Shown: one piece after another, positions 1 to 64,000 of the stretch
Numbering within the stretch: the stretch's first letter is position 1
How the letters are laid out: the number at the start of each line of letters is the position of its first letter
DNA from: Acetobacteraceae bacterium
Lineage (GTDB): Bacteria > Pseudomonadota > Alphaproteobacteria > Acetobacterales > Acetobacteraceae
NCBI GenBank assembly: GCA_965198895.1
Contig: OZ240676.1
Coordinates: 474,400 to 538,399 of the forward strand
Direction of reading: 5' to 3'
DNA length: 64,000 bases
The notes under the pieces: generated by a model
The model's input: only the letters and a program-made list of their open reading frames with translations
What the model was told of the DNA's origin: nothing
Databases searched by the model: none
Translations under genes and position numbers: made by a program

Positions 1-1
1 C

Positions 2-673
2 GAGAAATCGGCGCACTTGCCGACGACCGCCTTCGTCATCTTCCTGCAGAACCATGACCAGATCGGCAATCGCGCGCTTGGCGAGCGCCTGACCGTCCTC
101 GCCGATCCGCGTGCGCTTCGCGCTGCCCAGGGTTTGCTGCTGTTGTCGCCGTTCATTCCGCTGCTGTTCATGGGCGAGGAAGTGCAGAGCAAAACGCCAT
201 TTCTGTTCTTCACCGACCATGGCGACGAACTGGCTGAGCTCGTTCGCCAAGGGCGCCGCGAGGAGTTCAAACACTTCCCAGCCTTCAAGGATCCAAGCCG
301 CCGCGACGAGATCCCCGACCCGAACGCCAGGTCCACCTTTGAAGCGTCTGCACCCGATTTCAGCGGGAATGATAGCTTCATCCGCGGCCTGCTCACCTTG
401 CGGCGGGACCGGATCATGCCCGGCATCCCTGGCGCGCGCAGCCTGGGCTCGGAGGTCATCGGCAAGAGCGCACTCGCGGCGCATTGGCGTATGGGCAATG
501 GCGACGTGCTGGGGATCGCGATCAGCTTCGATGACCAGGCTGCCCTGCCAGTTCCGTCCGGCGCGTTACTGTTCGAGAGCGAACCCGGTGTTTGGGACCA
601 GGCGCAAACCGGCACATTGCGTGACCGCTCCTCCATCGCCTGGATCGAGCCCGCCGGGAGAGTTCAGGAGTGA
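2..673 (+). CDS. treZ: Malto-oligosyltrehalose trehalohydrolase (GH13), C-terminal part; gene starts before the window
   Basis: FLQNHDQIGNRALGERL and LLFMGEE...PFLFFTDH motifs of TreZ; upstream of malQ/treY. Confidence 0.92.
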   Translation, partial: EKSAHLPTTAFVIFLQNHDQIGNRALGERLTVLADPRALRAAQGLLLLSPFIPLLFMGEEVQSKTPFLFFTDHGDELAELVRQGRREEFKHFPAFKDPSRRDEIPDPNARSTFEASAPDFSGNDSFIRGLLTLRRDRIMPGIPGARSLGSEVIGKSALAAHWRMGNGDVLGIAISFDDQAALPVPSGALLFESEPGVWDQAQTGTLRDRSSIAWIEPAGRVQE

Positions 674-2661
674 GCCTGCACGATCTAGCCCAGGAAGCCG
701 GGCTGGCGCTGCACTGGAAAGACGTTCACGGCCAGTGGCACCAAGTCGGCGACGATACGGTCAGGGCGGTTCTCGCCGCTCTGGGCCTGCCCGCCGACAG
801 CGATGCGGATATCGGCGACAGCCTCACGGCGCTGCGTAGCCCGAGCCGCCTGCCGCCGTTGGCAACGGGCGATACCGGCGGGACGCTGCGCTTGCCGATT
901 GCGGCCGGTCCCTACCAGTTCGTGTTGGAAAGCGGCGCCACGCTGGACGGCGTGGCCGGCGATGAAGGCGGGGCCACGATCCCGTTGCCATCCGAACCGG
1001 GGTATCACCAGCTGCACATCGGCCGCCAGGACGTGCTGGTCGCGGTGGCTCCGGCGCAGGGCTGGACCATGGGCGAGGCGGCACCGGGCCGGCCATGGGC
1101 ACTGGCGGCGCAGCTATACTCGCTGCGGCGCAAGGGCGATGGCGGGCTCGGCGATTTCGGCGGTTTGGAGCAGTTCGTGCGGAATGCGGCCGCCCATGGG
1201 GCGGCGGGCGTGGCGATCAGCCCGGTGCACGCGCAGTTCTCCGCCACGCTCGACCGGTTCAGCCCGTATTCACCGTCCAGCCGGACGCTGCTGAACGCGC
1301 TGCATGCCGCCGTCGATCTGCCTGGGGACGATGCCGCCCGACTGGAGGCCGACACGCTGGTGGACTGGCCCTCCGCGGCGCGGCACCGGTTCGAGCGCCT
1401 GGATGCCCTGTTCACCCAGGCGGAAGCCGGCGGCGCGCTGTGGGAGGAGTTCACCCGCTTCCGCGCCGCCGAGGGGCGCACGCTCGAAACCCACGCCCAG
1501 TTCGAGGTGCTGCATGCCCGCCTGGCGCCGCAGGGTCTGTGGCACTGGCGGCACTGGCCGGGCGGCCTGTCCGACGCTTCCAGCGCGGAGGTGGCACAGT
1601 TCGCCCAGGATCATGCGCGGGAGATCACCCGGCACGCCTTCTACCAGTTCATGGCCGACCGCAGCCTCGGCGCCGCCCAGGCCGCGGCGAAGCAGGCCGG
1701 CATGCCGGTCGGGCTGATCTCGGACCTGGCCGTCGGCGTCGACTCCGGCGGTAGCCAGTGCTGGTCGCATCCGTCACAGACCTTGCTGGGGCTGACGGTC
1801 GGTGCGCCGCCCGACCTGCTGAACACGAGCGGCCAGAACTGGGGGCTCGCCGCCTTCTCGCCGCGCGGCTTGCAGCTGAGCGGATTCAGCGCCTTCATCG
1901 AGATGCTGCGCGCCGCGATGCGCCATTCCGGCGGGGTCCGGATCGACCACGCGATGGGCTTGGCCCGGCTCTGGGTGCTGCCGGACGGGGCCAGCCCAAG
2001 GCACGGCGTATATCTGCACTTCCCCGTCGACGACATGCTGCGCCTGGTGCGGCTGGAATCGCGGCGCCACCAGGCGATCGTGTTGGGCGAGGACCTCGGC
2101 ACCCTGCCCGACGGCTTCCAGGGCCGCATCAGCGCCTCCGGCATGCTCGGCATGCGCGTGCTGTGGTTCGAACGGGCGCTCGATCTCGGCTTCACTGCGC
2201 CATCGCTCTGGGATTACGGCGCTGTCTCGATGACGAGCACGCACGACTTGGCTACGGTCGCCGGCTGGTGGTCGGGCAACGACACCGCCTGGCGCCGCCG
2301 CCTCGGTCAACTGGATGAGGAAGGCGTTGCGCGGGAGAACAGCGAGCGGCATCGCGACCGGCACATGCTGTGGTCCGCCATGCTGGCCAGCGGCGCTGCC
2401 CAGGGCGATCCGCCGCCCCCCGATGCCCCTGCCGAAGCGGTGAACGCCGCCATCCGCCACGTCGGCGGCGCCGCTTGCGCGCTCACCATCATCCCGCTGG
2501 AGGACGTGCTGGCCCTCCCCGAGCAGCCGAACCTGCCGGGCACGCTGGACGAACACCCCAACTGGCGCCGCCGCATGCCGGGCGAGGCAGCGACGCTGCT
2601 GGACGACCCGGCGGTGGCGGCGCGCCTTCGCGACCTCGACGCCGCCAGGAAGAATTCATGA
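670..2661 (+). CDS. malQ: 4-alpha-glucanotransferase (GH77)
   Basis: DLAVG, GAPPD, QNWG, RIDHAMGL, GEDLG, THDL and NLPGT..EHPNWR motifs; GTGA overlap with treZ. Confidence 0.95.
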   Translation: MSLHDLAQEAGLALHWKDVHGQWHQVGDDTVRAVLAALGLPADSDADIGDSLTALRSPSRLPPLATGDTGGTLRLPIAAGPYQFVLESGATLDGVAGDEGGATIPLPSEPGYHQLHIGRQDVLVAVAPAQGWTMGEAAPGRPWALAAQLYSLRRKGDGGLGDFGGLEQFVRNAAAHGAAGVAISPVHAQFSATLDRFSPYSPSSRTLLNALHAAVDLPGDDAARLEADTLVDWPSAARHRFERLDALFTQAEAGGALWEEFTRFRAAEGRTLETHAQFEVLHARLAPQGLWHWRHWPGGLSDASSAEVAQFAQDHAREITRHAFYQFMADRSLGAAQAAAKQAGMPVGLISDLAVGVDSGGSQCWSHPSQTLLGLTVGAPPDLLNTSGQNWGLAAFSPRGLQLSGFSAFIEMLRAAMRHSGGVRIDHAMGLARLWVLPDGASPRHGVYLHFPVDDMLRLVRLESRRHQAIVLGEDLGTLPDGFQGRISASGMLGMRVLWFERALDLGFTAPSLWDYGAVSMTSTHDLATVAGWWSGNDTAWRRRLGQLDEEGVARENSERHRDRHMLWSAMLASGAAQGDPPPPDAPAEAVNAAIRHVGGAACALTIIPLEDVLALPEQPNLPGTLDEHPNWRRRMPGEAATLLDDPAVAARLRDLDAARKNS

Positions 2662-5444
2662 AGCCGTTTACCGCGACCGCCCGCCTGCAGTTCCACAAAG
2701 ACTTCACGATGGATATGGCGGCGGCACTGGTGCCGTACTATGCCAGCCTCGGCGTCTCCCACATGTATGCCTCGCCGCTGCTGAAGTCCCGCCCCGGGTC
2801 GACGCACGGCTACGATATCGTCGACCACAACCAGATCGACCCGGAACTGGGCGGGGAGGAGGCGCTGCGGCGCCTGGTCGCCGAGTTGCGGAAACACGAC
2901 ATGGGTTTGGTGCTCGACATCGTGCCGAATCACATGGGCGTCGGCGGGGCGGACAACGCGTGGTGGCTGGACGTGCTGGAATGGGGCCGGGCGAGCCCCT
3001 ATGCCGAGTATTTCGACATCGACTGGGATCCGCCGGACGCCTCGCTGCGTGGCCGGATGTTGGCGCCGTTCCTGGGCTCGCCCTATGGCGACTGCCTGAA
3101 GAACGGGGAGCTGACGCTGCAGTTCGACCCCGAGGACGGGCGGCTGTTCGCCAGCTACTACTCGCACCGCTTCCCGATCAACCCGCGCGACTACGCCTCG
3201 GTTCTGCTGACCGAGGGTGGCCCTCTGGAGGAACCGGCGCGCGCGTTCAACGAGTTGTCCACCAACAACCGCGACCTGATGCGCACCGAAGCCGCGACCG
3301 CACGGGAAGCGCTGCGTTCGCCCGACTACGCCCAGCCGATCGCCGAGTGCCTGCGCGCCTACGACCCGGCGACCGACACCGGTCGTGACCGGTTGCACCG
3401 CCTGTTGGAACGGCAGAGCTACCGCTTGTCATGGTGGCGGGCCGCGACCGACGAGATCAATTGGCGCCGCTTCTTCGACGTGAACGGCCTCGCCGGCGTG
3501 CGCGCCGAAGTGCCGACCGTGTTCGACGACACCCATCGCACGATCCTGCGCCTGTATACCGAGGGGCTGATCGACGCCGTCCGCATCGACCACGTGGACG
3601 GCCTGGCCGACCCGCGCGGCTATTGCCGCAAGCTGCGGCGCCTGCTGGATGCGGCCCACGAGCATCGCCCGCGCGAGCTGCAGGGGGAACGTGCCGGGCT
3701 GTGGATCGAGAAGATCCTGGCCACCCACGAATCGCTGACGAGCGACTGGCTGACGGATGGCACGACCGGCTACGACTATATGAACGACGTCTCCGCCGTG
3801 CTGCACGACGGGGCCGGCGAGGAAAGGATTACGGCGATCTGGACCGGCCTCACCGGCCGCCCGGGCGCGTTCGAAGTCGAGGCGGTGTCCGCCCGGCGGC
3901 AGATCCTGCGGGAAAGCCTGTCGAGCGAGATCTTCTCGACCGCCGCCGCGATCCACCGCGTTGCCCGGCGGGACCTGTCTACGCGCGACTACACGCTGAC
4001 CGCGGTCCGCCGGACGCTGACCGAAATTCTGGTGCATTTCCACGTCTATCGCATCTACGCCGGGCTGGGCGGCATCTCCGAGACGGACAAGCGGGAGATG
4101 GATTGGGCGCTGGCTGGCGCCCGCCGCACGGTGCGCGCCACCGACCGCGAGCTGCTGGAGCTGATGGCGAGCTGGCTGTCCGGCGACGGCATCCGGCAGG
4201 TGCCGGCCGGTAGCCGCCGGGCCGAGCGGCTGCGGGCGATGGTGAAGTTCCAGCAGCTATCAGCGCCAACCGCCGCCAAGTCGGTGGAGGACACCGCGTT
4301 CTATCGCTACGGGCGGCTGATCTCGCGCAACGAGGTCGGCTCCGAGCCGTCGCAGTTTGCCATCACCCCCGCCGCCTTCCACAACGCCATGCGGACCCGC
4401 CGCAAGCGCTTTCCGCAGGCGCTGCTCGCCACTGCCACGCACGACCACAAGCGCGGCGAGGATACCCGTGCCCGCCTGGCGGTGATCAGCGAGCTGCCGG
4501 CCGAATGGGAAGCCGCCCTCACCCGGTGGACCCGGCTGAATGCCCCCCTGAAGAAGGATGTCGGGGTGCTCGCGCCGGACGCTTGCGACGAGATCATGCT
4601 GTATGAAAGCCTGGTCGGTGCCTGGCCGCTCGGTCTGTCGGCGAACGACCTCGAGGGCGTGGCCGCATTCGAGGAGCGGCTCGCCGCTTGGCAGGAGAAG
4701 GCACTGCGGGAGGGCAAGCGGCACACCGGCTGGGCGGCGCCGAACGCCGAGTACGAAGGCGCTTGCCGAGACTTCCTGCACCAGGTGATGGACCCCGGCC
4801 GGGTCTCGCACGTGCTGCAGGACGTGGCCGATTTCGTGGAGCGGATCGCGGCCCCGGGCGCGGTGAACGCCCTGTCGCAAGCGCTCATGCGGGTGACGTC
4901 ACCGGGCGTCCCGGACCTATACCAAGGAACGGAATACTGGGATTTCAGCCTGGTCGACCCGGACAACCGCCGCCCCGTCGATTTCTCCGCCAGGCAGGCC
5001 TCGCTGGAGGCGGATATCAGCCCGGCCGACTTGCTGCAGGATTGGAAAGACGGCCGGGTGAAACAGGCCATGCTCGCGCGAGCCATGCGGTTCCGAGCCG
5101 ACTCTGGCCGCCTGTTCACCGAGGGCAGCTACGTCCCGTTGCGGGTGGACGGCGAACGGGCCGACAACGTCGTCGCGTTTGCGCGGGTACATGAAGGCCG
5201 GGCATCAATTACGGTGGTGACCCGCCTGCCCGGTCACCTTCCCGGCATCGGATCGATTCCGGTCGCCGACCCGGCGGTTTGGTCTGGAACCTTTATTGTG
5301 ACACCACGTAACTTCATAGGCCGCCGTACTGTGGACGTAATGACGGCGCAGAAGGGCGAAGGCGAGGGCAAGGAAATGATGGGACGCTTGCCACTATCTG
5401 AAATTCTGGCCACATTCCCGGTGGCGCTGTTGGAGGTTCGATGA
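2658..5444 (+). CDS. treY: Malto-oligosyltrehalose synthase (GH13)
   Basis: ATARLQFH, GSTHGYD, DIVPNHMG, RIDHVDGL, TATHDHKRGED, PDLYQG, SLVDPDNRRPVDF; true start ATG 2658 overlapping the malQ stop. Confidence 0.95.
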   Translation: MKPFTATARLQFHKDFTMDMAAALVPYYASLGVSHMYASPLLKSRPGSTHGYDIVDHNQIDPELGGEEALRRLVAELRKHDMGLVLDIVPNHMGVGGADNAWWLDVLEWGRASPYAEYFDIDWDPPDASLRGRMLAPFLGSPYGDCLKNGELTLQFDPEDGRLFASYYSHRFPINPRDYASVLLTEGGPLEEPARAFNELSTNNRDLMRTEAATAREALRSPDYAQPIAECLRAYDPATDTGRDRLHRLLERQSYRLSWWRAATDEINWRRFFDVNGLAGVRAEVPTVFDDTHRTILRLYTEGLIDAVRIDHVDGLADPRGYCRKLRRLLDAAHEHRPRELQGERAGLWIEKILATHESLTSDWLTDGTTGYDYMNDVSAVLHDGAGEERITAIWTGLTGRPGAFEVEAVSARRQILRESLSSEIFSTAAAIHRVARRDLSTRDYTLTAVRRTLTEILVHFHVYRIYAGLGGISETDKREMDWALAGARRTVRATDRELLELMASWLSGDGIRQVPAGSRRAERLRAMVKFQQLSAPTAAKSVEDTAFYRYGRLISRNEVGSEPSQFAITPAAFHNAMRTRRKRFPQALLATATHDHKRGEDTRARLAVISELPAEWEAALTRWTRLNAPLKKDVGVLAPDACDEIMLYESLVGAWPLGLSANDLEGVAAFEERLAAWQEKALREGKRHTGWAAPNAEYEGACRDFLHQVMDPGRVSHVLQDVADFVERIAAPGAVNALSQALMRVTSPGVPDLYQGTEYWDFSLVDPDNRRPVDFSARQASLEADISPADLLQDWKDGRVKQAMLARAMRFRADSGRLFTEGSYVPLRVDGERADNVVAFARVHEGRASITVVTRLPGHLPGIGSIPVADPAVWSGTFIVTPRNFIGRRTVDVMTAQKGEGEGKEMMGRLPLSEILATFPVALLEVR

Positions 5445-6877
5445 ACCGTCTCGTCGTCGTCTCTAACCGGGTCCCGACGCCGGGCAGTGGAACTCAGGCA
5501 GGTGGCCTCGCCGTGGCGTTGGCCGGGCTGATGGGCCAACGCGGCGGGTTGTGGTTTGGGTGGAGCGGCAACGTCTCCAACGAGCACACGTTGAAATCTA
5601 GCGTCGACGGTGGGGTGCAATACGCCACCATCGATCTGACGAAGACCGAGCACGAGCGTTACTATAACGAGTTCTCGAACAGCACGTTATGGCCGCTGCT
5701 TCACTCGATGCCTGAACTGATGACGTTCGATCGGCGCAACGCCCAGGTGTATCGTTCGGTGAACGAGCGAATGGCGGGTGCGCTGACCCCGCTGCTGCGG
5801 CCGAACGACATGATCTGGATCCACGACTACCATTTGATGGCGATGCCAGCGATGCTTCGCGCGCGCGGCGTCACCGCCCCGATCGGCTTCTTCCTCCACA
5901 TCCCGTTCCCGTCTGCCGACATGCTGGCGAGCGTGCCGGAGGCTGGTGCACTCATTCGCGACCTAGTGTCGGCGGACTTGATCGGCTTCCAGACCCAGAA
6001 TGACGTCGAGAATTTCGCCGACGCCGCCCACCGTCTGGCCGGAGCGACCCGGCTGACCGGCGGCTGGCTGCACGTGGACGGGCGCAGGGTGCGCCTGGGA
6101 GCGTTCCCGGTCGAGATTGAGGCCCGCGAGTTTGCGGCGACGGCCGAACACGCCTGGCGCGCGGCCCCCACGGAACGCCTGCGACGCAGCCTGCAGGGCC
6201 AGAAGCTGGTGTTGGGCGTAGACCGCCTCGACCCGACCAAGGGCCTGATCCAGCGGCTCGCCGGCTACCGCCGCCTGCTCGAAACCCGTCCCGATTGGCG
6301 CCGCCGGGTCACGATGCTGCAGATCGCCGCCGAGAGCCGCAAAGACGTCGTTGCGTATCGCACGTTGCGCGAAGGCGTCGATCGCGAGGCCGGCGCCATC
6401 AACAGCGAGTGGAGCGAGGCGGACTGGACGCCACTGCGCATCGTCGCGCGCGCCGGTGCCCGCGCGACGATGGCGGGCTACATGCGTGAGGCTCGGGTTG
6501 GGTTGGTGACGCCGCTTCGGGATGGCATGAACTTGGTCGCGAAGGAGTTCATCGCGGCCCAGAACCCGCAGGATCCGGGTGTCCTAATCCTGTCTCGTTT
6601 TGCCGGCGCTGCCCGCCAACTCAGTTCGGCCATCATCATCAATCCGCACGATCCCGACGAGATGGCGGATGCCTTGGACAATTCGCTCCGCATGCCGCTC
6701 GCCGAGCGGCAGGAGCGGTGGCAGGCCTGCTGGCGTGCCATAGACGGGGCGACGCCGATGCTGTGGGGCCGCACGTTCCTGGCAACGCTGCTTCGCGTGG
6801 GAAGCGGCACGCCGGCGAATACCGTCTCGCCGATGAAGCCGGCTGCCGTGGAACTGGCCGTGGTCTCGCGCCAGTAA
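5441..6877 (+). CDS. otsA: Trehalose-6-phosphate synthase (GT20)
   Basis: VVSNRV, GGLAVAL, WIHDYHL, GFFLHIPFP, GVDRLDPTKG, RDGMNLVAKE. Confidence 0.93.
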   Translation: MNRLVVVSNRVPTPGSGTQAGGLAVALAGLMGQRGGLWFGWSGNVSNEHTLKSSVDGGVQYATIDLTKTEHERYYNEFSNSTLWPLLHSMPELMTFDRRNAQVYRSVNERMAGALTPLLRPNDMIWIHDYHLMAMPAMLRARGVTAPIGFFLHIPFPSADMLASVPEAGALIRDLVSADLIGFQTQNDVENFADAAHRLAGATRLTGGWLHVDGRRVRLGAFPVEIEAREFAATAEHAWRAAPTERLRRSLQGQKLVLGVDRLDPTKGLIQRLAGYRRLLETRPDWRRRVTMLQIAAESRKDVVAYRTLREGVDREAGAINSEWSEADWTPLRIVARAGARATMAGYMREARVGLVTPLRDGMNLVAKEFIAAQNPQDPGVLILSRFAGAARQLSSAIIINPHDPDEMADALDNSLRMPLAERQERWQACWRAIDGATPMLWGRTFLATLLRVGSGTPANTVSPMKPAAVELAVVSRQ

Positions 6878-6942
6878 TATCGGCAGCTACGCGCCCCCGC
6901 GGATCGGCCTGCTTCGCAAGGCATTTGGCTCGGGTTGACGTC

Positions 6943-7563
6943 TCAGGCCTGTGACAAGTAGCTCTTGATGTCTGCGGCCATTTTGTCGGCGCCCTCGTCC
7001 GCGCGAATAATCCCGATGAACTGCCCGGCCGGGTTCATCAAATACAGGATGGAACTGTGATCCATCGTGTAATCGCCGGGATTGGGACCGGTCTTATGCT
7101 GGGCGTAGTAGACCCGGTATTCGTGGGCCACCGTCGCGATCTGGGCCGGGGTTCCGGTTAGGCCCTGCAGCCGCGGGCTGAAAGCTGCGGCGTATTGCTT
7201 GACGACGTCGGCGGTGTCGCGGGCCGGGTCGACCGTGATGAACAGAGGGTCGATCGCGTCGGCTTGGGGGCCTAGCTTATCCATCGCCTGGGCCACGTCG
7301 TTCAGCGTCGTGGGACAGACGTCGGGGCAGAAGGTGTAACCGAAATACACCAGCATGTATTTGCCACGATAGGTCTGGTCAGTGACCGTCTGCCCGTTGC
7401 CATCCGTGAGCGTAAACGGGCCGCCTATCACCGCGGCCTGCTGCACCGGGGCGGGCGTGCCGAACACGAACAACTCCAGTCCCGCGATGACGAGCAGGAT
7501 CGCCACCCCGGCTAACGCAGCGCGCATGACCCGGCGCGAAGCAGGTCTTCTCTCGACAGACAT
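6943..7563 (-). CDS. SCO1/SenC family copper chaperone
   Basis: N-terminal TM helix, GGPFTL, FGYTFCPDVCP (CxxxC), YTMDHS. Confidence 0.93.
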   Translation of the reverse strand: MSVERRPASRRVMRAALAGVAILLVIAGLELFVFGTPAPVQQAAVIGGPFTLTDGNGQTVTDQTYRGKYMLVYFGYTFCPDVCPTTLNDVAQAMDKLGPQADAIDPLFITVDPARDTADVVKQYAAAFSPRLQGLTGTPAQIATVAHEYRVYYAQHKTGPNPGDYTMDHSSILYLMNPAGQFIGIIRADEGADKMAADIKSYLSQA

Positions 7564-7773
7564 GACGGCGACCTCGATCTGTGACCGGCCTTATACCACG
7601 CCGGCGATTTGGTCCTTCCACTTCTACAGGTGAAGCCGACGGAGGGCACTAGGGGCAGTTCCAGCCCAAGCGCGGCTGACCGAGTTCGGACGCCGACGGT
7701 TGTCCGGAACGATCCGGTCTGGTAACATGTCGCGGTCCAACAATGTCGAGCCTCAGCAAGAGGGAGGGGTCGG

Positions 7774-8319
7774 ATGGCTTTCAACGTGAGGGGCAGCGGC
7801 GCGCCACCCAACAAGCTCAGCCACGACCAAGCGGGCAAGTATTTCGCCGCCGCTATCAGCTATGTCACACAGTCGGACACGGCAAAGCTCGTCTACGACA
7901 GGCTGGACGCATTGCCGAACAAGATCCTCATCGAGTGCAATCTGACCGACGACGACGCCTATGCCCATGCATACGCTGGCGCCGGATACATCGCCTGGGA
8001 CCCGCTGAGTTCCCTCAAGGTTACGGATACCGGATGGCAGTCACCGGCCGTGGGACTGATCCACGAGATGTATCACGCCTACCAGGAGTTCGTTCTGAGA
8101 GACATCTACCCGAATATTCCGCAGAAGCTGATCAGCGGTGGACCGGCCGGCGGAGGCAAGCAGCCGGTGAGCAAGGAGGAGATTGCCACCGTCATCTTCG
8201 AGACCAAGGTGTGCCAAGAACTTGCCGCACTCGGTCATACCAACGAGACGGTCCGGACGACCTACTTCCGCTGTGTCGGGACGGAACGGGTCAAGAGCCC
8301 AAGCGCTACGGGGCGCTGA
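7774..8319 (+). CDS. Hypothetical zincin-like HExxH protein (M91/NleD-like peptidase domain)
   Basis: AG-rich SD (GAGGGAGGGG); GLIHEMYHAY motif followed by EE.ATV..E...R..Y. Confidence 0.6.
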   Translation: MAFNVRGSGAPPNKLSHDQAGKYFAAAISYVTQSDTAKLVYDRLDALPNKILIECNLTDDDAYAHAYAGAGYIAWDPLSSLKVTDTGWQSPAVGLIHEMYHAYQEFVLRDIYPNIPQKLISGGPAGGGKQPVSKEEIATVIFETKVCQELAALGHTNETVRTTYFRCVGTERVKSPSATGR

Positions 8320-8339
8320 CCTCGCGCGTCGTTCAGACT

Positions 8340-9608
8340 TCAGCGCACACCCAAGCGCCTTGCCGCGACGAGACAGAGCAGGCTCAGCAGCATCACGGCG
8401 CACAGATACAAGCCCGGGCTCGTCGGGTCCCCGGTTGCCGCCACGATCGCGCCCACGACCAGCGGGGTCACGCCGCCAAAGAGCGTCTGCGCTAGCACGT
8501 AGCTGATGGAAACACCGGTGGTGCGCCGCCGGGTCAGGAACAGGTCGGCCAGGGCTGCCGGAACCGTCGCATAGTAGCCGCAGTAGAAAACCAGCGCGAT
8601 CAGCGCCTGGATGCTGACCAGGGTGGCAACCGAAGGTGACGCCACCAGCCAACGGAACAGCGGGTAGATCATCACCAGGCCAACCACTCCCGCGACCGCC
8701 ATCACCCGGATTCGTCCCACCTTGTCCGACAACGCGCCGAACACCGGCGGCAGCAGCGTATTCACCACCCCGGCCGCAATCGTGCCGAGCAGCGCAGTGG
8801 AGGCGGGCAGGCCGAGCTTGGTGAAGGCAAACGTCGGCATGTACGTGTTCAGGTAGCTGCCGCAGGCCCCGGCCGCCACGATCCCGGCCCCCACCACGAT
8901 CCGCAGCTTGTCCAGGGAGGCAGCTTCCTGCAGCGGGGTGTCGGTATGGTCGGCGCGCAGGAACTCCTCCGGTTCGTCGAGGCGGCTGCGGATGTAGACC
9001 GCCGCCGGGCCGATCAGCAGGCCGAACAGGAACGGCACGCGCCAGCCCCAACTCGCCACCTGGTCAGCAGTCAGCGCGGCATTCACGGCGTAGGCGAACA
9101 GCGAGGCGAGGAACACGGCGAACCCCGACGCGGCCCATTGCAGGCTGGCGTAGAAGCCGCGGCGCGCCGGGTCCTGCTCGGCCAGCAGGGCGGTGGCGCT
9201 GCCGAACTCGCCGCCGGCCGAGAAGCCCTGCACCATGCGGGCCACGACCAGCAGAATCGGCGCCGCGAGCCCGATCGTGGCGTAGTTGGGCAGAACCGCG
9301 ATCACCAGCGTGCCGAACGTCATCAGTGCCGCGGACAACGTCAGCCCCGGCTTGCGCCCCACCCGGTCGGAATAGGCGCCGATGAAGATCGCCCCCAGCG
9401 GCCGCACCAGCCACGCGATGGCGAAGGTGCCGAGGCTGAGCAGCGTCGACACCGCCGGGTCGCTGGACGGGAAGAACTGCCGCCCCAGCACCACCGCGAA
9501 CAGGGCATACAGCACCAGGTCGTACCACTCGAGCGCCGCCCCGATATTGGCGGCGATAGCGGTATGCAGTCGGCTGGCCCGCGGCCTCGATGCTAGCGCC
9601 ACGTCCAT
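8340..9608 (-). CDS. MFS transporter, metabolite:H+ symporter (ProP/CitA-like)
   Basis: GAALEWYD, RPLGAIFIGAYSDRVGRK, QGFSAGGEFG; about 12 hydrophobic segments; start set at MDVALAS. Confidence 0.92.
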   Translation of the reverse strand: MDVALASRPRASRLHTAIAANIGAALEWYDLVLYALFAVVLGRQFFPSSDPAVSTLLSLGTFAIAWLVRPLGAIFIGAYSDRVGRKPGLTLSAALMTFGTLVIAVLPNYATIGLAAPILLVVARMVQGFSAGGEFGSATALLAEQDPARRGFYASLQWAASGFAVFLASLFAYAVNAALTADQVASWGWRVPFLFGLLIGPAAVYIRSRLDEPEEFLRADHTDTPLQEAASLDKLRIVVGAGIVAAGACGSYLNTYMPTFAFTKLGLPASTALLGTIAAGVVNTLLPPVFGALSDKVGRIRVMAVAGVVGLVMIYPLFRWLVASPSVATLVSIQALIALVFYCGYYATVPAALADLFLTRRRTTGVSISYVLAQTLFGGVTPLVVGAIVAATGDPTSPGLYLCAVMLLSLLCLVAARRLGVR

Positions 9609-9730
9609 GCTGATCCCCTGCGAATGCAGCGGCGATGATGTCGATTGCGTGACCACGGGACAAGCCGGGTTTGCGCCGGGAAACTGCATTGGGGCGCTCG
9701 TGTTGCTTCGGTCTCGCTCAGGAAACCGCA

Positions 9731-10843
9731 ATGCAACACCCTGCCCTTCCCCGCCGCACGCTGCTCGGTGCCGGCGCCGCCGTCTTGGCGCTGCCCTCGA
9801 TGGTGGCCCAGGCCGCACCGGCGGCTAAGCTCGAGCTGGTCGCCACGTTCAGCCAGCCCCGCCAGGTCACCGGCGTCGCCGTCTCCCCCACCGGCCGCAT
9901 CTTCGTGAACTTCCCCCGTTGGGAGGAGGACGTCGCGATGTCGGTGACCGAGGTGGGCCATGGCGGCGCGCTCACCCCCTATCCGAATGCCGACTGGAAC
10001 GCCTTCCGCGACGCTGCCCCGGCCAATCCCGCCCAGCGCTTCGTCTGCGTGCAGAGCGTCACCTGCGACCCGCAAGGCAATCTGTGGGTGCTCGACCCGG
10101 CGGCCCCTGGGCTGAGCTTCGAGGTGACGGGCGGGCCGAAGCTGGTGTGCATCGACCTCAAGACCAACCAGGTGAGCCGTGTCTACGCCGTCGATCCCAG
10201 CATCGCGCCGCAGGGCAGCTACCTGAACGACATCCGCTTCACGCCGGACGGGCAGCGCGCTGTCCTGACCAATTCCGGCCAGCCCGGTTGCCTCATCACC
10301 TTCGACGTGCAGTCCGGCCAGATGCGCCGGGTGCTGGACGGCCATCCCAGCACGCAGTTCGAGAAGGGCATGGTGGTGACCGTGGACGGCAAGCCGTTGA
10401 AGCGCCTGGACGGTGAGACGGCCCAGTTCTCGGCCGACGGAATCGCGCTCGACAACCAGGGGGAGAACGTGTTCTGGCAGGCAACCACGGGCACGACGAT
10501 GTACCGTGCCCCGGTGAAGGCCCTGTTCGACCCGCAGGTGACGGCGGACCAACTGGGCAGTGCCGTCGAGACCTACACCCGCACCTTCCTGGCCGACGGC
10601 TACTGGATGGCGAAAAGCGGCACGCTGTATTGCACGTCTTGCGCCGACAACTCGGTCAAGCGGATGATGCCGGACAAGACCTTCAGCGTCGCGGTGCAGG
10701 ACAAACGGCTATTCTGGCCGGACAGCATGGCGGAGGGTGCGGACGGGTCGATCTACGTCACCGCCTCGCACATTCCGCAGATGAAAGCGTGGCAGGGCCC
10801 CGGGGTGCAGCAGAGCCAACTGTTCCGCTTCAAGCCCGCTTGA
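9731..10843 (+). CDS. Major royal jelly protein / yellow-like beta-propeller, Tat-exported
   Basis: Twin-arginine leader RRTLLGAG; TGVAVSPTGRIFVNFPRW, LWVLDP, YLNDIRF, WPD motifs. Confidence 0.85.
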   Translation: MQHPALPRRTLLGAGAAVLALPSMVAQAAPAAKLELVATFSQPRQVTGVAVSPTGRIFVNFPRWEEDVAMSVTEVGHGGALTPYPNADWNAFRDAAPANPAQRFVCVQSVTCDPQGNLWVLDPAAPGLSFEVTGGPKLVCIDLKTNQVSRVYAVDPSIAPQGSYLNDIRFTPDGQRAVLTNSGQPGCLITFDVQSGQMRRVLDGHPSTQFEKGMVVTVDGKPLKRLDGETAQFSADGIALDNQGENVFWQATTGTTMYRAPVKALFDPQVTADQLGSAVETYTRTFLADGYWMAKSGTLYCTSCADNSVKRMMPDKTFSVAVQDKRLFWPDSMAEGADGSIYVTASHIPQMKAWQGPGVQQSQLFRFKPA

Positions 10844-10847
10844 ACAC

Positions 10848-10986
10848 CGTCGTGCCAGGGCTTGACCGCTGGCATCCACGGCGTCCCGCAGACACCGGCC
10901 CCGCCGTGTGCATGCGGTCGTGTCAAATCTCGTCTGACGTCACCAGCCCAATCGCGTGGATACCAAGGTCAAGCCTTGGCATGGTG
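10848..10986. repeat. CGTC-type REP doublet (REPIN/MITE-like) between convergent genes
   Basis: Arms CGTCGTGCCAGGGCTTGACCGCTGGCATCCACG (10848-10880) and CGTGGATACCAAGGTCAAGCCTTGGCATGG (from 10955) are imperfect inverted repeats, each internally palindromic. Confidence 0.75.
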
Positions 10987-10992
10987 ATGGTG

Positions 10993-11955
10993 TCACCGCA
11001 CCAAGTTTGCCGGCTCGCGTCCGGCCAACACGGCGTCGATCCCGTCCAGCACCATCGCGCCCATCGCGTCGCGGGTGACGGAGGTGGCGCTGCCAAGATG
11101 CGGCAGCAGAACCGCATTGTCGCAGGTGAGATACTCGGGATTGAGGGCCGGCTCGCCCTCGAACACGTCGGCTCCATAAGCCGCGATCCGTCCGCTCCGA
11201 AGCGCCGCGATCATCGCCGCGTCGTCGACCAAAATGCCTCGGCCAGCATTGGCCACGACGGCCCCATGCGGCAGCTTGGCGATCCGCTCGGCATTGAGCC
11301 AGTGCTTGGTGCCCTCCCCGCCCGGTGCGTTCAGCGACAGCAAGTCGCAGACGGCGAGGAAGCTGTCGTCGTCATCGTGGTAGATCGCGCCGCGCTCCAG
11401 CTCCGGCGGCAAGCGCGCGACGTCGCGGTAGTGCACGATCATCGCCAGCCCCTGCGCCAGCTTGGCCAGTTCGCGCCCGATCCGGCCCATGCCGAAAATG
11501 CCGAGCGTGCGGCCGACAACCCCCGTGCCGAGCAGTTGCGTCGGCGCCCACCCTGTCCACTGGCCGCTCCGGACCAGGCGCTCGCCCTCGCCCGCCCGGC
11601 GTGCCGCGGCGAGCAACAGCAGCAGCGCGCACTCCGCCGTGGCGACGGACAGCACGTCGGGCGTGTTCACCACGGCAATGCCGCGGGCGCGGGCGGCGGC
11701 GACGTCGATGTGGTCGTAACCGACGCTGAACGTGCCGATCACCCGGACGGTATCCGGCAGCGCCGCGATGGTCGCGGCATCCAGTTTCTCCGCGGGGCAG
11801 CACAGCACGGCCGTGGCACCATCCGCCAGCCGCACGACATCGGCTCCGCTGCGGGGCGTGTCGTCGGCGTTCAGTCGGGCGTCGTAACTCTGCGTCGCGC
11901 GAGCTTCGACGGCAGGTGGCAAACGGCGGGTAACGAGCAGGATCGGCTTGGCCAT
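10993..11955 (-). CDS. D-isomer-specific 2-hydroxyacid dehydrogenase (glyoxylate/hydroxypyruvate reductase-like)
   Basis: SVGYDHID, NTPDVL, GIFGMGRIG, NAGRG, LPHLGSAT. Confidence 0.92.
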   Translation of the reverse strand: MAKPILLVTRRLPPAVEARATQSYDARLNADDTPRSGADVVRLADGATAVLCCPAEKLDAATIAALPDTVRVIGTFSVGYDHIDVAAARARGIAVVNTPDVLSVATAECALLLLLAAARRAGEGERLVRSGQWTGWAPTQLLGTGVVGRTLGIFGMGRIGRELAKLAQGLAMIVHYRDVARLPPELERGAIYHDDDDSFLAVCDLLSLNAPGGEGTKHWLNAERIAKLPHGAVVANAGRGILVDDAAMIAALRSGRIAAYGADVFEGEPALNPEYLTCDNAVLLPHLGSATSVTRDAMGAMVLDGIDAVLAGREPANLVR

Positions 11956-12015
11956 GCTGGGGAGCTCCTTTTCCGCCATCCTGGCCGGAGATCCCTTGTT
12001 GCGCCAGCGCCAGGG

Positions 12016-12570
12016 TTAGGCGGTGATGCTGGCCGCCGCCACGGTCGCTGCCGTGCCGCCGTAATTGGCCAGCGTCTGCTGCAGGGTTTGCTGCAACTGA
12101 TCCAGCACCGATTGCAGGCTTGTCGGCGCCGCCGTGCTCGCAGAGGCCGTGGAGGCAGCGGCGGATGGAGTTGCCGCGGAGCCATCCGCCGACTGGGACG
12201 AGTTGGCTAGCAACTGCTGCAACCGGCTTGCCAGGTTGCTGATCGGGCTGGACTGAGCCGAGGTCGTCGGGTCGGTGGCGCCCAGCGGGTTGGTCGACGT
12301 GGCGGAGGCGCTCGCCGTGGTGGCGGTGCCGGATGACTGGCCGGACTGCGCGTTCAGCAGGATGGATTGCAGTTCCGACGCAAACTTCTGCAGGCCCGCA
12401 CCGGCTGGGGCGGCCTGGCTTGCCGACGCCGTGCTGGCCGACGATGTCGATGCACCGGTCGTGCTCGCGCTCAGCGGATCGGTCTGCGACGATGTAGCAG
12501 CCGCCGGCTTGTGGTGGTGGTGATGGGCGACCGGCGTAGCCGACTGCGTCGAACTGATACTTCCGCTCAT
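12016..12570 (-). CDS. Hypothetical Ser/Thr/Ala/Gln-rich low-complexity protein with His run
   Basis: ORF MSGSISSTQSATPVAHHHHHK..., GGAGG SD upstream, GC3-rich codons. Confidence 0.7.
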   Translation of the reverse strand: MSGSISSTQSATPVAHHHHHKPAAATSSQTDPLSASTTGASTSSASTASASQAAPAGAGLQKFASELQSILLNAQSGQSSGTATTASASATSTNPLGATDPTTSAQSSPISNLASRLQQLLANSSQSADGSAATPSAAASTASASTAAPTSLQSVLDQLQQTLQQTLANYGGTAATVAAASITA

Positions 12571-12712
12571 GATGGCCTCCAGGGGTTCCGAACTCCCCTT
12601 TGCCAGCGTCGTGCCACAGCCAACTCCCAGGAACCGGGCCATTTTCCACCCCGACACGGCAGAAGTGACCCGGCAGGAATTGCCGCCCCGGCCGCGAACG
12701 CTGCCCCGCGGC

Positions 12713-15190
12713 TTACGAGAACATCCGGCTGAGCAGCGAACGAAGCTTCTCGCGGCCGTACGGCTTGCTCAGGAACTCGTCGCACCACGACTCGCCCGCG
12801 GTGCCCTGGCCATTCTCCGCGAAGCCGGACGTGAGCAACACGCGAAGCCCGGGCGAGAGGCGCTTGGCCTCCGCGGCCAGGTCAGTGCCGCTCATCGGGG
12901 GTGGCAGCACGATATCACTGAACAGCAGGTCGAACGCGGGGTGCTGGCCGAGCGCCGCCAAGGCCGCCCCCGCCGTCTCGACCGGCTCCACGACACAGCC
13001 GAACTGTTGCAGCATTCGGGTCACGGCCTTGAGCACCGGCAGCTGGTCTTCAACCACCAGCACCCGCAACCCGTCCGCCTGCCACTGGCTCTTGAGCGGG
13101 ACCGTGTCGGTGCCGAGAGGGACGGCGGCTTTCAGGGGGAAGTACAGCGATACCGTCGTTCCGTGCCCTAATGCGCTTTCGATCCCGACATAGCCGCCCG
13201 ACTGGCGCGCGAAGCCATACACCATGCTCAGCCCGAGCCCGCTGCCGCGATGGGGCGCCTTCGTCGTGAAAAACGGCTCGAAGACACGGGTCAGCAGTTC
13301 CGGCGACATGCCGGTCCCCTCGTCGGACACCTCAAGCACGGCGTACTCGCCTTTCGCGATCTCGCCATCCTGGCAGACGATGCCGGGAGTGATCTCGCGC
13401 CGGTTTGCGCTGATCGTGATCTTGCCACCGTCCGGCATCGCATCGCGGGCATTGATGGCGAGGTTCATCAGGGCGTTCTCGAGTTGCGCGGGATCGGCGT
13501 GCAACTCGTCGGTCAAAGACCCCGGACGGATCTGGACGCTGTGCTGTTCCCCCAGCGTCCGGCCGAGCAGGGTCGACAATTCCCCCAGCATCTTGGCAAT
13601 ATCGATGTATTTCGGCCGCAACTGCGCCTGCAGCGCATAGGACAGCAGCGAGGACGTCAGCTCCGCCGCACGCTCGGCGGCGATCAGCGCAGGCTTGAGC
13701 AGCTCATGCGCCGAATGGCCGGGGTCGAGCTCGATGATCGCTTCCTCGATGTTGAGCGTCGTGACCGTCAGCAGGTTGTTGAAGTCATGCGCGATGCCAC
13801 CCGTCAGCTGACCGAGCGTCTTCAGCCGCTCCGAGCGAAGCAGCGCCTGCTCGGCTTTCTTGTGTTGCGTGATGTCCTGGCAAAACCCGAATGCGCCGTC
13901 GAGCGTCCCGTCCGCCCCCAGCACCGGGCGCGCCTCGATCCGGCAATACCGTACGTCATGCGTCCCGATCGGGATGGCGAATTCGATCTGCCGCGGTTCG
14001 CGCCGGTCGAACACGGCCTGCAGGCCAGCCTGAACGCTGTCGCGGTCCCTGGGCCGGATCACGGCCATCATTTCGGCAACGGTCGGCGGCTGATCACGTT
14101 TCGGCAAACCGAACATGGCATGCACGTCGCTCGACCAGAGCATCGTCTTCCGGTCGGCGGCCAGCCGCCACATTCCCATCCGCGCGATCCGGTGGGCTTC
14201 CATAAGCTCCTTCTCGGCCTCTTCGCTCTTGGTGACCTTGGCCGCAAGCAGCAGGTTTTCGGCCGCAATGCGCCGCGCATATTCCGCGATCTCCTGCGCC
14301 TCCTTGCGATCCGTGATGTCCCGCTGAACGGACACCCAGTGCGTATACCATCCCACCTCGTTCGCGACCGGCACGATGCTGATCTCGACCCAGAACTCGG
14401 TGCCGTCCTTGCGGCGGTTGAGCAGCTCGAGCTCGATCGGCTCCCACGCCACCAGGGCCGCACGCAGCTTGTCCAGCGCGGTACGATCGGTACGATTGGT
14501 CTGCAGGATGCGCGGGCTCTTGCCGATGATCTCGGCCTCGGTGTAGCCGGTCACCCTGGTGAACGCCGCGTTGCAATACAGAATGCGCGGCCCGGGCGCA
14601 TCGATCGGCTCGGCTTCCGTGATCAGAACGGCATCGTTCCCGTTCACGACGACAGATTCCAGCAGGCGGAGCCGTTCGATCTGCGCCTGCCCACCGGCTC
14701 GCTCGGCGAAAGCGGGTGCTGCTTCGGTGCTCATGGCACCGTTTCCGCCGAAAACCGGCATTGCAATCAGGTCTGCGAGCATGGCGGCATGGGCCTTGAC
14801 GACGAACTGCTTGGCTGCGCTCAGCGCCGGCCGCGGGCCGTGGTCGGCCACCACGAGCAGACCCTCGGGCGTATCCGAAACGCCATACAAGGGCGCAATT
14901 GCGATGAAGCGAGCCGCCTCGGCGACGGTCTCGACGGCATCCCCGGCCGGGAGCTCGATCATAACGAGGCTGTCGCGACCGAGTGCCAGGCTTTGAGCGC
15001 CGAGTAGGTGTGTGCGGACTGATGCAGCGATGCCGTCCATGGCCCCGAAAGAGGCTACGGAAGCCCAACCGCCATTGCTCGGGAAATATAGGCTAGTCCA
15101 CCGACAATCGATGGAATGATATAGACTTTGCAATACGACATGGATTTTGTCGTCCTGCGGAGTGCGTACCAAAGTACTCATGTCGTTCAT
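12713..15190 (-). CDS. Hybrid sensor histidine kinase/response regulator with two PAS/PAC domains (CckA-like architecture)
   Basis: PAS (NAAFTRVTGY...RKDGTEFW), H-box GGIAHDFNNLL, N-box NLAINARDAM, FEPFFTTK, GSGLGLS, receiver DLLFSDIVLP...KP. Confidence 0.92.
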   Translation of the reverse strand: MNDMSTLVRTPQDDKIHVVLQSLYHSIDCRWTSLYFPSNGGWASVASFGAMDGIAASVRTHLLGAQSLALGRDSLVMIELPAGDAVETVAEAARFIAIAPLYGVSDTPEGLLVVADHGPRPALSAAKQFVVKAHAAMLADLIAMPVFGGNGAMSTEAAPAFAERAGGQAQIERLRLLESVVVNGNDAVLITEAEPIDAPGPRILYCNAAFTRVTGYTEAEIIGKSPRILQTNRTDRTALDKLRAALVAWEPIELELLNRRKDGTEFWVEISIVPVANEVGWYTHWVSVQRDITDRKEAQEIAEYARRIAAENLLLAAKVTKSEEAEKELMEAHRIARMGMWRLAADRKTMLWSSDVHAMFGLPKRDQPPTVAEMMAVIRPRDRDSVQAGLQAVFDRREPRQIEFAIPIGTHDVRYCRIEARPVLGADGTLDGAFGFCQDITQHKKAEQALLRSERLKTLGQLTGGIAHDFNNLLTVTTLNIEEAIIELDPGHSAHELLKPALIAAERAAELTSSLLSYALQAQLRPKYIDIAKMLGELSTLLGRTLGEQHSVQIRPGSLTDELHADPAQLENALMNLAINARDAMPDGGKITISANRREITPGIVCQDGEIAKGEYAVLEVSDEGTGMSPELLTRVFEPFFTTKAPHRGSGLGLSMVYGFARQSGGYVGIESALGHGTTVSLYFPLKAAVPLGTDTVPLKSQWQADGLRVLVVEDQLPVLKAVTRMLQQFGCVVEPVETAGAALAALGQHPAFDLLFSDIVLPPPMSGTDLAAEAKRLSPGLRVLLTSGFAENGQGTAGESWCDEFLSKPYGREKLRSLLSRMFS

Positions 15191-15351
15191 CGCTGACCTA
15201 CCCTGAATCGACGCGCCGAATATTGGAAGCAGCTATCTAGGGTAACAGCCGCAGCGCCGCTGATATGCCAGCAAAGACCGTTTTTGCAACGTCTTGGTTT
15301 TGTAAGTTTGTGTCAGACTATGATTTATAACGTATGTCAGTATATTGATTG

Positions 15352-16473
15352 CTAATCAGGAAATTCAGTACGAATCCTTGCCGAGTGCTCGCCGATCGCC
15401 GGCACCGGACCAAGCTCCGGCTGCCCACCGCTTTCGATTACCGGCGGGGCCACCACCGAGGCCGGGCCGGCTGGGGTCTGCACCACGACCCGGCGTAGTG
15501 CCGGGTGGCTCGCCAGGCCCTTCAAATCGTTGACGAAGCCGAATGCGGTGCCCCCTGCGCGAAGGCGCTGCGCCGCCGCTTCCCGCGTCAAACCGGCGAA
15601 GACGGTGGCGACATGGCCGTCCACCGCCGGGCGGTTGGCCGTCCGAGCCGTGTTGGTCTCGAACCCGGGCATCTGCGACAGACCGGGCTCGCGCAGGACA
15701 TGTGTGCAGAAAGCCTGCCACTCCCGCTCGTTTTGGATCGAGATCAGGATCGAGGCCCCATCCTGCGTTTGGAACGCGCCATACGGCGTGATGGTGGGAT
15801 GCGCCAAGCCGACCCGGGCCGGTGCGTGGCCCATGCCTTCGAAGTATAGCAGTGGCACGTTCATCCAGTCTGCCATGCCGTCGAACAGGCTGACCTTCAG
15901 CCCCTTGCCCCGCCCGGTGCGCCCGCGCTCGATCAGCGCCTCCAGCACGCCGGCGTGGGCCGCCATGCCGCAGGCGATGTCGCAGACGGACACGCCGACC
16001 CGGCCCGGCCCGGCGGGGTGCCCGGTGATCGACGCCAGCCCGCTCTCCGCCTGCACCAACAGGTCGTAAGCCTTCATGTCGGCGTAGGAATTGCCTTCGC
16101 CGTAGCCGCTGATGTCGACGGTGATCAGCCGCTCGTGGGCCGCACGCAGTTCGTCGGACCCGAACCCCGCGCGGCCGGCGGCACCCGGTGCCAGGTTCTG
16201 GATGAACACGTCGGCTTGGGCGAGGATACGGTGCAGCAGCGCGGCGTCGTCCGGCTGTTTGATATCGGCAACCAGGCTCTGCTTGCCGCGGTTGAGCCAC
16301 ACGAAGTAGCTCGCCATGCCGTTCACCGACGCGTCGTAGCCGCGCGCGAAATCGCCCTCCGCGCGTTCGATCTTGATCACCCGCGCGCCGGCATCGGCGA
16401 GCCTGCTGGAGCAATACGGCGCCGCCACCGCCTGCTCCAGCGAGACGACCAGCACCCCATCGAGCGCGCCCAT
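15352..16473 (-). CDS. CaiB/BaiF family III CoA-transferase
   Basis: LDGVLVVSLEQAVAAP, GARVIKIER, NRGKQS, DVFIQNLAPG, KAYDLLVQAESG. Confidence 0.92.
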   Translation of the reverse strand: MGALDGVLVVSLEQAVAAPYCSSRLADAGARVIKIERAEGDFARGYDASVNGMASYFVWLNRGKQSLVADIKQPDDAALLHRILAQADVFIQNLAPGAAGRAGFGSDELRAAHERLITVDISGYGEGNSYADMKAYDLLVQAESGLASITGHPAGPGRVGVSVCDIACGMAAHAGVLEALIERGRTGRGKGLKVSLFDGMADWMNVPLLYFEGMGHAPARVGLAHPTITPYGAFQTQDGASILISIQNEREWQAFCTHVLREPGLSQMPGFETNTARTANRPAVDGHVATVFAGLTREAAAQRLRAGGTAFGFVNDLKGLASHPALRRVVVQTPAGPASVVAPPVIESGGQPELGPVPAIGEHSARIRTEFPD

Positions 16474-16486
16474 CAGTACAGGCGCC

Positions 16487-16552
16487 GTAGGGTGGGCTGC
16501 TCGCAGCCCACCGGGGCAAAACAGAAGGTGGGCCGCAAGCAGCCCACCCGAC
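16487..16552. repeat. GTAG-type REP doublet (REPIN)
   Basis: GTAGGGTGGGCTGCTCGCAGCCCACC ... GGTGGGCCGCAAGCAGCCCACCCGAC in inverted orientation; similar to 49372-49426. Confidence 0.8.
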
Positions 16553-16570
16553 GGAACGACGTGTGCATGA

Positions 16571-17740
16571 CTAATACGAACGGGGTAGGCCGAGCACGTG
16601 CTCGGCGACATAGGACAGGATTAGGTTTGTACTAATAGGGGCCACCTGATACAGCCGGGTCTCGCGGAACTTGCGTTCGATGTCGTATTCCTCCGCGAAC
16701 CCATAGCCGCCATGGGTCTGGATGCACGCCTCGCCGGCGGCCCAGCTCGCCTCCGCGGCCAGCATCTTAGCCATGTTGGCCTGCTCGCCGCACGCAAGCC
16801 CGGCCTCGAACCGCTCCAGCCCCTCGCGCACCAGCAGTTCGGCGGCGCGCATTTGGGCGTAGGCGCGCGCGATCGGGAAGGCGACGCCCTGGTTCTGGCC
16901 GATCGCACGGCCGAACACGCGGCGCTCGTTGGCGTAGGCAGTGGATTTGGCGGTAAACCACTTGGCGTCGCCGATGCATTCGGCCGCGATCAGCAGCCGC
17001 TCGGCGTTCATGCCGTCCAGGATGTAGCGAAAGCCGCGCCCCTCCTCGCCCACCAGGTTGGCGGCGGGGACGGGCATGTTGTCGAAGAACACCTCGCACG
17101 AATTGTGGTTCATCATGGTGCGGATCGGGCGGATGGTCAGGCCGGGCGTGTTCTTCATGTCTACGATGAAGGTGCTAAGCCCCTCGGTCTTTTTGCCCAC
17201 CTGATCGCGCGGCGTGGTGCGGGCGAGTAGCAGCATCAGGTCCGAATGCTCGGAGCGGCTGGTCCACACCTTCTGGCCGTTCACGACGTAGGTATCGCCT
17301 TCGCGCTTGGCGAACGTGCGCAGGCTGGTGGTGTCGGTCCCGCTGGTCGGCTCGGTCACGCCGAACGCCTGCAGGCGCAGTTCGCCGGTGGCGATCTTGG
17401 GCAGGTATTGCTGCTTCTGCTCGGCCGAGCCGTGCCGCAGGATGGTGCCCATGATGTACATCTGCGCGTGGCAGGCGGCGCCGTTGCAGCCCTCGGCTTG
17501 GATCGTTTCCAGGATCGCCGCCGCGGCAGTGATGCCGAGGCCGGAGCCGCCGTATTCCTCGGGGATCAGCACGGACAGGTAGCCGGCTTCGGTCAGCGCG
17601 TTGACGAACTCGGTCGGGTAGCCGCGCACCTCGTCCAGCTTGCGCCAGTATTCGCCGGGGAAGCGGGCGCACAGCTTGCGCACCTCCTCACGGATCTCGG
17701 CGTGGTCGTCTCGGGTGGTTAGTTGCTGGTCCATTGGCAT
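16571..17740 (-). CDS. Acyl-CoA dehydrogenase
   Basis: FGVTEPTSGTD, VNGQKVWTS, GFRYILDGMNAER, IGQNQG, QTHGGYGF; SD GAAGGA before ATG 17740. Confidence 0.93.
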   Translation of the reverse strand: MPMDQQLTTRDDHAEIREEVRKLCARFPGEYWRKLDEVRGYPTEFVNALTEAGYLSVLIPEEYGGSGLGITAAAAILETIQAEGCNGAACHAQMYIMGTILRHGSAEQKQQYLPKIATGELRLQAFGVTEPTSGTDTTSLRTFAKREGDTYVVNGQKVWTSRSEHSDLMLLLARTTPRDQVGKKTEGLSTFIVDMKNTPGLTIRPIRTMMNHNSCEVFFDNMPVPAANLVGEEGRGFRYILDGMNAERLLIAAECIGDAKWFTAKSTAYANERRVFGRAIGQNQGVAFPIARAYAQMRAAELLVREGLERFEAGLACGEQANMAKMLAAEASWAAGEACIQTHGGYGFAEEYDIERKFRETRLYQVAPISTNLILSYVAEHVLGLPRSY

Positions 17741-17757
17741 CGTCCTTCGCGTGCTAC

Positions 17758-17846
17758 CCCTCACCCCGCCCTCCACTGCCATTCCACGGGCTAAGCGAGC
17801 CCGCGGAACCTTTGGCAGTTCCGCCCTCTCCCTCAAGGGGAGAGGG
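17758..17846. repeat. CCCTCACCC/CCCTCTCCC..GGGAGAGGG intergenic palindromic repeat carrying an inserted hairpin
   Basis: Matches the arm at 52962-52996 but is interrupted by ACTGCCA...TGGCAGT flanked by a duplicated CCGCCCTC. Confidence 0.7.
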
Positions 17847-17855
17847 AGAAGGATG

Positions 17856-18761
17856 TTACACGGGGTCCCAGCTGAATACGTCTTGGCTGCGGTCAAGCGG
17901 CACCAGGCTTGCCTTCAACGCCGGGGCACCGTGCTCCGCGATCAGTTCGGGCGTCCAGCCTTCGCCGCGATGCACGGAGCGCAAGGGGCGGCTTTGGCTC
18001 ATCAGCATGATCTCGTTGTAGCGCGTGGCGAACACCTGGCCGGTGAAGGCGCTGGCCGCGTCCGACGCCAGGAACACGGCCATCGGTGCGTTCTTGTCCG
18101 GCGTCATCTGCTGCAGCTTGGCGACCCGCGCCTGCTGCTCCGGCGTCTCGGCCGGGATGGAACTGGTCATGCGGCTCCACGCGAACGGCGCGATGCAGTT
18201 GGAGCGCACGTTGTAGCGCTGCATGTCCAGCGCGATCGACTTGGACAGCGCGGTGATCCCCAGCTTGGCCGCCGAGTAGTTTGCCTGGCCGAAATTGCCC
18301 ACCAGCCCCGACGTGCTGGTCATGTGCACATAGGCGCCGGATTGCTGCGCACGGAACTGATCGGCGGCGGCGCGGCTGACGAAGAACGAGCCGTTGAGGT
18401 GCACGCCGATCACGTCCAGCCAGTCCTTCGGCGACATCTTGTGGAAGATCACGTCGCGCAGGATGCCGGCGTTGTTGACCACGATGTCCACCCGGCCGAA
18501 CGCGTCCATGGCGGTCTGCACGATCTTCTGCGCCGAGTCCCATTCGGCGACGCTGTCGGTGTTGATCGCCGCCCGTCCACCACGCTGCTCGATGATCTGC
18601 TTGGTCTGCTCGGCCGGCGAGGCGGACAGGCCTTCGCCGGTCAGCGAGGCTCCGACGTCGTTGATCACCACGTCGGCGCCGGCGAGCGCCATCGCCACTG
18701 CGATCTCCCGGCCGATTCCGCCACCGGCCCCGGTCACGATCGCCACTTTGCCGTTCAGCAT
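17856..18761 (-). CDS. SDR family oxidoreductase (3-hydroxyacyl-CoA dehydrogenase/MFE-2-like)
   Basis: VTGAGGGIG, VNNAGILRD, GQANYSAAK (YxxxK). Confidence 0.93.
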   Translation of the reverse strand: MLNGKVAIVTGAGGGIGREIAVAMALAGADVVINDVGASLTGEGLSASPAEQTKQIIEQRGGRAAINTDSVAEWDSAQKIVQTAMDAFGRVDIVVNNAGILRDVIFHKMSPKDWLDVIGVHLNGSFFVSRAAADQFRAQQSGAYVHMTSTSGLVGNFGQANYSAAKLGITALSKSIALDMQRYNVRSNCIAPFAWSRMTSSIPAETPEQQARVAKLQQMTPDKNAPMAVFLASDAASAFTGQVFATRYNEIMLMSQSRPLRSVHRGEGWTPELIAEHGAPALKASLVPLDRSQDVFSWDPV

Positions 18762-18776
18762 GGTCCGCTCACTCCC

Positions 18777-19811
18777 TTAATCCTCGTCATCCGGCATCAG
18801 CCGGGCAAACCGGGCCCGGTGCGCCGCCGCCGAGCCGTACTGGTTGCTCAGCACCATCGCGCGCCGCAGGTACAGCCCGACGTCATACTCGTCCGTGTAG
18901 CCCACACCGCCATGCAGCTGCACTGCCTGGCGTGTGACAAGCATGCCCGCCGTCGCGGCCCGGGCCTTCGCACGGGACACGGCAGCCTGCCGCACCGGCA
19001 GCGACGCGCCGGCATCGAGGGTGGCTGCCGCAGCCGCAACGCTGGCGCGGGTGAGCTCCAGCTGCAGCTTCAGGTCGGCCGCCTTGTGCTGCAGGGCCTG
19101 GAAGCTGCCGATCGGCTTGCCGAATTGCTGGCGGGTGCGGAGGAAGTCGAGCGTGAGGGTGAACGCCTGCTCCATCGCGCCGAGCAGCATCGCGGCGGTG
19201 CCAAGGGTCGCGTCTTCCAGCGCATCCACCGGCGCGCCCGCCACGGCCGTGCCGGGCGCGCCATCGAACCCGACGGTGGCGACCTGGCCGCCATCCTGCA
19301 GCCGGGCGACGTCCAGCGTCACGCCCGGGGCGTCCCGATCGACCAAGGCGAGCCCCGACTGCGTGGTGACGAGGAACGCGCTGGCCCCCACAGGTGCTGG
19401 CACGAACAGCTTGCGGCCGGTCACGCGGCCGGCTTCGAACACCGTCTCGGGCGGGGCGCTCAGCGCGTCGGGGCGTTCCTGCCAGGCGAGCGGTACGAAA
19501 ATCTCGCCCGTCAGCACCGCCGGCTCGGGGCGCAGTCGGGCGGACAGCGCGGCTGCGATCAGGGGCTCCGGGGCGAGCGCCGCGCCCAACTCCTCGGCCA
19601 CGACGCAGAACTCGGCCATGCCCATCCCGGCGCCACCGGCGGCCTCCGGGACACGCAGGCCGATCCAGCCCATCTCGCCCATCTCGCGCAGCACCGCCGG
19701 GTCGTAGCCGAGCTCGCTGGTCCGCAGGGCCCGCACGCGGCGGACGTCGCTCCTCGGGGCAATGGCGGCGGCGCTGTCGCGGATCAGCCGCAGGTCTTCG
19801 GGGTCAGCCAT
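18777..19811 (-). CDS. Acyl-CoA dehydrogenase family protein (short, subunit-type)
   Basis: RQQFGKPIGSFQALQH, QLHGGVGYTDEY. Confidence 0.9.
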   Translation of the reverse strand: MADPEDLRLIRDSAAAIAPRSDVRRVRALRTSELGYDPAVLREMGEMGWIGLRVPEAAGGAGMGMAEFCVVAEELGAALAPEPLIAAALSARLRPEPAVLTGEIFVPLAWQERPDALSAPPETVFEAGRVTGRKLFVPAPVGASAFLVTTQSGLALVDRDAPGVTLDVARLQDGGQVATVGFDGAPGTAVAGAPVDALEDATLGTAAMLLGAMEQAFTLTLDFLRTRQQFGKPIGSFQALQHKAADLKLQLELTRASVAAAAATLDAGASLPVRQAAVSRAKARAATAGMLVTRQAVQLHGGVGYTDEYDVGLYLRRAMVLSNQYGSAAAHRARFARLMPDDED

Positions 19812-21894
19812 CGATCTCCACCACTGCATCCACCGCAAACGCGCCGTCCGGCATCGCCAACACCGGGTTCAGGTCGACCGCCCGCAGGGCCGGCCCGGCG
19901 GCATGGGCAAAGACGGACAGGCGCGACAGCATCTGGGCCAGCGCCCCGATATCGGCCGCCGGCTGGCCCCGAATGCCGCGCAGCAGCGGGGCACCGCGTA
20001 AACCAACAATCATCGCCTCCGCCACGTCGGGACCGAACGGGCAGCGGCGTAGTGCCACGTCGCGCAGCACTTCGACGAAGATGCCACCCAGCCCCACCAT
20101 CGCGACGGGGCCGAACACCGGGTCCTGGTGGATGCCGAGGATGCACTCGACACCGCCTTGCAACTGCTTGGCGACCAGCACGCCCAGGATCCGCGCATCC
20201 GGCGCTCGTTCGGCGGCGCGGGACAGCAGGGTGGCAAAGCCGTCCCGCACAGCCGCCGGGCCGGTCACATCCAGCAGCACGCCGCCGATGTCCGATTTGT
20301 GGACGATGTCGGGCGACAGGATCTTCAGCACCACCGGATAACCGATTGCCTCGGCGGCTTGCACCGCCGCCTCGGCGTCCGCGCAGGCGCGTTCCGGCGC
20401 GCTGACGATCCCGGCCTCGGCCAACAGCCGCTTGGCCCCCGCTTCGTCCGGCGACTGGGCCGGCAGCGCAACTGGACCGGTAGGGGCCGGGCGCGCTCCC
20501 GGACCGCGGGCGAAAGCGTCGCCCAGCCTGCCCATGGCACTGATCGCGTTCACCGCGCGTGTCGGGTCCTCGAACACGCTCCAGCCATCCGCCTCGTAGC
20601 CGTCCACCAGCGCGGGCGACGCCAGCACCGACAGCACGTACAGCCGGTCTGGGTGGCGCTGCTGCACGCCCTTCAGCTCGGCCCGCAACTTGGGCGCGAT
20701 GGAGGCCGCGCCGCCGGTCTGGCTGAAGAAGGCGAGCACCGAGCGATAGCCGCCTTCCTCCACCATCGCATCGGTGAAGCGGCCGACCAGCGTCAGGTCG
20801 TTCAGCGCCTGCGCCGTGCAATCCACCGGGTTGTGCGGCGCGGCGAACGGCAGCATCTCCAGCAAACGCGCCTGGCTGGCCTGCGGCATGGGCGGCATCG
20901 GCAGGCCCAAAGTCTCGGCCGCATCGCTCACCAGCACGCCGGCGCCGCCACTCACCGTGACCATGCCCAGCGTGTTGCCGACCGGGTAGATCCTTCGCGT
21001 CGCGAGTTGGGCGAAATCCAGCATCTCCTCGGTCGTGCGCGCCCGGATTGCGCCGAACTCGGCCAGCACGGCGGAGGTCACTGCATCGTCCCCGGCGATG
21101 GCGGCGGTATGGGACCGCGCGGAGGCCTCGCCCAGCCTGGAACTGCCCACCTTCATCATGATCACCGGCTTGCGGGCCGCCCGCGCCGCCTCCAACGCGG
21201 CGATGAAACCGGCGCCGCCGCGAATGCCCTCCGCGTAGACGGCGATCACGTCGGTGCCTTCGTCCTGCACCATCCAGCCGAGCACATCACCGACCGCGAC
21301 GTCGGCCTCGTTGCCGGTGGCGACGACGATCGGCGTGCCGATGCGGCGCTGCCGGGCGATGGTGAACACGTGGGTGCCATAGGCGCCGGACTGGCTGACG
21401 ATGCCGATGCGGCCCGGCGGCGGATACCCGGTTTCGAGCGAGGCGGAGAAGATGCCGTAGAACCCGATCCGGTCGTTGAACAAACCGAGGGAGTTGGGGC
21501 CGATCAGCCGCATGCCCCGGGCCCGGGCGGTCTCGACCAGGCTGGCCTGCAGCGCCGCCCCGGCCGGCCCCGTCTCCGCAAACCCGGCGGAGAACACGAT
21601 GGCCGCCTTCACCCCCCGGTCACCGAGGGCGGCGACCGTCTCCACGACCTGCGCCGCCGGAACGGCCACGATGGCGGCGTCCGGCACCTCGGGCAGGCTG
21701 GCGATGTCGGGATAGGCGGGTAGGCCCTGGATTTCGGTGCGGTTCGGGTTCACCGGCAGGATCGGCCCGGCAAATCCGCGCGCCTTCATATAGGCGATCG
21801 GCCGGCCACCGATGCGGGTCGGGTCTGCGGACGCGCCCACCACGGCCACCGACCGGGGCGCCAACAGCGGAGCCAAGGACGCGAACGCACTCAC
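19804..21894 (-). CDS. Acetate/acyl-CoA ligase (ADP-forming), fused alpha-beta
   Basis: PRSVAVVGAS, GPNSLG, SQSGA, GNEAD, SGGAG, NPVD, YPVVLKILSPDIVHKSDIGGV, DPVFGP. Confidence 0.92.
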   Translation of the reverse strand: MSAFASLAPLLAPRSVAVVGASADPTRIGGRPIAYMKARGFAGPILPVNPNRTEIQGLPAYPDIASLPEVPDAAIVAVPAAQVVETVAALGDRGVKAAIVFSAGFAETGPAGAALQASLVETARARGMRLIGPNSLGLFNDRIGFYGIFSASLETGYPPPGRIGIVSQSGAYGTHVFTIARQRRIGTPIVVATGNEADVAVGDVLGWMVQDEGTDVIAVYAEGIRGGAGFIAALEAARAARKPVIMMKVGSSRLGEASARSHTAAIAGDDAVTSAVLAEFGAIRARTTEEMLDFAQLATRRIYPVGNTLGMVTVSGGAGVLVSDAAETLGLPMPPMPQASQARLLEMLPFAAPHNPVDCTAQALNDLTLVGRFTDAMVEEGGYRSVLAFFSQTGGAASIAPKLRAELKGVQQRHPDRLYVLSVLASPALVDGYEADGWSVFEDPTRAVNAISAMGRLGDAFARGPGARPAPTGPVALPAQSPDEAGAKRLLAEAGIVSAPERACADAEAAVQAAEAIGYPVVLKILSPDIVHKSDIGGVLLDVTGPAAVRDGFATLLSRAAERAPDARILGVLVAKQLQGGVECILGIHQDPVFGPVAMVGLGGIFVEVLRDVALRRCPFGPDVAEAMIVGLRGAPLLRGIRGQPAADIGALAQMLSRLSVFAHAAGPALRAVDLNPVLAMPDGAFAVDAVVEIDG

Positions 21895-21972
21895 CCGGTC
21901 GTTCCCCCGATAGCATGGCGTGCAACCGCCTTGCCATCTGCGCTAGAACGGTTGCCCGCCGATTGCAAATGA

Positions 21973-21997
21973 CTTCTCCCTTCCCGCTGGGGAGAAG
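21973..21997. repeat. CTTCTCCC..GGGAGAAG hairpin (possible terminator or degenerate member of the CCCTCTCCC family)
   Basis: 8-bp stem just downstream of the glycosyltransferase stop. Confidence 0.4.
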
Positions 21998-22001
21998 GAA
22001 G

Positions 22002-23615
22002 CTACGGCGCGCGCAGGCCGAGGGCAGCCCGCATCAGCGCGTCGAGCCGGGCTTCCGACAACACGTCCGCGACATAGGCCAGCCCGGCGGTGCTGCAGGC
22101 CTGGTTGAAGGCCTCGTCGTTGTGGAGCCGCAGGATCATCTTGGCCAGGCCGGCCGCATCGGGCGTGACCGTGCCGAGCAGCGTCTCCGGCAAGTCCAGC
22201 CCTTCGGCCGCGATCGGAGTGCAGGCGCACGGCACGCCGGCCGCATAGCTGTCCAGCACCTTACCCTTCACCCCGGCCCCGAACGCCAGCGGCGCCACCG
22301 TCAGACGGATCTGGTCGAACAAGCCCGGCAGGCTCTCGACCCGCCCGACCGGCTGGATGCCGGGGGACGCCGCCGCCTTCAGCGAGTCCGGCATGTTGCT
22401 GCCCACCAGGCGGCACACGATGCTGTCGTCCTCGGCACGGACCAACGGCATCACCTCCTGGATCAGCCACCAGGCGGCATCCAGGTTCGGCGGATGCCCG
22501 TAGCTGCCGATGAAGGCGATGCCACGCCGCTCCGCCCAGGGCACCGCGGTCGGGCGGGGTTTGATCGACCACGGCACTACGTGGATCTTGCCGTCCGGTA
22601 ACGCCTGCTTGAGCAGCGCCGCCTCGAAACTCGAATGGGTGATCACGCTGTCCACGAAGCGGGCGGCGGAGAGTTCAGCCGCACGCACGCGCTGGCTGGC
22701 CTCGGCGAGTTCGGGCCGCTGCTCCACCTCGGCCTGCCGGGCGAGCCGGACATGGTGCAGGTCGGCCACGCTGTAGACCACGCGGGCGCGGGGCTGGTGG
22801 TGGCGGATCAGCGGCAGATAGCGGGCGTTGCCGCCGCGATGCAGATAAACCAGCGAGAAGCCGCCGCCTTCACGGCGCAACACCTCCTCGACCGAGGCCG
22901 ACCATGGAGCGCAGCAACACGCCACGCCCATGGCCTCCATCGCGGCCACGTCCGGCCCGCCCTCCATGTTCGCAGGGGCGAAGACCACGGCATAGCCCAG
23001 ACGCTGCAGCGATCGCATGTGAGAGATCACGGCCTGCGACCCGGCGTCCCGGTCGGGGTCTGGCGTGGTGTCGTCGATCACCAAGGCCCGCGGCGGGCGC
23101 TCCGGCTCGGCCGCGGCGCCCCGGCCCGACCAGCGGGACCGGAAATGGCGATGCCCGGTCCGGTCCGGCCGGTTGCTCTGCCGATCCGACCGCATCTGCA
23201 GCAGACGGTCGGCCTGTTGCGCCAGGAACGTCGCGCGCTCGGTCAGTTCCTCATCGGTTTCGGCGTCGCCGAGCATCGTCGCGAGATGATCCTGCATCTC
23301 GACGTCGAAGTTCAGCGTCGGGGGGATGATGACCGGCGAGCCGGGCATTTCGGTTTTGTCGTCCTCGCGGCTGATCCGTACCGTGTGGGTGACGGTGGGC
23401 GGCAATCCGTCCAACTTCAGCAAAAACCCGTGGCGACCGTTCCCAAGACCGGCCTGTTCCAGATCCTGGCGGTAGACGTTCGCCAGCACGCGCGAGACGA
23501 CCTCGTCGTTTACCGACACCACCAGGCTGACCGGAGAGCTGGGATCGACTTCGTCCCTCACCCAACCCTGGACACCGCGGCGATCCACCCGCTCAATATT
23601 TCCGAGCATTCCCAT
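22002..23615 (-). CDS. GT4-family glycosyltransferase with an N-terminal accessory domain
   Basis: LVIDDTTPDPDRDAGS, DLHHVRL, FIGSYGHPPNLDA, VAPLAFGAGVKGK; N-terminus GWVRD...ANVYRQDLEQAGLGNGRHGF. Confidence 0.85.
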   Translation of the reverse strand: MGMLGNIERVDRRGVQGWVRDEVDPSSPVSLVVSVNDEVVSRVLANVYRQDLEQAGLGNGRHGFLLKLDGLPPTVTHTVRISREDDKTEMPGSPVIIPPTLNFDVEMQDHLATMLGDAETDEELTERATFLAQQADRLLQMRSDRQSNRPDRTGHRHFRSRWSGRGAAAEPERPPRALVIDDTTPDPDRDAGSQAVISHMRSLQRLGYAVVFAPANMEGGPDVAAMEAMGVACCCAPWSASVEEVLRREGGGFSLVYLHRGGNARYLPLIRHHQPRARVVYSVADLHHVRLARQAEVEQRPELAEASQRVRAAELSAARFVDSVITHSSFEAALLKQALPDGKIHVVPWSIKPRPTAVPWAERRGIAFIGSYGHPPNLDAAWWLIQEVMPLVRAEDDSIVCRLVGSNMPDSLKAAASPGIQPVGRVESLPGLFDQIRLTVAPLAFGAGVKGKVLDSYAAGVPCACTPIAAEGLDLPETLLGTVTPDAAGLAKMILRLHNDEAFNQACSTAGLAYVADVLSEARLDALMRAALGLRAP

Positions 23616-23750
23616 TATGTAACGTTTTTCCGTTTCTGCGAGACTCGATTGTTAAATTGAAGCATGCCATGCGCGAGCTGACCACAACTGATCCTTAACA
23701 TCAGTCGCGCAAGCCTTCATGCTCCGGGACCACGCGCGGAGAACAACTAA

Positions 23751-23993
23751 ATGAAGGTGACCGTCGACTTCGAGTGCACGCCCGATGAGGCGCGCGCGTT
23801 TCTTGGCCTGCCGGACGTGAAGCCCATGCAGGCCGCCGTGATGGCTACGCTAGAGAAACAGGCTTTACAGTCCGCGGAGCATTTCGCTCCGGACGCCATG
23901 TTGAAGCTGTGGTTCAACACACTGCCGCAAATGTCATCCCAGATGCAGGAGATGTTCGCCCGCATGGTGACAGGTGGAGGCACCCGAAGCTAG
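23751..23993 (+). CDS. Small conserved protein (DUF6489-like)
   Basis: MKVTVDFECTPDEARAFLGLPDVKPMQ signature; GGAG SD. Confidence 0.85.
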   Translation: MKVTVDFECTPDEARAFLGLPDVKPMQAAVMATLEKQALQSAEHFAPDAMLKLWFNTLPQMSSQMQEMFARMVTGGGTRS

Positions 23994-24053
23994 GAGCGTG
24001 CCCAAGACGCCAGCGGCAATCGGCGGACTCCGCCATTCCAGGAAATCGCCGTT

Positions 24054-24830
24054 CTAGTCGGCATAGTTCGGTTCCTTGCGGTTCAGCATCCGCTTGAGCG
24101 CGGCAAAGTGATACTCGGCGTCGGTCATCACCATGTTGGGATTGCCGATCATCGCCTGCTCCTTGGTCTTGGCGATGACCGCGTCGCTCACGACCTTGCG
24201 GCGTAGCCCCGTCCACATCGAGAACAGCTGGGTGCGGCAGGCCCGCTCCAGGAAATACAGGCGGTGATAGGCTTGGGCGACGGTCTTGCCGGCGACCACC
24301 ACGCCGTGATTGGCCAGCATCAAGACCGGCTTGTCGCCCATCACGGCGGCCATCCGCTCGCCCTCGGCCGTGTCCGACGCGAAGCCGTTGTAGTCGTAGT
24401 CGTAGGCGATCTTGTCGTGGAAGTACAGCGCCGGCTGGCCCGTCATCTCCAGTTGCATGTTTTCCAACTGGGTCAGCGCGGTGGCGTACGGCATGTGGGT
24501 GTGCAGCACGCACTCGGCGCCCGGCACCAGGCGATGGATCGGCCCATGGATGCAGACCGCCGACCGGTCCGCGAACCCCTCGCCGGCCGCTACCTCGCCA
24601 TCTTCGGTAACTTCGAGCAGGTTGCTGGCGGTCACTTCGGACCAGTGCAGCCCCCAGGCGTTCAGGTAGAACCGGCCCGTGCGGCCCGGCACCATCAGGG
24701 TGAAATGGTTGTCGATGCCCTCATGGAAGTCCTGATGGACCGCGATCCGGTGCGCCGCCGCGAGGTCGATGCGGGCATCGTGGCGCGCCTCCTTCTCGTT
24801 CCAGGCAGACCGGTCGACGAAACTGTCCAT
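24054..24830 (-). CDS. Class II aldolase/adducin family protein
   Basis: EGIDNHFT, IHGPIH, VLHTHMPYATAL, LANHGV. Confidence 0.9.
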   Translation of the reverse strand: MDSFVDRSAWNEKEARHDARIDLAAAHRIAVHQDFHEGIDNHFTLMVPGRTGRFYLNAWGLHWSEVTASNLLEVTEDGEVAAGEGFADRSAVCIHGPIHRLVPGAECVLHTHMPYATALTQLENMQLEMTGQPALYFHDKIAYDYDYNGFASDTAEGERMAAVMGDKPVLMLANHGVVVAGKTVAQAYHRLYFLERACRTQLFSMWTGLRRKVVSDAVIAKTKEQAMIGNPNMVMTDAEYHFAALKRMLNRKEPNYAD

Positions 24831-24990
24831 GGTGGGGCTCCTTGCTCGAGCGCGATGGGCGGTCTCCCGCGGCTCTGTAGACCCAAGCCTAGGCGACGGC
24901 TTGGCAAGCATCAACCATGCCGTGACGACGATCTGGTAAGCGGCTGGCCCGGCGTGTAAGCCTGTGTCTTGAGATCGACGGAGCGCAGCA

Positions 24991-25281
24991 ATGGCCGAAA
25001 TGCTCGCAAGCTTCCCCAAGGCCGGCAGTGACGACTCGCTTTGGGCCGTGATCGCCTGGATGGGCACGCAGCGCCGCATCGCCGAGGTCTACCCATCCCG
25101 CGCCCGCGCCCTCGCCGACCGCGACTGGCGGGAGCAGGAGGTCAAAGCCTATGTCCACCTCCTGCGCGGCAACGACCAACCGGTACCGCGCTACCTGGTG
25201 CAGCCGGTCCGCCGCTCCGACCTCCCCCGCCGCTGGCGCCCGCTGCCCGCCCTCGGCTTCCTCCGCGGCCAATGGATCTAG
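24991..25281 (+). CDS. Hypothetical protein, 96 aa
   Basis: Clean ORF with host-like codons and GGAG SD; no recognised motif. Confidence 0.65.
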   Translation: MAEMLASFPKAGSDDSLWAVIAWMGTQRRIAEVYPSRARALADRDWREQEVKAYVHLLRGNDQPVPRYLVQPVRRSDLPRRWRPLPALGFLRGQWI

Positions 25282-25284
25282 AAT

Positions 25285-25600
25285 GATCGATCCCGTAGGG
25301 AACCGGCCGGCCCAGATCCTTGATCAGGAAGTCATGCACACGGACCTCCTCGGGATCGCCGTGCGGGCGCCACTCCCCTCCGGCGTTCTTGAAGTCGCCC
25401 ACGAGCTTCTTCTTGGTGTCCGCCGGAATCACCGGTTGCTGCCCGGCCAGCGCACGGCTTGCGCAGGGTTCGACGTCTCGATCGGATTGCCGTTGGGCCT
25501 TGGGCAGATCGTTCGATTCCGGGGATGGCGTGCCTCGATGACTCCGCAGCCGGGCTCGCGGCTCAGCGTTGTCGGGTAGGACACGCTCGGGCTGCACCAG
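25285..25600 (-). pseudogene. ISAzo13-family transposase fragment
   Basis: QPVIPADTKKKLVGDFKNAGGEWRP.GDPEEVRVHDF..KDLG..VPYG resembles ISAzo13 VISVDTKKKELVGDFKN.G.EW...VHDF; truncated and degenerate upstream. Confidence 0.8.
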
Positions 25601-25784
25601 AGAGCAGGCCGTGTCTCACCCCAATGTTGCGACGGCAAGGCCGTAACCTCGGGAGCTTAATGCCTGAGGGCTACAGCCCATCGAAGGCCTCAGCCTGGCT
25701 CAAGAAGCTGTCGGCCTTTCCCGCGAGCGCTACGGTCGAAGATGTCTGTGCTGGCGCGATCTGCGCGAACTCCGTCACGCGGTC

Positions 25785-26057
25785 TCACTGCTGTCGCGCA
25801 GATGCCTCCACCCGAAACTGCGATCGAAGTTCGCGACGTGCCATCACCGGCGGCGTCCCGTATGACGCAGAATAGCCGTATCTAGATCGGCGCCACCTAC
25901 GGGCATCCGGCACGCCGGGTTGGATCAGGCTCAATAGCGAGAGGTTCTCGAACGGACCGTTCGTTGCCGCGAACGCCGCGGCCGCCATCAACCAGGCCCG
26001 CCCGGGTTCGAGCGGCAACAAGAAGACGCCAACCCCGAAGACGTAGCCGATGGCCAC
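25785..26057 (-). pseudogene. Probable MFS-transporter C-terminal fragment
   Basis: Hydrophobic YVFGVGVFLL...WLMAAAAFAATNGPFENLSLL stretch, then loss of a sensible frame; no N-terminus. Confidence 0.4.
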
Positions 26058-26069
26058 CGGCGCGTCGGA

Positions 26070-27095
26070 TTAGCCGCCGTTATCCGCCGGGTGGTAGTGC
26101 AGCGTCACCACGACATCCGCCGGCTGCGCGAGCGTGCCCGGCGGGAACGGCGGAAGATGAGCATTTCGAAACACCGCTAACGCCGCCGCGTCGAGCACAC
26201 TCGACCCCGAGCCTTGCACCACTTCGATCGACGTGACCTGACCGTCCGCGGCAATGACGATGCGGACTTTAACGTTGCCTCCCTCATTGGTCTGCGACGC
26301 CTCCTTCGGATAGAAGGACCTCTGGTCCCACCACTGCTTCAGCTTCCCCATCCAGGCGGCACCGTTGTTCGCAGCGCTCGCGCGGTTCGCGGCCTCCTGC
26401 CCGTTTGTCGCCGGTTCAGCCGCCCCCTCCGGGTTGACCGGAGCGCGGCCGGCCGCAGACCGCGTGGCCACGCGGCGCGGCGCCGCTGGCGGGCGTGCCT
26501 GCGGGACCCGCGCGGCTGGCAGCGGGTGCGCTTGAGCCACCGGCGGCGGGGGCGGCGGCGGCGGTACAGGCACCATTGGGGGCGGTGGCGGCACAGGCAC
26601 CGGTGGTGGTGGCGGCGTTGGTGACGGCATCTCAGCTTCCTGATCCGGTGTGGACGGCGATGGCACAGGCTCCGGCGGCTGCACAGGCACTGGCACTGGC
26701 GGCGGCGGTATCTCCACTTGCTGAACGGGCGGGGGTGGTGGCGGCACGGGGAGCGGCGGGGGCTGTACCGGCACCGGCATCGGAGGCGGCATAGGCACTG
26801 GCGGGAGCGCCGGTGTTGCTGGCGGTGTCTCGGCCTGTTGAACCGGTGGGGTGGGAGCAATCGGCGCGGTGGTTGCTTCCGTAGGGGCGGACGGCTCCGG
26901 CGACGCTGCCGGCCCTGGCTCCGCAACAACGTCCACCGAGAACGGCTCCGAGGCACTTGCTGTTGGCTGCGGCGGCGGAAGCATCAGCAAGCAAAGGAAG
27001 AACGTCAGGTGCAGCGCCAGAGAGAGCAAAACCAGCCAGCCCAGCGTTCTGGGCCGGCACACGCGCGCGGCCAAACGTTGGTCGTTGCCTAGCAT
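26070..27095 (-). CDS. tonB: TonB-family energy transducer
   Basis: N-terminal TM with SLALH (SxxxH), long Pro-rich linker, C-terminal WW..YPKEAS..EGGNVKVRIVI..DG..SGSSVLDAAAL domain. Confidence 0.88.
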   Translation of the reverse strand: MLGNDQRLAARVCRPRTLGWLVLLSLALHLTFFLCLLMLPPPQPTASASEPFSVDVVAEPGPAASPEPSAPTEATTAPIAPTPPVQQAETPPATPALPPVPMPPPMPVPVQPPPLPVPPPPPPVQQVEIPPPPVPVPVQPPEPVPSPSTPDQEAEMPSPTPPPPPVPVPPPPPMVPVPPPPPPPPVAQAHPLPAARVPQARPPAAPRRVATRSAAGRAPVNPEGAAEPATNGQEAANRASAANNGAAWMGKLKQWWDQRSFYPKEASQTNEGGNVKVRIVIAADGQVTSIEVVQGSGSSVLDAAALAVFRNAHLPPFPPGTLAQPADVVVTLHYHPADNGG

Positions 27096-27166
27096 CGATC
27101 GAAGCGGACTGCGCGGCGTTTCACCATAGGATGCATCAACTCGAAACGATGTTGAATCGAGACATC

Positions 27167-27688
27167 TCAGCGCCGGCGCGGCACTTGCGTCGTAGGCAGC
27201 GGGACCGGAACGGGCCGAACCGTCGGCGCGGCGGTTCCGGTCGTGTTGCTGCCGGGGGCCCCGTCCGTCTGCTCCACCAGCAGGGCCACCTTGTTGAAGC
27301 CGCCTTGCTTGATGGTGCCCATCACCTCGATCATGCGGCCGTACGGCACGGTCTTGTCGCCGCGCACGAAGATGCGGCGGTCGGGGTCGTTCTGCGACTG
27401 CGCCTGCAGCTTGGCCACCAGGTCGCCGAGGTCCATCCCGTCATTGCCGAGATACATCTTGCTGTCGGACGCGACGCTGACGGTGATCGGGTCCTTGTCC
27501 GGCGTGATCGGCGATGCGCTGGCCTTGGGCAGGTCCACGTTCACGCTGGAGGTCATCAGCGGCGCCGTGATCATGAAAATCACCAGCAGCACCAGCATCA
27601 CGTCCACCATGGGAGTGACGTTGATCTCGGCCAGCGGGCGATACCGCCGGCCGCGCCCGTTGCCGTTATTTCCGATCTGTATCGCCAT
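27167..27688 (-). CDS. tolR: TolR/ExbD family protein
   Basis: AEINVTPMVDVMLVLL..FMITAP, VRGDKTVPYG...VMG. Confidence 0.92.
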   Translation of the reverse strand: MAIQIGNNGNGRGRRYRPLAEINVTPMVDVMLVLLVIFMITAPLMTSSVNVDLPKASASPITPDKDPITVSVASDSKMYLGNDGMDLGDLVAKLQAQSQNDPDRRIFVRGDKTVPYGRMIEVMGTIKQGGFNKVALLVEQTDGAPGSNTTGTAAPTVRPVPVPLPTTQVPRRR

Positions 27689-27692
27689 AACG

Positions 27693-28421
27693 TTAAACCC
27701 GTTCCTCGGACTGGCGGGACAGGATGGCACCGAACTCCGTGCCAAAGCCATTCAGCCGGTCGGCGAAACGCTGCAGGTTGGTGCTGATGGCGTTGTAGGC
27801 GAGCACCGCGGGAATGGCCGCGACCAGGCCGATCGCGGTGGCGAACAATGCCTCGGCGATGCCCGGCGCCACCACGGCCAGGCTGGTGTTCTTGCTGGCG
27901 GCGATGCCGGCGAACGAGTGCATGATGCCCCAGACCGTGCCGAACAGCCCGATGAACGGCGCGGTGGAGCCGACCGAGGCCAGGAAGATCATCCAGCGTT
28001 CCATCCGCTCCATCTCGCGGCTGACGGTAACGGTCATCGCGCGGTCCACCCGGTTCTGCACGCCGCCGCGGCTCATGTCCGCGCCGGCGATACGGGCGGA
28101 GCGCCGCCATTCCCCCATCGCCGCGCCAAACACGGCCGCGAACGGGTGGACAGGCTTGGCGCCCTCCTGGTCATACAGCTCGTCCAGGCTGCCGCCGGAC
28201 CAGAACCGGTCCTCGAACGCATTGGCCTGGCGGTTGGCGCGGCGCAGGGCGGCGATCTTCTCGAAGATGATCGCCCACACCCAGACGCTGGCCAGCAGCA
28301 GCAGCACCATGACGATCTTCACGACGATGTCCGCCTGGAGGAACAGCGTCAGGATCGACAGGTCCGCGCCAGGCGGGGCTGCGCCAGCGGCCAGGTTCGT
28401 CGCATTAACCGTTTGATCCAC
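27693..28421 (-). CDS. tolQ: TolQ/ExbB (MotA family) proton channel
   Basis: FLQADIVVKIVM, LASVGSTAPFIGLFGTVWGIM, APGIAEALFATAIGL. Confidence 0.93.
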   Translation of the reverse strand: MDQTVNATNLAAGAAPPGADLSILTLFLQADIVVKIVMVLLLLASVWVWAIIFEKIAALRRANRQANAFEDRFWSGGSLDELYDQEGAKPVHPFAAVFGAAMGEWRRSARIAGADMSRGGVQNRVDRAMTVTVSREMERMERWMIFLASVGSTAPFIGLFGTVWGIMHSFAGIAASKNTSLAVVAPGIAEALFATAIGLVAAIPAVLAYNAISTNLQRFADRLNGFGTEFGAILSRQSEERV

Positions 28422-28618
28422 GCCTAACCTCCTCGAACGCGGCGTGCCACGATGCTTCTGCCGTCGGGTGTCGCACCCCTCAGGGCCGACGCAGGGGACG
28501 TGCCACGTAGCAGGTCAACCGCGCGCGCCAGAACCGCGCCGAACCCCTCGCGCACGACTTGCCTTCCGAGCCAATGATCCCGAGTTCTCCCTCCCCATCG
28601 ACCGTCCGGATCGTGCGG

Positions 28619-29557
28619 TCAGGGTGGATCGCCGGGTGGACTTACCCCGGGCGTTACCGAGATCGAACTCCATGTAATGGCGGGCACGGTTTCCGTTGCA
28701 CACGTGAAATCGACCGTTCCGCCGAGATTGAGGTCGTGATCGCTCCTGGCATCGGCATCGTAGACGACAGTGAGGTTGCCACTGAGATGATTATCGCCCT
28801 CGGGCCATACCGTATATTGAGTATATCGACTTGTTCCGCTCCTGAGATGCTCGGCTCGGCCGGTCCACTGCACCATCTTGCCGACTTCGGTCACCGGAGA
28901 GAGGACAGGAAAGCCCGCTTCATAGAATTTGATCCATGGCGTTCCATCAGGCCGGCGGAAAAAGACGGCTTCGGCCGAAGTTCGCACGCCATACCAGGGA
29001 TGGTTCCTGATCCCTTGGTGCACGACCGTTCCACTACAGGTCCGTTGCAACATCGTCTCCAGAATCGGTGACGTGACCGGATCGTTCGCTATGGTGAACG
29101 GCCTCTGGGAGGGGACCGGCTTGTAACCGGCCGCCACCGGCTGATCGTGCCGGTGCGCCAGGACATACTGCAACGTGATGTCCAGGTCGGCTTCCGCGGC
29201 GCCGTCCGGGAACGGTCGCACGAACCCTCCGGTGAACACGGCGGATCCCGCCGCGTCGATCGAACTCGAACCCGAACTCTCCACCACAGTCACGGCCCAG
29301 ATCCTGCCGTCAGGAAGGATCGCCAAGTGGAGTTTGACGGTGCCACCCTCATCGTTGTTCGACGCGTGTCTGGGATAGTAGGCGTGCACGTCCCACCATG
29401 CCTGCAACTGCCGCATCAAGTCACGGTGACCCGCGGCAACCGGCTCCTCTGGGTTAGTGATGCTGAAGTCCTGGGCCAAAGCAGGCGCGTAGCCGGCGCC
29501 CACCGGGGTCATAACACAAGCCGCGGCAAGGGCGGCTGAAGCGACAGGCAACCGCAT
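28619..29557 (-). CDS. Secreted protein: signal peptide + TonB C-terminal domain + unrecognised Cys-bracketed domain
   Basis: Leader ending PALA|Q; WWDVHAYYP..ASNNDEGGTVKL..DG..SSGSSSIDAA aligns with the neighbouring TonB; C-terminal domain shared with the BlaR1-like protein. Confidence 0.82.
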   Translation of the reverse strand: MRLPVASAALAAACVMTPVGAGYAPALAQDFSITNPEEPVAAGHRDLMRQLQAWWDVHAYYPRHASNNDEGGTVKLHLAILPDGRIWAVTVVESSGSSSIDAAGSAVFTGGFVRPFPDGAAEADLDITLQYVLAHRHDQPVAAGYKPVPSQRPFTIANDPVTSPILETMLQRTCSGTVVHQGIRNHPWYGVRTSAEAVFFRRPDGTPWIKFYEAGFPVLSPVTEVGKMVQWTGRAEHLRSGTSRYTQYTVWPEGDNHLSGNLTVVYDADARSDHDLNLGGTVDFTCATETVPAITWSSISVTPGVSPPGDPP

Positions 29558-29607
29558 CGCGTTTAATCCTGTCCGATGGGACAACACATCAGCTTTCGCC
29601 GAATATT

Positions 29608-29637
29608 TGCTACAAAACGTAGCATTACACCTTGTCA
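29608..29637. promoter_or_regulatory. Putative BlaI operator(s) upstream of the TonB_C-domain gene
   Basis: Near-perfect palindrome TGCTACA-AAA-CGTAGCA (29608-29624) followed by a weaker TTACA-CCT-TGTCA. Confidence 0.7.
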
Positions 29638-29902
29638 CACATGAGTCGAGGGGTTTCTGGAGAGTTCGCATTCTTCTACGAAAAGTGCCTGCCTCGAAGA
29701 AAACTGCCTGCCTCGAACGTCTTTTCTCGTCCCGGAGGACGCGTTCTTTCGCAAGGTCTGGGCTGGATCGCCCTACCCGGTCTGACCGCTGAGGTGGCCG
29801 GGGACGGTCATTTCGAGACTCTGCCGAACGTGCGGCCTCTTGGGCAACCTTGCCGTTTAATGAACATGCAGGGCCAAGGACGACACGGCTCGCGGAACCC
29901 CG

Positions 29903-31633
29903 TCAGCTCCTCCGATCGAACAGGTGAACGCCAGCTTCCCCACAGGTGAGATCAATCGTCCCCTCCGGGCGCTGGGTGATGCCTGTAAGGTGGTTTGCGC
30001 CCTGCGCCAGCATTTTGAACGAGGTGTTGTTGCCGGCGGTAAACTCCACCTCCTTGCCGGTGACCTCTACCGGAAGGTTCAAGGGGTCGCGCGTGCCAAA
30101 GTAGATCTTCAGCCAGGGCCTGCCATCGGCCTCACGAAAAAATCGCGCCCGCAAAATGTTGAGATACCCCCAACCGTTGCCACTCCCCGCACCACCAACC
30201 GCTCCGGGAAGATAGACGCCGTCGCAGCTCTGCTGATCGATCGCCTCGAGCAGCGATGGTTCGTTGATGGGCGGGCGAGCTTCGCGTGAGGAGGAGGAGG
30301 CGTGCCTCACTCCGCCAGCAACATCAGCAGTGCTGGAATGGTTTGCTTCGTCGACGGCGCCTGCAGTTCTTCTGGTAAGGCTCACAGTCGCGATACGCGC
30401 GCGCGCGGTTTCGTTGCTCGGTGCGTCACTGGCCCGGTTGCGCATCTGTGGAGCGCGCGCCGGCGGCAAAGGATGCGCTATGCTGGCGGTTGATTGTGCC
30501 ATGGACCGCGCTGCCAGTTGCACGCCTGGAGATTGCTGCGGTGCTGCCGGAGCCGTTAGCGGTCCGGAAACTGGCCGGGCGGGGTCCTTGAGCTGCGGCG
30601 GTGGAGAGAGGGCGCCTACGACCGGCACAGGATTGGACACGAAGCCGTCCGTGAGAGCCAGGGCGGGCCGTATCCGCCCGATTGCGATCGAGGGCGGAGA
30701 CGCACCTAGGTCGAAGTCCGGGATCGCGGCCACGAACGAGATGATCGCCGCACCAACGACGAGCACCGATCGCTGAAGCCCGTTGACCGGCGGGACTCCC
30801 AAGCTGTCCGACAGCACGCGCTCGATGCGGTAATGAAGTGTGGACGCGCGTGCCATAGCCAAGCCCCGCAGCAACGGGCCTGACCGGCGCCCCATTTCAA
30901 GCAGAACCTCGGCATAAGCGGTGCGATCGCCCGTGACCCTCATCGCATGGTCGTCGCTGGCAAGTTCGGCAAGAGCAGCCAGCCGGCGATGGAGTAACCA
31001 TGACACGGGACTGAACCAGAACATCGCTCGATTCAGCTGCGATAGCACCAGCAACGCGAAATCCCCGCGTGCAACGTGGGCGCACTCATGCGCTACGACG
31101 GCCTGGCGCATAGCGGAGGGCCAGTCTACGACGTCGGGTGGCAGTAGGATGACATTGCCGACCGTCACTGGTGCCGAGACAACCTGGCTGATCCGGATAC
31201 GAGCATTTTGCGCGGCGTCTAAATGCAGGGGCGCTGCCTTGATCAGCAAGCGGAAAGAGAGTGCGACCCCCACCGTCAGCCGCAGCATCATAAGGCTGCT
31301 CACGAGGAGATAGGCAATAATCAACCAAAATCCTATCGCGGGCAGTTTACTGGAGTCTGCGGTCGATGGAGGTGCGGATACGACTGGAGCAGCTTGTTGC
31401 TGGAGATCGGCAATGCTGCTCAGCCATGCGGTGGGATGGCTGGAACCTATGGACAATCGCAGTGGAGTGGCCCACTGGAGCGCCGGCATGGCAAGGGAAG
31501 CCGCCAGGACGACTGTCCATGTAACAAGCAGTAGTTGTGCCCGGCGGATGCGAAGCAGCCATAGGCCGAGTTGCACGATGGTCGCCAGCAGGAGGGTGCG
31601 AAGTGCTGCTTCTCCCAATATGTCCAGCATCAC
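29903..31633 (-). CDS. BlaR1/MecR1-type M56 zinc metallopeptidase sensor with Pro/Ala-rich stalk and unrecognised C-terminal domain
   Basis: N-terminal TMs, AHECAH (HExxH), FWFSPVSWLL..LAELASD, last TM, no penicillin-binding domain; translationally coupled to blaI. Confidence 0.9.
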   Translation of the reverse strand: MMLDILGEAALRTLLLATIVQLGLWLLRIRRAQLLLVTWTVVLAASLAMPALQWATPLRLSIGSSHPTAWLSSIADLQQQAAPVVSAPPSTADSSKLPAIGFWLIIAYLLVSSLMMLRLTVGVALSFRLLIKAAPLHLDAAQNARIRISQVVSAPVTVGNVILLPPDVVDWPSAMRQAVVAHECAHVARGDFALLVLSQLNRAMFWFSPVSWLLHRRLAALAELASDDHAMRVTGDRTAYAEVLLEMGRRSGPLLRGLAMARASTLHYRIERVLSDSLGVPPVNGLQRSVLVVGAAIISFVAAIPDFDLGASPPSIAIGRIRPALALTDGFVSNPVPVVGALSPPPQLKDPARPVSGPLTAPAAPQQSPGVQLAARSMAQSTASIAHPLPPARAPQMRNRASDAPSNETARARIATVSLTRRTAGAVDEANHSSTADVAGGVRHASSSSREARPPINEPSLLEAIDQQSCDGVYLPGAVGGAGSGNGWGYLNILRARFFREADGRPWLKIYFGTRDPLNLPVEVTGKEVEFTAGNNTSFKMLAQGANHLTGITQRPEGTIDLTCGEAGVHLFDRRS

Positions 31634-32007
31634 TGTTCACCTTTGGCCGCGTCGATCCGCTTGGCCAGCAGCTTCAGCACGCGTGGGTCCAGCATGCGTG
31701 CGTCGGCCATGCCGACGAGTACGTCCTCTACCGAACCGTTGCAGAACCACCCCACGATGCGCTTCACAGCCCTAGCGGCGACATCCTGCCTCGCTTCGGC
31801 GGCGCGAAAGATGTAGGTGCGGCCTTCCACCCTGTGGCCAACGTATCCTTTATCTTCGAGCCGCCGCAGCACCGTCCGGACAGTCGACTCTTTCGGTTTG
31901 CGCTTCAACTGGGACCGTACCTGGTCGGCCGTGACTTCGCCGGCATCCCAGACGATCTGCATTACCTCGAGCTCAAGCTCGCCAAGGTCAGACATAGTCT
32001 CATTCAT
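31630..32007 (-). CDS. blaI: BlaI/MecI/CopY family transcriptional repressor
   Basis: LGELELEVMQIVW, STVRTVLRRLEDKGYV, GRTYIF, FCNGSVEDVL. Confidence 0.93.
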   Translation of the reverse strand: MNETMSDLGELELEVMQIVWDAGEVTADQVRSQLKRKPKESTVRTVLRRLEDKGYVGHRVEGRTYIFRAAEARQDVAARAVKRIVGWFCNGSVEDVLVGMADARMLDPRVLKLLAKRIDAAKGEQ

Positions 32008-32025
32008 GGAGTGTAAGCCGCCAAT

Positions 32026-32053
32026 GCTACATTATGTAACGCCAGCTACAAAA
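32026..32053. promoter_or_regulatory. Putative BlaI autoregulatory operator
   Basis: GCTACA-TTA-TGTAAC (32026-32040) plus half-site GCTACAAAA (32045-32053); TACA/TGTA core as in BlaI/CopY boxes. Confidence 0.7.
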
Positions 32054-32361
32054 GGGACGCAAGCGCAGGCAGCATCAATGTCTCACGTTCCACGGAGCCA
32101 GCGGTTAAGCCGGTCGAAGATAGGATCCCCGCCCGCTTCTGGGTGTCGCACCAAAATTGCTGCGCGGCGGGTATAGGGGCGCGAGCAGCCACCACACGGA
32201 ACGGCAAGGTTTGGTGGAGGCTGTGTGGAAACTCGGTGAGCGGATAATCCGACAGGGCCGTTTAGGTCCAGCCACAGACGCAGCAGTGCTGTTCGTTTGT
32301 GGGGACAATCGTGGGATCATCTTGAAGGCCAAGACAAAACTAAGGCAAATCCAGAGAGATA

Positions 32362-32451
32362 TGGCGGACAGGGTGGGATTCGAACCCACGTTACGCGTTA
32401 ACGCAAACACGCTTTCCAAGCGTGCGCCTTCAGCCACTCGGCCACCTGTCC
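32362..32451 (-). tRNA. tRNA-Ser(GGA)
   Basis: 90 nt; GGACAGG/CCTGTCC acceptor stem, anticodon loop TTGGAAA, long variable arm, GGTTCGAATCC T-loop, encoded CCA. Confidence 0.97.
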
Positions 32452-32481
32452 AGCGCGGCGGTCTCCATAGCAAGCCCGGGG

Positions 32482-34287
32482 CTAGGCGTCCATCTTCAAG
32501 GCGGCCAGGAACGCGCTCTGCGGGATCTCGACCTTGCCGAACTGCCGCATGCGCTTCTTGCCCTCTTTCTGCTTCTCCAGCAGCTTGCGCTTACGGCTGA
32601 TGTCGCCGCCGTAGCACTTGGCGGTCACGTCCTTGCTCAGCGCGCCGATGGTCTCGCGGGCGATCACCCGGCCGCCGATCGCCGCCTGGATGGCGATCTT
32701 GAACAGCTGGCGGGGGATCAGGTCCTTCAGCTTGGCGCAGATCGCCCGGCCCCGCTGCTCGGCGGCACTGCGGTGGGCGATGAAGCTCAGCGCGTCCACC
32801 GGGTCCTGGTTCACCAGGATGGAAATGCGGACCAGGTCGCTCTCCTGGTAGTCGGCCATGGCGTAGTCGAAGCTGGCATAGCCGCGGCTGATCGACTTCA
32901 GGCGGTCGTAGAAGTCGAACACCACCTCGTTCAGCGGCAGGCGATACACCGCCATGGCGCGGTTGCCGACATAGGTCAGGTCCTGCTGCTGGCCACGGCG
33001 CTCGCTGCACAGCGTCAGCACGGAGCCGAGATACTCGTCGGGCACCATGATGGTCGCCTTGATCCAGGGCTCCTCCATGTGATCGATGTAGGTCGGATCG
33101 GGCATGTCCGCCGGGTTGTGCAGCTTCTCCACCGTGCCGTCGTTCCGGTAGATGTCGTACACCACCGAGGGCGCGGTCGCGATCAGGTCGAGGTCGAACT
33201 CGCGGCTGAGGCGCTCCTGGATGATCTCCAGGTGCAGCAGCCCCAAAAAGCCGCAGCGATAGCCGAAGCCCAGCGCCGCCGACGTCTCTGCCTCGTAGTG
33301 AAAACTGGCATCGTTCAGCCGCAGCTTGCCCAGGCTCTCGCGAAGCTTCTCGAAATCGTCGGCGTCGACCGGGAACAGGCCGCACCACACCACGGGGATG
33401 GAAGGCTTGAAGCCCGGCAGCGCCGCAGCGGCCGGGTTGCGGTCGTCGGTGACGGTATCGCCCACGTTGCAGTCGGCCACCGTCTTGATGGCGGCGGTGA
33501 TGTAGCCCATCTCGCCCGGCCCGAGGTCGTCGGTGGGGATCATCTTGGGGGTGAACACGCCGACCTGCTCCACCGGGTGGGCAGCGCCGTTGGACATCAT
33601 GCGGATCTTCATGCCGCGCTTCAGCCGCCCGTCGCGCACCCGCACCAGGATCACCACGCCCAGGTACTGGTCGTACCAGCTATCCACCAGTAGCGCGGTC
33701 AGCGGCTTGGTGGCATCACCGGTGGGCGGCGGCAGCCGGGTCACCAACGCCTCCAGCACGCCGCCGATGTTCAGCCCGGTCTTGGCGCTGATCATCACCG
33801 CGTCGTCGGCCGGGATGCCGATCACGTCCTCGATCTGCTGCTTCACCCGCTCCGGCTCGGCGGCCGGCAGGTCGATCTTGTTCAGCACGGGGACGATCTC
33901 GTGGTTGGCGTCCATCGCCTGGTAGACGTTGGCCAGCGTCTGCGCCTCCACGCCCTGGGAGGCATCCACCACCAGCAGCGAGCCTTCGCAGGCCGCCAGC
34001 GACCGGCTGACCTCGTAGGCGAAGTCCACGTGACCCGGCGTGTCCATCAGGTTCAGCTCGTAGGTCAGTCCGTCCTTGGCCTTGTAAGCCAGGCGGACGG
34101 TCTGCGCCTTGATAGTGATCCCGCGTTCTTTCTCCAGGTCCATGTTATCAAGGACTTGGGCGGTCATCTCGCGGTCGGTCAGCCCGCCGCAAGCCTGGAT
34201 CAGCCGGTCGGCCAGCGTGGATTTGCCGTGGTCGATGTGGGCGATGATGGAGAAGTTGCGGATCAAGGCGAGCGGCGTGTCGGTCAT
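32482..34287 (-). CDS. lepA: Elongation factor 4
   Basis: [53 protein letters not shown]. Confidence 0.98.
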
Positions 34288-34337
34288 GACACATGAGATA
34301 GTCGGAATCGGCCGGGATGTCAGCGTCGGCTTGCTGT

Positions 34338-36293
34338 TCACCTCACCTGCACGGAGGTCCCGTTGTTACAGAGCGAGCCGGCCGTCGCCACCGAGCAGGA
34401 CGGCACGCCGCCATAGCTCACGAAAGCGGGGGCCAACGCCGCCGTGAACGTGCCACAACCCGTGTTCAAGCCGCCCGTCCCGCTGCAACCGGTTGACGTG
34501 ACGGCGGGCGGCGATGTGTAGCCAGACCCGGGGTTGGTGACCTGGACGCTGCCGATGAACCAGCTCAGATGCGCGACGAACCCCGACCCGTTGGCCGCGG
34601 TGAAGGTAGCCGGATCCGCGGGCAGAACCGCGTACGACCCGGCGCCGCCGGCGTGGATCGCGGTCGGGTGGCCATCCGTCGCATTGACGGAGTCGATGAC
34701 CGCGTAGGCAGCGGTGCCAGCCGGCGTCAGGGTTCCGCCGGCGACGTTGAGGGCCTCGCCAGCAGTATACGAGCGGCCCGGCGACGTAACGGCCTGTGCA
34801 CCGGCCGAAGCCGTGCTCAACCCGAAGGTCGAGGGAGAAGCCGTCGCCGGTATGCCGGCGCCCGGGGGCGGTGCCAAAGTCAGGGTGGGGGGTGTCCAGA
34901 ACACGCCACCGTTGGTCGGCGTGATGCTGCCGACTCCGCCGGCGGGAGCGCCGATGGCGGTCGCCGACACGGACCCCGCGATGATCCCGGCCGCCCCGAG
35001 CGCACCGATGGAGCCCGACGCTGCGCTGAGCGCGCCCGTGGCGAGGGCAGAGCCCGTCGGGCCGGTCCCGTCATCGTTCAAGCCGATCGTGGTGTTCGCA
35101 CCCGACACCGAGACCATGGCGCCCGTGCAGGCGATCTCGTGATTGCCGGTGATCGTGCTGCCCGTCGCGGTGACCTGGATGTTCCCGGCGTAGCCGCTGC
35201 CGTGGCCGCAGTTGGTCAGGGTGTTGCCGGAAATGACGAGGCCGGTCGGGGTGCCGTAGACGGCCTGCACGAAGATGGCCGGCTGCACCTGCGAGCCATC
35301 CAGCATGTTGTCGGCCACGATGAAGCCGTTGCCGGGGGTGTTGAGGTAGATGCCGGGCATCGGTCCGCCAGGTGCCGTGACATACAGGTGGTTATTCGCG
35401 ATCGTCAGGTGCGTGAGGTTGCCGCCCGGCACCGCTTCGGCACCGATCGGGGCCCCAGCCGTGCCCGCGTAATAGATCGTATTGTTCTCGATCTGCACGT
35501 CGTCGATCGGCGTCGGGTTGTTCGCGATATCCTGGCCCGTGACCTGGATGCCCCAGGAGTTGATCGTGGGGTTGTCGGCGACCTCGGCGTAGTTGTTCAG
35601 GATGCGATGCCTGCCGCCGCCAAAGAAGTTGTCGTAGGCCGCATTGGTGACACCGTAGGCACGGTTGCCCGAAACTTCCGTATCGCTCGAGCCGATCATC
35701 GCCGTCAGGTTCGCCCCGCCGTAGATGACGCTGTTGCGGACCGAGACATGGCTCGCGAACCAGAACTGCACGGCCTTGCCGACAGCGCCGACCTGCCAGT
35801 TGGGATAGACGAAGGTGCAGCCTTCGACGCTGATGTCGTGGTCGGTCAGCACCCGAGCGGCATTCCCCGCGTTTTGCACCAGAGCCAGCGAATTGGCGTT
35901 GGGGCCGCCGGCGGTGATCGTGGCACCGTCGCACCGCATCGCCGTATTACTGTGCAAGAGGATGGCATTGTACACCGAGATGCCGTCGACGAGGTAATTT
36001 CCCCGCGTCAGCAACAGCGTGCCGCCCCCGGCCGGTATGGCAGCCGCCGCCGCGTTGATCGCCGCAGTGTCATCGGTGACGCCGTCGCCGACGGCGCCAA
36101 AATCCCGCACCGAGGGCATGTCACCCAGCTTGCTGGAGAGCTCCCGGGCGGCTGTCGCGCCCGATGGAATGATCGTTGCCGTGCCGAGGTTGGAGGGCGA
36201 CAGGCCGGGTGCTGGGCCGAGTTGGGCGTGGCCGATGACCGGCCAGACGCAAAGCGGACCAAGCAACAAGGCACGGATACAGGCATTCTTCAA
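34338..36293 (-). CDS. Secreted right-handed beta-helix protein (pectate_lyase_3/tailspike-like)
   Basis: Signal peptide; [22 protein letters not shown]; repeated I.NN/GN beta-helix turns; Gly/Thr-rich C-terminus with [11 protein letters not shown]. Confidence 0.8.
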
Positions 36294-36425
36294 AGGGAGA
36301 TCACCGGAGGGTCACGCATCAACGGCTCACATGTTGGTAGAACTAACAGCTTCTAAACCGCGCGAGTGCCGTTTGCATAGGACTGGACCGGTTGCGCCTA
36401 GTCCAGCCCGCTGTCCGCGTCTGCC

Positions 36426-36830
36426 CTACCAGCCGGCGATGGTTCGATGGACGATGTGCACCTTGTTCCCGTCGAGATCCCGGAGATAGGCACCATAGTA
36501 GTCCGCCGCGTAGTGCGCCCGGGGGCCCGGGGGCCCCTCGTCCGAGCCGCCCGCAAGGAGCCCAGCCGCATAGGCCACGTCCACCGCCGCGGCCGTCGGC
36601 GCACGGAACGCGACCATTGTCCCATTGCCGACCGTGGCCGGCTGTCCGTCGAACGGCAACGAGACGAAGAACTTCGGCAAAGCCTGATCTGGCATGATCC
36701 AGCACGCCATCGCCGGCCCGCCATCGGGCGTCACCGCACGCTGTCGCAACCCGAGCGGCGTCAGCACGGCATCGTAGAAGCGAATGGCACGACCCAGATC
36801 GGTGCAACCGACAGTGATGTGACTGAACAT
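36426..36830 (-). CDS. VOC (glyoxalase/bleomycin resistance) family protein
   Basis: MFSHITVG, FYDAVL, GNGTMVAF, YYGAYLRDLDGNK. Confidence 0.9.
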   Translation of the reverse strand: MFSHITVGCTDLGRAIRFYDAVLTPLGLRQRAVTPDGGPAMACWIMPDQALPKFFVSLPFDGQPATVGNGTMVAFRAPTAAAVDVAYAAGLLAGGSDEGPPGPRAHYAADYYGAYLRDLDGNKVHIVHRTIAGW

Positions 36831-36851
36831 GTTCGCCCGCTAGCCGATGGC

Positions 36852-37115
36852 TTAGTCGTTCTTTGCCGGCGCGCTGAACGAGCCAGGCTTCTTGCCCCGG
36901 GTCGGTGCTTTGTTCGTCCCGCCCGGGACGGCCTTGCCCGCCAACTGGCCTCCATTGGCGGAGGTCTTCACCGTCCGTCGCGTAGACGGCGCTGCACTGG
37001 TCCCCGCGTCGGACGAGCCCGCCGCGCCGGCGGCGGGCGCCACCGGGTCGGCCACGCGCACGATCGCCGGCGGTGTCTCGGCAAAGATCATGGCTGGGTG
37101 GACGAACGTGATCAT
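36852..37115 (-). CDS. Hypothetical small protein, 87 aa
   Basis: AAGGAG SD and ORF filling the glgX-VOC gap; low complexity. Confidence 0.45.
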   Translation of the reverse strand: MITFVHPAMIFAETPPAIVRVADPVAPAAGAAGSSDAGTSAAPSTRRTVKTSANGGQLAGKAVPGGTNKAPTRGKKPGSFSAPAKND

Positions 37116-37142
37116 GCTGACGGCTCCTTCTGGCTCACTCGG

Positions 37143-39353
37143 TTATTCCGGCTTCTCGACCACGCCGGTGGCCTCGATGTCGACGGCCGGGCGCGGGGCG
37201 GGGGCGACGCCGCGCGCCTCGGCGTATTCTTTGTCCAACACCAACTCGAACATCAGCAGCGAGCGACCGGTCACCACGTACTCGGTCTCGAACTCGAAGC
37301 GCGTGCTCTCCGGGTCACCCTCCTGATTGGTGTCGATCAGGCACACCCAGGCGAGTCCGCCGGGTACCGCGGGCAGCTTGAACGGCACACCGTCGTGATA
37401 GGAGTTCACGATCACCAGGACCGTTGCATCCGCACCGCGCCGCCGGATGCCCGAGACCTGAGCACGGCCATCCAGCAGAACGCCGATGCACCGCGTGTTG
37501 GCGTCGTCCCAGGCGCCCTGGTCCATCTCCTCGCCGGTCGGCTTGACCCAGGTGACGTCCTTGATGCCGAGTTCCTCGTTCCACTCCGCCGTCAGGAAGC
37601 GCGAGCGGTGCAGGATCGGCAGGCGGCGGCGGAGCGCATTCACGCTGGCGACGAAGCGAACCAGACTGCGGCCCTTGTCGTCCAGGTTCCAGTTCAGCCA
37701 GCTGATCTCGTTGTCCTGGCAATAGGCATTGTTGTTGCCGCCCTGGGTGCGGCCGAACTCGTCGCCAGCGAGCATCATCGGCGTGCCACGCGATAGCAGC
37801 AGCGTCGCGAGCATGTTCTTGATCTGGCGTTCGCGTAGCCCGTTGATCAGCGGGTCGTCCGTCGCGCCTTCGACGCCGCAGTTCCAACTCTCGTTGTTGC
37901 TGTTGCCGTCGTTGTTGTCCTCGCCGTTTGCCTCGTTGTGCTTCTCGTTGTACGAGGCCCAGTCGTTGAGCGTGAACCCGTCATGGGCGGTCAGGAAGTT
38001 CACCGACGACCAGGTGGGCCGCCCGCGATGGTTGAAGAAGTCGCTGCTGCCGGTGAAGCGGGTGGCGAAATCCTTGATCTTGCCCTCGTCGCCCTTCCAG
38101 AAGGCGCGCATGTTGTCGCGATAGCGATCGTTCCACTCGGCCCAGCCCGGCGGGAAGCCACCCACCTGATAACCGCCCGGGCCGCAATCCCAAGGCTCGG
38201 CGATCATCTTCACCTGGCTCAGCACCGGGTCCTGGCCGACGGCGCGCAGGAAGCCGCTTTCCTGGTCGAAGCCATAGGTCTCGCGCGCCAGGATCGTGCC
38301 GAGGTCGAAGCGAAAGCCGTCGACATGCATCTCGGTGACCCAGTAGCGCAGACTGTCCATCACCATCTGGATTACGCGCGCATTGCTCAAATTGAGCGTG
38401 TTACCGGTGCCCGTGTCGTTGATGTAGTAGCGTTTCTGGTCCGGTAGCAGCCGGTAGTAGCTCGCATTGTCCACACCCTTGAAGCTGAGCGTCGGCCCCT
38501 TTTCGTTACCCTCGCAGGTGTGGTTGTAGACGACGTCCAGGATCACCTCGATCCCGGCCGCGTGGAAGCGGCTGACCATCTCCTTGAACTCGGAGAAGGC
38601 GAAGTCGGGAACGCTGGCATATCGGCGGCTGGGAGCGAAGAAAGCGAGGGTCGAATAGCCCCAATAGTTCACCAGCCCCTTGTCCACCAGGTAGCTGTCG
38701 TCGGCGAACATGTGGATCGGCAGAAGTTCGACGCTGGTGACACCCAAATTCTTGATGTACGAAACGACTTCGGGTGTCGCGAGTCCACGGAAGGTGCCGC
38801 GAAGCTCCTCCGGAACGGCTGGGTGGAGCTTGGTGAAGCCCTTCACGTGCGTCTCGTACATCACCGTCCGCTCCCAGGGCACGCGCGGCGAGCGGTCGTC
38901 GCCCCAGGTGAAGGCGGGGTCGATCACGCGGCATTTCGGCATGAACGGGGCGCTGTCGCGCTCGTCGAACGTCGTGTCCTCCTCGCCCATCACGTAGCCG
39001 AACAGCTCGGGCGCCCAGGTAATCTGGCCGACGACGCCCTTGGCGTACGGGTCCATCACCAGCTTGTTCGGGTTGAAGCGGTGCCCGTTCTCCGGCTCGT
39101 AGGGGCCGTGGACGCGATAACCGTAGACGGTCCCGGGCCGCGCCTCGGGCAGGAAGCCGTGCCAGATCTCGTTGGTGTATTCCGGCAGCGTGACGCGGCC
39201 GATCTCCGTCCCGCCGGTATCGTCGAAGATGCACAGTTCGACCTTGGTGGCGTGCGCGGAGAACAGGGCGAAATTCACCCCCAGCCCGGTCCAAGTGGCG
39301 CCCTGCGGAAACGGGCGGCCTTCTTCGACCCGGAAGCTGTTTGCGTTGCTCAT
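37143..39353 (-). CDS. glgX: Glycogen debranching enzyme (isoamylase, GH13)
   Basis: GVNFALFS, YETHVKGFT, NYWGY, DVVYNHT, VDGFRFDL, AEPWD, HDGFTL..YNEKHN; start MSNANSF. Confidence 0.96.
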   Translation of the reverse strand: MSNANSFRVEEGRPFPQGATWTGLGVNFALFSAHATKVELCIFDDTGGTEIGRVTLPEYTNEIWHGFLPEARPGTVYGYRVHGPYEPENGHRFNPNKLVMDPYAKGVVGQITWAPELFGYVMGEEDTTFDERDSAPFMPKCRVIDPAFTWGDDRSPRVPWERTVMYETHVKGFTKLHPAVPEELRGTFRGLATPEVVSYIKNLGVTSVELLPIHMFADDSYLVDKGLVNYWGYSTLAFFAPSRRYASVPDFAFSEFKEMVSRFHAAGIEVILDVVYNHTCEGNEKGPTLSFKGVDNASYYRLLPDQKRYYINDTGTGNTLNLSNARVIQMVMDSLRYWVTEMHVDGFRFDLGTILARETYGFDQESGFLRAVGQDPVLSQVKMIAEPWDCGPGGYQVGGFPPGWAEWNDRYRDNMRAFWKGDEGKIKDFATRFTGSSDFFNHRGRPTWSSVNFLTAHDGFTLNDWASYNEKHNEANGEDNNDGNSNNESWNCGVEGATDDPLINGLRERQIKNMLATLLLSRGTPMMLAGDEFGRTQGGNNNAYCQDNEISWLNWNLDDKGRSLVRFVASVNALRRRLPILHRSRFLTAEWNEELGIKDVTWVKPTGEEMDQGAWDDANTRCIGVLLDGRAQVSGIRRRGADATVLVIVNSYHDGVPFKLPAVPGGLAWVCLIDTNQEGDPESTRFEFETEYVVTGRSLLMFELVLDKEYAEARGVAPAPRPAVDIEATGVVEKPE

Positions 39354-39488
39354 TGAATGGTCCTGGGGAATTGGATGGCGGAGAGTGCCGCCCGTCCAAG
39401 CGTTTGACAGCGATTGTAGTTCCGCAACAGTTGGGGCAGTTCGCAACCGGGCGGGGCTGATGTAGGGTTCAGCGACGGAGGACGCCGG

Positions 39489-40901
39489 ATGCCAAGAACA
39501 ATGTTTGCCAAGCTGTGGGACAGCCACGTGGTCGCCGACCTGGGCGACGGCTGGGCCCTGCTGCACATCGACCGGCACCTGCTGCACGACCTTTCGGGCG
39601 CCCGCGCCATGGAGGAAGTGGAGCAGCGCGGCCTGCCGGTTCGCAATCCGGAACTGGCCTTCGCCACGCCGGACCACGCCGTGTCGAGCGCGCCGGGCCG
39701 CACCGCCGCAACGTTCGCGCCCGGAGAACACCTGCTGGTGGGGTTGCGCCGCCGCTCGGCCCAGTACGGCATCAAGTTCTTCGATCTGGGCGAGGTCGGC
39801 CAGGGCATCGTCCACGTCATGGCGCCCGAACTGGGTATCGTGCTGCCCGGCACCACGCTGATCTGCGGCGACAGCCACACCTGCACCAATGGCGGCGTGG
39901 GCGCCCTGGCGTTCGGCGTCGGCTCGTCCGAACTGGTGCATGCGCTCGCGACCCAAACGCTGCGCCAACGTCGCCCTCGCACCATGCGGGTGCGGTTCGA
40001 GGGCGCTATCGGACCGGGGGTCACCCCCAAGGACATGATCCTGCACCTGATCGGCCGCCTGGGCGCCGCGGCCGGGACCGGCTACGCCCTCGAATACGCC
40101 GGCCCGGCGGTGCGCGCCCTGCCCCTCGAGGGCCGGCTGACGCTGTGTAACCTCTCGATCGAACTCGGGGCCAAGATGGGGTTCGTGGCTCCCGACGACA
40201 CCACCTTCGACTACCTGCGCGGCCGCCGCTACGCCCCCCAGGGCGCCGCCTTCGACGCGGCCGTCGAACATTGGCGCACCCTGCCGACCGACGACGGCGC
40301 CGTATTCGACCGCGAGGAGGTGATCGACGCCGCCGCCATCGCCCCCACCGTCACCTGGGGCACCAGCCCCGAGCACGCCATCGGCATCGGCGGCCAAATC
40401 CCCGACCCGGCGGACGCTCCGGACGCCGAGCACCAGGCGTCATGGCGCGCCGCCCTCGACTACATGGCGCTGCAACCCGGCCGTTCGATCGCCGGCACGA
40501 AGGTCGATTGGGTGTTCGTCGGATCCTGCACCAACAGCCGCATCTCCGACCTGCGCGCCGCCGCCGCCATAGCCCGCGGCCGGCACGTGGCGAGCGGGGT
40601 GACCGCCTGGGTGGTGCCCGGCTCCGAAACCGTGAAGCGCCAGGCGGAGGCGGAGGGGCTGGACCAGGTGTTCCGCGACGCCGGGTTCGCATGGCGGGAG
40701 CCCGGCTGCAGCATGTGCGTGGCCGCCAATGGCGAGCGCGTGCCGCCGGGTGCGCGCTCGGTCTCCACCTCCAACCGCAACTTCGTGGGGCGGCAGGGTC
40801 CGGGCGCCCGGACCCATCTCGCCAGCCCGGCCATGGCCGTCGCGGCCGCCGTCACCGGCATGATCACCGACGTGAGGACGCTTATGGAGCCGGCGCTATG
40901 A
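39489..40901 (+). CDS. leuC: 3-isopropylmalate dehydratase large subunit-like (aconitase family; probably a paralogue)
   Basis: GIVHV, CGDSHTCT, GSCTNSRI, GCSMC, STSNRNFVGRQG. Confidence 0.85.
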   Translation: MPRTMFAKLWDSHVVADLGDGWALLHIDRHLLHDLSGARAMEEVEQRGLPVRNPELAFATPDHAVSSAPGRTAATFAPGEHLLVGLRRRSAQYGIKFFDLGEVGQGIVHVMAPELGIVLPGTTLICGDSHTCTNGGVGALAFGVGSSELVHALATQTLRQRRPRTMRVRFEGAIGPGVTPKDMILHLIGRLGAAAGTGYALEYAGPAVRALPLEGRLTLCNLSIELGAKMGFVAPDDTTFDYLRGRRYAPQGAAFDAAVEHWRTLPTDDGAVFDREEVIDAAAIAPTVTWGTSPEHAIGIGGQIPDPADAPDAEHQASWRAALDYMALQPGRSIAGTKVDWVFVGSCTNSRISDLRAAAAIARGRHVASGVTAWVVPGSETVKRQAEAEGLDQVFRDAGFAWREPGCSMCVAANGERVPPGARSVSTSNRNFVGRQGPGARTHLASPAMAVAAAVTGMITDVRTLMEPAL

Positions 40902-41518
40902 TGCAGGCCTTCACCACCGTCAGCGGGACCGCTGCCCCCCTGATGCGCGACAACATCGACACCGACGTCATCATCCGCGTCGAGAAGCTGACCGGCCTGC
41001 ATCGCGACGCCATGGGGCCGTGGGCGTTCGAGACGCTGCGCTACAACCCGGATGGGACCGAGAACCCAGATTTTGTGCTGAACCAGGAGCCGTTCCGCGG
41101 CGCGCCGATCCTGATCGCCGGCGCCAATTTCGGCTGCGGTTCGTCCCGCGAAGGCGCCGTTTGGGCGCTGATGGGGACCGGGGTGCGCTGCGTGATCGCG
41201 CCTTCCTTCGGCGACATCTTCCTGAACAACTGCTTCCAGAACGGCATGCTACCGGTGCGCCTGTCCCATGCCGATGTCGTCCGGCTCGCCGAAGCCTGCG
41301 CCGGCGGCAATGCCCGCGTCACGGTGGACCTGCGGCGCCAGAAAGTGGTGTTCCCGCATGGCGAGGAAGTCGGCTTCGAGATCGAGCCGATCCGGCGCAC
41401 CGCGATGCTGGAGGGCCTGGACGAGATCGGCCTCACCCTGAAGCACACCGACGCCATCGCCGCCTTCCAGTCGGCCGACCGCACCACGCGCCCCTGGGTC
41501 TGGCAGCCCGGCGTTTGA
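40898..41518 (+). CDS. leuD: 3-isopropylmalate dehydratase small subunit-like
   Basis: NIDTDVII, NFGCGSSREGA, SFGDIF.NN..NG. Confidence 0.88.
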   Translation: MMQAFTTVSGTAAPLMRDNIDTDVIIRVEKLTGLHRDAMGPWAFETLRYNPDGTENPDFVLNQEPFRGAPILIAGANFGCGSSREGAVWALMGTGVRCVIAPSFGDIFLNNCFQNGMLPVRLSHADVVRLAEACAGGNARVTVDLRRQKVVFPHGEEVGFEIEPIRRTAMLEGLDEIGLTLKHTDAIAAFQSADRTTRPWVWQPGV

Positions 41519-41528
41519 CCTCCCACTC

Positions 41529-41558
41529 GTAGCGTGCGTTGCGCTTTGGCAACGCACC
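41529..41558. repeat. Single GTAG-type REP
   Basis: GTAG followed by stem GTGCGTTGC / GCAACGCAC. Confidence 0.6.
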
Positions 41559-41642
41559 CATGCGGCGCGTGTCACCACACGAAATCTCGGGCGGCACTGG
41601 AATCTTCCTTTGAAAATGCTGTGCTAGTTGGGACAAACGAAT

Positions 41643-42497
41643 ATGGACCTTAGGAACGCCCTTCGTGAACGCCAGATCATCGCACCCGGCGTCTACGATG
41701 CCCTCACCGCCTCTGTCGCCGCCGCGTCCGGGTTCGAGGCGCTGTATGTGTCGGGCGGCGCGATCGCCTACACCAAGCTCGGGCGCCCCGATATCGGCCT
41801 CGTCGCTATGACCGAGGTGGTCGAGACGATTGCCCTGATCCGCGATCGGGTGGACCTGCCGCTCATCGTCGATGCCGACAATGGCTACGGCAACGCGCTG
41901 AACGTGCAGCGCACCGTGCGCATGTTCGAGCGCGCGGGCGCCACCGCGATCCAGCTGGAGGATCAGACGCTGCCCAAGCGCTGCGGCCATTTGCGCGACA
42001 AGACGGTGATCTCCAGCGCCGAGATGGCTGGCAAGATCAAGGCCGCCGTGGACGCCAGGGCCAGCGAGTCCACCCTGATCGTCGCCCGCACCGATGCAGT
42101 CGCGATCGAGGGCCTGCAACCCGCGATCGAACGCGCCCGCCGCTATGCCGAAGCCGGGGCGGACGTGCTGTTCGTGGAAGCCCCGCCGAGCCGGGATGAC
42201 TTGGCCGAAGTCGGGCGCGCGCTGTCGGGCACCTTGCCGCTGCTGGCCAACATGGTGGATGGCGGCGACACGCCGCCGCTGCCCGCCGCCGAACTGGGCG
42301 AGCTCGGCTTCAAGCTGGTGATTTTCCCCGGCGGCATCGTCCGCACCCTGTTGCGCACGATGAGCGAGTATTACGGCTCGCTCGCCCTACACCGCAGCAA
42401 CCGCCCGTTCGCCGGCCGCATGCTGACCTTCACGGAAATGAACGCCGTGCTGGGAACACCGGAGATGCTGGCGTTAGGCAAATCCTACGAAGCGTAA
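41643..42497 (+). CDS. Isocitrate lyase/PEP mutase family enzyme (2,3-dimethylmalate or methylisocitrate lyase-like)
   Basis: PGVYD, DADNGYG, IQLEDQTLPKRCGH, ARTDA. Confidence 0.9.
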   Translation: MDLRNALRERQIIAPGVYDALTASVAAASGFEALYVSGGAIAYTKLGRPDIGLVAMTEVVETIALIRDRVDLPLIVDADNGYGNALNVQRTVRMFERAGATAIQLEDQTLPKRCGHLRDKTVISSAEMAGKIKAAVDARASESTLIVARTDAVAIEGLQPAIERARRYAEAGADVLFVEAPPSRDDLAEVGRALSGTLPLLANMVDGGDTPPLPAAELGELGFKLVIFPGGIVRTLLRTMSEYYGSLALHRSNRPFAGRMLTFTEMNAVLGTPEMLALGKSYEA

Positions 42498-42654
42498 GAT
42501 GACACCCGTAGAATGAGGTACGATCGCTTCGCCTTCGTCTCCCTCTCCCGTGAAAAACGGAAACGGAGAAGAACTATGAAACGGCCCTCCTCGGCGGGGG
42601 GGAGTTGCCCGCCAGCGCGTCCAGGTTCACGCTAGTCGCATCTGCGGAGGCACC

Positions 42655-43884
42655 ATGAAAAAGCGCGGCATGCAATTCGGCATCTTCCTTGCCCCATTCC
42701 ACCGCGTCGGCGACAACCCGACGCTGGCCATGGAGCGCGACCTCGAACTCATCGAGCACCTCGACCGGCTCGGCTTCGACGAGGCCTGGATCGGCGAGCA
42801 CCACTCCGCCGGGTGGGAGATCATCGCCTCCCCCGAGCTCGTGATCGCCGCGGCGGCGCAGCGCACCCGCACCATCCGACTGGGCACGGGGGTCACCTCC
42901 CTGCCCTACCACCACCCATTCCTCGTGGCGCAGCGCTTCGTGCAGCTGGACCACATGACGCGCGGCCGGGCCATGCTGGGCTGCGGACCCGGCGCCCTCG
43001 TGTCCGACGCCTACATGCTCGGCATCGACGCCACCACCCAGCGCCGCCGCATGGACGAGTCGCTGGAGGCGATCATGGCCCTGTTGCGCTGCGACGGCCC
43101 GGTGACGCGCCACACCGACTGGTTCACCATGAACGAGGCCCGCCTGCACCTAAAACCGTACAGCGACCCACACTTCCCGATCGCCGTCGCCAGCACGCTC
43201 ACCCCGTCCGGCCCGACGGTCGCGGGCAAGCATGGCGTCGGCATCCTCTCCCTCGGCGCCGGCGCCCCCGGTGGCATGGCGGCCATCGCCGGCCAGTGGC
43301 GCATCGCGGAGGAGGAAGCGGCCAAGAACGGCAAGACCATGGACCGGGCCGACTGGCGCATGGTGATGAACGTGCACGTCGCCGAGACCGACGAGGCCGC
43401 CATGGAGCAGGTCCGCATCGGTGAGCGGATGGAGACGGTGACCTATTTCGAAGACGCGCTCGGACGCCCCCCTGGTCGCTCCGAAGACCCGCTGACCGAT
43501 GGCATAAAAGCAGGCACCACCCTGGTCGGCAGCCCCGAGACGGTCGCCCGCGGCATCCAGAACCTGTGGGACCACAGCGAGGGCGGCTTCGGCGGCTTCC
43601 TGTTCCGCGCCCACGATTGGGCGGACCGCGAGCAGAGCTGGCGCAGCTACGAGCTGTTCGCGCGCTGGGTGATGCCACACTTCCAGCAATCGCTGGACAT
43701 GCCGCGCGCCAGCCACGAATGGGCCGTCGCCAACCGGAAAACCATCTTCGGCCCGAACGTCGAGGCCCTGCGCCGCGCCTTCACCGATTCGGGCCGCGCC
43801 GTGCCCGACGCGTTCGACGCCCGCGCCGCGGGCGCCCGCGACTTGCGGGAAGAGGCCGAACGCAGGAGTACCGCCGCCGAATGA
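42655..43884 (+). CDS. LLM-class flavin-dependent monooxygenase (limonene monooxygenase-like)
   Basis: FGIFLAPFH, EAWIGEHHS.GWE.IASPE, LPYHHP, GRAMLGCGPG. Confidence 0.88.
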   Translation: MKKRGMQFGIFLAPFHRVGDNPTLAMERDLELIEHLDRLGFDEAWIGEHHSAGWEIIASPELVIAAAAQRTRTIRLGTGVTSLPYHHPFLVAQRFVQLDHMTRGRAMLGCGPGALVSDAYMLGIDATTQRRRMDESLEAIMALLRCDGPVTRHTDWFTMNEARLHLKPYSDPHFPIAVASTLTPSGPTVAGKHGVGILSLGAGAPGGMAAIAGQWRIAEEEAAKNGKTMDRADWRMVMNVHVAETDEAAMEQVRIGERMETVTYFEDALGRPPGRSEDPLTDGIKAGTTLVGSPETVARGIQNLWDHSEGGFGGFLFRAHDWADREQSWRSYELFARWVMPHFQQSLDMPRASHEWAVANRKTIFGPNVEALRRAFTDSGRAVPDAFDARAAGARDLREEAERRSTAAE

Positions 43885-44753
43885 GCCCCGGCTATCTGCC
43901 TTTCGCTGGCGCGCTCGAGCTTCCCGCCTTCCTCTGCGACAATTGCGGCTTCTGGCAGCGTCATTTCGCCCCGCCGCCCTCCTGCCCGCTCTGCCTCGAC
44001 GCCCGCCACGTGGTGCCGCAGGAGGGCTGGCGCTTCTGGACCCGGGCGGAGGCACAGGCCCGGTTCCCCTGCCATTGGGCCGAGTTGGAGCCGGGCGTAT
44101 GGCGGTTCTGGAACGACCCGGTGAGCGGCATCGGGTCGAGCTGCTACCTGGTCCAGACCGCCAACGGCAACATGGGCTTCGAGGGCTGCCCCGTGTTCAG
44201 CGATGCCGCCCTCGACCACATTGCCGCCCTGGGCGGCTTGGCCGTGCTGTCGGCCTCCCACCCCCATTCCTATGGCGCCCTGTGGCAGCTGCAGGACCGG
44301 TTCGATCCGGAACTGGCCCTGCACCCCGGCGACCTCGCCTGGTCCGCCGCCCTAAAGGTGAGCTGGCCGTTCGACGATGTCCTGGAGCCGCTGCCGGGCC
44401 TGGAGCTGCACCTTACGGCCGGCCATTTCGACGGGCATACCGTGCTGTTCGACCGCGGCCGCGGTATCCTGTTCTGCGGCGACGCGCTGAAGTTCGAGAT
44501 GGCGCCGGGCGATCCCCGCCGCGCGGTCACGATTTCGGCCCACAAGGCGTTCGTCCGCGGCGTGCCGCTCACCCCGCGCGAGCTACGTCGCTACCGGGAC
44601 GTGTTCGCACCCCTGCCGTTCATCCAGACCTGGACACCGTTCGAGCAGGCTCGCAACAGCGGCCGGGCGGAGGCTTTGGCCCTCATCGACGGCATGCTGG
44701 CCAGCCGCCCGCATGCCGCCCCCGTTCGGCTGGACGCGTTGGCGACGGGGTGA
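43881..44753 (+). CDS. MBL-fold metallo-hydrolase with N-terminal CxxC..CxxC knuckle
   Basis: CDNCG...CPLCLDARH, SHPHSYG, AGHFDGH, LFCGDA; ATGA overlap with the LLM gene. Confidence 0.8.
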   Translation: MSPGYLPFAGALELPAFLCDNCGFWQRHFAPPPSCPLCLDARHVVPQEGWRFWTRAEAQARFPCHWAELEPGVWRFWNDPVSGIGSSCYLVQTANGNMGFEGCPVFSDAALDHIAALGGLAVLSASHPHSYGALWQLQDRFDPELALHPGDLAWSAALKVSWPFDDVLEPLPGLELHLTAGHFDGHTVLFDRGRGILFCGDALKFEMAPGDPRRAVTISAHKAFVRGVPLTPRELRRYRDVFAPLPFIQTWTPFEQARNSGRAEALALIDGMLASRPHAAPVRLDALATG

Positions 44754-44784
44754 CACAAGGGCGCTCGGTGGCTTAAGTGGCGGC

Positions 44785-45441
44785 ATGAAGTTTAAGCGGC
44801 GACCCCTTGCTTTTGGTGCCTTGATACTCTCGGTCTCGGGAGCGCAGGGTGCTCCCCTTCCGGTTTGCCCCATCCAATCCGGCCAGATCGTCAGCTACGA
44901 CATCGTGCGCGGCGGCAATGTGATCGGGCGGCAGACTGTCCAGTACACCGTCGACGGGCCGGACCTGACGGTGGACATCACGGTCGCTGCCGCGCTCCAC
45001 GCACTCGGCATCCGCGTGTACAACTACGAGCACCACGGCACCGAGCACTGGCACGACGGCCAGATGGTCAGCCTGGTGACCCGGACCAACGATGACGGGA
45101 CGCCGCGCCAGGTGAACGCCACCCGCGACGCGACCGGCTGGAAGGGCACCCACGGCCTGCCGCCCGGGCTGGCCCCGCTGCTCTCCACCAGCCTCTGGAA
45201 TAGCGAGACGGTCACGCAGACCCGGCTACTCGACCGCGAGACCGGCGAGGTCGTCGCCGTGCGCGGGACGCAGGCGGGCGACGAGGTCCTGAAGCTCGGT
45301 GCGCGCCAGGTCACGGCGCATCGGTTCGACCTCGTGGGCGTGGTCTCCGGCACGGTATGGTACGATGCCGCCGGGTGCTGGGTGCAGGCGCTGTTCCATA
45401 CCCGCGTCGATGGATCGCAGATCGAAGTCCGCGCCCGTTAG
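44785..45441 (+). CDS. Exported protein (DUF6134-like)
   Basis: Signal peptide; Y.I.RGG..IG, Y.H...E.W..G.L..L...TNDDG pattern. Confidence 0.7.
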   Translation: MKFKRRPLAFGALILSVSGAQGAPLPVCPIQSGQIVSYDIVRGGNVIGRQTVQYTVDGPDLTVDITVAAALHALGIRVYNYEHHGTEHWHDGQMVSLVTRTNDDGTPRQVNATRDATGWKGTHGLPPGLAPLLSTSLWNSETVTQTRLLDRETGEVVAVRGTQAGDEVLKLGARQVTAHRFDLVGVVSGTVWYDAAGCWVQALFHTRVDGSQIEVRAR

Positions 45442-45511
45442 CGGCGCTTTTTAGTACTTTCTTCACCTTCTCCCGGCAGAACGGACGTGTCCCCGACCCG
45501 AGGAGCGGCCG

Positions 45512-45955
45512 ATGCTTGGCGAGATCATCCAGAAATCCATGCTCGAATGGCTGCAGCTGAGCCCGGAGCTGCTGTCCGGTCTAGGCCGTCGGGCCGTGGC
45601 TCCCAAATCGCCAGCCGTTGCGGCATCTGTGCCACAGCCCGTCGCGGGCTCGTCGGACATCGCGCCGATCACGTTCGCAACGGTCCAACCGTCCACCTCC
45701 CCCATCGGCTTCTTCACGCCGCCAGCGACCAGAGGTACCGGCCTGCCGGAGCCTTGGCAGCGATCGATGGCCGACGCCTATTCCCCTGACGAAGGGCCCT
45801 ATAGCCCGCTGGAAGCTGGCGGCAGCCAACGGGCGGCGCTGGCCGAGATGACCGGCTATTTGACGACCCGGCTGGCGCCCGCACCCGTGCAGCCAAACAG
45901 CTCGACAGCGTCGCCCATTTCCCTCGGCAGCAGCATCGCCAACGCTGGCGAGTGA
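45512..45955 (+). CDS. Hypothetical protein, Pro/Ser/Ala-rich
   Basis: GAGGAG SD; stop overlaps the GTG of the next gene. Confidence 0.5.
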   Translation: MLGEIIQKSMLEWLQLSPELLSGLGRRAVAPKSPAVAASVPQPVAGSSDIAPITFATVQPSTSPIGFFTPPATRGTGLPEPWQRSMADAYSPDEGPYSPLEAGGSQRAALAEMTGYLTTRLAPAPVQPNSSTASPISLGSSIANAGE

Positions 45956-46893
45956 CGGCCCGCCTCTCGTTTGCTACAGCCTCCCAGAACGGGGGGCTCG
46001 CATTGTTGGGACGGACGCAGCAGATCGCGAGCTTCAGCATCGTGCTGGGGGTGGGCGTGCTGGCCCTGAAGACGGGGGCTTGGTGGCTGACCAACAGCGC
46101 AGCCCTGTTCTCCGACGCGCTGGAGAGCACGGTCAACGTCGCGGCCTCGATCATCGCCCTCGTCGCCCTGCGCTTCGCCGAGCGTCCGGCGGACGCCAAC
46201 CACACCTACGGCCACCAGAAGGCCGAGTTCTTCGCCGCCGTGATCGAGGGCGCGCTGATCATCGTCGCCAGCGTGGCCATCCTGCAGCACGCCTGGCAAA
46301 GCTGGCGTTACCCGGTGCCGTTTGCCCTGCCCTGGCAGGGATTGGCTCTCAACGGCCTGGCAACCGTGCTCAACGGCGTCTGGGGCATGATCCTGCTCCG
46401 CGCCGGACGGCAGAACCGGTCCATGACCCTGACCGCGGATGGCCGGCATCTATGGGCCGACGTGGTGACGTCGGTGGCCATTCTCGCCGGGTTGGGTCTC
46501 GCGGCCTGGACCGGGCTGCCGGTGCTGGACCCGCTGATCGCGGCGATGATCGCAGTATATGTCCTGTGGTCCGGCACCAGCCTGATCACCGAATCCGTCA
46601 GCGGCCTGATGGATGCAGCCCCCCCGCCCGATGTGGTCGAGCGCATCCGCAACCTGGTCGGGGAGCATGCCGAAGGGGCGCTGGAGGTCCATGATCTGCG
46701 CACCCGGCATGCTGGACGGCTGACCTACCTGGAATTCCACTTGGTCGTGCCAGGTGACATGCGGGTTTCCGAGGCGCATGCCATATGCGATCGGATCGAG
46801 GCGGCGCTGAAGGCGGAGATGCAACAATTGACAATCACAATCCACGTCGAACCCGAGGGCAAGGCGAAGCATCACGGGGTTATCGTGCTATGA
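45952..46893 (+). CDS. Cation diffusion facilitator (FieF-like)
   Basis: SDALES, PADANHTYGHQKAE, HLWADVVTS, DLRTR, EAHAICDRIE, IHVEP. Confidence 0.92.
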   Translation: MTARLSFATASQNGGLALLGRTQQIASFSIVLGVGVLALKTGAWWLTNSAALFSDALESTVNVAASIIALVALRFAERPADANHTYGHQKAEFFAAVIEGALIIVASVAILQHAWQSWRYPVPFALPWQGLALNGLATVLNGVWGMILLRAGRQNRSMTLTADGRHLWADVVTSVAILAGLGLAAWTGLPVLDPLIAAMIAVYVLWSGTSLITESVSGLMDAAPPPDVVERIRNLVGEHAEGALEVHDLRTRHAGRLTYLEFHLVVPGDMRVSEAHAICDRIEAALKAEMQQLTITIHVEPEGKAKHHGVIVL

Positions 46894-47447
46894 CGATCCG
46901 GATCGACCGCGTCGTCACCCGGGGCGGCGATGGGGGGCAGACCTCCCTGGGCGACGGCACCCGCGTGCCGAAGGATGCCTTACGGGTGGAGGCCTACGGC
47001 ACGGTGGACGAGGCGAATGCCACGATAGGGCTGCTTCGCCAGCACACCTCCGGCGAGTCGGATGCCATGCTCGCACGCATACAGAACGACCTGTTCGACG
47101 TTGGCTCGGATTTGTGCGTTCCAGGCGAGGCAGGGGACCGCCTGCGCCTGACCGACGCCCCTTCCAGCCGGCTGGAAGCCGAGATCGCCACCATGAACGC
47201 CAGCCTGCCCCCGCTGGACAGCTTCGTGCTGCCGGGGGGCTCGGCGGCTGCCGCGCACGCCCATCTGGCCCGCACGGTCGTGCGCCGTGCCGAGCGCCTG
47301 GTGGTGTCGCTGGCGCGGGAAGATGCGGTGAACCCGGCGGTCATCCGCTTCCTCAACCGGCTGTCCGACCACCTGTTCATACTCGGCCGCGTGCTGAACG
47401 AGAACGGTGCCGCCGACGTCAAATGGGTCCCCGGCGCGAACCGGTAG
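46890..47447 (+). CDS. PduO-type cob(I)alamin adenosyltransferase
   Basis: TRGGDGGQTSL, AYGTVDEAN, IQNDLFD, FVLPGG, ARTVVRRAER, LNRLSD. Confidence 0.93.
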   Translation: MTIRIDRVVTRGGDGGQTSLGDGTRVPKDALRVEAYGTVDEANATIGLLRQHTSGESDAMLARIQNDLFDVGSDLCVPGEAGDRLRLTDAPSSRLEAEIATMNASLPPLDSFVLPGGSAAAAHAHLARTVVRRAERLVVSLAREDAVNPAVIRFLNRLSDHLFILGRVLNENGAADVKWVPGANR

Positions 47448-47456
47448 GCGGCCGGC

Positions 47457-47681
47457 TCAGCTCGATTTGCTGTTCGTGTCGTTCTCGACGGGAGCCTTGA
47501 GCCGGCTCGAGTCGCGAGGGACCGCGCGCCGCTCGGGCATCCAGCCATTCGTTCGCAGCCATTCCACGATGATCTTGCGACCCATCGCGGAAAGTGCGCG
47601 CTCGTCGGCCTTCGAGGCCCGCTCGAGCGCATCGCGTTCGTCAGGTTCCAAACGAATTCCAAGGGCCGCGTCTTTTGCCAT
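47457..47681 (-). CDS. Small ribbon-helix-helix (Arc/CopG-like) DNA-binding protein
   Basis: ALGIRLEPDERDALERAS..DER.LS.M.R.IIVEWL pattern (beta strand + two helices). Confidence 0.65.
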   Translation of the reverse strand: MAKDAALGIRLEPDERDALERASKADERALSAMGRKIIVEWLRTNGWMPERRAVPRDSSRLKAPVENDTNSKSS

Positions 47682-47752
47682 GAATCCACCGTAAAGAAGA
47701 CCGCCTTCCAACGCAAAAGCATCGCGCGGCTTTATATGCAGAGAAGCTTGGT

Positions 47753-49336
47753 TCAAGCCCGCCGCACACCCCAGAACACCGGTAACCCCCGTAACGTTCC
47801 CGTTAACGAGCGCTGTTGGACGGTGGATTGGAAATATTGTCCCAGCGGGAGGAACGGCACATCCTGGAAAGCCTGCATCTGCAAGGCACGACCGGCTGTC
47901 TTTTGTGCGGTTTCATCTGGCGCCGCGAACCATTGGTCACGCAGTGCCTCCAATTTCGGGGCATCGGGCCAGCCGAACCAGCTATCGGCGCCATTGCCGC
48001 GCATCCCCTGCGACGTCGCCGGGCTGGCCATGTCGATCCCGGTAAACGTGGAGAAGAACACGCTCCAGCCCCCCTTGTCCGGCGCTGCCTTGCTGGCCCG
48101 GCGCTGGATGATGGTGCCCCAATCGGTGGTCTGCTGGTCGACGTTCATGCCGGCCTTTCGCAGCATGTCCGCCCCGACATTGCCGAGCGCCGCCAGGGTC
48201 GGGAAGTCCGATGCGACCATCACCACCACCGGCTCGCCCTTGTAGCCCGCAGCGGCGAGGTCGTCCTTCACCCGGTCCAGGTCCCGCGGGCCGGTCAGCG
48301 CCGCCATGCCGGCGTCGCTCGCCAACGGCGTGCCCGGCGGGAAATAGCCGAGATCGGTGCGATAGGCCGCGGTATCGTCGCCGGCGACCGCCTGCATGTA
48401 GTCCGACTGGTTCACCGCGCCCAGCAACGCACGGCGGATCGCGGGGTTATCGAACGGCGGGTGCAGCGTGTTCATGCGCAGGAAGCCGCAGTTACCCGTG
48501 GTTTCGATTACGAAGATCTGCAGCTTCGGGTCCTTCGCCAGCAGTGGCTTTTGGTCGAAGTCGAGCTTCTCCCACCAATCCATCTCACCGCTCTGCATTG
48601 CGGCGGTTGCCGTGCCCACGTCCGGGATCACGGTCCACTCGACGCGGTCGAAATGCACCTGCTTCGGCCCGGCGGTCCACTCGGGCGTGCCACTCCCCCG
48701 CGGCACGTAGCCATCGAATCGGGCGTAAGCCACGCGGGAGCCGGATACCCGCTCGTCCGCAAGGAAGCGGAACGGGCCGCTGCCGACCATCTCCGTCACC
48801 TGCTTGAACGGGTCGGTGAGCGCCAGCCGCTCCGGCATGATCGGGCACATATTCGGCCCAGCCTTGCCCAGGGCGTCCGGCAGCAGGGGAAACGGCGTGC
48901 GCAGGCGGAACTGGATCGTGGTGTCGGTGGGAGCGGACAATTCGTCGGTGACGGCGAGCAGGGATTGGCCGAACGAATCGCGCTTGCCCCAGCGATTGAT
49001 GCTCGCAACGCAGTCGCGCGCCAGCACGGGCGTGCCGTCGTGGAAGCGCAGCCCCGGGCGCAGGCCCAGCTTCCATGTCCGGTGATCGTCCTCCACCACG
49101 GCGCCCGCGACCATCTGTGGCTGGGCCTTGAACGCGCTGTCCTGCCCATACAGCGTGTCGAACACCATGAAGGCGTGATTGCGGGTCACGTAGGCGGACG
49201 TCCAGATTGGGTCGAGTACCGCCAGGTCCGCCTGCGGGATCAACTTCAGCGTGGTCTGCCCGGCGGCGCGTACGATGGCAGGGCGCGCAAGCATGGTAGC
49301 GGCGGTTGCGGTCAGGAAGCTGCGGCGGCTTTGCAA
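47753..49336 (-). CDS. ABC transporter substrate-binding protein, family 5 (peptide/nickel type), Tat leader
   Basis: TTG start after GAGGAG; SRRSFL, LDPIWT, FDTLYG, LRPGL.FHDG, GSGPFRF. Confidence 0.9.
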   Translation of the reverse strand: MQSRRSFLTATAATMLARPAIVRAAGQTTLKLIPQADLAVLDPIWTSAYVTRNHAFMVFDTLYGQDSAFKAQPQMVAGAVVEDDHRTWKLGLRPGLRFHDGTPVLARDCVASINRWGKRDSFGQSLLAVTDELSAPTDTTIQFRLRTPFPLLPDALGKAGPNMCPIMPERLALTDPFKQVTEMVGSGPFRFLADERVSGSRVAYARFDGYVPRGSGTPEWTAGPKQVHFDRVEWTVIPDVGTATAAMQSGEMDWWEKLDFDQKPLLAKDPKLQIFVIETTGNCGFLRMNTLHPPFDNPAIRRALLGAVNQSDYMQAVAGDDTAAYRTDLGYFPPGTPLASDAGMAALTGPRDLDRVKDDLAAAGYKGEPVVVMVASDFPTLAALGNVGADMLRKAGMNVDQQTTDWGTIIQRRASKAAPDKGGWSVFFSTFTGIDMASPATSQGMRGNGADSWFGWPDAPKLEALRDQWFAAPDETAQKTAGRALQMQAFQDVPFLPLGQYFQSTVQQRSLTGTLRGLPVFWGVRRA

Positions 49337-49371
49337 CAGTTCATCTCCTCAGATGATCGGAGCCTATTACA

Positions 49372-49426
49372 GTAGGGTGGGCTTTGGCCCACCAGCCGCT
49401 GCAGGGTGGGCCGAAGCTCACCCTAC
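49372..49426. repeat. GTAG-type REP doublet (REPIN)
   Basis: GTAGGGTGGGCTTTGGCCCACC ... GGTGGGCCGAAGCTCACCCTAC. Confidence 0.82.
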
Positions 49427-49435
49427 ATCATGCCG

Positions 49436-50872
49436 TTAGCTCAGCCGCTGCTTCAGCGCGTCGTTAATCAGCGCCGGATTACCCTTGCCCGCCATGGCCT
49501 TCATCACTTGGCCGACGAAGAAGCCGAACAGCTTGTCCTTGCCGGCGCGGTATTGCTCGACCTTGTCGCCATTCGCCGCGATCACCGCCTCGATGGCGGT
49601 ATCGATCGCACCGGTGTCGGTCACCTGGCGCAGGCCACGCGCCTCCACGATGGCGCCGGGGGCCTCGCCGGTTTCCACCATCACCTCGAACACATCCTTG
49701 GCAATGCGGCCGTTGATGGTGCCGTCGGCCATCAGGTCCAGCATCTCGCCCAACGCCTGCGCGCTCACCGGCGAGTCCTCGATGGTTCGGCCCGTGCGGT
49801 TCAGTGCGGCGAACAGATCGCCCATGACGTAGTTCGCCGCGGCCTTGGCGTCGCGCCCCTTGGCCACCGTCTCGAAGAATGCGGCCGTGGATTGTTCCGC
49901 GACCAGCACGCCCGCGTCATACGGCGACAGGCCGTATTCCGCAACGAAGCGCGCCCGCTTGGCATCCGGCAGTTCCGGCAATTGGCTGCGCAAATCCTCG
50001 ACCCACGCCTCATCCAGCACCAGCGGCAGCAGGTCGGGGTCGGGGAAATAGCGGTAGTCGTGCGCATCCTCCTTGGACCGCATCGAGCGCGTCTCACCGC
50101 GGACGTGGTCGTACAGCCGCGTTTCCTGCTCGACTTCGCCGCCCGATTCCCAAATCTCGATCTGCCGGTGCGCCTCCGCCTCCACCGCCTGCATCACGAA
50201 GCGGATGGAGTTCACGTTCTTCACCTCGCAGCGCGTGCGGAACGGCTCGCCGTGCTTGCGGACGGACACGTTCACGTCGGCGCGCATCGAGCCTTCGTCC
50301 ATGTTGCCGTCGCAGGTGCCGAGATAGCGTAGGATGGACCTAAGCTTGCGCAGATACGCGCCGGCCTCCTCCGGGGAGCGGATGTCGGGCTCGGACACGA
50401 TCTCCATCAGCGCCACCCCCGAGCGGTTGAGGTCGATGAACGAGCGCGACGGATCCTGGTCGTGCAGCGACTTGCCGGCGTCCTGCTCCAGATGCAGACG
50501 GGTGACGCCGATGCGGCGGGTGGTGCCATCGACCTCCACGTCCACGTGTCCAGCGCCGACGATCGGGTGATACAGCTGGCTGATCTGGTAGCCCTGCGGC
50601 AGGTCGGCATAGAAGTAGTTCTTGCGGTCGAACCGGCTCACCAGGTTGATCTGCGCGTCCAGCCCGAGCCCGGTGCGCACCGCCTGCGCCACGCACTCGC
50701 CGTTGATCACCGGCAGCATGCCCGGGAACCCGGCATCGACGAAGCTCACCTGGCTATTGGGCTCGGCGCCGAACTCGGTGGACGCGCCGGAGAACAACTT
50801 GGCGTTGCTGGTGACTTGCGCGTGGACTTCCAGCCCGCAGACGATCTCGTACTCGCCGATCGTGTAGCTCAT
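49436..50872 (-). CDS. gatB: Asp-tRNA(Asn)/Glu-tRNA(Gln) amidotransferase subunit B
   Basis: [44 protein letters not shown]. Confidence 0.98.
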
Positions 50873-51357
50873 GGCATCCGGCCGTCCTGTGCCGCCTTGA
50901 ACACCGCCGCCTGCTGTTCCTTCAGGAACGCCGCCGGGTCCTCCACCACGTAGTTCAGCGTGGCGGCGCATTTGCAGAAACCCTCGAGCGTTGCCGGGTC
51001 CATGCCGCCATCGGCGACGTGGCTCTGGCTGACCACGATGGAGGAGATCATCGGCAGGCCCTTGCGATGGCCGTATTCGCACACGGCCAGCAGGTGCTTC
51101 GGCATGCTGACGTTCAGGTTGCTCGGCTTCACACCGCTTTGCACCGCGATCGTCTTGTAGCTGATGAACACGCCCTCCCGCGCCGCGGCCACGATCATCG
51201 CGAGCGTCCCGTCCAGCGTCAGCCCGGCGGTCGTGCGCTTGCCAAGTTCCGCCAGCGCCGCCTTGAACGATGGCGCGCCCGTCTTGCCCGCGACCTCGTG
51301 GTTGCGCAGGATCGTCTTGAGTGCGTCGGTCGACTTGCCGGCCAGATCAACAGCCAT
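50869..51357 (-). CDS. Hypothetical protein inserted between gatA and gatB
   Basis: 162 aa ORF, ATGA-coupled to gatB; ISYK.IA...HL..VCEY....[10 protein letters not shown]....G....GF pattern. Confidence 0.75.
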
Positions 51358-51361
51358 GTTC

Positions 51362-52831
51362 TTAATTCCCTACTCTCAGCCGCGGACGGGCTTTGAACCC
51401 GGCGGCATGTTCAATCACGGCACCGACCGCGAAGACAGTTTCCTCATCGAACGGGCGGCCCATCACCTGCAGGCCGAGCGGTAGCCCGGCGCTGTCCAGC
51501 CCGGCGGGCACCGACATGGCCGGAATGCCCGCCAGGTCGCCGGGCACGGTGAAGACGTCGTTCAGATACATCGTCACCGGGTCGGCCGTCTTGTCGCCCT
51601 GCGGAAAGGCGGCGTTGGGCGTCGTCGGTGTCAGCAGCGCATCCACGTGCCGGTAGGCCTCGTGGAAGTCCCGCAGGATCAAGGCGCGAATCTTCTGCGC
51701 CCGTGTGTAATACGCGTCGTAATACCCGGCGGACAGCACATAGGTGCCAATGAGGATGCGCCTACGCACTTCCTCGCCGAACCCTTCGGCACGGGTCCGC
51801 TCGTAAAGGTCGGCCAGGTCCTCCCCGTCGACGCGATGCCCGAACCGCACGCCATCGTAGCGCGCCAGGTTGGACGAGGCTTCGGCCGGCGCGATTATGT
51901 AGTAGGCGGCCAGGCCATATTTCGTGTGCGGCAACGACACATCGACGGTCTGCGCCCCCGCCTCGCGCAGCCACGCCAGGCCCTGGTCCCACAACGCCGC
52001 GATCTCGGGCGACATGCCGTCCTGCCGGTATTCGCGCGGCACGCCGATGCGCAGCCCCTTCAAGCCCCGCGCACAGGCGGCGGCGAAATCGGGCACCGGG
52101 CGGTCGGCGGAGGTGCTGTCCTTCGGGTCGAACCCGGCCATCGAGGCCAGCAGGGTCGCTGCATCGCTCACCGACCGCGCGAACGGGCCCGGATGGTCGA
52201 GCGAGGAGGCGAACGCCACGACTCCCCACCGGCTGCAGCGCCCGTAGGTCGGCTTCATGCCCACAATTCCGCACAGCGACGCCGGCTGGCGGATCGAGCC
52301 GCCGGTATCGGTGCCGGTCGCCCCCATCGCCAGGCCAGCCGCAACCGCCGCGGCCGACCCGCCGGAGGAGCCGCCGGGCACGAGCACGGTGCCCTCCGGC
52401 GACCAGGGGTTGGTCACCGGGCCGAACGCGCTGGTCTCGTTGGAGGAGCCCATGGCGAACTCGTCCAGGTTGGTCTTGCCCAGGAACACCGCGCCGTCGC
52501 GGAGCAGGTTGGCGGTGACGGTGCTCTCGTATGGCGGCACGAACGGCTCGAGGATGCGGCTGCCGGCCGTGGTGCGCACGCCAGCGGTGCAGAACAGGTC
52601 CTTGATGCCGAGCGGAATGCCGGTCAGCGGGCCAGTTTCCCCGCGGGCCAAGGCCGCGTCGGCGGCGTCCGCTTGGGTCAGCGCCGCTTCGGGCGTGGGC
52701 GTGATGAAGGCGTTGAGGGCGGCGAGTTGCTCCATGCCCTGTATGTGGGCCTGGGTCAGTTCACGGGCGGTGAATTGTTTCGCCCTCAGGCCCTCGGTGG
52801 CGGCGGTGATGCCGAGTTCGGTCAGACTCAT
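51362..52831 (-). CDS. gatA: Glutamyl-tRNA(Gln) amidotransferase subunit A
   Basis: [47 protein letters not shown]. Confidence 0.98.
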
Positions 52832-52880
52832 GGCAAAAAGCCCTCTCCCCTCGAGGGCAAAGCAATCGCACTTGCCTTCT

Positions 52881-52996
52881 CCCTCTCCCGTCCTTCACGG
52901 GAGAGGGTCGGGGTGAGGCCCACTTCGATACCAAAAAGCGAGGGTGAGGCGGCCGGCGCAGCCTCACCCCGGCCCTCTCCCGCCCGCGGGAGAGGG
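52881..52996. repeat. CCCTCTCCC..GGGAGAGGG intergenic palindromic repeat, complete two-armed copy
   Basis: Arms CCCTCTCCC-N9-GGGAGAGGGTCGGGGTGAGG and CCTCACCCCGGCCCTCTCCC-N6-GGGAGAGGG, inverted, between gatC and gatA. Confidence 0.8.
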
Positions 52997-53009
52997 GGAA
53001 CGAAGCGGC

Positions 53010-53297
53010 TCATTCGACCACCTTCGGGACGGTGAAGAACGCGCCGACGCGGTCCGGGGCGTTGGCCAGCACCTGTTCGGCGATCCCGCCGTCGGTCACG
53101 CGGTCCTCGCGCAGGCGCAGCGCCATGTCGGCGGCGCCGGTCAGGGGAGCCACGCCCTCCACATCCACCTCGTTCAGCTGCTCGATCCAGCCCAGGATGC
53201 CGTTCAACTGCGCCTGTAGCGGGGCAACCTGCTCCTCCGTCACCCGGATACGGGCGAGTTTGGCGATGCGGCGGACGGTCGCGGGATCAAGCGACAT
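53010..53297 (-). CDS. gatC: Amidotransferase subunit C
   Basis: VRRIAKLARI, L..ILGWIEQL.EVDV.GV.P, LREDRV, FFTVPKVVE. Confidence 0.96.
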   Translation of the reverse strand: MSLDPATVRRIAKLARIRVTEEQVAPLQAQLNGILGWIEQLNEVDVEGVAPLTGAADMALRLREDRVTDGGIAEQVLANAPDRVGAFFTVPKVVE

Positions 53298-53371
53298 TCA
53301 TACTCCTTCACAGGCAGGACCGAGGGCGATCCGCTTGGCTGGCTGGGGAGTTGCGATCATAACGGCTCCGC

Positions 53372-53845
53372 ATGCCCCTATTCAACCTGACCGATCTCCA
53401 CGCGCGGCTATCCCGCAACCAGCGGCTCCTCGGGCTCGACCCCGGCACGCGCACGATCGGCCTCGCCCTGAGCGACGTGCGCCGCGTTTTGGCCAGCCCG
53501 TTCGGCTCCATCCGCCGCGGCAAGCTGGCCGAAGCCGTGGACGCGATCCACGCCATCGCCAAACGCGAGGACGTGGGCGGGCTGGTCGTCGGCCTGCCGC
53601 TGCAGATGGATGGGACGCTCGGCCCGGCCGCCCAGGCTGCGCGGGACTGGACCTTCGCCCTGACCGACGCCACGGGGCTGCCGGCCGCCATGTGGGATGA
53701 GCGGCTGAGCTCGGCGGAGGCCAACCGCGCGCTGACCGCCCAAGGCGCCAACAATGCCCGCCGGGCCGCGACCGTGGACCGGATGGCGGCGGCGGTAATC
53801 CTGCAGGCGGCGTTGGATTCGCTGCGGACCATGCCGGAGGATTGA
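53372..53845 (+). CDS. ruvX: YqgF/RuvX pre-16S rRNA nuclease
   Basis: LLGLDPGTRTIGLALSD, VVGLP..MDG, WDERLSS, D..AA..ILQ. Confidence 0.93.
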   Translation: MPLFNLTDLHARLSRNQRLLGLDPGTRTIGLALSDVRRVLASPFGSIRRGKLAEAVDAIHAIAKREDVGGLVVGLPLQMDGTLGPAAQAARDWTFALTDATGLPAAMWDERLSSAEANRALTAQGANNARRAATVDRMAAAVILQAALDSLRTMPED

Positions 53846-53924
53846 CCCGGCGCGTCCGGACCTCTACATCGTAACAATTGTTAAAATCAGTCGCATCCGG
53901 CGCGTGTTTTGAAAAGGCTGGCCC

Positions 53925-54653
53925 GTGGCGCTTGCAGCGACCCTGACCCCTTTGCGCGAGCGCCTCCGCTCGTTCGCGTTCATGTCCCCGCGGGACATCG
54001 GGCTGTTTTTGCGCAGCGCTCGCACCGATTACACGATCGCCAAAACCCGCGCGTCGGACGGCGACAGGGCGGCCTTCGACGCTGCCTATGACGGTGGCGA
54101 TCCCTGGGCGTCGGGGGACAGCCGCTATCTGTATCAGCGGCGGAAATACGAGGTGCTGGCGGCTTTGCTGCCAGTAGGCCGCCAGTTCGGCGAGGTGCTG
54201 GATCTCGGTACCGGGCTCGGTTTGCTCGCCGAGCGGGTCGCGGGCCGGTCGGCGGCGGTGTTGGGGCTGGATATTTCGCAGAGTGCGGTCGCGGATGCGC
54301 GGATCCGCCACGCCGGTATCACCAACCTGCAATTCGAGCAGGGTGATGTGCGGGATTTGCCGGCGACGATGAACGGGCGGTTCGACCTCGTGATGATCGC
54401 CGACACGCTCTATTATCTGCAGCGGCCGATCACCGATGCGGTGCTGAAGGCGATGGCGCTGCGGATCGCGACCCTGCTGGCACCCGGCGGGTTGTGCTTG
54501 CTGGCGAACCACTATTTTTTCTCCTCCGCCGGAACAGATAGCCGCTTGTCCCGCCGCATCCACGACGCGTTTGCCTGGTCACCTGGTTTCCAGGTCACGT
54601 CGGAACACCGGCGCCCGTTCTATCTCGTCTCCCTGTTGGGAAAGTCCGCCTAG
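53925..54653 (+). CDS. Class I SAM-dependent methyltransferase (NodS-like)
   Basis: DPW...Y.RRKY, VLDLGTGLG, GLDISQSAV, ADTLYYL. Confidence 0.82.
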   Translation: MALAATLTPLRERLRSFAFMSPRDIGLFLRSARTDYTIAKTRASDGDRAAFDAAYDGGDPWASGDSRYLYQRRKYEVLAALLPVGRQFGEVLDLGTGLGLLAERVAGRSAAVLGLDISQSAVADARIRHAGITNLQFEQGDVRDLPATMNGRFDLVMIADTLYYLQRPITDAVLKAMALRIATLLAPGGLCLLANHYFFSSAGTDSRLSRRIHDAFAWSPGFQVTSEHRRPFYLVSLLGKSA

Positions 54654-54704
54654 CGTCAAAACCGCCCGCCACGCTAAGCCTGCGCGAAGCAGGGGGATCG
54701 AGGC

Positions 54705-55472
54705 ATGGCGCTGTGGGTAAGGTATGAGGGCGGTTTCGGCGTCCTGGCGGGCGACCAGGTGCAGCCTCATCGCGGCGACATGTTTGCGGCGGCCAAGCCG
54801 GATGGCGCGGCGGTTCCGCTCGCCAGCGTCGCGTTGTTGCCGCCGGTCACACCCGGCAAGTTCATCGGCCTGTGGAACAACTTCCACGCGTTGGCGGCCA
54901 AGCTCGGCCAGGCGATCCCCGAGACGCCACTGTATTTCCTCAAGGCGACCAGTGCCCTGCTCGCACCCGGCGGCACCATCCGGCCCCCGGCGGGCTACAC
55001 CGGCAAGACGGTGTACGAGGGCGAGTTGGGCATCGTCATCGGGCACGAATGCTGCCGCGTCAGCCAGGCCGAGGCGGAGGCCGCCATCTTCGGCTACACC
55101 TGCGTGAACGACGTCACCGCGCTCGATCTGCTGCAGGCCGATCCGTCGTTCCCGCAATGGGCGCGCGCCAAGGGCTGCGACACGTTCGGCCCAGTCGGGC
55201 CCGCCATCGCCACCGGGCTCGACCCGGCGGCGCTCACCGTGCGCACTCTGCTGAACGGACGGGAGCGGCAGGGCTATCCGGTCGCCGACATGATCCTGCC
55301 GCCCCGCCGCATCGTCAGCCTGCTATCGCAGGAGATGACGCTGCACCCAGGCGACCTGATCGCCTGCGGCACGTCCATCGGCGTGCTGCCGATGCGGCCG
55401 GGCATGGAGGTCAGCGTCGTCATCGAGGGCATCGGCGCGCTGACCAACCGGTTCGAGGCCGCCGACGTTTAA
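54705..55472 (+). CDS. Fumarylacetoacetate hydrolase family protein
   Basis: GKFIGLWNNF, YEGELGIVIG, GYTCVNDVTA, AKG.DTFGP.GP, PGDLIACGT. Confidence 0.92.
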   Translation: MALWVRYEGGFGVLAGDQVQPHRGDMFAAAKPDGAAVPLASVALLPPVTPGKFIGLWNNFHALAAKLGQAIPETPLYFLKATSALLAPGGTIRPPAGYTGKTVYEGELGIVIGHECCRVSQAEAEAAIFGYTCVNDVTALDLLQADPSFPQWARAKGCDTFGPVGPAIATGLDPAALTVRTLLNGRERQGYPVADMILPPRRIVSLLSQEMTLHPGDLIACGTSIGVLPMRPGMEVSVVIEGIGALTNRFEAADV

Positions 55473-55487
55473 CGATCCACGCCCAAT

Positions 55488-55539
55488 GGTCTGATTCCCG
55501 GCTCTGATTCTGGGCTCTGATTCTGGGCTCTGGTTCTGG
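55488..55539. repeat. 13-bp tandem repeat, 4 copies (VNTR)
   Basis: GGTCTGATTCCCG / GCTCTGATTCTGG x2 / GCTCTGGTTCTGG. Confidence 0.85.
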
Positions 55540-55590
55540 CGCGGGCGGTCAATTACACCATTCCATCCGGATCAAGGGTGAGATGCCAGA

Positions 55591-57114
55591 ATGAATGCCA
55601 CCGTTTGGGATATCGTCTCCTCCGTCACCAGTGCACGGGCGATCGGCGCGCCGGGCCGGCCCTGGATGGATGGCGCCGGGCTGCGCGCCCTGGCACAGAG
55701 TGTACGAGAAACCTTGGCGTTGGCGGGGATCGGACGGGGCGACCGGGTCGCCATCGTGCTGCCGAACGGGCCGGAGATGGCCACCGCCTTCCTCACCATC
55801 GCCGCCAGTTGCTGCGCCGCTCCGCTCAACCCCGCCTACAAGGCCGACGAGTTCGAGTTCTACCTGCAGGACCTGCAGCCCGCCGCCATCCTGCTCACCG
55901 CCGACGAGACCGGCCCGGCGAAGGACGTGGCGGACCGGCTGCAGATCCCCGTGTTAGTACTGCAGGCCGAAGGTCCGGCGGGTGGTTTCACCCTGGACGC
56001 GTCCGCCCTGCCCTCCGGCGGCGGCGCGGCGCAAGCGTCCCGCCCGGAGGACCCGGCCTTGGTGCTGCACACGTCCGGCACGACGGCGCGGCCCAAGATC
56101 GTGCCGCTGACCAATGCGAACCTTGCAGCTTCGGCCCGCCATATCGCGACCGCGTTGGGTCTGAGCCCGGCGGACACCTGCCTGAACGTGATGCCGCTGT
56201 TCCACATCCACGGCCTGATCGCCGCCGTAACGGCCTCGTTGTCGGCGGGGGCGGCGGTGTGCTGCACCCCGGGCTTCAACGCGTTCAAGTTCGGCGAGTG
56301 GCTCGCCGATGTGCGGCCCACCTGGTACACGGCCGTGCCCACCATGCACCAGGCGATCCTGATGCGGATGCGCGCCCATACCGAGCAGGCGCGTGCGGCG
56401 CAGTTGCGGTTCATCCGCTCGTCCTCCGCCTCGCTGCCGCCGCAGGTGATGGCGGAGCTGGAGGCGGTGTTCGGCGCCCCCGTGATCGAGTCCTACGGCA
56501 TGACGGAGGCGACGCATCAGATGGCGTCCAATCCGTTGCCCCCACGCGCCCGCAAACCGGGATCGGTCGGCGTGCAGGCCGGGCCGGAGGTCGCGATCAT
56601 GGACGATGACGGGCGCCTGCTGGCCCAGGGCGACATCGGCGAGGTGGTCATCCGCGGCCCGAACGTCACGGCAGGCTACGACAACAACCCGTCGGCCAAC
56701 GTGAAAGCCTACACCGACGGCTGGTTTCGCACCGGCGACCAGGGGCGGCTGGACGAGGAAGGCTACCTGTTCCTCACGGGGCGTCTGAAGGAACAGATCA
56801 ACCGCGGCGGGGAAAAAATCAGCCCGCTGGAGGTGGATGTCGTGCTGCTCGACCATCCCGGCGTTGCGCAGGCCTGCACCTTCGGCATCCCGCACGACAA
56901 ACTGGGCGAGGAGGTCGGCGTCGTCATCGTGCCCCGCCCCGGCCAGAGCGTGACCGAGGCCGAGATCCGCGAGTTCGCCGCCACACGGCTGGCCGCATTC
57001 AAAGTGCCCCGGCGGGTGCTGGTGATGGACGACATCCCGAAAGGCGCCACCGGCAAGGTGCAGCGCATCGGCCTGGCCGCGAAGCTGGGCCTGGCGCCGG
57101 AGACCGCCGGCTGA
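55591..57114 (+). CDS. Acyl-CoA synthetase, oxalate--CoA ligase-like
   Basis: LHTSGTTARPK, MPLFHIHGL, YGMTEATHQ, GWFRTGDQG, INRGGEKISP. Confidence 0.88.
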   Translation: MNATVWDIVSSVTSARAIGAPGRPWMDGAGLRALAQSVRETLALAGIGRGDRVAIVLPNGPEMATAFLTIAASCCAAPLNPAYKADEFEFYLQDLQPAAILLTADETGPAKDVADRLQIPVLVLQAEGPAGGFTLDASALPSGGGAAQASRPEDPALVLHTSGTTARPKIVPLTNANLAASARHIATALGLSPADTCLNVMPLFHIHGLIAAVTASLSAGAAVCCTPGFNAFKFGEWLADVRPTWYTAVPTMHQAILMRMRAHTEQARAAQLRFIRSSSASLPPQVMAELEAVFGAPVIESYGMTEATHQMASNPLPPRARKPGSVGVQAGPEVAIMDDDGRLLAQGDIGEVVIRGPNVTAGYDNNPSANVKAYTDGWFRTGDQGRLDEEGYLFLTGRLKEQINRGGEKISPLEVDVVLLDHPGVAQACTFGIPHDKLGEEVGVVIVPRPGQSVTEAEIREFAATRLAAFKVPRRVLVMDDIPKGATGKVQRIGLAAKLGLAPETAG

Positions 57115-58094
57115 TGTCCCCGAGCATCTGCGTGTTCGGCGCCGGCGCGATCGGCGGCTACCTGGCCGCCAAGCTGGAAGCGGCGGGCACCAAGGTCTCG
57201 ATCGTGGCTCGCGGACCTCATTTGGCGGCCGTGCAGCAGGGCGGGCTGGTGCTGCAATCCAGCGGCGAGCGGATCGTCACCCGGCCGAACGCGGTGGCGC
57301 ATGGCGACGCGATCGGCCCCCAGGACTACCTGCTGATCACGCTGAAGGCGCATTCGCTCGAACCGGCGCTGCCGCAATTGGCGCCGCTGATCGGGCCCGG
57401 CACCACCATCGTCAGCGCGGTGAACGGCGTACCCTGGTGGTATACCTACCGCCTGCCCGCGCCGTTCGCCGATCGCCGGATCACCGCCATCGACCCGGAT
57501 GGCGCGTTGTGCGCCGCGCTGCCCCCGGCGCAATGCCTGGGATGCATCGTCTACCCAGCCGCGACCGTTCCCACCCCCGGCGTGGTCGACCACACCTATG
57601 GCGACCGCTTCAGCCTCGGCGAACCCAGCGGCGAGCGCTCCGAGCGGGCCAGCACGCTCTCGGCCCTGATGATCGCGGCCGGCCTGAAAGCCCCCGTCCG
57701 CCCCCGCATCCGCGACGAGCTTTGGGTGAAGCTGTGGGGCAACATGGCGTTTAACCCGATCAGCGCGCTCACCACCGCGACGCTGGACGTGATCACCAGC
57801 GATCCCGGCAGTCGCGAGGTGGCGCGCGCCATGATGCTGGAGGGCCAGGCGGTGGCCGAGGCGCTCGGCACCCGGTTCACGCTGGATGTGGACAAGCGCA
57901 TCGAGGGCGCGGCCGAGGTCGGACGGCACAAGACGTCGATGCTGCAGGACCTGGAACTTGGCCGCCCCTTGGAGATCGAGGCGATCCTGGGCGCGGTGGT
58001 GGAGATGGCCGGCTGGGTCGACCTGCCCACACCGATCAGCCGCGCAATGTTGGCGCTGGTTCGGCAGCGTGCCGCGATGCGGGCCGGCATCTAG
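57114..58094 (+). CDS. panE: Ketopantoate reductase family, probable oxalyl-CoA reductase (PanE2-like)
   Basis: GAGAIGG, NGVPWWY, KLWGN..FNPISALT, HKTSMLQDL; coupled to the ligase. Confidence 0.82.
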   Translation: MSPSICVFGAGAIGGYLAAKLEAAGTKVSIVARGPHLAAVQQGGLVLQSSGERIVTRPNAVAHGDAIGPQDYLLITLKAHSLEPALPQLAPLIGPGTTIVSAVNGVPWWYTYRLPAPFADRRITAIDPDGALCAALPPAQCLGCIVYPAATVPTPGVVDHTYGDRFSLGEPSGERSERASTLSALMIAAGLKAPVRPRIRDELWVKLWGNMAFNPISALTTATLDVITSDPGSREVARAMMLEGQAVAEALGTRFTLDVDKRIEGAAEVGRHKTSMLQDLELGRPLEIEAILGAVVEMAGWVDLPTPISRAMLALVRQRAAMRAGI

Positions 58095-58168
58095 GGGGCG
58101 AGCGAGTCAGGTCGAGCCGGCCGGAAATCGTCGTTGCGAGCCAACCGAGCGGAATTCCATGTTCGTGT

Positions 58169-58204
58169 TGCATTGCAGCAATTTCGCTCTTGTGCATCGC
58201 AGCA
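58169..58204 (+). promoter_or_regulatory. Two tandem PhaR-like boxes
   Basis: TGCATTGCAGCA (58169-58180) and TGCATCGCAGCA (58193-58204). Confidence 0.55.
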
Positions 58205-58270
58205 TGAACGCCTATGTAGGGTTCACCAACAAGGAAACGTCCTTCCGTATCTCTCGAAAGGACCTCGACA

Positions 58271-58438
58271 ATGGATCTATTTCAGCAATCCGGCGAAGCG
58301 ATGCTGTTGGCCCAGGAAGGCCAGCGCCAGATCGCACATGCCATCGCCGCCAAGGTGGGCAGCTGGATTTCTCGCTTCAAGGCTTGGCAGTCGGCAATGC
58401 CGATCACGCTGCCGCCGACCGAGTCGCATAGCCGCTGA
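58271..58438 (+). CDS. Small protein, 55 aa (absent from the supplied ORF track)
   Basis: AAGGA SD 8 nt upstream; MDLFQQSGEAMLLAQEGQRQIAHAIAAKVGSWISRFKAWQSAMPITLPPTESHSR. Confidence 0.65.
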   Translation: MDLFQQSGEAMLLAQEGQRQIAHAIAAKVGSWISRFKAWQSAMPITLPPTESHSR

Positions 58439-59053
58439 TCAGCGCCTCTCTCCACCTCGCACCGCAACGGAAATTCGGTTTTCCGGCGGTGCGAGGGGGC
58501 AGATGTAACGCTCCGAGTAGCTGCAGGATGGGTTGTAGGCGAAGTTGAAGTCCAACACCGTGCGACCGTCCGCATCGCTCCCGAGATCGGCGCCCTTGAT
58601 GGTGTCGAGCAAGTAGCGCCCCCCGCCGTAGGTCTCGCGGCCATTCGTCGCGTCCGAGAACGGCAAGAACACGCCGCCTCCATAGGCCTCGATCCAGAAC
58701 AAAGTCAGTTCCCGGCCAAGCGCGACCTGCAAGCCGATCGTGCGAGCGAAGGGACGCAGCCGAACATCCCCGTCGGCCCCGGCCGGGCTGAGAAACGATG
58801 GCTCGTCGACCGCGCGAAGACCGACCGTAAACCGCAGGTCCGGGTCGTAGCCAAAGAATGGCAGCGCCTCGAAATTCGCCCACTGGTGGGCTTCCAGTGG
58901 TGATTGGGCATGCGACCGGAACAGCGCGTCCCGTGCCGTCCGCCACACCGCCCAGCCGGCGGCGGCATCCGGACCGTCACGCAACTCGGCATAGATCGCA
59001 CCAACCTGGCGCCGCCAGTCCCATAGGCTGGCGTAACCCGGATCGTCAGGCAT
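58439..59053 (-). CDS. DUF1684 domain protein
   Basis: WR..RD.LF..H.QSPL, FLPFSDATNGRETYGGGRYL, LDFNFAYNPSC.Y...Y.CPLAP.EN. Confidence 0.9.
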   Translation of the reverse strand: MPDDPGYASLWDWRRQVGAIYAELRDGPDAAAGWAVWRTARDALFRSHAQSPLEAHQWANFEALPFFGYDPDLRFTVGLRAVDEPSFLSPAGADGDVRLRPFARTIGLQVALGRELTLFWIEAYGGGVFLPFSDATNGRETYGGGRYLLDTIKGADLGSDADGRTVLDFNFAYNPSCSYSERYICPLAPPENRISVAVRGGERR

Positions 59054-59732
59054 CCACGCGGGATGGCTCCAGGACCAGGCTTTGCAAGCTGCGAACCACC
59101 TCGGCCGGCTCCAGCCGGCGATGGGCGACAGGCTCCACATGGGCGCGGACGACCAGGCCGTCGGCACCGATGATGAACGTGGCCGGCAATGGCACCCGCC
59201 AATCGCCGGTGCGGTTCAATTGGGGCAGGTCGTGACCGAGCCGCGCATAGAGCCGGCGCAGCGCCGGGGCCAGTTCGTAGGCGACGCCATACCGGTCGGC
59301 CACCTCGTTACCCTGGTCGGACAAGACCGGAAACGCCAGCAGATCGCGCTCGGCGACAGCGCTGCAGCTGCCCTCCTGCTGCGGCGTGATGGCAAGCAGA
59401 TGGGCGCCGGCAGCTTCCATCGCCGGGAGCGCGTCCTGATACGCCCGCAAGGTCAATGTGCAGAACGGACACCAGCCACCGCGTATGAACAACACCACCA
59501 CAGGCCCGTGCGCCAACAGATCCGCCAGCCGCACGATCCGGCCATGTTGGTCCGGCAGCGCAAAGTCGGGTGCGGGCTCGCCGGCATCCGGCGACTTGCG
59601 GCCATCCGCGTTGGCGCGCAAATCCTCTGCCGCGTGGAGGATCGCCAGCCGATCCGCCGCTGGCAACCGCGCGAGGAGGCCGGCCCGAAAGGCCTCCAAC
59701 TGTCGGGTAAGGGGTGTTTCACCTATGTGCAT
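59046..59732 (-). CDS. Peroxiredoxin-like AhpC/TSA family protein
   Basis: APDFALPD..G, FIRGGWCPFC, LPATFIIG. Confidence 0.9.
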   Translation of the reverse strand: MHIGETPLTRQLEAFRAGLLARLPAADRLAILHAAEDLRANADGRKSPDAGEPAPDFALPDQHGRIVRLADLLAHGPVVVLFIRGGWCPFCTLTLRAYQDALPAMEAAGAHLLAITPQQEGSCSAVAERDLLAFPVLSDQGNEVADRYGVAYELAPALRRLYARLGHDLPQLNRTGDWRVPLPATFIIGADGLVVRAHVEPVAHRRLEPAEVVRSLQSLVLEPSRVDA

Positions 59733-59827
59733 GGCTGACCCAATCTTAGCGAACATTGACACGTTCGCCTACTGCAATCTCGGTGGCGGCGTTGGCATCG
59801 GTAAGCGTGACATCGCGGATAAGACCA

Positions 59828-59842
59828 ATGCAGGGGCAGCAT
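59828..59842. promoter_or_regulatory. LysR-type recognition site
   Basis: ATGC-N7-GCAT (T-N11-A) in the divergent AhpC-like/lysR gap. Confidence 0.5.
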
Positions 59843-59847
59843 AAGTT

Positions 59848-60762
59848 ATGGACGTACTCGCGGCGTTCCGCGTGTTCGTGCGCGTCGCTGAGTCGCAATC
59901 CTTCTCCGCCGTCGCTCGGGAGATGGGCACCACGCAACCGGCCGTGTCCCGCCAGGTCGCCGCTTTGGAGGAGCATCTCGGCGCCCGGCTCATCCAGCGC
60001 ACGACCCGCAGCCTCGGCCTGACGGAGGATGGGCGGGACCTGCTGGGCCATGCCCGCCGGGTGCTGGACACCGTGGAGGAAGCGGAGGCTTCGGTAGGCC
60101 GCCGCCACAATATGCCCGGCGGTCTGGTGCGGCTCGGCACGTCGTCCACCTTCGGCCGGCTCTACGTGGCACCCCGCATCCCGCGCCTGCTGGAGCGCTA
60201 TCCGGAGTTGTCGCTCGAACTCCGCATGTCGGACGGCGTCTCCGACATCGTGGCGGAGGGCATCGACCTCGCGATCCGGGTCAGTGCGGTGCAGGATTCG
60301 AGCCTTGTGGCTCGCAAGATCGGGTCCTACCGCCGGGTGGCCGTCGCATCGCAATCCTGCATCGCCGAGTTCGGCGAGCCGCAGCATCCGGCCGAACTCG
60401 CCCGCCTGCCCTGCATCGTGTTCACCGGCGGGGCGAACCCCGGCGAGTGGCGCTTCGAGAGCCCGGACGGCCCGGTGACCGTCAACGTGTCCGGCCGGTT
60501 CCGCACCGACAATGGCGAGGGCGTGCGCGAGGCGGTGCTCGCCGGGGTGGGGTTCGCAGTGTTGCCGATCTGGTTCTTCGGCACCGAACTCTCGGATGGC
60601 CGGCTGCAGCCGATCCTGACCGGCTGGGAACCGCCGCGCAACGCGATCTCCGCCGTCTACCCCTCGCGGCGCAACCTGGCGCCGCGGGTGCGGGCGGTGA
60701 TCGATTACTTCCTCGATGAGTTCCGGATCGACCCGATCATCTCATCCTACGGCGAGGCTTGA
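59848..60762 (+). CDS. LysR family transcriptional regulator
   Basis: FVRVAESQSFSAVARE, VSRQVAALEEHLGARL..RTTR, DLAIR. Confidence 0.96.
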   Translation: MDVLAAFRVFVRVAESQSFSAVAREMGTTQPAVSRQVAALEEHLGARLIQRTTRSLGLTEDGRDLLGHARRVLDTVEEAEASVGRRHNMPGGLVRLGTSSTFGRLYVAPRIPRLLERYPELSLELRMSDGVSDIVAEGIDLAIRVSAVQDSSLVARKIGSYRRVAVASQSCIAEFGEPQHPAELARLPCIVFTGGANPGEWRFESPDGPVTVNVSGRFRTDNGEGVREAVLAGVGFAVLPIWFFGTELSDGRLQPILTGWEPPRNAISAVYPSRRNLAPRVRAVIDYFLDEFRIDPIISSYGEA

Positions 60763-60835
60763 GCGTCCCGATGGCAAGATGATCCCCTTCCCCACTCCGC
60801 TCCCGCGAGGGCCCTCGTGGGCGGGGGAGATTAGG

Positions 60836-62044
60836 TCAGCTTCGGTAGGACCCGTTGATGTCGATGTAGCCGTGGGTCAGGTCGCACGTCCAGGCGGTGG
60901 CGCGGCCGTCGCCCAGCCCAAGATCGACCGCGATTTCAATCTCGTGCCCCTTCATGTGCGCCACCACCGGTGCTTCGTCGTAGCCAGGCACCACCGTGCC
61001 ATCGCGCGCCATCCACGTGCCGCCGACGCCGACCGAGAGGCGGTCGCGATCGGCTGGTTCACCGGCTTTGCCCACCGCCATCACGATGCGGCCCCAGTTC
61101 GCGTCCTCGCCGGCGATCGCGGTCTTCACCAAGGGCGAGTTGGCCACCGCCATCGCAACCCGCTTGGCCGAACCGTTATCCACCGCGCCGGCCACGTCGA
61201 TCCGCACCAGCTTCTGCGCACCCTCGCCGTCGCGGATCACCTGCAGCGCCAGATCCAGCAACACCGCGTCGAGCGCCTTGGCAAAAGCGGTCGTATCACC
61301 CTCCGGATTGCCGGCGGCGCCGGTGGCGAACAGCAGCACGGTGTCGCTGGTGGAGGTGTCGCTGTCGACCGTGGTGCAGTTGAAACTGCGGTCGGTGCCA
61401 GCCGCCAGCATGGATTGCAGCGCCGCCGCCGGGATCTTGGCATCGGTGAAGACGAAGCACAGCATCGTCGCCATGTCGGGCGCGATCATGCCGCTGCCCT
61501 TAGCGAAACCGGTGATCCGAACCGCCGTGCCGCCGATCTCCACCGTGCGGGTCGACGCCTTGGGGAAGGTGTCGGTCGTCATGATCCCGCGGGCGGCGGC
61601 TTCCCAGTTTTCGGCTGCCAGCGTGGCGTGGAGCGCGGGCAGCGCTGTGGTGATGCGCTCGTGGGGAAGTACCTCGCCGATCACGCCGGTGCTGGCCAGG
61701 AACACCTCCGTCGGCCGGCAGCCAAGCAGGCTGGCCGCGGCGTCGGCCGTCGCCTGCGTGGTCTCGCGGCCGCGTGCGCCGGTGAACACGTTGGCGTTGC
61801 CGGCGTTCACCACCACGCCCCGCGCCGTGCCCCCGGCGAGGGCTGCGCGGCACCAATCGATCGGCGCACCCGGGCATTTGTTGCGGGTGAACACGCCGGC
61901 AACGGTGGTGCCCGGTGCCAGCGCGATCATCACCAGGTCGGTCCGGCCCTTGTAGCGAATGCCCGCCGCGGCAGCCCCGAGCCTCACGCCCCCGAGCGGC
62001 GGCAGCGCCGGAAGGGCCACCGCCAGCGGCGAGACCTTCGCCAT
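60836..62044 (-). CDS. argJ: Bifunctional ornithine acetyltransferase/N-acetylglutamate synthase
   Basis: GVFTRN, NAGNAN..TG, STGVIGE, KGSGMIAPDMATML, DTSTSD, DGEGA, WTCDLTHGYIDINGSYRS. Confidence 0.97.
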   Translation of the reverse strand: MAKVSPLAVALPALPPLGGVRLGAAAAGIRYKGRTDLVMIALAPGTTVAGVFTRNKCPGAPIDWCRAALAGGTARGVVVNAGNANVFTGARGRETTQATADAAASLLGCRPTEVFLASTGVIGEVLPHERITTALPALHATLAAENWEAAARGIMTTDTFPKASTRTVEIGGTAVRITGFAKGSGMIAPDMATMLCFVFTDAKIPAAALQSMLAAGTDRSFNCTTVDSDTSTSDTVLLFATGAAGNPEGDTTAFAKALDAVLLDLALQVIRDGEGAQKLVRIDVAGAVDNGSAKRVAMAVANSPLVKTAIAGEDANWGRIVMAVGKAGEPADRDRLSVGVGGTWMARDGTVVPGYDEAPVVAHMKGHEIEIAVDLGLGDGRATAWTCDLTHGYIDINGSYRS

Positions 62045-62045
62045 C

Positions 62046-63068
62046 CTACTTGGGAACGGCCGGCGTGGTGCCCGGCGTCGGCGGCAGGTCGGTGGTGGGC
62101 GTGGAGGTCGGGTTCGGCGGCACCGTCGCGGAGGCGGCATCGGCCGTCATCGGCGTGCCGTCCATGTTGAACTTCTGGATGGTCAAACCCTGCCGCGCCT
62201 GGTCCAGCGCCTTGCGGACGCCGGCCTGGATGATTTGCTGGCGGATCTCGTCCTTGGCCTGGTCGAAGGTGGGCGGCGGGGCCGTGCGGGTGTCGATCAC
62301 CTTGATCACGTGCCAGCCGAACTGGGTGTGGACCGGGGTCTGGGTGACCTGGCCGGGCTTCAGCGCGAAGGCGGCATTGGCGAATTCCGGCACCATGTCC
62401 GTCTTCTTGAAGTAGCCGAGGTCGCCGCCGTTCTGCGCGCCCGGATCCTTGCTGTTGGCTTTGGCCAAAGCCGCGAAATCACCGCCATGGTTCAGCTGGT
62501 CGATGATCTTCTTCGCCTGGTCCTCGTTGTCGACCAGGATGTGCATGGCATGCACTTCCTCCTCGCCGGGCTTCTTGGCGTAGTCGGCGTCGTATTTGGC
62601 GTGGATCGCGGCATCGGTCACGGTCGGGGCGATGTCGCGGCTTAGGATGGCGTTCTGCAGCACCGTGTCGGTGGCCCGGCCGATCGCGCGCTGCACCTGC
62701 GGATCCTTCTCGAGCCCTTCTTTCTCCGCCTCGATGACGAGCGCTTCGCGGTCCACCATCTGGTCCAGCAGCATCGGGTAGAGTACCTGCGGCGGCATGG
62801 ACCGAACCTCGTCCGGCAGGGTCTGCGCGGCCTCGGACACGTCGCTGAGGTGCAGTTCGCGGTTGTTCACCTTGGCGACCACCGGGTCGGCCGGAGGCTG
62901 GGCCGCGGTAGGGGCGGTGCTGGCCGCAGGCGGCACGACCGATGGCTTCTGGCTCGTTGACGGTTGGGTCGTTGACGGTTGGGTCGTTGACGGTTGAGCC
63001 GATGGCGTCTGGGCCATGGCGGCGGGGGTGCAGAGCAGGGCGGCCGCGATGGCGAGCGACAGGCGCAT
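62046..63068 (-). CDS. Parvulin/PpiC-type peptidylprolyl isomerase (PrsA-like)
   Basis: Signal peptide, HAMHILV, FAALAK..S.D, GGDLG.F, MVPEF..AAF, TQFGWHVIK. Confidence 0.92.
   Translation of the reverse strand: MRLSLAIAAALLCTPAAMAQTPSAQPSTTQPSTTQPSTSQKPSVVPPAASTAPTAAQPPADPVVAKVNNRELHLSDVSEAAQTLPDEVRSMPPQVLYPMLLDQMVDREALVIEAEKEGLEKDPQVQRAIGRATDTVLQNAILSRDIAPTVTDAAIHAKYDADYAKKPGEEEVHAMHILVDNEDQAKKIIDQLNHGGDFAALAKANSKDPGAQNGGDLGYFKKTDMVPEFANAAFALKPGQVTQTPVHTQFGWHVIKVIDTRTAPPPTFDQAKDEIRQQIIQAGVRKALDQARQGLTIQKFNMDGTPMTADAASATVPPNPTSTPTTDLPPTPGTTPAVPK
62955..62999 (-). repeat. In-frame 15-bp tandem repeat (QPSTT x3) in the PPIase N-terminal linker
   Basis: CGTTGACGGTTGGGT x2 + CGTTGACGGTTGAGC. 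Confidence 0.8.
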
Positions 63069-63250
63069 GGGTTTCGAGCCTCGGATTCTAATTTCGCCGC
63101 TTATGACCGAACACTTTGCAATCGCCAAGTTGCCCAGCCGTTAAGATGGCGTAAGTGATAGGGCGGAGGATACTGCGCCCGATGCCGTGCGTTGACCGCG
63201 GGCAGCGCGGTGCCTATCTCAGGCCCGCCCCGCCATACACCGGAAACCTC

Positions 63251-64000
<750 letters not shown>

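Follow-up and report, generated by a model that had tools for sequence, protein, structure and literature searches.

A BlaI/BlaR1-Type Switch Linked to a Secreted TonB_C Protein and a TolQR–TonB Module in Acetobacteraceae

A six-gene block in an Acetobacteraceae genome appears to represent a form of envelope signaling that has not been described before. It brings a repressor gene (blaI) and a gene for a membrane zinc protease (M56X) together with genes for a secreted TonB_C protein (TBX), a TolQ–TolR motor pair, and a TonB protein. Our preferred reading, held with moderate confidence, is that a regulated-proteolysis switch of the BlaI/BlaR1 type has been re-targeted to TonB machinery.

A Conserved Block in Changing Surroundings

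All six open reading frames, in the order blaI–M56X–TBX–tolQ–tolR–tonB, are present and co-oriented on the minus strand of the window (the whole 64-kb stretch of DNA analyzed), and searches with Pfam and NCBIfam recovered the domains that a first-pass annotation had assigned to them. The block covers 26040..32190, an extent set by where homology starts and stops against the same block in a different context. In that comparison, between the window and locus L051, homology begins and ends at the block borders, and the borders common to the loci lie near 32190 and 26050. The comparison loci (L-numbers) are from related Acetobacteraceae assemblies, with uncultured hosts from peat and moss. The same six-gene order occurs in L001/L009, L012, L047, L050/L053, and L051 with unrelated flanks, and at least five different flanking contexts hold the block. 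This gene-neighborhood check, which the first-pass annotation had called for, found an order conserved in other genomes and sharply bordered. By these comparisons, the six genes form one conserved, coherent whole.

Other layouts are also found. The tolQR genes are missing from L027, L031, and L040; in L027, the operator lies 3' of tonB and 5' of TBX, and in L031 and L040, blaI–M56X is divergent from TBX. At about 30 loci, which hold most of the TBX genes, TBX has tonB as a neighbor and there is no blaI or M56 gene within 10 kb. Judged from gene neighborhoods, the core association is between TonB and TBX, with the BlaI switch found on a subset.

The Repressor and Its Predicted Operators

The blaI gene (31630–32007, minus strand) encodes a winged-helix repressor of the BlaI/MecI/CopY family with 125 residues. 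It matches Penicillinase_R (PF03965) at 97 bits against a cutoff of 22.6, does not reach the cutoff of either the CopY or the BlaI equivalog model of NCBIfam, and has homologs across the loci at 79–92% identity. Its stop overlaps the start of M56X, making the two an overlapping gene pair.

Matching TACA-N3-YGTA palindromes had been reported before blaI and before the TonB_C gene, and they proved to be the sole two matches in 64 kb: TACRNNNTGTAGC occurs exactly twice, at 32026–32038 and 29609–29621, where 0.02 matches are expected and none of 100 shuffles reached two. The predicted BlaI-type operator dyad GTTACATAATGTAGC (32026..32040, minus strand), a pattern match roughly 20 nt upstream of the start of blaI, probably overlaps the blaI −10 element. 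The predicted promoter and operator of TBX (29609..29649, minus strand) combine a −35-like TCGACT (29644–29649), a −10-like TAATGCT (29621–29627), and a full dyad GCTACGTTTTGTAGC (29609–29623) that overlaps the −10, with an additional half-match at 29626–29636. Across loci, a site of the GCTAC-N5-GTAGC type precedes every blaI at the same distance (11 loci) and overlaps the TBX −10 in every blaI-linked copy found. Most unlinked TBX paralogs are without the dyad, though the promoter frame is common to all of them. This pattern indicates that TBX is the conserved BlaI target.

The wiring first proposed is supported for TBX, where conserved predicted operators lie over the −10, and is tentative for tolQR–tonB. 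Since tolQR is absent and tonB lies outside the TBX operator in L027, L031, and L040, the argument for induction of these genes comes down to co-orientation and short spacers.

A BlaR1-Like Protease with a Different Putative Sensor

M56X (29903..31633, minus strand; 576 aa) has four transmembrane segments, an M56 zinc protease, a linker, and a C-terminal domain X. Peptidase_M56 (PF05569) scores 62 bits, and the HExxH and ExxxD motifs are intact (HECAH at residues 181–185 and ELASDD at 222–227). The four hydrophobic segments are arranged in the manner of BlaR1, with HExxH between the third and the fourth. The periplasmic linker of ~140 residues (about 307–450) is rich in Ala, Pro, and Ser, and domain X (about 452–576; DNA 29903–30280) takes the position of the BlaR1 penicillin-binding domain. 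The blaR1_generic equivalog scores 26.5 bits on M56X against a cutoff of 400. About 70 full-length homologs are known at 36–98% identity. Neither Pfam nor NCBIfam gave a match in the last 270 residues, and M56X has no TonB_C domain, which is found on the next protein, TBX.

TBX and Domain X

TBX (28619..29557, minus strand; 312 aa) starts at the ATG at 29557 in all homologs. A signal peptide is followed by TonB_C (about residues 45–131), a disordered linker, a domain X barrel (about 164–300), and a GDPP tail. The mature N terminus, QDFSITN, is invariant, and a second motif, F[ST]I[TA]N, precedes domain X. The gene appears to be transcribed, with a moss metatranscriptome contig identical over 29059–29277. 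Most of the TBX paralogs are without the operator or a nearby blaI, which suggests that TBX has a function independent of the switch.

That M56X and TBX have a domain in common, as the first-pass annotation held, is borne out by 29% identity between M56X residues 452–569 and TBX residues 195–329 (E = 6e-10) and by two Cys residues invariant in both. Domain X occurs only after an M56, TonB_C, or TonB-like anchor, in 75 clusters among 1.84 billion representatives. The domain is rare and matches no Pfam family. In the structural model (pLDDT 80.6), an N-terminal helix accompanies an eight-stranded barrel of calycin-like shape, and two loops at one end of this barrel are hypervariable. The best Foldseek matches in the PDB are lipocalins and avidins, and they are weak (E ≥ 3.8e-3, TM about 0.4, 6–14% identity), so ligand binding by domain X is suggested by analogy only. 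No sequence-level relation to calycins was found, and comparison with DUF3471, which occurs on related M56 proteins, gave an hhalign probability of 0.4%.

A Copied Motor Pair and a TonB

The tolQ gene (27693..28421, minus strand) is a duplicate of the Tol–Pal tolQ (TIGR02796, 281 bits, cutoff 221). The adjoining tolR (27167..27688, minus strand; TIGR02801, 135 bits, cutoff 127) encodes 173 residues once its start is corrected to the Met of MAIQIG; the product shares 87% identity with a canonical TolR and is of equal length in L050 and L051. The pair scores above the cutoffs of the TolQ and TolR equivalogs and under those of the ExbB and ExbD models. These genes had been described as a dedicated module. 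Instead of an old paralog, the comparison found a near-identical copy: the motor genes are 96.8–99.7% identical in DNA to the Tol–Pal copy of the same lineage, with 99.4–99.7% for tolQR as a pair, and an identical TolQ protein is encoded both by the canonical ybgC–tolQ–tolR arrangement of L052 and by the module of L050, L051, and L053. Canonical tolQR clusters are found elsewhere, in L045, L046, L048, and L052, and the window holds no match to TolA, TolB, Pal, or YbgC. On this evidence, block tolQR is a duplicate of the housekeeping tolQR that has been kept nearly identical to its parent.

The tonB gene (26070..27095, minus strand) encodes 341 residues with a transmembrane segment, LVLLSLALHLTFF, that holds S-x3-H; a Pro-rich spacer with internal repeats (39% Pro over residues 46–235); and TonB_C (66 bits). 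No TonB-dependent transporter was found among the ten window neighbors scanned, and no large open reading frame in the compared loci ends in the typical aromatic residue.

The TBX–tolQ spacer (28422..28618, minus strand) is 197 nt in the window, 96 nt in L047, and 52 nt in L050. Its last ~26 nt are left over from the 3' end of the Tol–Pal ybgC, so the stretch adjoining tolQ has its origin in coding sequence and not in a promoter. A terminator-like site was not found in the spacer. Another stretch is conserved between the window and L001 and could be an independent promoter.

Allele Replacement

Compared with L050, the window has a hypervariable segment (28440..32040, minus strand) that takes in M56X, TBX, the spacer, and the 3' portion of blaI. 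Identity in the segment is 21–85%, versus 99–100% in the flanks, and blaI(3')–M56X–TBX is thus a divergent allele, replaced between near-identical strains. In the mosaic locus L051, TBX has been inherited along with the C-terminal part of M56X, both at about 100% identity, and blaI and the N-terminal part of M56X differ.

Proposed Mechanism and Alternatives

In the proposed switch, BlaI would repress blaI–M56X and TBX when there is no signal. Domain X of M56X would read a periplasmic or outer-membrane-proximal cue, which might be a small ligand that the barrel binds or a contact made by TBX or its partner, and the signal would be something other than a beta-lactam. The cue would activate the cytoplasmic M56 protease, leading to BlaI cleavage and derepression of TBX, and read-through from TBX would raise tolQR–tonB too. 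The TonB_C domain of TBX would then dock on the TonB boxes of outer-membrane transporters, with its variable X loops binding the same class of ligand or partner as domain X of M56X. M56X and TBX together would thus be the split equivalent of M56–TonB_C fusions of other phyla.

Several lines of evidence favor this reading: the domain calls, the BlaR1-like topology and intact motifs of M56X, and the presence of domain X in both proteins; the significant, conserved dyads that are absent from most unlinked TBX promoters with the same frame; the recurrent six-gene order and the co-inheritance in L051; and the restricted partners, calycin-like model, and hypervariable loops of domain X, along with TBX RNA in moss. 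Read-through is favored by the spacer length, down to 52 nt, by the lack of a terminator, and by the coding origin of the piece near tolQ. Counting against the reading are the possible independent promoter in the 197-nt spacer; the three layouts with no tolQR and with tonB outside the TBX operator; and the many unlinked TBX paralogs, weak domain X matches, and lack of a TonB-dependent transporter among the neighbors scanned.

A less probable alternative is that blaI–M56X–TBX alone is a three-gene sensor and effector unit, with tolQR–tonB on its own promoter and adjacency that does not reflect regulation. The replaced segment is exactly these genes plus the spacer and ends just before tolQ, and the GC3 of blaI, M56X, and TBX is 0.68–0.75, versus 0.88–0.90 for tolQR. 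The predicted dyads are located only before blaI and TBX, the cassette occurs free of tolQR in three loci, and the spacer has the stretch conserved with L001. However, the six genes move jointly into different flanks with borders past tonB, tonB adjoins the cassette in every layout seen, and the spacer, just 52 nt in L050, has no terminator-like site after TBX.

A mechanical variant of the circuit is unlikely. Here, TBX would be both client and relay of the neighboring, TolQR-powered TonB, which would grip and pull QDFSITN and F[ST]I[TA]N as TonB-box-like strands, and a change in contact between the X barrels of TBX and M56X would gate the M56 protease to give force-dependent repressor cleavage. 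If true, it would also explain the role of the uncharacterized M56–TonB_C fusions in other phyla.

TBX might also serve as a periplasmic TonB decoy or inhibitor in a conflict system, an idea we consider slightly less plausible still. It would capture the TonB boxes of transporters, TonB-dependent bacteriocins, or phage proteins; its X loops would recognize diversifying antagonists, and M56X/BlaI would induce it on attack. Colicins of group B bear TonB boxes, and in E. coli, periplasmic C-terminal fragments of TonB inhibit uptake that depends on TonB. TBX genes occur in several copies, as many as four in tandem in L025, the TBX allele was replaced between near-identical strains, and TBX variation is focused in the two loops of domain X. 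Yet PADLOC defense models gave no match, Pfam and neighbor scans found no toxin, immunity, or mobile-element genes in the block, and the co-traveling tolQR–tonB would be left unexplained.

A role for domain X as a targeting barrel like those of type 11 secretion (Slam), with TBX exported to the cell surface instead of working in the periplasm, is very improbable. Type 11 cargo ends in an eight-stranded beta-barrel and is often found near TonB genes (bioRxiv 10.1101/2024.09.26.615229), and domain X is likewise a C-terminal eight-stranded barrel. Against this, no DUF560/Slam gene adjoins the block in the gene lists of L001, L002, L047, L050, and L051, no TbpB or hemophilin barrels are among the best 50 PDB matches listed, and both M56X and TonB–X fusions anchor this domain to the inner membrane. 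Least credible of all is an ordinary beta-lactam-sensing resistance switch that lies next to Tol genes by chance: Pfam and NCBIfam do assign the two proteins to the families of BlaI and BlaR1, but, as first noted, M56X has no penicillin-binding sensor domain by Pfam/NCBIfam and there is no beta-lactamase or PBP gene in the block or the ten neighboring genes scanned, the second operator is at a TonB_C protein gene, and the gene order is conserved across genomes.

Significance

The re-targeted switch, if confirmed, would extend BlaR1-type signaling from Gram-positive antibiotic sensing to the control of Gram-negative outer-membrane transport. Its split, operator-marked form gives a concrete, testable circuit lead for the M56–TonB_C fusions, which TonB surveys have recorded for years, with a repressor, a protease, a TonB_C adaptor, and a motor. 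Domain X would be a new sensor domain, confined to periplasm-spanning proteins. The evolution of the block is also unusual: a housekeeping Tol motor pair appears to have been copied to serve a TonB and kept identical by gene conversion, and strains that are otherwise identical have exchanged the sensor/adaptor cassette for a divergent allele.

Comparison with Known Systems

The closest parallels are BlaI/BlaR1 and MecI/MecR1 of Staphylococcus and Bacillus, where a Penicillinase_R repressor gene also lies beside a gene for a four-segment M56 HExxH protease and where TACA/TGTA-type dyads cover an autoregulated promoter and a second target promoter. In the Acetobacteraceae block, by contrast, a long linker and calycin-like barrel replace the penicillin-binding domain, the target is the gene for a secreted TonB_C protein instead of a beta-lactamase or PBP2a, and the host is a Gram-negative alphaproteobacterium. 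A PDB sequence search with M56X gave no match, its similarity to solved BlaR1 being too low.

M56–TonB_C fusions, which include TonB1 and TonB10 of B. thetaiotaomicron and Xanthomonas homologs, are uncharacterized in function (PMC10350073). They likewise associate an M56 signal-transducing protease with a periplasmic TonB C-terminal domain. Here, the two parts are separate polypeptides with domain X common to both, the TonB_C gene has a BlaI operator, and copied tolQR genes and a tonB belong to the module as well.

As in the Ton system (ExbB–ExbD–TonB) and its HasB-type paralogs, a TonB with S-x3-H and a Pro-rich spacer is encoded beside a motor pair of the MotA/ExbB and ExbD families. Unlike the Ton system, the motor is TolQ/TolR by curated scores, near-identical to the Tol–Pal copy and not ExbBD, and no linked transporter gene was found. 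Unlike Tol–Pal, the block has no tolA–tolB–pal after tolQ–tolR and no ybgC gene before it. Domain X resembles lipocalin, avidin, and other calycin barrels in its modeled eight-stranded up-and-down barrel, N-terminal helix, and variable loops at one end, but the structural match is weak and a relation in sequence was not found. FecA–FecR–FecI offers a resemblance in function only: it has no counterpart here for its ECF sigma factor, anti-sigma factor, or transducer-type transporter, and the proposed output is repressor cleavage. The logic may still be similar, with an inner-membrane protein that spans the periplasm, TonB-dependent events, and regulated proteolysis that leads to transcription.

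Gene content of the block

The block consists of six co-oriented genes on the minus strand, in the order blaI–M56X–TBX–tolQ–tolR–tonB. All six open reading frames proposed in the first-pass annotation were found, and their families were assigned by Pfam and NCBIfam. The repressor gene blaI (31630–32007; Penicillinase_R, 97 bits) is followed by the M56 peptidase gene M56X (29903–31633; 62 bits), the start of which overlaps the blaI stop, and by TBX (28619–29557), which encodes a TonB_C protein. TolQ (27693–28421) scores 281 bits against a TolQ equivalog cutoff of 221 and falls below the ExbB cutoff, and TolR, the start of which was moved to 27688 by homologue comparison, scores 135 bits against a cutoff of 127. 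In the TonB protein (26070–27095; TonB_C, 66 bits), the transmembrane segment contains S-x3-H, and proline makes up 39% of the spacer. The spacer DNA (26545–26920) contains imperfect direct repeats of 24–27 nt and 44 nt, and variation in spacer length could result.

In the M56X protein, HECAH (residues 181–185) and ELASDD (222–227) lie between the third and fourth of four hydrophobic segments; this segment order and motif placement is the layout of BlaR1. An Ala/Pro/Ser-rich stretch of ~140 residues separates the BlaR1-like part from the C-terminal domain X. PDB sequence searches with M56X and with the M56X family profile gave no match. A role for BlaI as a CopY-like metal repressor was considered and rejected, as the CopY model scores below its cutoff and the C-terminal Cys cluster is missing by eye.

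Directly upstream of the block are lepA and tRNA-Ser(GGA). The tRNA gene (32362–32451, minus strand) lies between lepA and blaI, is not a breakpoint of the variable segment described below, and is the only Rfam match in 25000–33000. Upstream of lepA (34338–36293), a 651-aa protein is conserved in the syntenic locus L050; its N-terminal domain is pectate-lyase-like (PF12708), and its long C-terminal region is rich in Gly, Ala, Thr, and Ser. On the other side, the ~1 kb between tonB and a class II aldolase gene (25080–26069) has a GC content of 0.67 and no ORF passing the GC3 coding filter.

Domain X and the TBX protein

The proposal that the M56 and TonB_C proteins share a domain is borne out by comparison of the last ~120 residues of M56X with the C-terminal part of TBX, which are 29% identical (E=6e-10). 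Domain X is bracketed by two invariant cysteines, and Pfam has no model for it. A two-sequence profile built from the window's own X domains recovered 75 clusters, and no more, among 1.84 billion representatives. The domain is found in four architectures: signal peptide, TonB_C, and X; M56, linker, and X; a complete TonB (anchor, proline-rich spacer, TonB_C) followed by X (P0272, P0282); and a TonB-like anchor and spacer joined directly to X (P0266). More distant M56 relatives carry DUF3471, and profile comparison found no relation between that domain and X.

An AlphaFold2 model of X (pLDDT 80.6, pTM 0.75) has a short helix and eight antiparallel strands. In Foldseek searches of the PDB, this model matches lipocalins, avidins, and designed barrels, but every match is weak (best E 3.8e-3, TM ~0.4). 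Across 73 TBX sequences, variation peaks in loops 5–6 and 7–8 (2.7–2.9 bits), both at one end of the barrel, while the loops at the opposite end are nearly invariant (0.2–0.8 bits). Loop variation at one barrel end is known from the binding sites of lipocalin-type barrels, and by analogy the variable X loops may form such a site.

In the full-length model of TBX, a disordered linker joins a standard TonB_C fold to the barrel. This TonB_C domain and that of the module TonB share 45% identity; by eye, the TBX domain keeps the YP and SSG motifs known from TonB. The mature N-terminus, QDFSITN (29452–29472, residues 29–35), is the best conserved segment of TBX, essentially invariant at 0.01 bit in 73 homologues. 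A PFT[IV][AT]ND motif (29081–29098, residues 154–159) precedes domain X and is also present in the TonB-X fusions. Both segments resemble TonB-box strands; the AlphaFold model draws residues 31–34 as a strand, at pLDDT <50.

Conservation and mobility

TBX has 584 relatives, and the best 120 of the 584 are 64–76% identical and of equal length. The 41 genome loci all come from uncultured MAGs, mostly labelled Acetobacteraceae or Alphaproteobacteria, with one Acidisphaera and a few broader labels; the host lineage of the block is uncultured. Sequencing runs containing the window's stretch are mostly moss metagenomes, and mixed. One tonB-TBX-TBX contig, L010, was binned as Burkholderiaceae, probably a binning error rather than transfer.

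Layouts were read by mapping the window proteins onto all loci and from gene calls around exact-protein matches. The full order recurs in L001/L009, L012, L047, L050/L053, and L051, so the possibility that it is conserved nowhere else does not hold. L003 has a copy cut off after TBX, and L054 has the order on its right side. Flanking genes are unrelated from one context to the next: the window and L050 have lepA and aldolase, L051 has LysR and DJ-1/AraC, L001 has a TPR/glycosyltransferase gene together with a short-chain dehydrogenase, L047 has YgjP and CxxCxxCC, and L054 has RibD_C. Homology between the window and L051 runs from ~32190 to ~26050, some 20–30 nt beyond the tonB stop. Neither inverted nor direct terminal repeats were found at the block borders. 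By these comparisons, the block is conserved and moves as one unit.

Other layouts are more reduced or rearranged. Some 30 loci have one to four TBX genes behind tonB and no blaI, M56, or tolQR within 10 kb. L027 has blaI-M56X-tonB-TBX-TBX, L040 has blaI-M56X divergent from tonB-TBX, L031 has blaI-M56X divergent from TBX with tonB beyond M56X, and L041 has tonB-TBX-tolQ-tolR. The constant association is that of TonB with TBX; BlaI/M56X are found on a subset of loci and tolQR on a subset of those. Tandem TBX arrays reach four copies behind one tonB, each with its own promoter (L025:10428-15337; L022:7493-11994), and some copies look frameshifted (L019, L025, L028).

An allelic cassette

L050 and the window are syntenic, with 99–100% identity in lepA, the tRNA, tolQ, tolR, tonB, and the downstream DNA. 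Between ~32040 and 28440, identity drops to 21–85%, with the M56X proteins 63% identical. The low GC3 of blaI-M56X-TBX beside tRNA-Ser had raised the candidate of a tRNA-linked integrated island. The L050 breakpoints, one within blaI and the other immediately ahead of tolQ, do not coincide with the tRNA, and the pattern was therefore reinterpreted as allelic replacement. L051 is diverged from the window at the 5′ end, over blaI and the N-terminal M56 segment (64–93% identity), and is ~100% identical over TBX and the C-terminal half of M56X, including X. TBX and the sensor domain thus tend to be co-inherited, in keeping with a cognate pair. L050 also has an IS66-family element (L050:8500-11470; HTH_Tnp_1, TnpB_IS66, DDE_Tnp_IS66) ~150 bp downstream of tonB (window ~25925), which is not present in the window.

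Origin of the tolQR pair

The closest relatives of the window TolQ (88–90% identity) are in canonical ruvCAB-ybgC-tolQ-tolR-tolA-tolB-pal-cpoB clusters. One TolQ protein, P0314, is encoded exactly in both the canonical cluster L046 and the module L047; these loci have unrelated flanks and a common stretch of 1221 bp (99.5% identity) that begins ~50 bp ahead of tolQ and ends at approximately codon 149 of tolR. The window's exact TolQ occurs in a canonical context in L052 (96.8% DNA identity to 27347–28449) and in modules in L050, L051, and L053. At the DNA level, the module and canonical tolQ of one lineage are 99.4–99.7% identical, whereas module copies of different lineages are 86–91% identical. 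Module and canonical tolQR are therefore kept alike by concerted evolution, through either gene conversion or repeated copying. The 26–50 nt adjoining tolQ derive from the end of the ybgC coding sequence rather than from a promoter, and this remnant gives the direction of copying as from the Tol-Pal operon to the module. Copying also accounts for the core-like GC3 of tolQR (0.88–0.90), unlike that of blaI-M56X-TBX (0.68–0.75).

The module tolQR is thus a converted copy of Tol-Pal genes. The first-pass annotation had called the TolQR module dedicated, a description that does not suit a copy kept near-identical to its parent. That it is the sole, relocated housekeeping copy was also considered and rejected, as identical TolQ is also encoded in the canonical ybgC-tolQ-tolR context. 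Because the assemblies are metagenomic, we infer the presence of both copies in one genome from identity. A conversion tract ends inside tolR (L046:7168-7254 versus L047:7168-7194), so that the only difference between module and canonical TolR is in the Pro/Ala-rich tail at the C-terminus (177 versus 157 aa). This might be relevant to the choice of partner, TolA or TonB.

Operators and transcription

The two matching palindromes claimed at the outset are present: TACRNNNTGTAGC occurs exactly twice in 64 kb (0.02 expected), just before blaI (full dyad 32026–32040) and just before TBX (full dyad 29609–29623). All TBX paralogues have a common promoter frame, with a −35-like TGGACA, a spacer of ~16–17 nt, a −10-like TAATGCT, and a conserved leader. 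Every TBX copy adjoining blaI-M56X has the dyad GCTAC-N5-GTAGC from the −10 onward (window, L001, L003, L009 with one mismatch, L012, L027, where it follows tonB, and L040), and a strict scan finds a site before TBX in L031. The dyad is also present in L004 and L007, where contigs end just upstream of tonB, and L022 and L030 have looser TAC[AG]-N3-[TC]GTA sites between tonB and TBX. The remaining, unlinked TBX copies have GCTCCTGCCTGTCGC at the same positions and no dyad. An equivalent dyad lies at a fixed distance from the blaI start codon in 11 loci. Conserved placement at both promoters therefore supports the proposed control of blaI-M56X and TBX by BlaI.

For tolQR-tonB the support is indirect. 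These genes have the same orientation as TBX and probably ride on its transcript; no terminator-like site was found in the TBX–tolQ spacer, which is 197 nt in the window and just 52 nt in L050, and the DNA adjoining tolQ is the ybgC remnant. The main alternative is a three-gene cassette next to a motor that is expressed independently. A stretch of the 197-nt spacer is conserved with L001 and could be a promoter, which would count against co-transcription. In a moss metatranscriptome, a single 219-nt contig is identical to 29059–29277, so TBX is transcribed in nature; it is the sole TBX contig there, and no contig spans the TBX–tolQ junction.

Across genomes in which the TBX proteins are just 60–75% identical, TBX paralogues keep a conserved promoter and leader (cctGGACAtgcgtccggcacgggcCAATGCTcctgcctgtcgcctcgcttcagcggaaggctggtgttgatctaaaaa), located ~130 nt upstream of the gene in L002–L043 (e.g., L028:9871-10000). 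This suggests a second regulator or RNA element on TBX copies without the BlaI dyad. An Rfam search of the window's own TBX leader found nothing.

Mechanism and relation to known systems

The best-supported reading is a BlaI/BlaR1-type switch with domain X as the sensor and TBX as the direct target. Of this reading, the data show gene content and topology, the shared domain, where the operators lie and that they are conserved, the block's mobility, and where the tolQR copy came from. The M56X protease would read a periplasmic or outer-membrane-proximal cue through X, and its cleavage activity would relieve repression of the secreted TonB_C-X protein; tolQR and tonB are probably carried on the same transcript. 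TBX itself may bind TonB boxes. TBX could instead act as a decoy or in a conflict role; in PADLOC, the five block proteins other than BlaI have no match, and the BlaI helix-turn-helix region weakly matches Csa3/CARF-type models. Export of TBX to the surface by a Slam-like system is a further alternative. Ordinary beta-lactam sensing has the repressor and protease in its favor and fares worst, with the penicillin-binding domain and beta-lactamase absent, as first noted, from the block and from the ten neighboring genes scanned, which serve unrelated metabolism and regulation.

Literature searches found no description of this gene arrangement. The system ties M56 signaling to TonB, has recruited a Tol motor that evolves in concert with its parent, and carries blaI-M56X-TBX as an allelic cassette. 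M56-TonB_C fusions are found in Bacteroides and Xanthomonas, and their function is not yet known (PMC10350073). The block is no such fusion, although M56X and TBX together would represent a split form of one. It agrees with BlaI/BlaR1 in repressor, protease, and operators but is without the defining sensor and target features of that system, and domain X is a new domain family within a system of the BlaI/BlaR1 kind.

Follow-up and report, generated by a model that had tools for sequence, protein, structure and literature searches.

A BlaI-type operator shared by a repressor–protease gene pair and a TonB-like gene points to a small predicted regulon in a moss-associated Acetobacteraceae bacterium

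Which genes does a BlaI-type repressor control when the membrane protease encoded beside it does not sense β-lactams? According to two reports (PMC13492132; 2026 PvmSR preprint), BlaIR-type systems without a β-lactam sensor make up the majority of the family, and their signals and targets are almost entirely uncharacterized. A locus in a moss-associated Acetobacteraceae bacterium raises this question directly, as blaI and blaR are found there close to a gene for a secreted TonB-like protein (tonBC2) and the Ton genes exbB, exbD and tonB. We analyzed the whole 64-kb stretch of DNA that carries the locus (the window) and a comparison set of 98 related loci, which provided 579 kb of DNA for site counts; many of these loci are close relatives, so that counts overstate independence, and BlaI identity among them ranges from 61% to 91%. 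The features of the locus are collected in Table 1.

Table 1. Genes, sites and predicted promoter elements of the locus, in positions of the window
Feature	Position	Strand	Description
tonB	26070–27095	−	Pfam TonB_C
exbD	27167–27751	−	Pfam ExbD
exbB	27693–28421	−	Pfam MotA_ExbB
tonBC2	28619–29557	−	312-aa secreted protein with signal peptide
Strong tonBC2 operator	29609–29623		GCTAC-GTTTT-GTAGC on gene strand
Predicted −10 of tonBC2 promoter	29621–29626	−	AATGCT; straddles junction of weak and strong site
Weak upstream site	29624–29638		GTGAC-AAGGT-GTAAT on gene strand; in −35/−10 spacer
Predicted −35 of tonBC2 promoter	29644–29649	−	TCGACT; TGGACA in relatives
blaR	29903–31633	−	576 aa; Pfam PF05569 only
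blaI	31630–32007	−	125 aa, winged-helix repressor, Penicillinase_R family
blaI operator	32026–32040		GCTACATTATGTAAC; GTTAC-ATAAT-GTAGC on gene strand
Isolated half-site	32045–32053		GCTACAAAA (TTTTGTAGC on gene strand); 4 nt upstream of blaI operator
Predicted −35 of blaI-blaR promoter	32057–32062	−	TTGCGT on gene strand; from conservation

BlaI matches PF03965 over residues 8–119 of its 125 residues (E 8.6e-28), and a profile of the clade aligns with the solved BlaI, MecI and Mycobacterium tuberculosis BlaI chains over residues 1–119. All members of the clade share one recognition helix (ESTVRTVLRRL), which is similar to KTIRTLITRL of MecI and BlaI. At the position of the scissile N101-F102 of Staphylococcus aureus BlaI we found an invariant G-M (VLVG-M); this segment is under strong constraint and the N-F dipeptide itself is not conserved. 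The protein contains a single invariant cysteine (WFCNGS) and no CxC. CopY-type metal sensing was rejected because the score with the CopY_TcrY model TIGR02698 is 62 bits (cut-off 122) and a C-terminal CxC is missing. The start of blaR overlaps the blaI stop by 4 nt. BlaR bears an M56 metalloprotease domain (PF05569, E 7.6e-17, motif HECAH); in the AlphaFold2 model four predicted membrane helices (2–26, 32–55, 98–132 and 285–303) flank this domain in a topology that resembles BlaR1, and a disordered linker of ∼140 aa leads to a C-terminal periplasmic β-barrel sensor (∼aa 461–566, ∼105 aa) that contains a predicted disulfide. Because BlaR has no PF00905 match, scores only 26 bits with blaR1_generic (cut-off 400) and ends in a β-barrel, we regard it as a non-canonical protein and not as a β-lactam sensor.

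TonBC2 consists of a TonB C-terminal-domain fold (∼aa 42–133; PF03544, E 2.2e-9, and AlphaFold2 model) and an 8-stranded β-barrel (∼aa 165–290, AlphaFold2), to which the sensor barrel of BlaR is homologous as judged by hhalign. The barrel domain common to both proteins has no Pfam assignment, and Foldseek returned only weak lipocalin- or avidin-like matches (E of at least 0.016). Neither this homology nor the missing penicillin-binding domain of BlaR had been mentioned in a preliminary description of the locus. With its cleavable-looking signal peptide, the extra C-terminal barrel and no Pro-rich spacer TonBC2 is not a TonB energy transducer; the separate tonB gene fits the definition of TonB (N-terminal anchor, proline-rich spacer, TonB_C). 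The genes exbB-exbD-tonB (26070–28421) lie directly downstream of tonBC2. In the 197-nt gap between tonBC2 and exbB we found neither an operator nor a terminator-like hairpin, and judged from the sequence, transcription from the tonBC2 promoter may continue into the three genes. An identical 219-nt contig in a moss metatranscriptome demonstrates that tonBC2 is transcribed; as the only tonBC2 contig of this data set it is too sparse to map transcript ends. No TonB-dependent receptor was found among the window ORFs of at least 550 aa.

The preliminary description had proposed that the same BlaI-type dyad precedes blaI and the downstream TonB_C gene. In the 64-kb window, GCTACRNNNYGTARC indeed has perfect matches only at the blaI and tonBC2 sites, and the looser family pattern GYTACNNNNNGTARC matches perfectly at the same two places only. 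The strings quoted at that time, GCTACATTATGTAAC (32026–32040), GCTACAAAA (32045–32053), TGCTACAAAACGTAGCA (29608–29624) and TTACA-CCT-TGTCA (29625–29637), were all recovered at their positions. Since blaI, blaR, tonBC2, exbB, exbD and tonB are all encoded on the minus strand, both operators are upstream of their genes, and the two perfect sites are found ∼20–50 nt upstream of start codons. When up to one mismatch is allowed, GCTACRNNNYGTARC yields six strand-wise matches in the window (0.86 expected), a number that was reached in 0 of 100 shuffles. Perfect GYTAC-N5-GTARC sites occur 111 times in the 579 kb of related loci compared to 0.17 in dinucleotide shuffles, and none of the 111 is located inside mapped BlaI, BlaR or Ton coding hits.

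In an alignment of 79 blaI promoters the information content peaks at the two 5-bp half-sites, at the preceding 3 nt and at a TTG located ∼20 nt further upstream, whereas almost any base is tolerated at the 5 central positions. The earlier assignment of TACA/TGTA cores with a 3-nt spacer holds for TAC and GTA and fails for the inner A/T, which vary freely in relatives: TACA-N3-TGTA was rejected as recognition unit because the inner positions carry little information in these 79 promoters, and the conserved unit is GCTAC-N5-GTAGC, with the flanking G and C conserved as strongly as the core. The TAC-N5-GTA spacing is fixed across the clade. As had been stated in the preliminary description, it exceeds by 1 bp the spacing in the classical TACA-NN-TGTA of bla, mec and cop operators (OPmecA GACTACATTTGTAGTA, OPblaZ / OP1blaP; PMC1935004 Table 1). 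The N5, compared to TAC-N4-GTA of BlaI and MecI, excludes the classical operator subgroup but not the protein family, and the half-site CTAC of the MecI-bound mecA operator is identical to the half-site found here (PMC1935004). CopY/CopR proteins, with a cop box of TACANNTGTA that was later refined to RNYKACANNTGTMRNY (PMC7253601), share the protein fold, the TAC/GTA core and the use of two operators per promoter; bases flanking their 10-bp core matter for binding, and the flanking G/C is conserved here. They differ from the present system, which has no C-terminal CxC metal site, a spacing wider by 1 bp and a protease partner in place of a metal response. The BlaI family offers a precedent for wider spacing and for paired dyads: Clostridium thermocellum BlaI_0696 recognizes inverted repeats of GTCTAT that are separated by 5 nt, and it requires two dyads (PMC8457756).

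The blaI operator has its gene-proximal end 19 nt upstream of the blaI ATG (32007) and overlaps the predicted −10 (TACATA / CATAAT); in the window's clade a cTTGC block is conserved at fixed distance from it. Because a simple sigma-70 consensus scan gave zero matches, we infer the −35 and −10 boxes of both promoters, which are weak matches, from conservation only. Conservation upstream of orthologues had been named as the test that the proposal could fail, and its outcome in the related loci speaks strongly for the proposal. GYTAC-N5-GTARC is present at the same place upstream of blaI in ∼90 of 93 related loci, and 77 of the 79 non-identical blaI promoters contain a site with at least 8/10 positions. 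The palindrome could in principle be bound by another, unlinked dimeric regulator that controls the whole locus and hence also occurs at blaI promoters; its size would fit many helix-turn-helix families. However, the motif follows blaI through these ∼90 loci with differing neighbors, its core is the TAC/GTA core of characterized BlaI, MecI and CopY operators, and at tonBC2 the motif comes and goes with blaIR; we regard an unlinked regulator as highly improbable.

The occurrence of the 9-mer GCTACAAAA at both promoters had also been pointed out. It is found twice in the window with 0.08 occurrences expected, a statistic that is post hoc. At blaI it represents a half-site outside the 15-bp register described below, and a GTAGC half-site is absent from this place in L001 and L003–L008; L002 carries a GTAGC half-site upstream of blaI that abuts the operator and is in a different register. 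We rejected GCTACAAAA as a second blaI operator because it is out of register and missing in these relatives, and it is probably not an operator at all. Since the half-site at blaI is neither in register nor conserved, the 9-mer is shared only by coincidence, between one full site and a half-site that is merely stray.

At tonBC2 the strong operator, which is contained in the longer string TGCTACAAAACGTAGCA, ends 52 nt before the ATG at 29557 and covers the expected (predicted) transcription start. A mechanical ORF starting at 29671 would swallow the operator; tonBC2 orthologues and called proteins all begin with MRL..., which gives the 312-aa protein with signal peptide. Many blaI promoters of the family have a −10 with this layout (TAT|GCT). 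The weak upstream site corresponds to the TTACA-CCT-TGTCA of the preliminary description, lies immediately next to the strong operator (at exactly −15) and matches 8/10 positions of the relaxed pattern in the window. At the same position the tonBC2 promoters of L161, L001 and L081 match 9/10, 8/10 and only 5/10, respectively. The weak site overlaps the −10 box, with which its conserved right half coincides. Of the strong-plus-weak pairs suggested for both promoters, the one at tonBC2 stands, with the weak site abutting in the 15-bp register, and the one at blaI does not, as the half-site there leaves a 4-nt gap, is out of register and is not conserved.

Abutting 15-mers are a feature of the whole family: they are strongly enriched at exactly ±15 bp, with almost none at other offsets, and 39 of 102 sites match at least 7/10 at +15. 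This enrichment, the register of the weak tonBC2 site with its near-consensus versions in L161 and L001, and the two dyads required by C. thermocellum BlaI_0696 would all fit a model in which each promoter needs a dyad pair (four protomers) and the weak elements are essential second operators. However, the sequence directly next to the blaI operator is degenerate in the window's clade (ATTGGCGGCTTACAC, 2/10), and the GCTACAAAA half-site with its offset of 4 nt is not conserved. At tonBC2, L081 has lost the weak site, the conserved right half of which coincides with the −10 box. We consider a strict requirement for dyad pairs to be rather unlikely.

An operator at tonBC2 is present in 10 of 10 loci in which tonBC2 neighbors blaI-blaR, among them the window, L001, L002, L003, L004, L008, L081, L085 and L161, and it is kept despite rearrangement (Ton genes divergent in L004 and L085, tonB inserted in L008). 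In the four tonB-tonBC2 loci without blaIR (4/4) the −35 and −10 boxes are kept and the TAC/GTA cores are lost; here, in L162–L165, the strong operator has decayed. The −35 is retained in eight tonBC2 promoters with operator and in all four decayed ones; L085 also has TGGACA. These data bear on the alternative that only the blaI site works, in autoregulation, and that the palindrome at tonBC2 arose by chance or is a relic, with tonBC2 and the Ton genes controlled by, for example, Fur or an ECF sigma factor. BlaI-family regulons are often confined to their own operon (PMC8457756), and the tonBC2 promoters of L162–L165 work without the operator. Yet the window's tonBC2 site is a perfect match, of which far fewer than one would be expected by chance in 64 kb; nine further loci retain it in the same register relative to the −10, despite rearrangements of gene order, and it is lost precisely where blaIR is not adjacent. 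A non-functional tonBC2 site therefore appears very unlikely. On the basis of these genome comparisons we consider it highly probable that the blaI and tonBC2 sites are both operators of BlaI, which would control a small regulon in response to a BlaR signal other than β-lactams.

In this regulon a BlaI dimer would bind GCTAC-N5-GTAGC. Because the operators overlap or abut the predicted −10 boxes, bound repressor would block RNA polymerase: at its own site, which overlaps the −10, BlaI would autorepress blaI-blaR, and the strong tonBC2 site, which starts within the predicted −10 and extends over the expected transcription start, would exclude polymerase from the second promoter. The weak abutting site fills the −35/−10 spacer of tonBC2 and a second dimer may bind there. 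By analogy to BlaR1/MecR1, a periplasmic signal would activate the BlaR protease, BlaI would be inactivated and both promoters would open, leading to more secreted TonBC2 and, probably by read-through, to more ExbB-ExbD-TonB.

Among the closest known parallels are BlaI-BlaR1 and MecI-MecR1 of S. aureus and Bacillus licheniformis, in which a winged-helix Penicillinase_R repressor is likewise encoded beside an M56 HExxH membrane protease, a dyad with TAC/GTA core is found at the own and at one target promoter, and the operators overlap promoter elements as well. In contrast to these systems, the gene order here is that of most non-canonical systems, with the repressor gene first and overlapping the gene for the protease. 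Furthermore, BlaR lacks a sensor of the transpeptidase type, a TonB-like gene takes the place of β-lactamase or PBP2a as target, and G-M replaces the N-F cleavage dipeptide. C. thermocellum BlaI_0696 and BlaI_1845 (DAP-seq, EMSA; PMC8457756) are likewise non-canonical, have small regulons comprising their own operon and one or two others, and bind inverted repeats 5 nt apart, with ordered dyad pairs in target promoters; their half-site is GTCTAT instead of GCTAC, hosts are Gram-positive, targets differ, and the system described here is a prediction. An M56 protease without transpeptidase domain is also found in BlaIR of M. tuberculosis and M. abscessus, CenIR of C. difficile (PMC13492132) and PvmSR of P. 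aeruginosa (bioRxiv 10.64898/2026.08.03.742534); for these systems, as for ours, no role in β-lactam resistance is expected. The sensor here differs in being a folded β-barrel with a paralogue in the regulated gene, and operator and targets are readable by comparative genomics, whereas the available passages of the CenIR and PvmSR papers do not mention an operator.

The homology between sensor and TonBC2 suggests a way to look for the signal. The two barrels might be paralogues that bind the same periplasmic ligand or each other, and the locus could then be a substrate-induced Ton-dependent uptake module that uses repressor proteolysis as its switch in place of Fur or an ECF sigma/anti-sigma pair; we put this forward tentatively, as a proposal that we consider less likely than not. 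If it were true, soluble TonBC2 would engage an outer-membrane transporter at its TonB box and either shuttle ligand or feed back on the sensor. The locus would then be a split counterpart of the M56-TonB_C fusion proteins, which are widespread and rank second in frequency among M56 architectures (for example TonB1/TonB10 of Bacteroides thetaiotaomicron). In contrast to the fusions, TonB_C resides here in a separate secreted protein that is linked through the operator and shares its other domain, the barrel, with the protease.

For this clade, an operator (GCTAC-N5-GTAGC, often in abutting 15-bp tandems), an occlusion-type promoter layout and the predicted targets can be read from sequence alone. 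In this bacterium the targets would be the secreted TonB-like protein together with the Ton motor; in relatives they would be DUF1800 proteins or an S9 peptidase. The regulon, and with it the connection between a protease-coupled repressor and TonB-dependent uptake, is now directly testable. Within the 64-kb window we found no further convincing regulon members. The one-mismatch sites at 5128, 5298 and 16296 were rejected because they are located inside coding regions, and the one at 25190 because its GTA core is broken. The fifth one-mismatch site, at 15232, precedes a PAS histidine kinase gene by 42 nt; since its TAC core is broken and a matching −10 box is missing, it is a weak lead to a further member.

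The preliminary description had claimed a BlaI-type operator at the promoters of both blaI, the Penicillinase_R repressor gene, and tonBC2, the gene of the secreted TonB_C-domain protein TonBC2, and on direct reading of the region the quoted operator strings lie exactly where it had placed them. In the 64 kb, perfect matches to GCTACRNNNYGTARC occur at 29609–29623 and 32026–32040 only, and a looser family pattern returned the same two perfect sites in the window. With at most one mismatch we counted 6 strand-wise matches in the 64-kb window versus 0.86 expected, a number that 0 of 100 shuffles reached. A one-mismatch site (GCTATCTAGGGTAAC, 15232–15246) lies 42 nt upstream of a PAS/histidine kinase/receiver hybrid gene (12713–15190, minus strand); with a disrupted TAC core and without a −10 box of the family type, it is a weak candidate third target.

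blaI and blaR, the M56 membrane protease gene, share 4 nt where the stop of the first meets the start of the second. The distance from the end of the blaI site to the blaI ATG is 19 nt. For tonBC2, the longest mechanical ORF (28619–29671) would put the second site inside coding sequence; this start at 29671 was ruled out by the orthologues and the signal peptide. Among the matches listed, 120/120 homologues have ~312 aa, an MRL... start and a signal peptide, which fixes the ATG at 29557 as the real start codon, with the second site ending 52 nt before it. A tRNA-Ser(GGA) gene (32362–32451, minus strand), followed by lepA (32482–34341), bounds the blaI promoter region on its upstream side, at a distance of ~320 nt from the operator.

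Genes of the locus and the related domains of BlaR and TonBC2 (window positions)
Feature	Position	Strand	Remarks
blaI	31630–32007	minus	PF03965, E 8.6e-28
blaR	29903–31633	minus	PF05569, HECAH motif
tonBC2	28619–29557	minus	TonB_C-domain gene
exbB	27693–28421	minus	
exbD	27167–27751	minus	
tonB	26070–27095	minus	full-length
BlaR sensor domain	29906–30271		aa 455–576
TonBC2 barrel	28622–29080		aa 160–312

A scan of the genome collection with BlaI yielded 12 close loci from Acetobacteraceae MAGs (BlaI 80–91% identical) and from Xanthobacteraceae and other Alphaproteobacteria (~65%), and a metagenome scan with a BlaI alignment gave 80 further loci (61–83% identity). Nearly all related loci carry G[CT][TG]AC-N5-GTA[GA]C 20–55 nt upstream of blaI. 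Scored over the ten half-site positions of GYTAC-N5-GTARC, a site with at least 8/10 matches is present in 77 of 79 non-identical blaI promoters. Perfect sites number 111 in 579 kb of related loci versus 0.17 in dinucleotide shuffles, and none was found inside the mapped coding hits of these loci. In the 79 blaI promoters, information content is high in both 5-bp half-sites, in the three preceding bases (TAT) and in a TTG ~20 nt upstream, and low on the central five bases of the dyad. Since the half-sites are informative and the center is not, the conserved unit reads as GCTAC-N5-GTAGC; the core proposed earlier, TACA...TGTA, matches the window only through the chance presence of A as the first and T as the last of the central bases there. 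The 3-nt rather than 2-nt spacer was correctly recognized: classical operators are TAC-N4-GTA (PMC1935004), whereas TAC-N5-GTA is uniform across the window's clade and a fixed property of it. Wider spacing has precedent in the wider family, as the inverted GTCTAT repeats recognized by BlaI_0696 of C. thermocellum have 5 nt between them (PMC8457756).

At tonBC2 orthologues the layout is T(G/C)GACA, 17 nt and AATGCT, with GCTAC-N5-GTAGC starting within the −10 box. It recurs in eight related loci (L001, L002, L003, L004, L008, L081, L085 and L161) and survives changes in gene order: L008 and L081 carry a tonB gene between blaR and tonBC2, and in L004 and L085 tonB-tonBC2 is divergent from blaI-blaR. 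L085 has a perfect operator at tonB itself (5851–5865) in the canonical TAT/GCTAC...GTAGC/GTTAT layout, and a 9/10 site, GCTACagcttGTCGC, at tonBC2 (~4600). Four further loci, L162–L165, contain tonB-tonBC2 without blaIR within 8 kb. There the −35/−10 boxes are kept ~60 nt upstream of tonBC2 (TGGACA-N17-AATGCT) and the operator cores are decayed, for example to GCTGC-N5-GTCGC (GCTGCggccgGTCGC), or absent altogether. In this natural control the operator follows the repressor and not the promoter. Conservation upstream of orthologues, on which the original claim had been made to depend, is thus found at blaI and tonBC2 promoters alike; phylogenetic footprinting supports well the view that the same dyad at both promoters marks a small regulon, and the shared operator very probably defines one. 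tonBC2 is tandemly duplicated in L008 (8214–10122) and L163 (8001–9943), and in L008 the operator stands at the first copy only. In the window, the predicted −35 box of tonBC2 is preceded at 31–68 nt by a 19-nt tandem direct repeat (GAAAAGTGCCTGCCTCGAA/GAAAACTGCCTGCCTCGAA, 29680–29717); it was not seen by eye in the orthologous intergenic regions of L001–L003 and may serve as an activator site or have arisen by recent duplication.

A strong site paired with a weak one had been described at both promoters. We scored every offset from −30 to +30 around 102 non-redundant perfect sites: at +15 the mean was 5.1/10 matches, with at least 7 at 39 of the 102 sites, and at −15 this threshold was reached at 10 of 102. 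All other offsets averaged ~2.5, with almost no site at 7 or more. As only the ±15 offsets stand out, abutting 15-bp tandems are characteristic of the family; pairs or even triplets of abutting sites occur at many blaI promoters and at target promoters of distant relatives. The pairing holds at tonBC2, where the weak element (GTGAC-AAGGT-GTAAT on the gene strand) is exactly in the −15 register. Its counterparts are GCTAC-AAGCT-GTAAT (9/10) in L161 and GCCAC-AAGCT-GTAAT in L001, in both of which it is the downstream site that deviates (GTGGC); in L003 and L081 the upstream weak site is decayed. The element is plausibly a second, evolutionarily labile operator in the −35/−10 spacer, on which conservation alone cannot decide because its conserved right half is also part of the −10 box. 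The pairing is not supported at blaI: the abutting +15 position is degenerate in the window's clade (ATTGGCGGCTTACAC), and GCTACAAAA stands as a single half-site shifted by 4 nt. A GTAGC half-site at this place is absent from L001 and L003–L008, and L002 has one in another register. We regard this half-site, and with it the 9-mer shared by the two promoters, as a coincidence.

The predicted binder of the dyad is BlaI, as the motif accompanies the blaI promoter through about 90 different genomic contexts, the mecA operator (GACTACATTTGTAGTA; PMC1935004 Table 1) has the same half-site, CTAC, the TAC/GTA core is common to bla and cop operators (PMC1935004 Table 1; PMC7253601), and the recognition helix ESTVRTVLRRL does not vary within the clade and is similar to KTIRTLITRL of MecI and BlaI. 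An assignment of BlaI as CopY was ruled out by the CopY model score. In the alignment an invariant G-M stands where staphylococcal BlaI has its scissile N-F. Judged by the site positions relative to the conserved promoter boxes, repression would occur by occlusion of the −10 box at blaI, and of the −10 box and transcription start at tonBC2. These boxes are defined by conservation only, as a simple sigma-70 scan found no consensus promoter. The 197-nt tonBC2-exbB gap contains no operator and no terminator-like hairpin, so the tonBC2 transcript could possibly read on into exbB-exbD-tonB. In one moss metatranscriptome a 219-nt contig is identical to tonBC2, which indicates expression in nature.

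An AlphaFold2 model of BlaR (54-sequence alignment, mean pLDDT 69) places the M56 domain between three N-terminal membrane helices and a fourth one, followed by a ~140-residue disordered linker and a C-terminal all-beta domain (461–566). BlaR is a non-canonical family member: Pfam detects no transpeptidase domain, and blaR1_generic scores 26 bits against a 400-bit cut-off. In the TonBC2 prediction, a signal peptide is followed by a TonB C-terminal-domain fold and then by an 8-stranded barrel. Foldseek matched the TonB fold to solved TonB CTDs, and the barrel only weakly to lipocalins, avidins or designed barrels (E at least 0.016). Sequence comparison shows homology between the periplasmic sensor of BlaR and the C-terminal barrel of TonBC2, its own predicted target (tblastn E ~1e-8; hhalign probability 99.3%, E 9e-21, with two conserved Cys aligned). 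No Pfam model covers this beta domain, which is rare: 1.84 billion proteins yielded 47 representative clusters. We consider the paralogy of sensor domain and predicted target protein the most interesting feature of the locus.

The locus belongs to the Penicillinase_R and M56 families and resembles BlaI/BlaR1 in its repressor gene beside a protease gene, its predicted autoregulation and an additional putative target promoter that carries this dyad, but differs from the beta-lactam-sensing subgroup in three defining features: sensor domain, spacing and target. Most systems of the family are non-canonical BlaIR systems, and M56-TonB_C fusions rank second in frequency among architectures (PMC13492132; PMC10350073). 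PvmSR, an atypical Gram-negative system, was described in 2026, in passages that mention no operator. Our literature search found neither this clade nor its operator described, and no Ton locus under BlaI control; the locus is a variant of known BlaI/BlaR regulation whose clade operator and Ton-locus target are new to the literature searched. In distant relatives (BlaI 62–66% identical) this operator, often in a row of two or three adjoining 15-mers, stands before DUF1800 genes, a Peptidase_S9 gene or genes of small secreted proteins (L130 3217, L142 4272, L011 7947/7962, L131 6680, L086 8300 and others), which suggests that the clade re-uses one operator for different outputs; BlaR of these relatives has other C-terminal domains, e.g. 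PF11954. Unrelated to the operator, the window encodes glycogen/trehalose metabolism genes at 670–5444 and 37143–40433, among them a 4-alpha-glucanotransferase, an alpha-amylase/CBM48 enzyme and a 1024-aa ORF (2370–5444) that by eye resembles maltooligosyl-trehalose synthase.
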